32,138 bases of DNA from Octopus bimaculoides (GCF_001194135.2 NC_068990.1:51489070-51521207); one strand, 5' to 3'. Shown: positions 1 through 32,138, counted from the stretch's first letter. Made by a program: numbers and translations. The notes: generated from the letters alone by a model not told the origin.

Positions 1-180
1 TACATGTACATATACATATACATATATATATATATACATACACTCACACACCTATACATATACGTACTTACACACATATATATGCATATCCCTATCTCCG
101 TTCGCACACACATATATATACACACACATTTATATGCACTCATCCATATATGCATAATTACACATACACAAACATACATG
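1..180. repeat. Mixed (TA)n/(CA)n low-complexity microsatellite
   Basis: Runs of TATA/CACA. The ORF-track His/Thr/Ile/Tyr-rich ORFs here are artefacts of the repeat. Confidence 0.85.
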
Positions 181-415
181 AGACATCATGTTGTACTTCC
201 TCACATCCTAAGATCATTTATACCAACGAAACGTACTTCTTATGATATGCGTACATTTCAGAGCATTATTCTTTACTTTGTTGATCAATTTATCCTTAGA
301 GAAGAGTATGTAGTATAGTTCTACTGTACAGAGCGAACAATACTTTCTTCCTCTCTCATATGGCATTGATCTTGCGAAAGAAACAGCAAATTGTTAAATA
401 AAGGAAAATTGATTC

Positions 416-586
416 ATGCGCTTTGGAAAAGAACATGTGCACAAACAACCACACTATTTTGCTTCAGAAAAACTACTTATAACACTCAGTAAGAATAGAG
501 ATTTAGGAGTAATTGTTGACAACATAATCAATTGGAGCGCTCACATCAACAAAAAAGTTGATATAGCTCACAGAGCAATTACATAA
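416..586 (+). pseudogene. Decayed CR1/L2-type LINE RT C-terminal fragment
   Basis: Manual translation: MRFGKEHVHKQPHYFASEKLLITLSKNRDLGVIVDNIINWSAHINKKVDIAHRAIT*. It matches the 'RDLGV..D..L.W..HI...V.KA.R' block of CR1/L2/Jockey RTs (compare 'VRDLGIDMSDDTSFQVHITRMATKCRR' in the 26.9-28.1 kb copy). Confidence 0.65.
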
Positions 587-758
587 AAAATTAATAAATG
601 GCATAAAGGAGCAGTTTAATCACATTTTATTTTTATTGCCTTAACCAGTCGAAAGTTGAAATTTAAATAAGTGTTCAGCGTGCTCTATTATAATATATTT
701 ATGCATGTGTGTGTATATGAATATACAGATAAATACACTTATATATACATCGAATCTA

Positions 759-932
<174 letters not shown>

Positions 933-1755
933 GATATTGGGGAAATGCAAGAAGAAAATGAAGAAATGGACATATGAATAATTTATTTGTATGTCACAAA
1001 GATGAAAGGTTCTTTTAAAAAAGATAACAATACAAATAAATTGATTACAGGTTGAAAAGCTCAAAAAATAAAATAGAATAAAGGAACCTACATATATGTT
1101 TTAGTCCTATCACCAAGTTGATCAGAATTTCCAAGCATTTGGTTAAATGCTAAGAAAGGTACCATATTCTAGCTATATCGTGGTAGGACTTTTTCAGGGT
1201 CAATATAGAATTCAAGGAACTTAGGTAATCATTTTTCTTTTGAAGGATGCATAGTGTATTATTGGGTTAAAAAAGTTAAAAGCTATATATATGGTAAGTG
1301 TATTTGATTGATGGGTTTTATATATTTGTGAATATACTATATATCATAAATAGAAAACAAGTAAATAAATAAATAGATAAATAAAGTATGCATAAAAATT
1401 AAAATCAAGCTAAAAAGATAAAATAGAAATGATAGTAAAAACATAAAAAACATAAAATAAAATTAAATTAAAACCTATTGATCATTCTTATTGGTTTAGT
1501 GATAGATACAATTGCTTGAAAGATATAGAGGAGTAGCGATATACGACCTGATCAGGATGGATGATGGATGAAAGTTTGAAAAATGACCGTTATAATGCGT
1601 ATCTAGAAAAACTTATTTATAAACCGTTATTGATTAGGATGTGTGAATGCATATTTACATGCATATTTTAGATTAACGCATTAGGACTTTGGGGAATTAA
1701 CATCGAATACATAGTTACTCTTACGTGTTTTACTGAGCATATCTATACATATTCA

Positions 1756-1947
1756 TACTCTTTTACTTGTTTCAGTCATTTGACTGCGGCCAGGCTGGGG
1801 CACCGCCTTCAGTCGAGCAATTGGACCCCAGGACTTATTCTTTGCAAGCCCAGTACTTATCCTATCGGTCTCTTTTTGCCGAGCCACTAAGATACGGGGA
1901 CATAGACACACCAGCATCGGTTGTCAAGCGAAGGTGGGGGGGACAAA
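1756..1947 (-). mobile_element. SINE 3' portion (octopus-type), truncated by gap
   Basis: Homologous to the plus-strand copy at 24004-24211 (TTGACAACCGATG.TGGTGTGT...CGGCAAAA-GAGACCGATAG.ATAAGTACT...GGCCGCA.TCAAATG.CTGAA.CAA.TAAAAGA). Ends in an A-rich tail on the minus strand. Confidence 0.85.
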
Positions 1948-2763
1948 NNNNNNNNNNNNNNNNNNNNNNNNNNNNNNNNNNNNNNNNNNNNNNNNNNNNN
2001 NNNNNNNNNNNNNNNNNNNNNNNNNNNNNNNNNNNNNNNNNNNNNNNNNNNNNNNNNNNNNNNNNNNNNNNNNNNNNNNNNNNNNNNNNNNNNNNNNNNN
2101 NNNNNNNNNNNNNNNNNNNNNNNNNNNNNNNNNNNNNNNNNNNNNNNNNNNNNNNNNNNNNNNNNNNNNNNNNNNNNNNNNNNNNNNNNNNNNNNNNNNN
2201 NNNNNNNNNNNNNNNNNNNNNNNNNNNNNNNNNNNNNNNNNNNNNNNNNNNNNNNNNNNNNNNNNNNNNNNNNNNNNNNNNNNNNNNNNNNNNNNNNNNN
2301 NNNNNNNNNNNNNNNNNNNNNNNNNNNNNNNNNNNNNNNNNNNNNNNNNNNNNNNNNNNNNNNNNNNNNNNNNNNNNNNNNNNNNNNNNNNNNNNNNNNN
2401 NNNNNNNNNNNNNNNNNNNNNNNNNNNNNNNNNNNNNNNNNNNNNNNNNNNNNNNNNNNNNNNNNNNNNNNNNNNNNNNNNNNNNNNNNNNNNNNNNNNN
2501 NNNNNNNNNNNNNNNNNNNNNNNNNNNNNNNNNNNNNNNNNNNNNNNNNNNNNNNNNNNNNNNNNNNNNNNNNNNNNNNNNNNNNNNNNNNNNNNNNNNN
2601 NNNNNNNNNNNNNNNNNNNNNNNNNNNNNNNNNNNNNNNNNNNNNNNNNNNNNNNNNNNNNNNNNNNNNNNNNNNNNNNNNNNNNNNNNNNNNNNNNNNN
2701 NNNNNNNNNNNNNNNNNNNNNNNNNNNNNNNNNNNNNNNNNNNNNNNNNNNNNNNNNNNNNNN
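1948..2763. other. Assembly gap (N run)
   Basis: N bases. Confidence 1.
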
Positions 2764-3373
2764 GATTGTGAGTGTTAGGTACGGGTGTGTGTATGTTTAT
2801 GTGTGTTTATGTGTGTCTGTATGTGTGTTTCCGTGTGGGTGTGTGTGCGCGTGTGTGTATTTTTTGTGCGTGCGTGTATGTGTATATTGTGTATGTTTTC
2901 GTGCGTGCGTGTGTTATGTATGTGAGTGAGTATTGTGTATGTGAGAGGTGTGTGTGCGTGTGTGCACGTGTGTATATGTGTATGTGTGCATGTGTGTATA
3001 TGTGTATGTGTGTTGTGTATGTGTGTTGTGTATGTGTGTGTGTGTGTGGTTTTTGTATGTGAGAGGTGTGTATGTGTGTGTTTATGTGTGTGCGTATGTA
3101 TGGGTTGTCAGGTGTGGGAGGTATTTGTGAATGGGGGTATATGTGGGTTATGTGTGCAAGGGTGTGTCTGTGTGTGTGTATGTTTGCGTGATTTTTAGCG
3201 TGTGTGTGAATGCGCAAGTGTGCGTGTGTATGTGCGTTTGTATAAGTGTGTGGGTGAGTCTGAGCGTGTGAGTGCATGCATATGTGTTGTGTGTGTGTGG
3301 TTTTTGTATGTGAGAGGTGTGTATGTGTGTGTTTATGTGTGTGCGTATGTATGGGTTGTCAGGTGTGGGAGGT
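2764..3373. repeat. Degenerate (TG)-rich low-complexity tract containing an ~80-bp direct repeat (about 3041-3122 and 3293-3373)
   Basis: GTGTGGTTTTTGTATGTGAGAGGTGTGTATG...GGGTTGTCAGGTGTGGGAGGT occurs twice. Confidence 0.85.
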
Positions 3374-4181
3374 NNNNNNNNNNNNNNNNNNNNNNNNNNN
3401 NNNNNNNNNNNNNNNNNNNNNNNNNNNNNNNNNNNNNNNNNNNNNNNNNNNNNNNNNNNNNNNNNNNNNNNNNNNNNNNNNNNNNNNNNNNNNNNNNNNN
3501 NNNNNNNNNNNNNNNNNNNNNNNNNNNNNNNNNNNNNNNNNNNNNNNNNNNNNNNNNNNNNNNNNNNNNNNNNNNNNNNNNNNNNNNNNNNNNNNNNNNN
3601 NNNNNNNNNNNNNNNNNNNNNNNNNNNNNNNNNNNNNNNNNNNNNNNNNNNNNNNNNNNNNNNNNNNNNNNNNNNNNNNNNNNNNNNNNNNNNNNNNNNN
3701 NNNNNNNNNNNNNNNNNNNNNNNNNNNNNNNNNNNNNNNNNNNNNNNNNNNNNNNNNNNNNNNNNNNNNNNNNNNNNNNNNNNNNNNNNNNNNNNNNNNN
3801 NNNNNNNNNNNNNNNNNNNNNNNNNNNNNNNNNNNNNNNNNNNNNNNNNNNNNNNNNNNNNNNNNNNNNNNNNNNNNNNNNNNNNNNNNNNNNNNNNNNN
3901 NNNNNNNNNNNNNNNNNNNNNNNNNNNNNNNNNNNNNNNNNNNNNNNNNNNNNNNNNNNNNNNNNNNNNNNNNNNNNNNNNNNNNNNNNNNNNNNNNNNN
4001 NNNNNNNNNNNNNNNNNNNNNNNNNNNNNNNNNNNNNNNNNNNNNNNNNNNNNNNNNNNNNNNNNNNNNNNNNNNNNNNNNNNNNNNNNNNNNNNNNNNN
4101 NNNNNNNNNNNNNNNNNNNNNNNNNNNNNNNNNNNNNNNNNNNNNNNNNNNNNNNNNNNNNNNNNNNNNNNNNNNNNNNNN
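3374..4181. other. Assembly gap (N run)
   Basis: N bases. Confidence 1.
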
Positions 4182-4320
4182 NTATATATACGCTTATACA
4201 TGTATGCATACACATAAATATATGCACATACACACCTAAGAAAATAAAAAATAAAAAATGAACTTAAAAATAAAAATGGAATTAATATACATACATATAC
4301 GTATATATATATATATATAC

Positions 4321-4865
4321 ATAGGCACCGCTGTTTTGCTACATTGTTATTATTGAAACCCTCCTCTCATGTGTGGCATTTGGTGAATAAGGGAGTGTGA
4401 TATTGCTACCCTCATTTGCACCTCTTGCTGTGAGGTAGGTTCATTTGGGACTCTCGACAGGAAGAGGTCCAGTTTTGATTTGAAGACATCTATATCCAGC
4501 TTGTGTAAGTCCCTCAGGCTCTTTGGGAGAATACTAAAAAGCTCTGGGCCCCTGAAACCCAGGCTGTGGCAGTAACTGGTCCTGAAGCGTGATGGCATTG
4601 CTGGGATCTTTGGCACTGTGAGGTGTCGACCCGTTCTGGCATTGGTGTAGCTTTCAATGCCAAACTTTGACACAGATCCTTCCAGGATCTTCCAGATATA
4701 TATTACTGCGTACCTCTCCCTCCATCGCTCCAGGGAGTAGTCTTAGCTCTTTCAACCTTTTCCAGTGGCTGAGATGTTGCAACGAGACGATCTTCTTTGT
4801 GAAGCTTCGCTGGACTGCTCCAAGATCTACTGTTAATTTTACACTGTTGAGTAACCACAGCTGGT
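4321..4865 (-). mobile_element. CR1-type LINE 3' fragment (5'-truncated, frameshifted)
   Basis: Minus-strand peptides QLW...LGAVQRSFTKKIVSLQHLSHWKRLKEL and RGPELFSILPKSLRDLHKLDIDVFKSKLDLFLSRVPNEP. Nucleotide match to 26850-26914 (GCTACCCTCATTTGCACCTCTTGC.GTGAGGTAGGTTCAT.TGGGACTCTC). Confidence 0.9.
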
Positions 4866-5439
4866 CAATTGATTGACTAATTAATTGATTTATTTCATCA
4901 TTAATGGAGAAACTCACAAGTATAGGGTTATCTGAGACTTTTATTCATTTAGATAACCTGCTCGCTTACAAGCAACGTGCTTTAAGGAAGAATCTTTCTT
5001 TTCATGGTTTGGGGTTTGATTGCCCTATTCCTCATGTAAGGAGTCTACATAGTGGCCTTCTCTCCGTGCATAATTTTTTATACACTATTATATATAAATT
5101 AGAAAATTACTATTTTTAAATCTCAATGAGAGATATTCAGCAACAGTACTTCGTAGTAAACATTGTTTGCCAACATAACATAGCAGTCCAGGTTTAGGAC
5201 GAATGTTCCTTTAATTTAGCTGCAGGAGACATCGTCTCCAGCTGGCTATACGACACGATCTGTATCCTTCTATTTTATTTAAAAAAAAATTTTTTTTTGT
5301 CGAATAAGGGAATCTAGCACCCCCACTCAGCTCAAAGCAATACATGTGTAACGCGATTCTGGTTTATTTCCTTCATCAGCACAGAATAATTCTTCGGCTA
5401 GAGGTGAATTTTTTATTAAGATAATTAATATCGTACATA

Positions 5440-8400
5440 GAGGTGACAAAACAGGAATTGTCCACCAAAATCATGTTAAAAACTCCTCCAAGATCATGTT
5501 AAGACAATTCAATTAAAGACATTACTCAAGAAGTATTAGCAGGTATACTGGCTATCAGCCCGGTAGCCACACCAATCCAGAGCCCGGTGGCAACGCCGGT
5601 GAAAGCCCAGCATCTACGGAGAGTGTTGGGGAAGCAGGCAGACAAAAACTGCCATGCCCCCCTCACAACCGTGAGTAAATTTGTTTTCTTTCTTCGATGA
5701 TTAAGTTGGGTTGTTTAAATGTGCGTGGAATGGGGTCGAGATGGAAACAGGCTTGTTTCCTGAACGACCTCACGACACATAGAATAGATGTGGCTATTGT
5801 AACCGAGTCCAAGATGAATAGACCTCAATCGTTCTCGCCTCTTCTGAGTGGTTACGAGAAATTTATTTCTCCTAGCCGAGGAGGAGGTGCAGGCGTGGCA
5901 GTCCTTATCAGGAAGAACTTGGTCTTACGGGTAAGTACTGTCTTTCTGGACTCAGAAGGTAGGCTGGTCGTACTGGATGTGTCTCGTGTGTTTAAGCAGT
6001 CCCTCAGTTTGGTAGCTGTCTATACTCCTAAGGAGTTTAGGCAGTCGGGTTTTTACCGAGACCTTCAGCACTTTCTAGTGACGTCTAAAACGTTAGTTTT
6101 GGTAGGGGACTTCAACACTATACTCAATGCACGGGTCGATAGTGTAGGCTCAACCGATAGGAAAGGGAATCCTTGCCTCAAGAGCCTACTAGAGAGCTAT
6201 AATCTAGTAGACCGTTACCGGCTGGATGAGCCGAGCGTTCCATAGTGGACGTGGAGTAACAACGACGGCTCACACAGATCATACCTAGATAAGATATTTA
6301 TTAAGGAAAGAGATAAGAATAGTGTTAGCTGTCCATAGTTTTCTATTGTGCCTTACACAGATCACAAACTTGTGACGTGTGAGGTACATGTAGATAAATG
6401 TAATAGACAGGGACCCGGGTATCGGAAAATGAACAAGTCTATTTTGACTTGCGAAGCTTTCCGTACCCGGATTAAGGTGTTAGTTCAGAGGGCATTATGT
6501 GGCACCATCATTAACAATAGATGGTGACACGACCTCATAAGAGCCATCCGTTTGGAGTCCATTAGATTTAGCAGGCAACTAAGTTTAGATAGGACTAGAA
6601 TAGAGGGCGATTCAGTTAAGAACTTAGAGGAGGCAATGAAATCTGGTTCTGCATCTAGAGTGTTGGCAGCGAGAACGGTCTTGTACCATCACCTCAACGC
6701 CAAGCATGAAGGTTGCAGAGTCAGAGCTAAGCTACGTGCAGGGAAACGAGGAGGTATTAATTTTGCCGGATGGGCCCGTCGTGAGGAGAATCAGAGAGGT
6801 AAAAAGTCCTCTATAATGTCTTTAACGGACAAACAGGGACGCAAGATCTATGGACAGGAGGAGATACAGAAAGTCTTTCACCAGCATTTTGCTCGGTTGT
6901 TCGGAGAGAGTGGTCCGCTTGGGCGGGTGGAGACCTTAAAGGACTTCCCAGCTGGTGGGCTGTGACTCTCGGCACGTGAAGCTGAATGCTGTGAAGGACC
7001 GATCATGCCCGCGGAGATAAGAGAGGTGTTGGCCGAGTGTGCCGGGGAAAAGTTGCCGGGGCTAGATGGTCTGCCCTATGAGTTTTATCGTTGTATGCCG
7101 GACTTGTTCGGGGGAATACTGGCAGGTGTCTATGCAAACTGGCAACAGAATGGGAGGATACCAAGTTCTGTGAGCCCGGGAGTTGTGACGCTGGTCCAGA
7201 AAGACCCGAGAAAAGGAGATAGCATCTGTAATTATAGGCCCATAACTCTTTTTAATGTAGAGTTAAAGATTTTGGCCAAGGTGTTAGCTAAAAGGTTGAC
7301 GGCTGTCGTGGAGAAACTTGTCGGGAAGGCACAGACATGTGCAATCCCAGGCAGGTTGACCCAGGATAATCTTCACCTTCTCCGCTACACTTTAGATCGG
7401 GTTGGGAAATTTGCCGGCAAAGGAGAGACATTGGGCCATTTAGACCAAAGTAAAACGTTCGATAGGATAGACCATCGGTACCTGGGGCGGTCCTCGAAGC
7501 GGCTGGGCTGGGCCCTGGCTTTCGCGGGTGGATCACCGCTATGTACAGCGGTATCAAGTCCACAGTCCAGATAAACGGCTACCTAACGGAGCCGTTTTCG
7601 ATCAAGCGTTCAGTTCGTCAAGGGTGTCTCTTGTCTCTGCTGCTGTACGATTTGGCTCTTGAGCCATTGCTACGGAAGTTGGAGAAGTTAGGAAGCAACC
7701 CAAATGAAATCGGATGAAGTAAGCCTGTTTCTGCTTATGCGGATGACGTCATCCTCATCGTGTCCAACGAAGCATAGCTACCTCGTGTAGAAGATGCCCT
7801 CCGAAGATACGAAGCGGTGGCAAAGGTAAAAGTTAACAAGGACAAGTCCATCGGATTGCGCCTCGGCACCTGGAGGAACAAGCTGATATCATCCAGTGTC
7901 GTTGGATACTGGACAGATGGTCCTGTTAAGTTGCTTGGAGTTTGGTTTACTCGGACTCCTAGACGGAGAAGAATTGAAGCGAGGTAGTGGACAAGGTGGA
8001 AGCCAAAGTACGGAAGTGGTCCGGAAGGCCTCTGTCCTTAAAGGGCAGGTCGAAGGTGGTGCAGGCGTTTATAGCATCTGTAATCACCTACCGTCTGTCC
8101 GTTGTGCCTTGCCCCGATTCGTGGCTAAACATGTTGGAATGACTCCTCTTCCGCTTGTTGTGTAATGGAGAAAATCCACTTGTTAGGCGCTCCGTTTGCT
8201 GCCAGGAACCGTTAAAGGGTGGGCTGGGAATGCCCTGGCTAAAGATGCGCAGACATGCGTTGAAGCTGAGACATCTCTGGTGCCACCTGGAGGGTGATAA
8301 GGTGTGGAGTCCGCTGGCGGAGGAATTCTTGTCGCGACCGGCCTCTTTGGAGAGATTTAAACCCGGTTTCATTAAAAGATGGAATCTGACTTTATGGCAG

Positions 8401-9365
8401 AAGGAGTGCCGACAGGCACTCTGGCTGATCCACAAGATAGGCAAGGTCGGCAGAGGGAATACCCCCTTGGTGTTCTATAGAGGACTGGTAGAGACAAACA
8501 ACGATGTCGTCATAGGAGGTGCTCTGTAGTTCGATGAGAACCAGCTTACCAGCCTGTTCAAAACATACTTTCAGGCCGGGGTACTTCCAAAAATTCCTGA
8601 TCTGGCAGTGTTACAGGAATGCATTACCTGTTTGCGATAAGTTATCCAGGCACGGATTGTCAGTGCCACCGACGTGTCCAAGATATGGGCTGGACGATGA
8701 AACCGTTCAGCACGCTTTTGTACAGTGTCGGGAGCTTGTGAGCTTGATAAGTTACGTTGAACACGTATTGTCGCACAAGGGACGAGTACAGCTGTCGGCT
8801 GCATCTATAATAAAGAGGATACCGTCAACTGGACTCTGAAAGGAAGGTTAGGCTTGCTTTTATTGTACGGTTTCAGTACTGAAAGAGTGTGTTTGGAGGA
8901 CTAGAATGGAAAGTTTTGTGTCAGGGTCTTTCGTCTCTGGCCCCGGTTTGCTCATCTTACTTCAGATACCATCTGAAGAGCAAGATGAGGTTGGAGAGGA
9001 AGACCCTGCCACCGAACGAATACGTGAAACGATGGAAGGATGTGATGAGAAAGGTGGGTGTCAGTAACCCAGCTTAATCATCGATGAAAGGAAAAACTGG
9101 TTGCTGGGCATTATAGGCTGCCGGGTTCAATTTTTTTAACCTTCTGTTCTTTTCCATTTTTGTTATTTTTGTGTTGTTTGATTTCTGGTTTTAAAAAAGA
9201 TGTTCTCATGTAAAGGCAAAAGTAAGCAAAAATATTTCTGTTAAATTATATCATATTTAATTTTTTTTAAATGTCTCATTCGAACTCTCATAACATTTCT
9301 GTATATTGTTTGTCCTGCATTGTTTCAATATATGTTTTGATCTCAATGATCATAATAAAGATTTT
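5440..9365 (+). mobile_element. L1/Tx1-clade LINE copy 1 (5'-truncated in ORF1; ORF2 with stops and frameshifts; 3' UTR ending in AATAAA at 9354)
   Basis: End of ORF1 with SPVAT-type repeats (5555-5615), then APE, RT and C-terminal Cys motif, then 3' UTR homologous to 15330-15529. Confidence 0.92.
5697..9077 (+). pseudogene. Tx1/L1 ORF2 (APE endonuclease + reverse transcriptase + Cys-rich C-terminus), disrupted
   Basis: APE motifs LNVRG, TESK, GDFN, YLDKI, TDHK. RT motifs PGLDGLPYEFY, NYRPITLFN, DQSKTFDRIDH, SVRQG, AYADDV. C-terminal CPRxG..ETVQHAFVQC. Multiple in-frame stops and frameshifts. Confidence 0.92.
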
Positions 9366-9382
9366 ACCTCTAGCCTAACAAT
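9366..9382 (+). other. Junction motif ACCTCTAGCCTAACAAT (putative target site/TSD)
   Basis: Near-identical motifs at 15530-15546 and 18471-18487, and inverted at 5389-5405, each directly after an element 3' end or AATAAA-like sequence. Confidence 0.7.
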
Positions 9383-10876
9383 TTTTTGTTCTTTTTTGAA
9401 GAACTCTAGCCGAATTTTTTGTGCGAAACCACCATTGTTGGGTGGTAGTGAATAACTGAGAAAAATTAGAAGCTATGCATACGCTACTGGAGATTGAGTT
9501 CCCCTAGACCCACGTGTGCTGGAACGAGATGTTACAGTGGAATGGAGAGCTGATAAAGAAATAAAGTAGTATGGTAGAGAAGGAGGGGTCAAATAAAAAA
9601 TGACCTGCCAGAGGAGGTAAAAGTGAAAATGGAAAATAATACGGTCATATTCAGAAGATTTTCGAATATAAATAGAACTGAACATGCGCTGCAGGAAAAA
9701 ATAGAAGAAATTTTGGAAGAGCAAATAGGTGAGAGCATAACATTGTTTATGAGAGGAAAGAAATATGCGTCTATAGTGGTAACTTTTATATCAAAAGAGG
9801 AGGCGGAAAACCCCAACAGGCTGATACAGGGAGAAAAACGGACTTTGATGCCAAACTGTTTGGAGAAAAGAATTGTCAGAATTGGGGTGGGAAGAATCCC
9901 ACCGTCGATAGACCCAGAGTGGATAATAGCCGCAATTTTTTATTCGGAGATAAGGAAGGAAAGCGAAGACATGAAGATGGGCATGGTGAGTTAAACCCAA
10001 CAAGTGAAGTGTGGGGCTATGGATTAGAGATAATTTGTGCAGTGAGCCCGAAATATTACAACGAAATACCTGAAACTTTAGAGCTACCAAATGAAGAAAA
10101 GCTGGAGGTAATATTGGAGGGGAGACTCCCAAAGTGTTACCAATGTGGTAAAAGAGGGCACTTGAGAAAGAAATGCCCTAGAGCAGCAGTGTAAATTGTA
10201 GAGGAGAGTATTCAGGAGAATATAATGGTGGAGAAACAGCAGAAACAGATAACAGAACAAGACGGGAATTTTGGGGAGGTGAAAGCAAGGAAAAGGGAGA
10301 GTAGGAAGTCACCAACGATAGTGGAATTGAAGAAGTAGAAAGCAATGGAAGAGGTAACCCAACATACGACGAGAAACGGGGAAGATTTACCAGTAGGATC
10401 ACCAGTAAAGGACTTGCAAGTACATAAACAGTAAGACCCACAGACACACAAACGCACAAAAGTATAGACGGACAGAAACAAGATAACTCAGAATTACGGA
10501 AACCTAAAAACATAGACACACAGACGAAACATACAGAATTAGTCAAACGAACACACAAACACACGGACACACAGACACAATCACAGGAAAGCCAAGTATT
10601 ACAGAAAAACAGAGACAAAAACACAAACACGCAAGACAAACAGAAGCAAGGTTTTTAATGAAATAGGACACCCAAAAGTTAAAAGAATTTCAAAATTGAA
10701 AGACATTATGAGAGGTGGATGTTGAACCTGGCACCTCGGTGGTGAATTATGTGGACGAAAAGGAGAAGAGTGAGTGGTAAGTCGTGATTTATTTTAAAGA
10801 CTGTGAAAGACTGAGAAAAACATTTGGTTAAACTATTTGTTTAAGAAAACAGGAAAATTAGTACATCCTGTTACTG
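9383..10876 (+). mobile_element. ORF1-only (half-LINE-like) element A: RRM-like + CCHC zinc knuckle, no ORF2
   Basis: Frameshifted ORF1 9623-10194 with RGKKYASIVVTF, GRIPPSIDPEWIIAAI and EGRLPK-CYQCGKRGHLRKKC (knuckle 10135-10176). A low-complexity Q/T/K tail ends EPGTSVVNYVDEKEKSEW* (stop 10778-10780). Confidence 0.8.
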
Positions 10877-11484
10877 ATTTTTTATTACCCACAAGGGGTT
10901 AAAAATAGATGGGACAATACACACATACGGGGACAATCAACACATGAAAGAATGGAATAGTGAAATTATACAATAGAGATGGGACGGCCACCCCAGCCCC
11001 GCTGCAGGGTAATTACGTTATTTCAATTATTTCAACAGTCTTCAACTGTTCTTTTCAAAATTATTTTAACAGTCTTTCAAAGTTCTTTTCAAAATAAAAA
11101 TCTACTTACCATTTTATATAGTTCTTAATTTCCTCATAGTTCACCACTGGAGCGCTGGGTTCCAAATTCACCTCGGGCCTCAGTGGGTTTATATCTGATA
11201 GGAAAGCCTCTTTTAACTTTCTATACTTTCTATACTCATCTCCTTATCGTAACCCTCTGAGAGGTCCACATTAACAATGTGTTTCATTTTAGTTATTTTC
11301 CTTTCTATTTTTGGTGCCGAATATATGTTATCAAATATATTCTGTTCTTGTGTACCTCTTACGTCTGTATATCTGTTCTTTTTTGTTTTTGTGATTCTGT
11401 ACTATCATACATCTGTTCTTTGTGACTGCATGTCTGGGTGTTTATTTGTCTGCGGTCTGCCTGTTTGTGTGACTGTAAGTCTGC

Positions 11485-12089
11485 GGATCTTTTTTAAAAC
11501 GGAGGCCACATTTTTCATTAACGAAACACTTTGAAACTTGGAACACTAGTAGAATGTGTCATATAAAACATATTTTTCTCTTAGTCTTCTTTAAAAAAAA
11601 AGAAATCCCTAAGTTATTCCATATTAAAGTTGTATTTCTGTAATTTCACCCAATCACTGACGTCCATTCAGCCGATATACATTAAGTGCCGACTACATAA
11701 ACAAACGATTCTGAAACAATTCTATCGGTGATAGGGTTAGGGTTAGGGTTAGGGTTAGGGTAAAACAGCAAATTTAAAAAGAAAAAAGCAAATAAAACGA
11801 AGAAAAAAAGAAAATGAAAAAAGCAAATTTAAAATGAAAAAAGCAAATAAAACGAAGCCATGACTTAATCAGCCAAAGGACTAAATGTAAACAACTGAAT
11901 ACTTGTCAGTGATTGGTTGAAATTATCGAAATAAGACAATTTTTTACATGAAATAAATTCGAATACAAAAATATTTTTTCTATTCTATAACACAAAATAG
12001 ATAAGTATACGAAGTTTGAAAGTCTTTCGGTACCAAAAACACTACGTAAAACATTAATGAAAAATGTGGCCCCGTTTTAAAAAAGATCC
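11485..12089. mobile_element. MITE / non-autonomous DNA transposon, Mutator-like (9-bp TSD), with internal (TTAGGG)n
   Basis: TIRs GGATCTTTTTTAAAACGGAGGCCACATTTTTCATTAA / TTAATGAAAAATGTGGCCCCGTTTTAAAAAAGATCC. Perfect TSD TAAGTCTGC at 11476-11484 and 12090-12098. Inner inverted repeat AATTTCACCCAATCACTGAC / GTCAGTGATTGGTTGAAATT. Confidence 0.9.
11732..11760 (+). repeat. Telomere-type repeat TAGGG(TTAGGG)4
   Basis: Direct reading. Lies near the centre of the MITE. Confidence 0.95.
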
Positions 12090-12282
12090 TAAGTCTGCAT
12101 GTGGCGTCTGTGTGTCTGTGCTTTTAGGTTCTGTGCATTTAGGTTTTTGCAACTCTGTGCTATCTTCTACACTTCCGTGTGTATGTATGTGTACTTATGC
12201 GCCTGTGAATCTGTTTGTGCGATTGTGAGTCTGCATGTTTATTTGGTGATGTTCTGCTTTTTATCCTCCGTAGTGTATAAGA

Positions 12283-15200
12283 TTTACAACCTGAAGGAAA
12301 AGCGAATAATGGAAGCCAAGAATGAAGTGGTGGAGAGGTGCCTGGCACCAATATGGAATCGGGTATACTACGCTAGCAGTTGAACACGAAGCGCAACAAT
12401 CGAAGCACAGTTCCCAACGGCTAACGTAGCCAAGGAGGTGTCAACAACGACACTAAAAAAAGAAGAGGTAATGTTGCTAGCCACATACTTGGGACGCAGA
12501 TCTCCAAAAACTACGGTCGAAGAAATCCCAGCCGGATATGAAGTTATGTGTGTAGCAGCGGCAGTAATTTACGATGTAGATGAGGAGGTGTCCATCTTAG
12601 AGATGAAAAAGAAAGACGCAGTAAACTGGAAAAGCCAGACACTAGAAATGGTAGTTCAATTTGCGAATGAAACCCTAGAAAATTTACCTAATTGGGTATT
12701 TGTAGGAGAGGGGCTATCAATGCTAGTGGCCATGGAGGGACGTTGGTCCCGATGCTTCATGTGTGGAGAGAAGGGCCTCGTTCGCTCCAAGCGCACCAAA
12801 AATAAAAAAAGAGAATGAGGCCCCACCCCCAAAAGCTACAAAAGAGTTGAAAGAAAAAACAGACAAACCGGAAAAGGCTTCAGAGAAGAAGGAAGAAAAT
12901 GTCGCTGAGAAGTAAGACAAATGAAGAAATGGATTTTACCACAGTCACACACAAACGAAAAAAGACACATGTCCCTGCCTCCCCTCTCCAATCAAAAATA
13001 TCAACAAACCATGCAACAGACACACACAACCAAACGCTCCAACCCAACTCCACGGTAACATCATTTATCCCCCCACCAAAAAAAATATGCGAAATAGCAG
13101 TGGCCTTTAGAAAGAAAAATGAAGTGTTGTCTAAAATAATTGGATCACACCATAAGGCACGTGTGTACAAAATATTGAAAGACATCGATAGGCATTAGAT
13201 TTGCAATAATGGACGAAAGCCTCTTGACAGACGTGAAAGCGCGTTACCCGGGCTATCTAAGAGATGTCAGCACTGAAGTGGCGGTGGTAAAATTAATTGC
13301 AAGCCCGGTAGCCACGCCAAGGAAAAGCCCAGCGGCTACACAAATGAAAAGCCCAGCGGCTACACCAGTAAAAGAAAAGGATGGGGAGGCATCCGAATTT
13401 GTGCAACCCCTCCCCAAACTTAAATTGTAATTCTTTTCTATAAATTTTCATCATGTCGATTAAGTTAGGGTGCGTAAATGTGCGTGGGCTGGGGTCGAAA
13501 TAGAAACAAGCTTGTTTCCTGGATGACCTCAGGTCACGAGATACAGATGTGGCCATTGTAACTGAGTCCAAGATGAGTGAACCACAAGCGTTCTTGCCTC
13601 TTCTAAATGGCTATGAGAAATTTATTTCTCCTAGCCGACGAGGAGAAGGGGCGTGGTGGTCCTACTCAGGAAGACCTTTGACTTACAGGTCAGTATAGTC
13701 TTTCTGGACCCTGAAGGTAGGCTGTTCGTCCTAGATGTGACCCACGAGAGTAAACAATCCTTCAGGTTGGTAGCTCTCTATGCTCCTAAGGAGTGTAGGC
13801 AGTCTGGTTTTTATCGAAACCTAGAGCACTTTCTAGTGATATCAAAAACTGTAGTTCTGTTAGGAGACTTTAACACTATTCTCGATGCACGGGTGGATAG
13901 TGTTGGCTCGACTAATAGGCGGGGAAATCCTGGCCTCAAGTGTCTACTTGACAGCTATAATCTAGTAGACCGTTACAGACCGGATCAGCCAAGCGTTCCA
14001 CAATGTACGTGGGGTAATAACGACGGCTCATGCAGATCTTATATAGATAGGATATTCATTAGAGATAGAGATAAGGATACTTTTAGTTGTCCACAATTTT
14101 GTATTTTCCTTTAAAAGGATCACAAATTCGTGACGTGTGAGGTACATATAGATAAATGTCATTGACAAGGGCCCGGGTACTGGAAGATGAACAAATCTAT
14201 TTTGACTTGTGAAGCCTTCCGTACCCGGATTAAGGATTTAGGACAGAGGGCATTATGTGGCACCATCATTAATTATAGATGGTGGCACGCCCTCAAGAAA
14301 GTCATTCGTTTAGAGTCTATTAGATTAATCAATCAGCTAAGTTTAGATAGATCTAGAATAGAAAGGGAACTAATTAAGAATTTAGACGAGGCAAAGGAAT
14401 CTGGCTCTGCGGCTGGGGTCCTGGTGGCGAGAACGGTCTTGTACCGTCACCTCACCTCAAAGCTAAGCACGAAGGCTGCAGAGTTAGAACTAAGCTACGT
14501 GCAGTGGACCGAGAAGGTATTAACGTTGCCGGATGGGCCCGTCGTGTGGAGCGTCAGAGTGGCAAAAAAGCCTCTATAAAGTCTTTAACTGAAGAAAAGG
14601 GGCGCAAGATTTATGGACAAGGAAAGATACAAAAGGCTTTTCACCAACATTTTGCCTGGTTGTTTGGGCAGAACGACGCACTCGAGCGTGGAGAGCCCCT
14701 AAAGGACTTCCTTGCCAGTGGGCCACGTGAGGCGGAATGCTGTGAAGGACCAATTTAACCTGCGAAGTCAAAGAGGTGTTGGCCGAGTGCGCCGGAGACA
14801 AGCTGCCGGGGCTGGATGGTCTACTCTATGAGTTTTATCGTAGCAAGTCGGACTTTTTCGGGGACCTACTGGCAGTTTTATAGGAACGCTTTACCTGTTC
14901 ACAAGAAGTTACCCAGGCACGGAATGTCAGTGCCACCGACATGTCCAGGATGTGGACTGGACGAAGAAAACGTTCTGCACGCTCTTGTACACTGTCGGAA
15001 GCTGTTAAGCTTGATAATTTACGTTGAACACGTGTTGTCGCATCTGGGTACAGTACAGCTATCGGCTGAATCTATAATAAAGATTGTGCCACCAAAAGGA
15101 CTCTCAAAAGAAGGTGAGGCATGTTTTCTCTGTACAGTTGCAGTAATGAAAGAGTGTGTATGGAGGACTTGAATGCAAGGACTCGTGACGGGATCCTTCG

Positions 15201-15529
15201 TCTCTGGCCAGGGGCAGCTACTATACTTCAGATACCATCTGAAGAGCAAGATAGGGCTGGAGAGGAGGATTCTGTCGCGGAGCGTGTTTGAAAAAAGATG
15301 ATAAGAAAGGTGGGTGTAAGTAACCCTACTTAATCGTCATAGGAAAAAGGAAAGGGCTAGCCGCTGGGCCTTCCAGGCAACCGGGTATAGTCGCTCCTCT
15401 GAAAAAAGTTAAATTAAATTATGTTTCATCAATACTTTAAATCTATAAGCGACATTCGAGCTCATCATAATATTATTTGTGTGTATTGTCCAAAATTTAT
15501 ATGATACTCATTATTGTAAAAAATATTTC
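12283..15529 (+). mobile_element. L1/Tx1-clade LINE copy 2: ORF1 + APE, RT core deleted
   Basis: ORF1 12283-13430 (degenerate knuckle CFMCGEKGLVRSK, SPAAT repeats). APE from about 13455 is co-linear with copy 1. After LPYEFY the sequence jumps to WQFYRNALPV...CPGCGLDEENVLHALVHC. Confidence 0.9.
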
Positions 15530-15546
15530 ACCTCTATCCGAACAAT
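15530..15546 (+). other. Junction motif ACCTCTATCCGAACAAT
   Basis: Follows the copy-2 3' UTR and precedes element C. Confidence 0.7.
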
Positions 15547-16672
15547 GGCTACGAGCGACGTGGAACCCTGAGTTGAATGAAGTTTGTATTTGAGTATACG
15601 TGTAAATCGCTTTGTTGATGCATGTGGAAGGTCTTTCATATCAACTGTTAATTAATTGAATTGTTGAATTGTTATTTTTGCTTAATTGTTTTCTTCCCCA
15701 TTTATGGGTGAAGTTGTAACAAAAATAAAAAGTGAAGACCCAACAAGTCGGCTGCTATGCTGCAGCAACCGGAAATGGTTTCACTGCGGATGTACTGAAG
15801 TGAGAGAAGTGAAATTTGAAGAGAAAAGATTGAAGGAGTTTAACGAGCTCATCATGAAGGAGCTTACCATCCTGAGGCTGACCCCGCCTCAAGAAGTGGC
15901 AGATAAGACGACGAAAAGGACAGTAGTCTATAGAACGTTGTCCACAGCAACTTAAAGGTAGAGATAGCTACGGTGGAAGCAGTGGAGGAATGCCTAAAGG
16001 ACATAAAGGACTTCATTATATACTCAAATACAAACTAGAGGAAAGAAGTACGGCACAGTGGAGGTTTGGTTCACGACCGAACAGGACGCCATAAAGTACT
16101 GCATTGTGTCGTTGAGGTCGTGAGAGTGGGCACTACTGCCAACCTACTGTGGCAAACGTGCGGCCAGAGTTAAGATTGGCAGAGTGCTCCCAGAGATCGA
16201 TGAGGCGTGGCTGGTGGCAGCCATCCTCTTCAATACGGAGGAAGAAACAAGAATTCTCAAGGTTACAAGAACAACAGAGGTAAACTGACGGGGATACGGC
16301 CTCGAGGTGTCGGTCCAAATCAGTTTACCAGATTTGCATAAAATCACAGAAGAGATTGCCCGAGGATGTAAAACTGAGAGTGGTAGTGGAGGGAAGACCT
16401 CCCATCTGCTACCACTGCGGAGTGCGGGGACACGTGAAAGCGAGGTGTCCCCAGAATCACGAAGAGGACGTAGAGCAAGAGAAGCAGGAAGAGGGAGAAG
16501 AACAAAGAGTTGAGGCACAAATGCAAGTAGGCGGAAAGAATACAGAAAATGTGGGAGAAAAGTATACAATAGGAAAAAGAAAGAAGTGAGAAGAAAACTT
16601 GAATTCGCCACCAAAAGTCCGTGGAAAAAGAGAAAGGAGAACATAGAGGAGAATCAGTGTGTAAAACCAACC

Positions 16673-17764
16673 GGATCATTTCCTTTTGGCCGGCACATAG
16701 AAAGCATAATTTTTTGTAACTATACACTTTCAAATTTCGTATACTGGTAGAATGTGTCATTTAAAACATCACTTACTCTTGCCGTTGTTTGTCAACAACA
16801 ACTATCGGTGGTATATATTTCGTTTGTCACTGTTATTTATGACATCGTGCGTTTGTACTGGTTTTAGCTCTGGGGTTTTAGGGTTAGGGTTAGGGTTCGG
16901 ATTTTAGAGTTAGGTTTATGGTTTTAGGGTCAGGGTTAGGGATAGGGTTTTAGAATTAGGGTTACGGTTAGGGTTTTAGGATTAGGTCAGGGTTTTTTCA
17001 GCTACTATTTTCGGAAATGCATTTTGCCCCTCCCCCTCCAATTTCTTCATTTTTCACATTTTTCCGTAACCCTAAAATCCCAACCCTAATCCTAATCGTA
17101 ACACCCTAACCCTAACCCTAACTTTAAAACCCTAACCCTAAAACCCTAACCCTCACCTAACCCTAAAGCCCTAACGCTAACCCAAACTCTAAAACCCTAT
17201 CCCTGACCCTAAAACTCTAACCCTAACCCTAAATCCCCAAAGCTGAAACCAGTACAAACGCACGAACGATGTCATAAATAACAGTGACAAACGAAATATA
17301 TACCACCGATAGTTGTTGTTGACAAACAACGGCAGTAGCTTTATCCAAGGGAAAAGATCCCAAAATAGGCAATTTAGAAAACGCTAAAACAAAACGTAAA
17401 TACTTCCACAAACAAAATAAACTGAAATAAATTAAAAAATAACTAATAAGTAAATTGATTAAACTATATACACGTGTATATCAAATGTAAATCTATTAGA
17501 AATAACAGTGACAAAGTAAATTTACACCGCCAGAACGTCTTGTTGACAAACCACAGCATTAATTGCTTTCACCTCAATAGATTGATTGGTTGAAATTACC
17601 GAAATACAACTTTAACACGAAATAACTTCGAAAATAAAGAATTTTCTTAAAATGCCAAGAGTAAATGATGTTTTAAATGACACATTCTACCAGTATACGA
17701 AATTTGAAAGTGTTTAGTTACAAAAAATTATGTTTTCTATGTGCCGGCCAAAATGGGAAGATCC
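16673..17764. mobile_element. Foldback-type MITE with long TIRs and head-to-head telomere-like arrays
   Basis: Termini GGATCATTTCCTTTTGGCCGGCACATAGAAA / TTTCTATGTGCCGGCCAAAATGGGAAGATCC. The outer ~110 bp are near-perfect inverted repeats, and a second inverted block pairs about 16785-16870 with 17235-17335. Flanks AACCAACC (16665-16672) and AACCAGCC (17765-17772). Confidence 0.88.
16872..17232. repeat. Degenerate (TTAGGG/TTTTAGGG)n facing (CCCTAA/CCCTAAAA)n
   Basis: G-rich array at about 16872-16992, a spacer, then a C-rich array at about 17067-17232. Confidence 0.92.
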
Positions 17765-18470
17765 AACCAGCCATACCAAAGGGAATTATTACGGAGGAGA
17801 AAATATGTGTGCAGAAAAGAAAGGAAGATAGAAGAGAGATACCAACAACAACGAGTGAGAGAGATACAGAGAAGGATGAAACACCGCGCCAGGAACGTCA
17901 GAGATTAATGATGGAAAGTGGGAAGAGATACCAAAAGGAAAACACAATAAGACTATGATAAACTATAAAAAAGTGTGAAAATCGAGAAAAGAATTACTAA
18001 GAGGAAACGTAATTAGAGTTAAGTTATCAGAGAGTGAGTGTAGCGAGGGCAGTTTTGCATGAGAAAGAGAGAGGGAGGAGAGATATTGAAGGAGTTATTT
18101 GGAGAGAAAAAAGAAATATCGAGGATACAGATTCGGTACGATGAGGTGCCACCAGTGGTGGCATTTATGGACTTCATAGAACACATAATGTAAATGAAAG
18201 TAAGTAAAATGTTTAAAATCTTAAATAGTGACTTTTGAAAAATGATGCAAAAAGTGAAAAATGAACTGTATGTTAAATGTTATAAATGAACAGTTAAATG
18301 ACACTGCCTGCGAGTGGGGAGCAGGTAAGACATTGCATATTTCATTTTATCATTTTATCATTATAATTCATTATTTCATTCATTATATGTTTTTGTACCC
18401 CACTGTGTTGTGCTGTCTGTCTATGTATCGTCCTCTCTTTGTAAAGCCTGTGTGCTCAAATAAAGAAACA

Positions 18471-18487
18471 ACCTCTAGCCAAACAAT
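18471..18487 (+). other. Junction motif ACCTCTAGCCAAACAAT
   Basis: Begins 6 nt after the AATAAA of element C. Confidence 0.7.
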
Positions 18488-19463
18488 TGTCTCGTGATGA
18501 CTCGGATTTTTTGCGTCGTAATTTGCATTTACCAAAGTTATGTGAGTCCATTCCGTGTGCTTTTGTCTGATATTGTGATATTTTTGTGTATTTTGCTTTG
18601 AACTGAACTGTTATCCCTGGAACAATAATTTTGGTATTCTTCCAAAAAGAATAAAATGATGTAAAGCAGTGCAATCTTCTCAGCAGGGAAAAAAGAGAAA
18701 CAAAACGCATCAATAAGACATTTTAACCGAATGTGATTGCTGCATATATGATGAAGGGAACACTGGTAAGTTATTTTTTTAGATAACCGTTAATCGAAAG
18801 AACGTCTTAGTAAAACAAACTTCTTTATTAACCGACAATAAAGACATTTAACAGCCCTCTAACTTTTGAATTCAAGAAATTGTTTAAATCTGAAAACAAT
18901 CCTCCACCTAACCCAAGATTGAAACAGTATGAAAACGATCTCTGGTCTATCGTGAGGAATGTGAAATTCCACCGTTCACCCTTAAGCAATAAACAGCTAT
19001 CTTCACAATATCATCAAATAAATTCATAACATGAATGGGATACTGGTTCAATAGGATAAAACAGGAAACTTATACAGACTTACCAAGGATTATTCCCTAG
19101 ATGTGCTTAGAAAAGAAATACAAAAGAACTATAGGATTACTGGTAAAAGTGCAATCAGGAACGCCAACCTTGAGGCTAAGAAAATTATGGAGATGAAGAC
19201 CGACCCCATGATCCCAAACAAGTTCGTTTATTTTAAAAAATCACAAACAAATGTTTTTTAATAACCCAACCTTACGAATTATTTGTCCTTCTAGCTCTGA
19301 CATCTGTGTACTTAGTAAAAATATTCTAGATAAATATATTCCTACTTTAGTTAAAAAATGAAAGCTTAATTTATGGTCTAATTCGTTCCAAGTGTTCGAC
19401 TGGTTCATTTCTATTAATAACAAGAAGTGCGCTAAGTTTGTCCAGTTTGACATTTTTAGTTAC

Positions 19464-19627
19464 TATTCCTCTATCAACCCAGTTGTACATAACAATGCAC
19501 TCTGGTTCGCACACAACAAAGCAGGTCTCACCAAGGATGAAATTACTATCCTCTATCAACCCAGTTGTACATAACAATGCACTCTGGTTCGCACACAACA
19601 AAGCAGGTCTCACCAAGGATGAAATTA
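19464..19627 (+). repeat. 82-bp tandem duplication inside the PLE RT
   Basis: CCTCTATCAACCCAGTTGTACATAACAATGCACTCTGG...CCAAGGATGAAATTA repeated with starts at 19468 and 19550. Confidence 0.95.
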
Positions 19628-21354
19628 ATGTCGTGTTAGCCGCCAGAAAATCTAATATTAAATTTGAGAACAAGCTGTGGGTCCGTTAAGATACGCTCAA
19701 CAGTTTTGATATCACGATGGGAAGTTCTGATTCAGCACAAATCGATGGTTTGGTCGGTATATATATCCTTTATGAGATGGGTGACCAATTCCAAAACATC
19801 AACGAAAGTCTATATCGTGATGGTTGTCTACTCTACCTTCAAAATGCTTCTAACCAAAAATTACAAAGGGCTAAATTTTTCCGAAACGTGGGCATTGTTT
19901 TCGATGATGATATAACTAAAGCAAACTTTTTGGATATTACCCTTAACTTACATAATGATTCATATTTCCCATACCATAAATCCTCAACTAATTTAAAATA
20001 TATTAGCTCTTTCAGTAACCATTCTGAGGCTATTACAAGGAATTAACTTAAGAATATTTCACTTAGACTTTCTAGATAATCTGCCTGTGTTGATATCTGC
20101 AATGATAAAACCGAATCTCATAAATCTGCCTTACCTAAAGCTGGCTATAAAGAAAAATTACCTATATTAACCCTATTGAGATTAAATTCACCTCTATTAA
20201 TCAAGACATGAAATCAAGTCATAACGGTAATAACAACAAAACTTTTAGTTCGAATAACAACACTCAATCGAGTAATGTAATTCTAGAGCGTAAGGGAGCT
20301 AACCGTTCTTTAAGACCCTTTTTTCTTTGTAAAAGTACATCTAGGACTTTTAAAGATAATTACCCTAACAATAACGTATGTCCTAGCAAAACTGTTTGGT
20401 TGATATTTCCATACGGTAAGCAGATCAAATCTAACCTCCCTTACTAATTTCGTGAGGCTATAGATAAGAATTTCCCACAAAATTCAAGATACCATTCCAT
20501 TATCAATTCACACCAAATCAGGATAGGGTTTTCAAACACCAAAAACCTTTCACAAATCATCTCTTCTCATAACAAAATTTGTTAAATACAAATCCACTTA
20601 ATGAAAATTATAACATTGATATTTTTGACACTAACCATTCGTTGATCAATAATAGCAACAATATTAGTATTTCTGATATAAATTCCAATCGCATTCGTTT
20701 TCTTAGCAGTAATTCTAAGACTAAAAACTATTCATCAATGTAAAATTGCTTCCGGTTCTTCATCTCAGTTGTCCAAAAGAATATCTAATCATTACTCTAC
20801 ATTTAGACATATCAATGAACGTAACAATAGTGGGATTAGTAAATTAATTTGGTCTCTAAAGGAACATAATAATTTGAATTGGAATGGACTATTCTATCTA
20901 GATCCTTTCCGTATGGTAAAAGTAAACCTTTTAGCTCGCTCTGTAACGATGAACTGTATTTCATCCTGTTCTGAGAGAATCCTCTTGTAAACACGTTTAA
21001 AGAATGCGTTTTTCGTTGCAAACATTGGCAAAAACATACCTTTAGTTCTTATAAGTGATTTCTAACAGACTATAAAATTCGACCTTTAACTATCTTCTTA
21101 CATTTCACTTCCACTAAATATAACTATTTCCACACCTTTAATCTGTATTCCTATTCACCTATTACACTATATTTCTCCACTTTAGTTTTCTGATAATTTC
21201 TTTCTTCTTCCTCCTTCTCTTTCTATAAATTGCTTTGACGTTATATCTAAAAACGTTTTTTTAAAAGAAATAACTTACTAGCGTTCCCTCCATCATAAAT
21301 GCAGTAATCACATTCGGTTAAAATGTCTTATTGATGCGTTTTGTTACTCTTTTT

Positions 21355-21440
21355 TTCCTTGATGAGAAGATTGCATTCATTTATATCATTTTATTCCTTC
21401 CTAAAAAATACCAATGTTTTCTTCGAAACATATGTCGGAA
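21355..21440 (+). ncRNA. Type I hammerhead ribozyme motif in the PLE terminal repeat (C3>U variant)
   Basis: Stem I TTCC/GGAA; core TTGATGA; stem II GAAGA/TCTTC with a long loop; GAAA; stem III AC-ATAT-GT; GUC cleavage triplet at 21434-21436. Confidence 0.7.
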
Positions 21441-21658
21441 GTATAAAGATTTAAATAACAACTCAATTTATTTATATATGTTATACAAAAACATTTCACC
21501 AAAACCTCGAGTTTCTACCTTTATAAGTAGGCTGTTACATCCTTGGTACTTATGTGAATTTTTGCTACCCTGGTAACTATTCATTTATTTTTTCCGTGTT
21601 ATTTGTAAACATTGTAAAAATACACATAAATTTATATATATATATATATATGTGTGTT

Positions 21659-21874
21659 NNNNNNNNNNNNNNNNNNNNNNNNNNNNNNNNNNNNNNNNNN
21701 NNNNNNNNNNNNNNNNNNNNNNNNNNNNNNNNNNNNNNNNNNNNNNNNNNNNNNNNNNNNNNNNNNNNNNNNNNNNNNNNNNNNNNNNNNNNNNNNNNNN
21801 NNNNNNNNNNNNNNNNNNNNNNNNNNNNNNNNNNNNNNNNNNNNNNNNNNNNNNNNNNNNNNNNNNNNNNNNNN
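21659..21874. other. Assembly gap flanked by TA/TG microsatellite
   Basis: N bases. Confidence 1.
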
Positions 21875-21914
<40 letters not shown>

Positions 21915-22119
21915 TATACAGACATTCACACACTCATAAACTTGCATATATGTATAAATATATATACAAATACACACATATACGCTGTCGGACATATTGC
22001 CATGGGTATATTTGAACAACTTATAATAATACATATAATACTCTATTTGTCTACATACATATGCATATACATATACGTATACATACACACATACACATAC
22101 ATACATACATCTACATAAC

Positions 22120-22416
22120 AACCCACTAAATATTCTGGCAGTATATAAATATAAACTGTGGGTATGAGAGTATGATTACCAACAGCATATATAAGGAGAG
22201 ACATCTAGGACCATTGCGGAAAGGTTAAATTAAAATTTGAGTCAATATGACGGCAAAAAAAACAGTCCTCTATATTCTACCAACATGGAGGCAACCTGAC
22301 ATCCGCATTTTATCCAAGTACCCAAAGGACCCAACCCTCAAACAAATACATGAATACGTTCCCATAAATGAAACATCCCCAGTACTAAATAGAAAATATA
22401 CGTAGTAGGTAATCAA

Positions 22417-22452
<36 letters not shown>

Positions 22453-22635
22453 CCGTTGACTGAACACTATTCAATTTTTTTCTCCGTGTTTTTCTCCTTG
22501 TCTCCGTATTCTTTCTGTTGAAGAGCGTAGCTCGAAACGTCAAAGACTTTCCGTATTCCCGAGCGTCATACTAATATATACTTTTGTTATTTACACCACC
22601 TGTCCTCGTCTGTTGTTATTATTTGTATATTCTCC
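22120..22635 (+). mobile_element. Penelope-like element 3' remnant: decayed GIY-YIG endonuclease + terminal repeat
   Basis: With one frameshift: (A)YIGETSRTIAERLN at about 22185-22230 and ILSKYPKDPTLKQIHEYVPINETSPVLNRKYT* at about 22300-22400. A hammerhead-bearing terminal repeat follows a TA run. Confidence 0.65.
22510..22546 (+). ncRNA. Minimal hammerhead ribozyme motif (A6>U variant)
   Basis: TCTTT-CTGTTGA-A-GAGC-GTA-GCTC-GAAA-CG-TC-AAAGA. Stems I and II are perfectly paired, helix III is the palindrome ACGT, and the cleavage triplet is GUC. Confidence 0.7.
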
Positions 22636-22744
22636 CATATATATATATATATATATGCATATACACACACTCATAAACTTGCATATATGTAACTGCTATC
22701 TGTTGGAGTTTCAGCATTTTTAGCTGCTATTTCTGAACTTCGGT

Positions 22745-23275
22745 NNNNNNNNNNNNNNNNNNNNNNNNNNNNNNNNNNNNNNNNNNNNNNNNNNNNNNNN
22801 NNNNNNNNNNNNNNNNNNNNNNNNNNNNNNNNNNNNNNNNNNNNNNNNNNNNNNNNNNNNNNNNNNNNNNNNNNNNNNNNNNNNNNNNNNNNNNNNNNNN
22901 NNNNNNNNNNNNNNNNNNNNNNNNNNNNNNNNNNNNNNNNNNNNNNNNNNNNNNNNNNNNNNNNNNNNNNNNNNNNNNNNNNNNNNNNNNNNNNNNNNNN
23001 NNNNNNNNNNNNNNNNNNNNNNNNNNNNNNNNNNNNNNNNNNNNNNNNNNNNNNNNNNNNNNNNNNNNNNNNNNNNNNNNNNNNNNNNNNNNNNNNNNNN
23101 NNNNNNNNNNNNNNNNNNNNNNNNNNNNNNNNNNNNNNNNNNNNNNNNNNNNNNNNNNNNNNNNNNNNNNNNNNNNNNNNNNNNNNNNNNNNNNNNNNNN
23201 NNNNNNNNNNNNNNNNNNNNNNNNNNNNNNNNNNNNNNNNNNNNNNNNNNNNNNNNNNNNNNNNNNNNNNNNNNN
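22745..23275. other. Assembly gap (N run)
   Basis: N bases. Confidence 1.
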
Positions 23276-23315
23276 ACCCACTCTTAACAAACAATGATTA
23301 AATTTATCTTACTTA

Positions 23316-23531
23316 GGGTTTAAAAATCTTATCCCTATAACTAAAAGACAAAAAATCTCTCAAATGTCATCATTTCTAAAAATAAACTTGGCATCATTTC
23401 TAAAAATAGCCAAACACCTACTGGGGTTTAAAAATCTTATCCCTATAACCAAAACACAAAAAATCTCTCAAATGTCATCATTTCTAAAAATAAAGTTGGC
23501 ATCAATTCTAAAAATAGCCAAACACATACTG
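23316..23531 (+). repeat. Two-copy 108-bp tandem repeat with internal sub-repeat CATCA(T/A)TTCTAAAAATA
   Basis: GGGTTTAAAAATCTTATCCCTATAAC... starts at 23316 and 23424. Confidence 0.92.
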
Positions 23532-23927
23532 CTGCTGTCCAAAGGAACAGGTATAAAAGACAGAAAACCAGCCAGCCTATTACAGTCTGTTACAGTCTGT
23601 CAGATACCGGCCATGACGAAATACCAAAAGGTATTGAAAATACGTATTAGCCTTTATATATTTAATCCTTTATATTGAACACTCAATATTTCATATATTC
23701 AATAAGACATATTCCATATATTCAATAAGACATTCAATACTTCATTTCATTGTACCATCCATTTTTATATTATATATTATATATTCCATATTCTATATCC
23801 CATATTAATTTTACAAGAATATAAATAAAACATAAAAAACAGACTGAGTTGGAACTCTTTTAATAAAATAATATATTCTTCTATACACGATCATACAAAA
23901 CCCCCCCTTTTTGTATTTATTTTTACT

Positions 23928-23959
<32 letters not shown>

Positions 23960-24003
23960 CATATATATACATGTGTGTATGTGTGTGTGGGTGTATGTGT
24001 ATG

Positions 24004-24211
24004 TGTTTGTCTGTCTGTGCTTCCCCCACAATTTGACAACCGATGTTGGTGTGTTTACATCCCCGTAGGTTAGCGGTTCAGCAAAAGAGACCGATAGAAT
24101 AAGTACTAGACTTACAAATAAAATAAACACTAGAGTAAGTACTAGACTGCAGGCAGTGTTTCAGCATGGCCGCACTCAAATGTCTGAAGCAAATAAAAGA
24201 ATAAAAGAATA
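24004..24211 (+). mobile_element. SINE 3' portion, same family as 1756-1947
   Basis: TTGACAACCGATGTTGGTGTGTTTACATCCCCGTA...GAGACCGATAGAATAAGTACT...CAGCATGGCCGCACTCAAATGTCTGAAGCAAATAAAAGAATAAAAG. Confidence 0.82.
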
Positions 24212-24415
24212 TACATATAAATGCTTATGTTATGTATATATGAATGAATGCAATTTATGTATATATGTAGGCATGTATGTATGTGTTGTTTTGCAATGTA
24301 AGCAAATAAAAGAATAAAAGAATATACATATAAATGCATATGTTATGTATATATGAATGAATGTAATTTATGTATATATGTAGGCATGTATGTATGCATT
24401 GTTTTGCAATGTAAG
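24187..24415 (+). repeat. Two-copy 113-bp tandem duplication starting in the SINE tail
   Basis: AAGCAAATAAAAGAATAAAAGAATATACATATAAATGC... starts at 24187 and 24300, with few mismatches. Confidence 0.92.
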
Positions 24416-25233
24416 TATGGACGATACACCTTAGGAGGTTTAATACAACAAATCTCATTAAACATTTCATTCGTTTTCCTGATTGTTACACGTCAATACG
24501 TCTTGATATAATTATATTCTGTTCTTCTCATATTTTTCTCATGCTTATTTCTGTCTTACTAATTAGTTGTCATGTTTAATTTACAATATTTTGTATAAAG
24601 GTTTAATAAAATATAACCAAGGTAATATGCTTGTATGTTTAAAAATTATAATAATCATTGTTTCTAAAACACTAATGATATTCTGTTCGTTTATTTACTT
24701 CCTGCTGTTAACTAGGCTTGCCTATACTTCTGGGGTTGTATGTTTCGTATGATTTGGTTTCGAAGGAGACCTCCATCGAGTAGTGCTTTTGATGTTGATT
24801 GTCAACAACTGCAGGAGAAATATGGAGATGAGATTGCAGAAAGTTAATGTTCTGAAGAAAAACGGTTGCAATTTGTGTTTATTGTGGTGCCTGAGCAGAT
24901 AAAAATTATACGAGTGATGACATGGAAGTGAGTATGTGTTGGCTTACCTCCATATGGCACTTAGAGAAAGGTGTCATGTAACGAGGCAGTTCCAAGGGGC
25001 AGAGTTTACAAAAGCAGCAACTGAAAAAAAATTACAGAATGAGGAAACAGCAACTCTGGGGAAGAAATGTATTGATAAGTAACTCTATGTATGGTGTTGC
25101 TTAACAGTCCCAAATTTTGGAGTAGAATTCAATTGTCTCACGTGACCAATATTGAGCGTTAGTAATAGTTGGAAGTGTAAGTATTCTCTTACTCGCTTGA
25201 TAGATGCATTTAAGTAGTTTAAGTTAAATTTTA

Positions 25234-25506
25234 GACCATATGGCGTAGTGGTTAAGAGCGCGGTCTACTAACCCCAAGATTCCGAGTTCGATTCCAGGTA
25301 GTGACCTGAATAATAATAATAATAATAACATCGAAAATACCTTAGGAATGAGAACCCAGATTCGAAATTTTCCCAAGACACCTGATGAAGGCTGGAGGGT
25401 ATATCAGCCGAAACGTTGTGTTAACAACAAAGTGAGGACAAATATCCGTCAATTGTAAATAATGTAAATAATGTATACAATTCCTCACCTCTTAAATATA
25501 GAACTG
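25234..25506 (+). mobile_element. tRNA-headed SINE-like element with (AAT)n spacer and hammerhead-bearing tail
   Basis: A box TGGCGTAGTGG (25241-25251), B box GAGTTCGATTCC (25284-25295), (AAT)n at about 25309-25329, hammerhead 25377-25422, TGTAAATAA repeats in the tail. Confidence 0.8.
25377..25422 (+). ncRNA. Minimal type I hammerhead ribozyme motif, core intact
   Basis: GACAC-CTGATGA-A-GGCTG-(GAGGGTATAT)-CAGCC-GAAA-CG-TT-GTGTT. Stem II is perfect, stem I is 5 bp with one G-U, helix III is the palindrome ACGT, and the triplet is GUU. Confidence 0.75.
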
Positions 25507-25597
25507 CATGAGTTTGATATTGGGAGGTGGGGCAAAATTACTGTAAAAACAAAATCCCTCGCACGTGCATTTGGGCCATTCCAAGAAAATCTCTGTC

Positions 25598-25815
25598 AAT
25601 ATTGCTTTCAAATTCTGGCACGGTCACAAATTTTGAGGAGATGGTAAGTCTATTATGTTGAGCCACAGTGTTCAACTGATATCTATTTTATCAACTCCGA
25701 AAGGTTGAAAGGCAAAATCGACCTCGGCAGCATTTGATTTCAGAACGTGAAGCTGGAAGAAATGCTGCTGAGAATATTCTCAAGTGTGTTAATGATTCTG
25801 CTAGCTCACCTCCTT
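25598..25815 (-). mobile_element. tRNA-derived SINE (second family), decayed
   Basis: The minus strand reads GGAGGTGAGCTAGCAGAATCATTAACAC...TTCTGAAATCAAATGCTGCCGAGGTCGATTTTGCCTTTCAACCTTTCGGAGTTGATAAAAT. That is a degenerate tRNA head plus the GGTCGAC/TTTGCCTTTCATCCTTTCG core I recall from cephalopod SINEs. Confidence 0.75.
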
Positions 25816-25990
25816 AATCTCTCTCAATATTACTTAAACCAAGTGTCAATGCAACACTTCCTATATAATTTAATTTGAAATAGCTCAGTATTTACATACG
25901 TAGATATACATATTACATATTTATTTATTCATATATATATATACACACATACAAACACACATATACCTGCGTATAGTATGTATATCCACA

Positions 25991-26655
25991 TCTACAATAA
26001 TAAATGGCAAGTTTGTTTCTGAGATTGGTACTTTAACTCCTCCGAGACTATCTAACAGACCTTGATGAAACTTGACACGTTTGTGGGGCTTATCGCCATG
26101 AAGTCACTTGGAATTTTTTAAAAATCGATTTTTTAATCAGTATCGATTTTTCAAAAATCATAAAATTTTGGCATTTTTCGCACTAGCCATCGTGACATCA
26201 ATTTGACGAAAAATGTTTCATGGGTATAAAGAAACAACTTATTAATGGTAATCTATTTAGCATTTGCTAATTCTTCATTTAAATGCGGATTGTTTTGATT
26301 TGCTAAAACTTATCGTTTCAATTCGTTGTTTTAAATTCCCCAGCATTTCAGGTTTTGATTAGTTAAGACCATTTTATTTCTCAAGCAACATTTAGGTATT
26401 TTGCGCACTAGCCGTCGTGACATCAATTTGCCGAAATCTGTCCCCAAGGCGTAAAATTTCGCCATTTTACGCACATGCACAAAAATGACAACACGGGTTT
26501 GCTACCAGACTCTGCTCATTGTTTTCGTCAAATTGGTCCTACCAATTAATATAGATTTTAATGTTTTGAAAAGATTTGAAATTTGACGAAAAATATATCA
26601 TAGCTATAAACAGACATCTTATTAACGGTAATTTTTTGCCGGGTACCTCAGCTAG
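25991..26655 (+). mobile_element. Non-autonomous Helitron (complete)
   Basis: 5' TC at 25991 preceded by A; 3' CTAG at 26652-26655 followed by T (A|T insertion, no TSD); hairpin CGGTAA-TTTT-TTGCCG at 26626-26641, 10 nt before CTAG; internal imperfect repeats (GCACTAGCC.TCGTGACATCAATTTG at about 26178 and 26404). Confidence 0.8.
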
Positions 26656-26736
26656 TTTATATATGTGTGTGGATAAGCATTTAAGCGAGCGTTGCTGTAG
26701 CTAGCCAAATGAGATAGCATACCACTCATCTTCAGC

Positions 26737-28150
26737 TTGTTTGTTTGTTTATAGTTTCAGCTTAGAGCTGCGGCTATGCTGATGCACCGCCGTGTTGCTA
26801 CACTATTATTACGGGGGGCCTCCTACAATATGTGGCACTTGGTGAAGAATGGAGATTGATTTAGCAACCCTCATTTGCACCTCTTGCCGTGAGGTAGGTT
26901 CATCTGGGACTCTCNNNNNNNNNNNNNNNNNNNNNNNNNNNNNNNNNNNNNNNNNNNNNNNNNNNNNNNNNNNNNNNNNNNNNNNNNNNNNNNNNNNNNN
27001 NNNNNNNNNNNNNNNNNNNNNNNNNNNNNNNNNNNNNNNNNNNNNNNNNNNNNNNNNNNNNNNNNNNNNNNNNNNNNNNNNNNNNNNNNNNNNNNNNNNN
27101 NNNNNNNNNNNNNNNNNNNNNNNNNNNNNNNNNNNNNNNNNNNNNNNNNNNNNNNNNNNNNNNNNNNNNNNNNNNNNNNNNNNNNNNNNNNNNNNNNNNN
27201 NNNNNNNNNNNNNNNNNNNNNNNNNNNNNNNNNNNNNNNNNNNNNNNNNNNNNNNNNNNNNNNNNNNNNNNNNNNNNNNNNNNNNNNNNNNNNNNNNNNN
27301 NNNNNNNNNNNNNNNNNNNNNNNNNNNNNNNNNNNNNNNNNNNNNNNNNNNNNNNNNNNNNNNNNNNNNNNNNNNNNNNNNNNNNNNNNNNTGGTGGGTG
27401 ACCACAGTTGTGAGAAGTAATCCAGGCGGCTGAGGACGAATGTCCGCCAGAGGATCATCATGGTTTCTTTATCTCTGGTTCTGAATGTTCTCAGGATCCA
27501 TCCAGCCAGTCGCCTGCACTTTGTCGCCATCCTGGTAATGTGCACTTGGAAAGAGGTATCATCACTCATGTCGATACCCAGGTCTCTCACTGATTTAGGC
27601 TCTGGGATTGAAATTCCCTGCGGACCAGTGTACTCTGTAAGTTTCATATTTAGTTTTGGACGTTGGTAGCGCAGGGCTTGGAACTTTTCAGCATTAAACT
27701 TTATATTATTATCCTCAGCCCATCTGTAAACTGAGTCCAACTCCTGCTGCAGATGTGCAACATCACTGGAGTCCTGTATTTTCTGCGAGACTTTCGTATC
27801 GTCTGCATAGCTTGCAAGAGTGGCTATCCGGGCACTTGAGGGCATATCTGAGAGAGCGACTATAAAATGCAATGGTCCCAAGACAGTGCCCTGTAGAACA
27901 CCGCTCATTATCTGTGTTTTCATAGAGGTGGCTCCATTAGTCACTACTGCCTGACTTCTATCATTCAGAAAGTCATGTAACCACTCTCCAAGTTTTCCAG
28001 CTATGCCAAGATCACGCAGTTTGTGGCATATCACACCATGATCCACTTTGTCAAAAGCTTTTGCAAAATCAAGGTATATTACGTCCACATTTGAGTTGTT
28101 GAGTAACTGCCTCAATACCCAGTCATAATGTTGTAAGAGCTGGGTCAGCT
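26737..28150 (-). mobile_element. CR1-type LINE, 5'-truncated, with RT domain open reading frame; contains gap 26915-27391
   Basis: VDVIYLDFAKAFDKVDHG, SGVLQGTVLGP, SYADDTK, VRDLGI, LDYFSQLWSP. 3' end carries a hairpin and an (AAAC)n tail. Confidence 0.95.
26915..27391. other. Assembly gap (N run)
   Basis: N bases. Confidence 1.
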
Positions 28151-29419
28151 GTAAATAATTTTTTAAATCAAAAAATGTTATTTAGATTCTACATTGATAA
28201 AGGTAATAAAATAACTATATCGATTTCAAGCGACACCTATCGGCATTAGCTTTTAGGTGCTACTATTAATATCAACTAATCTGGTCTTATTTCCATTACC
28301 ATTTTTCGAAATAGCAGTTGTATTTCACTAACGCCTATCATTCGCAAACAAACGTCTCCAGTAGTCTTCTCTTTTTTTTACATTAAAAAACAAAGAATAT
28401 TCCCAATTTTGGGGGTTAATATATCTTACAGTACTCACACAATTTTTATGCTTGTGAGTATTGAACTCTCGCTTCAAGTAAAATTATATCTCGGTGGGCG
28501 CACACACACACACGTCATTGTTTGAACCAGCTGACATAAATGTTATTGTATTTTGAAGTTAAAAGTTAACTTGTAGAATCTGAAATGTAAAGTATACTTT
28601 TTAAAGCTTCTTGCTTCCGTCTCTTCTAAATTAGTATCACGGTTTTTTCTTAATACTTAATGAACACCAACCAAAATGCCTTGCAGAATTTATTTAACAC
28701 CTCAGGTTCTGATATCAAGTTATGTTCTGACTCTGGCTTTGTGTCATTGATAAAAATAAATAATTAATGAGATCACGTTCGATGAAGATCCTGTCAAAAT
28801 GCCTTACGGTATTTTCTCACTCTCGTTTGTTTCCGACTTTAAATTTTGTTGGAGATAACTTTGTCTTCCTTTATTTAGACATCAACTATTAACGTTGATA
28901 TAACTCTAGTTACCCTTTCGTAAGTGGGAATTGTTAATTAATTATCCGTGGATAAAATATCGGGTGATATTTAGTCTGAGCTTTTGATGCCAGAAAAGAA
29001 TTAGCCTTTTATGCTTCTTAGCTCGGAGATATTCGATTCAGGGAGAATTTCATAAAGGATATACTCCATATTCAGCAAATGTTTCCTCCTAACCCTAATT
29101 TCCTAATTTGGTGACCCTCTTCAATTTAGGAGAATAGTCTTATATTAGATTGCTGCTTATACATTGAGATCTTGCTGTTGATAAGCACAGATATCTAAGA
29201 CTACATAAAAAATAACACCACCAAGGTAATAAATAGCTAAATATTCACTCAGCAGAAATATTAAAGTTTTGGCACAACTCAGCTGACAAACTAGGATGGC
29301 TTTTACTAGATAAACTGAGTTAAGCAGTGTGGTAGTGTGACAATGTAATAAGAATGGGCAGAGTGTCTATCATTCCCATCATAAATGGTGAAATGAAATG
29401 TTATGCAACCATATACTTA

Positions 29420-30227
29420 AAAACATTGTTTGATTATCTACAGGTGTAAACATATAGACTGTGAGTCGGTTACTATGCTGCATATGCGTCTTGCCATACT
29501 ATACGAAATGTTTCTTTTTATGTGGGATGGGTGGCAGGAGTAGAAATTTAAATAGTGGCGTATGTCATTTTTTTTTGTAGTAGATGTCTGTTGTGACGAT
29601 GAAGTTGTGTATCTTCATGTTGATGTCTAGGAAGGGATGTTCGTTGTAGTTGGTATCTATTGTGAAGTGGATAGATGGGTGCAGTGTGTTGAAGATGTTG
29701 CGGAATGTTCGTAGATCTTCTGATCTGTTCCAAAAGATGAAACAGTCATCGAGGTAGCGTTTCCACTTTTTCTTGATGTCTTCTCTGAAGTTGCATTCGA
29801 AGACGTTCCTTATTTCAACGTATAGTTTGTTCTCAAGGAAACCCATCACTAAGTTGGCATATGAAGGTGCGAATTTCATACCCATAGCCGTACCCTTTAT
29901 CTGTCGGTATAACTTGTTATTAAATGAGAATGTGTTCTCTTCAAGTATTAATTGGGTGGCTTTGGTGATAACGTCTGTTTTGAAACGTTTATCTATGAGT
30001 TCCCTGTATTTTCCTACCCAATATTTTATCGCTTCCGGACCCAGGGTGTGTGGTATGTTCGTGTATAAGTTTGTGGCATCGAAGCTTGCAAGTATGGTGT
30101 TTTCCGGAATCGTATTTGGAATGTGTGTGAGCATAAAGGTGTGTGGGCATAAAGGTTTGAGGAGTACATCTATGAAGTGGCTTAGCTGTTGCGTTGGTGA
30201 TTCGCGCCCTGCAACTATGGGTCTCAT
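29420..30227 (-). mobile_element. Penelope-like element RT fragment
   Basis: ORF 29565-30227: RPIVAG..SPT..LSHFID, ASFDATNLYTNIPH, QIKGTAMG..FAPSYANL, KRYLDDCF, PFLDI. After a frameshift in an A-run it continues YLNFYSCHPSHIKRNISYSMARRICSIV. Confidence 0.93.
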
Positions 30228-30240
30228 TGTGTGTGTGTGT

Positions 30241-30289
<49 letters not shown>
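30228..30289. repeat. (TG)n microsatellite at the 5' truncation of the PLE fragment
   Basis: Direct reading. Confidence 0.95.
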
Positions 30290-30290
<1 letters not shown>

Positions 30291-31104
30291 CTAAACTTAT
30301 GTTATTTTGTTGAGATTAATCCACCTTTAAAGTGAAAACAAAAACAAAACCGACGTATACGACAGGCATGTAAAATATATTTGTGTACTTTTTTCTGTTT
30401 ATTCTTAATTTTCGTGGTTTTGCAAGATTGAAAATAAAGTTTCGGAAAGCTAACATTTTAAAATTTTTGGGGAAAGGACAGAGTGCCTGCGCCGAGTTTG
30501 CCCTTTATAGTTTCTATATTTAACCGTGCGTGTATATTCCTATTTTTGCTTATGTTCTCTTCTACTTCTCTACTAGAAACGTTTACTTTGAAATTTACTT
30601 CTATTGAGAAAAAAAAATTGTGTGCATTTTATTTTTAACGTAAGTATTCTTATGACGGCTTCTGTTCACTGCCTATTACTTCATTAGAAATCTACGGATG
30701 CACATACGCACATAACAGAGAAAAATGAACCAAATATGGACAACTTGCTCCGAAACACCACCGAGTGGGGAACACTTCTCAAAAATAACCTGCAGTTGTT
30801 TCCTTCAAAATTCCTACATGCTCGAAATGTACATACATCAAGGTATATTTGTAGAAACTTTCACGAAAAAATATTCATTTTCCTGGAAGTTAAGAGGAAT
30901 TTAAGTGGAATTTCAGAAAATTGTCCCCCACCCCCTCCCAAAACATTTTCACCGAAAATGTTTGTATATTCGGAATCTACATAATAAATAGTATATGCAT
31001 TGAAAATTTCATTAAAAAAATATTCATTTTTCTGAAAGTTATGACCTTCCAAATTCAGGGGGTACAACTCCGTCAATGTTTTGTAAATATACCACGATTT
31101 TCAC

Positions 31105-31320
31105 TAGGGTGTTAGGGCTAGAGTTTTAGGGTTACGGTTAAAGTTAGGATTTAGGGTTACGGTTACGGTTAGGGTTAGGATTAGGGTTAGTGTTACGATT
31201 TTAGGGTCAGGGTTAGGGTTTTAGGGTTAGGGTTAGAGTTTAGGGTTATGGTTTAGGATTAGTGTTAGGGTTAGTGTTAGGGTTAGGATTAGGTTTTGGG
31301 TTTTAGGATTAGGGTTGGGT
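31105..31320 (+). repeat. Interstitial degenerate telomere-like array (TTAGGG, TTACGG, TTAGGA, TTAGTG, TTTTAGGG)
   Basis: About 35 hexamer-like units, one orientation only. Confidence 0.9.
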
Positions 31321-31924
31321 AATCGTGAGGGTGTTAATCTGAAAAATTACAGAAATGTGAAAACTACCGACCCTGCAATCTATTATAACTTTTGTTGTTC
31401 TGTTTAATATATACATAGATTATGCCTCCAAAGAAGAGAGCTTGCTGGGGAAAGAAAGCAACCGCTTTAAAAAGACAGTGTCAGACTGCAGCAATTCACC
31501 ACATTCCAGAAGCTACTTTGAACATAATGCAATATGGTGCATCAACATCTACTGCCCAATCTGAGAGAATTCTGACAGAACTGTGTAGCAACAGATCGCC
31601 AGCAATTGCTTCATCAGAAATTGCCGTCCTAGCTCCTGCTAAAAGTGATCACCCTGCTATGTATAATCAGGGCAGCGCAAAAAGTTGTTTTGCACAAGCA
31701 TTTCTATAGCCAATTACACCGATGAAATTTACGTACGCTTAATAATGTTGCGCAAAACAGCCTTCAGACTTTCCCTATTAATTTCATCGTCTTTTGAATT
31801 ATGAACATATTTACATCATAAAGGTTTTTTCGTTGCAACGCTTTCTTTTTTAGTTGATTTTCACCTAGCAAGACTTATCGTAGATGACGTAATAAGTTAC
31901 ACCCGGACAACCTATATAAATAAA

Positions 31925-32138
31925 TAGTAAACATATATACATACACCCATATATATACATACATACTAACACATATAGACTAAAACACGCACACTCATAT
32001 ATATACATATACTCATACATATACACATATCCATATATATATACAAAAAACTACTTAAACACAACCACTCATATATATATATATATATACACGGACTTAA
32101 ACACCCCCCCCCCATATATATATATATATATATATATA
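31925..32138. repeat. TA/CA low-complexity microsatellite
   Basis: Direct reading. Confidence 0.85.

Follow-up and report, generated by a model that had tools for sequence, protein, structure and literature searches.

A 17-base motif at the 3' junctions of Tx1-like LINEs and ORF1-only elements: a candidate target site

Site-specific landing is known behaviour for LINE families of the kind considered here. The Tx1L element has a long target-site duplication (TSD) and carries no poly(A). In Xenopus laevis, its target lies inside the DNA transposon Tx1D, and the specificity of its endonuclease was shown in vitro (Garrett et al. 1989 and Christensen et al. 2000, as cited in PMC1950540 and PMC4494074). 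In crocodilians, Tx1-Mar LINEs and SINEU-3 have a target in Mariner-N4_AMi and a 16-bp TSD (Kojima 2015, PMC4494074). HAL1 or 'half-L1' elements derive from L1 and retain ORF1 alone (Bao and Jurka 2010, as cited in PMC4494074). In addition, for R1/R2-type read-through priming and for Utopia in U2 genes, transcripts include downstream target sequence, and site-specific LINEs can have deletions at the 5' junction (PMC4640811).

Here, we describe a cluster of LINE-type elements from Octopus bimaculoides, found within a window of 32,138 nucleotides, which is the whole stretch of DNA that was analysed. The cluster consists of two ORF2-bearing LINE copies, an inverted tail fragment (Z), an ORF1-bearing element (B) and an ORF1-only element (C), and it contains full copies of a 17-mer, m1 to m4. 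We read this 17-mer, at a probability of about 0.5, as the target and TSD of a site-specific Tx1-like lineage that is also carried in the transcripts by read-through. The features are as follows:

5389-5405, minus strand: motif copy m4 (ACCTCTAGCCGAAGAAT), with 2 mismatches to the query motif
5406-5470, minus strand: Z, an inverted LINE 3' tail fragment that aligns with the tails of copies 1 and 2
5512-9365, plus strand: LINE copy 1, 5'-truncated, recognised by Pfam domains, frames and a match to human L1 ORF2p
9366-9382, plus strand: motif copy m1 (ACCTCTAGCCTAACAAT), separating copy 1 and B
9383-11276, plus strand: B, an ORF1-bearing element with a 5' UTR at 9383-9622 and ORF1 at 9623-10194
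11485-12089, unstranded: nested miniature inverted-repeat transposon (MITE) with TIRs, a 9-bp TSD (TAAGTCTGC) and a central (TTAGGG)4
12260-15529, plus strand: LINE copy 2, ~80% identical to copy 1, located by tblastn, 5' limit approximate
15530-15546, plus strand: motif copy m2 (ACCTCTATCCGAACAAT), separating copy 2 and C
15547-18470, plus strand: C, an ORF1-only element of ~1.83 kb after subtraction of a nested MITE, with the tail ...AATAAAGAAACA
16673-17764: MITE nested in C
18471-18487, plus strand: motif copy m3 (ACCTCTAGCCAAACAAT), after C; downstream sequence without a recognisable family member

The locus resembles a Tx1-Mar/SINEU-3 system in its combination of an APE-type L1/Tx1-group LINE with non-autonomous partners at what would be one common insertion site, in a fixed-sequence TSD (16 bp there, putatively 17 here) and in tandem insertions that sandwich one TSD. 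It differs in that the Tx1-Mar target belongs to a known repeat and flanks solo copies at either end, whereas no host repeat was identified in the window; SINEU elements are poly(A)-tailed and non-coding, whereas the window partners lack poly(A) and encode ORF1. Tx1L is likewise an APE LINE of the L1/Tx1 group at one sequence; its endonuclease specificity was demonstrated, whereas that of the window elements is putative. Like HAL1, C and probably B have kept ORF1 and a LINE 3' end and lack ORF2; HAL1, however, is mammalian, has a type II ORF1 and a poly(A) tail and is not site-specific, whereas the ORF1s here are CCHC-type proteins that share only 26-34% identity with the ORF1 of the LINE beside them. 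With R1, R2 and Utopia the locus shares 3' junctions that are precise, 5' junctions that vary or are deleted, tandem insertion now and then, and proposed read-through. Those elements, however, insert into genes for rRNA or snRNA, the endonuclease of Utopia and R2 is restriction-like, and Rfam showed no RNA gene at the motif copies or close to them.

The 17-mer is real, and its count is far above chance. A search of the window allowing up to 3 mismatches returned four full copies against 0.05 expected, and none of 100 shuffles reached four matches. The initial annotation had placed three copies at 9366, 15530 and 18471, each after an AATAAA-type or A-rich element end; a mismatch-tolerant search verified the coordinates, and the element end was seen for all three. 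The fourth copy, m4, had been missed. A partial second copy, reported at 9403-9414, was also found and extends over 9402-9418, where it matches at 13 of 17 bases; it lies inside the 5' UTR of B, 20 bases from the 5' end of that element. All four tails, which belong to four different elements, have the form AATAAA-N6-ACCTCTAGCCNAACAAT, giving a precise 3' junction of the same sequence. The spacing is exactly 6 bases in each case, with AAAAAA in place of AATAAA at the 15530 copy, and the copies differ from one another at 1-2 of 17 bases. The inverted m4 lies in the usual orientation and at the usual distance from its tail, Z, which is likewise inverted, and AATAAAAAATTC is directly upstream of it on the minus strand.

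The stretch CCTCTATCCGA..ACAAT, which we take to resemble U2 stem-loop IIa, prompted the idea that the motif is a piece of a targeted multicopy small RNA gene, as U2 snRNA is for Keno. An 11-base identity between m2 and positions 71-81 of human U2 would favour this idea, as would an A(U)nG-like run that begins 16 bases downstream of m3. This origin is hardly credible: Rfam gave no match to U2 or to any further structured RNA around the four copies (short stretches, E <= 10), and the motif is unable to form the IIa stem. Furthermore, Keno and Utopia are published as inserting at U2 position 38/39, which is another region, and the Keno-type 3' flank, comprising the U2 snRNA gene from position 39, is absent at every copy (PMC4640811).

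By sequence, the LINEs are assigned to the L1/Tx1 group as APE, RT and zf-RVT elements with a CCHC-type ORF1, and at this level their original designation as Tx1-family was supported. An AP-endonuclease N-terminal to the reverse transcriptase in one ORF2, a feature of the L1/Tx1 group, is present. In copy 1, the Pfam matches are Exo_endo_phos (E = 6e-9), RVT_1 (E = 1e-9) and, C-terminal to the latter at 8519-8839, zf-RVT (E = 1.8e-9); a conceptual translation of ORF2 could be aligned to human L1 ORF2p (residues 6-864, E = 6e-53). A Xenopus match, P0022, has 28% identity. B and C both have a zf-CCHC knuckle (Pfam, E = 7e-5), as does the ORF1 of the relatives described below; in copy 2 the knuckle is degenerate, and no RRM model was matched in the ORF1s examined. 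Type I ORF1, defined by an RRM and a CCHC knuckle, has been described as consistent with Tx1 in animals (PMC5203782).

The cluster is decayed, and the lineage is probably old and now dead. Copy 1 has a C-terminal remnant of ORF1 (about 5512-5690, matching the tail of copy 2 ORF1), an ORF2 (5697-9067) with 12 stops and 3 frame changes, and a 3' UTR with a small hairpin and AATAAAGATTTT. Its truncated 5' end is abutted head to head by Z, whose inner end is at about 5450-5510. The region 9383-15529 had been annotated as a single LINE copy 2; it contains two separate ORF1 modules, 9623-10194 and 12438-12818, and must therefore hold at least two elements, B and copy 2. Here, copy 2 has an ORF1 part (12438-13430), an ORF2 from about 13453 that lacks 1.48 kb equivalent to copy 1 positions 7125-8602, and the tail ...GTAAAAAATATTTC. 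B has a CCHC knuckle in its ORF1 (9623-10194) and a putative 3' end at about 11100-11276, with no motif after it. Nested MITEs are associated with both B and C.

C is an ORF1-only ('half-LINE') member with a LINE-type 3' end; its ORF1 (about 15686-16589) has a CCHC knuckle, and no ORF2 match was found. B is probably an ORF1-only element as well. ORF1 identity is 33-49% between B and C, and about 26-34% between either of them and copy 2. Because ORF1 starts ~240 bases (B) and ~140 bases (C) downstream of the motif, both elements look full-length at the 5' end, and it proved correct that the first two motif copies are followed by the 5' end of the next member. The description of C as an ORF1-only member also held, and C shares with copy 2 and Z both the AATAAA-N6-motif arrangement and a GT.T.GTC box ~55 bases upstream. 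Tail sharing between a LINE and a non-autonomous partner, a feature of the stringent type, is seen in C.

The motif is sandwiched at two joints, between copy 1 and B (m1) and between copy 2 and C (m2), and m3 then closes C. The motif before B and C is simultaneously the 3' copy of the left neighbour, and all four copies in the window adjoin 3' ends. Three 5' junctions, those of Z, copy 2 and the truncated copy 1, do not double as the 3' end of another element, and there the motif is absent, with no plus-strand motif before truncated copy 1 and none between Z and copy 1. It had been proposed that the motif sits at every head-to-tail junction; this is so at the two joints, but the boundary between B and copy 2 has none, even with 5 mismatches or gaps, and a mismatch-tolerant search found the motif absent throughout 9419-15529. 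No element-free (empty) motif site was seen within the window. The array is not a tandem duplication, since the joined members differ (LINE copies ~80% identical, ORF1s 26-49%). The flanks, previously described as otherwise unrelated, are indeed so downstream of the motif (anchored test, p = 0.05-0.9), but over the 12-60 bases upstream, copy 1, copy 2 and Z resemble one another significantly (p <= 0.002), and C does so to a lesser degree. The sequences downstream of m3 and m4, which form the only testable pair, are unrelated over 25 bases (p = 0.22), and the ~330 bases after each gave no local alignment above shuffles.

The closest relatives come from another genome (ENA sample ERZ21867824, loci L001 and L077-L082) and were the best matches among 5.8 billion proteins, with an ORF2 identity of 37-42% and no protein match above 42%. 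For the family and motif outside the window, viral and JGI metagenome scans gave only chance matches, and an exact look-up of one window ORF gave no match. The relatives are clearly target-specific: their TSDs measure 14-15 bp, their 3' ends are AATAAA with no poly(A), and in their tandem arrays the TSD is sandwiched between units, in keeping with what is published for Tx1-Mar/SINEU-3 (PMC4494074). All of their array joints read AATAAA, then GCAGAC(T/C)AGAAGGT, then the next unit, and the identical 14-mer precedes a 5'-truncated unit and trails the last unit. Their left and right flanks are homologous between loci (~92 bases at 92%, ~240-270 bases at 81%); from this homology and from the TSD before truncated units, it follows that the element ends at AATAAA and that target DNA comes after it. 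The target of a second subfamily, found at two loci, is AGCAGCTGTAGTAAG; there, the flanks have 4 mismatches in 64 bases (counted by eye on printed sequences) and the elements are ~98% alike, so that the flanks are more diverged.

Like the window elements, these relatives have a CCHC-knuckle ORF1, a hairpin (putative in the window) and AATAAA end without poly(A), and head-to-tail arrays; their TSD of 14-15 bp stands, as the motif does at the two sandwiched joints and after C, once per joint and once after the last unit. Their covarying 7-bp hairpin lies just before AATAAA, a position equivalent to that in the window. They differ in their targets, GCAGACTAGAAGGT and AGCAGCTGTAGTAAG, in having no 6-base spacer after AATAAA, in being intact and young (units ~98-99% alike in one array), and in target flanks conserved between loci, which are not seen in the window. 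A CTAG core lies 4-5 bases from the left edge of both the window motif and the relatives' first target; the second target has CTGTAG at this position and one locus has CCAG. The common core may be a weak hint that the motif is a target.

It is very unlikely that the motif is instead the 5' terminus of each element, such as the start of an initiator or internal promoter, placed after 3' ends only via head-to-tail joining. Two copies do sit directly before a 5' UTR and ORF1, and a second motif-like stretch is found near the 5' end of B. In addition, m1 with its downstream bases marginally resembles the 5' start of the relatives (p = 0.004-0.04), but this likeness is limited to m1 and rests on a T run (p = 0.06-0.97 for m2-m4). 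No recognisable element follows m3 or m4, the LINE copies are not 3'-truncated, and exact spacing to the upstream AATAAA in four of four copies is unexpected for a 5' end.

For a target, the element-encoded AP-type endonuclease would nick at the 17-mer, and a staggered second nick would lead to duplication of ~17 bp. As the elements end in AATAAA and 6 bases without poly(A), transcripts would have to extend ~23 bases past AAUAAA, and such read-through would give each a copy of the site at its 3' end. We infer that this copy could pair with the nicked site and prime reverse transcription, so that the 3' junction comes out exact, as it is at each of the four copies. New insertion into either duplicated site copy would then string differing members together head to tail with one motif per joint, an array in which ORF1-only elements would rely on the machinery of the LINE at the same insertion site. 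Priming at a non-cognate break would merely copy in the read-through motif, which would explain the unrelated flanks of the outer copies and the inverted tail-plus-motif beside copy 1.

The earlier proposal that the motif is target and TSD gains from the two sandwiched joints and the target-specific relatives, but the motif occurs only by 3' ends and the flanks after its two outer copies are unrelated. Its length of 17 is in line with the clade, where TSDs are 14 and 15 bp in the relatives and 16 bp in Tx1-Mar/SINEU-3 (PMC4494074). The degenerate motif near the 5' start of B parallels a fossil TSD with which members of the relatives' L001 subfamily begin, and the differences between motif copies fit the ~6% decay estimated from the 12 stops in ORF2. 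Against a target stand the absence of the motif from any 5' junction of its own, the lack of an empty site and of copies beyond the window in the scans made, and the unrelated flanks of m3 and m4, whereas a 17-mer target should lie in repeated sequence, as in the relatives, and the inverted m4, which travels with its tail as expected of part of an RNA.

These last points bear on the main alternative, less probable than a target but plausible, that the motif is no more than the end of the elements themselves, their 3' terminus. It stays plausible by the refuting condition attached to the earlier proposal, a motif confined to 3' ends. Here, the reverse transcriptase would recognise a tail module (hairpin, AATAAA, 6 bases and 17-mer) common to LINE and ORF1-only elements, as in 'stringent' LINE/partner pairs, and insertion would be non-specific. 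The array would come from the enzyme finishing one RNA at its 5' end and jumping to the 3' tail of the next, and Z from priming off the opposite DNA strand at the same break (twin-priming geometry). Consistent with this, all four motif copies are at 3' ends with fixed spacing, and the likeness between copies extends upstream into the tail (p <= 0.002) and ends exactly at the 3' edge of the motif, the flanks beyond the outer copies being unrelated. A 4-bp hairpin lies 2 bases before AATAAA with one compensatory change, as read from the alignment (arms GATC/GATC in copy 1, GATA/TATC in Z and GATA/TATT in copy 2), and the relatives show their covarying hairpin at the equivalent place. RNAalifold, however, gives no consensus pairs and leaves the motif itself unpaired, and single-sequence folds of the tails do not differ from shuffles. 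The outward-facing inverted tail and motif by the truncated 5' end of copy 1 fits two-strand priming; full-length-looking members on the right and a truncated one leftmost are what end-to-end jumping predicts, and template switching by L1-type enzymes is documented in work cited in PMC4494074, which counts for this explanation. On the other hand, a single event would require ~11 kb of cDNA and several jumps, and jumping would have left a motif at the boundary of B and copy 2, where there is none. There is no ordinary TSD around the block, as 5374-5388 and 18488-18502 differ, and the relatives' elements stop at AATAAA with target DNA beyond.

The motif might also be a terminal redundancy or portable landing pad, which we consider unlikely. 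Read-through would give every family RNA the 17-mer at its 3' end, incorporation of the duplicated site would give others a copy at the 5' end, and autonomous and ORF1-only RNAs would concatenate via pairing-guided template switching or self-targeting, to form mixed arrays without a pre-existing target.

If the motif is a true target, the locus represents one more sequence-specific Tx1-type lineage, in which the less common feature is the presence of ORF1-encoding non-autonomous partners at a common site. It would also define 17 bp as the sequence that an AP-type endonuclease recognises, a help in comparing how such enzymes change targets; the relatives' family exemplifies such a change, from one target to a similar one. 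Should the motif be the elements' terminus only, the locus shows tail-sharing and array building without target specificity. Under either reading, the mechanism is of an already described kind and the window copies are dead. The MITE at 11485-12089, which interrupts the interval between B and copy 2, is outside the LINE system.

Mismatch-tolerant searching of the window bore out the positions of the three 17-mers reported in the initial annotation and added a fourth copy, ACCTCTAGCCGAAGAAT, on the minus strand. With up to three mismatches allowed, four matches were found against 0.05 expected, a number reached in 0 of 100 shuffles. A partial copy, with 13 of 17 bases, is present at 9402–9418. 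The motif copies and the elements they accompany are as follows:

5389–5405, minus strand: motif copy m4
5406 to about 5470, minus strand: Z, a LINE 3' tail
5697–9067: ORF2 of LINE copy 1
9366–9382, plus strand: motif copy m1
9623–10194: ORF1 module of element B, with CCHC knuckle
11485–12089: foldback MITE, in the B/copy 2 interval
12438–13430: ORF1 remnant belonging to LINE copy 2
15530–15546, plus strand: motif copy m2
15547–18470: element C, with an ORF1 module and CCHC knuckle at about 16037–16470
16673–17764: second copy of the foldback MITE, within C
18471–18487, plus strand: motif copy m3

Each of the four full copies is directly preceded by AATAAA and exactly six bases (spacers GATTTT, TATTTC, GAAACA and AAATTC), with AAAAAA instead at 15518, and the tail-plus-motif pattern is written AAWAAA-N6-ACCTCTANCCNAANAAT. 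Copy 1, copy 2 and Z significantly resemble one another over the last 12–60 bases 5' of the motif (p ≤ 0.002), and C does so more weakly. Alignment of these tails (A2) also reveals a GT.T.GTC box approximately 55 bases upstream of the motif and a 4-bp hairpin two bases before AATAAA, which has one compensatory change. The flanks had been described as unrelated on both sides. This holds downstream, where similarity among the four 25-base stretches 3' of the motif does not exceed that of random pairs (p = 0.05–0.9) and longer local alignments fall inside the shuffle range, but not upstream. No conserved RNA structure that includes the motif was found; it is predicted to be unpaired, with no consensus fold.

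The ORF2 of copy 1 contains Exo_endo_phos, RVT_1 and zf-RVT domains, and its endonuclease and reverse transcriptase regions align with human L1 ORF2p (E = 6e-53); by domain content, the element belongs to the L1/Tx1 group. The reading frame is interrupted by 12 stops and 3 frame changes, and the array copies are old and dead. Copy 1 is 5'-truncated, its homology with copy 2 beginning at about 5512–5557, and its truncated end adjoins Z head to head. Copy 2 is approximately 80% identical to copy 1 over 13458–14875 and 14869–15386, and lacks 1.48 kb equivalent to 7125–8602 of copy 1. What had been taken as a single LINE copy 2 comprises at least two elements, B and copy 2, because their ORF1 modules are separate. 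The ORF1s of B and C share 33–49% identity, and they are approximately 26–34% identical to the ORF1 of copy 2. The assignment of C as an ORF1-only element stands, as it is without ORF2. Z can be aligned with the tails of both LINE copies. Since the units meeting at the joints are different elements, the array was built by repeated insertion, and an origin by tandem duplication is ruled out.

The motif was proposed to sit at every head-to-tail joint. It does so between copy 1 and B and between copy 2 and C, but the B/copy 2 boundary is without it: the interval 9419–15529 has zero copies even at five mismatches or with gaps. Similarly, no plus-strand motif precedes truncated copy 1 and none lies where Z meets copy 1; degenerate or gapped matches at this meeting point and at the B/copy 2 boundary do not exceed those in shuffles. 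The stretches 3' of m3 and m4 contain no recognisable family member and no ORF1-like coding, and a candidate hidden member there (35% match over 51 residues) was rejected, as the cysteines are missing. A run of N (an assembly gap) between (TA)n flanks spans 21659–21874, and on this, the right-hand, side of m3 the array context may be incomplete.

This distribution bears on whether the motif is a target-site duplication (TSD), as initially read, or simply a conserved 3' terminus common to the LINE and its ORF1-only partners. In the latter case, arrays would arise by end-to-end template jumping and Z would have been primed on the other strand. Consistent with a terminus, the motif is found only beside 3' ends, and the inverted copy, m4, retains its orientation and spacing relative to the inverted tail. 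In addition, a 17-mer target is expected to lie in a repeat, but the flanks of the two outer copies are unrelated; flank homology between independent insertions is absent in this single testable pair. Two features that characterise target-specific families, a precise, common 3' junction and TSD-sandwiching arrays, are present. The terminus explanation is the main rival, and less probable than the model given below. That the motif is a 5' terminus is unlikely. Homology of the motif to the 5' start of the relatives was rejected, as only m1 matches marginally and that match rests on a T run.

An RNA gene as target is the least probable explanation. The idea arose from a presumed resemblance of the motif to U2 snRNA. 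It is removed by the lack of a structured RNA gene near any motif copy: there was no Rfam match to U2 or another small RNA gene at E ≤ 10. The published insertion site of Keno and Utopia, U2 position 38/39 (PMC4640811), is elsewhere in U2 than the part resembled.

Beyond the window, the closest protein relatives share just 37–42% identity, and a single eukaryote-containing ENA assembly, ERZ21867824, is the source of them all. At their 3' ends, (A/G)AATAAA comes after a 7-bp hairpin that shows compensatory changes, and poly(A) is absent. Loci L077, L079 and L081 are head-to-tail arrays in which every joint reads AATAAA, GCAGAC(T/C)AGAAGGT, next unit. This 14-mer also lies ahead of the first unit of L081, which is 5'-truncated, and past the final unit of both L079 and L082. 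The flanks are homologous on the left between L081 and L082 (approximately 92 bases) and on the right between L079 and L082 (approximately 240–270 bases). The 14-mers are TSDs at one site in a repeat of approximately 350 bp. A sister subfamily (L001 and L080) occupies a similar yet distinct site, AGCAGCTGTAGTAAG, with a 15-bp duplication; here, flanks are conserved for approximately 100 bp and have diverged more than the elements. Its 5' start bears a fossil of the target of the other subfamily, which suggests a target switch. The family as a whole (loci L001 and L077–L082) is Tx1-like, young and apparently intact, its arrays having a period of 6.43 kb and its two subfamilies lying at the short-repeat sites GCAGACTAGAAGGT and AGCAGCTGTAGTAAG.

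These loci demonstrate site specificity for this L1/Tx1-type LINE branch, together with 14–15 bp duplications, no poly(A) and sandwich arrays. They behave as published for Tx1-Mar and SINEU-3, which have a 16-bp duplication that is sandwiched by tandem copies (PMC4494074). The window has the same architecture, with a 17-mer in place of the 14–15 bp duplications. The site-specific behaviour of the relatives, this like architecture and the different units at the joints together favour the initial reading of the motif as a target. We give a probability of roughly one half to a model combining target and read-through, which reconciles this reading with the three contrary observations above. As AATAAA lies six bases before the motif and there is no poly(A), transcripts would have to extend by approximately 23 bases, ending with the motif. 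At a cognate site, the motif of the transcript would pair with the nicked DNA to yield the precise junction, and at a non-cognate break it would be copied in. The nearest described systems are Tx1-Mar/SINEU-3 and Tx1L/Tx1D, with HAL1 for the ORF1-only members; a site common to ORF1-encoding partners is the less usual aspect.

Other searches were negative. Exact look-up of one window ORF returned no record, and a motif scan of viral contigs gave 64 single matches, all chance. Scanning metagenome contigs with AAWAAA-N6-motif gave 10 matches, by sequence apparently chance and none a LINE end. In the literature, the motif string occurred only in unrelated papers, apparently as primer sequences.

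Several other repeats are present in the window. The terminal inverted repeats of the foldback MITE start with GGATC, its copies have clean target duplications of 8–9 bp (TAAGTCTGC and AACCA[A/G]CC), and its core consists of internal telomere-like TTAGGG/CCCTAA arrays. A third, degenerate TTAGGG-like array at 31114–31320 resembles this core (repeat families D7/D8). The B/copy 2 interval also holds weak inverted duplications of 70–74% (10712–10825/11058–11174 and 10501–10578/11438–12130) and a 34-bp tandem repeat (11025–11095), from which further nested or rearranged elements may be present. Unrelated, RT-bearing LINE fragments, all without the 17-mer, lie on the minus strand at 4325–4920, 26784–28115 and 29565–30227; they belong to other LINE families, and the 3' ends at 4325–4455 and 26784–26914 are approximately 82% identical. 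At 18631–21414, 145 bases past the last motif, a 2.8-kb segment between inverted repeats of approximately 175 bp (84% match) may be a DNA transposon, with no clear target duplication around it. Finally, near-perfect two-copy tandem duplications occur at 19460–19627, 23316–23531 and 24187–24415, with units of 82, 108 and 113 bp and 95–98% identity.
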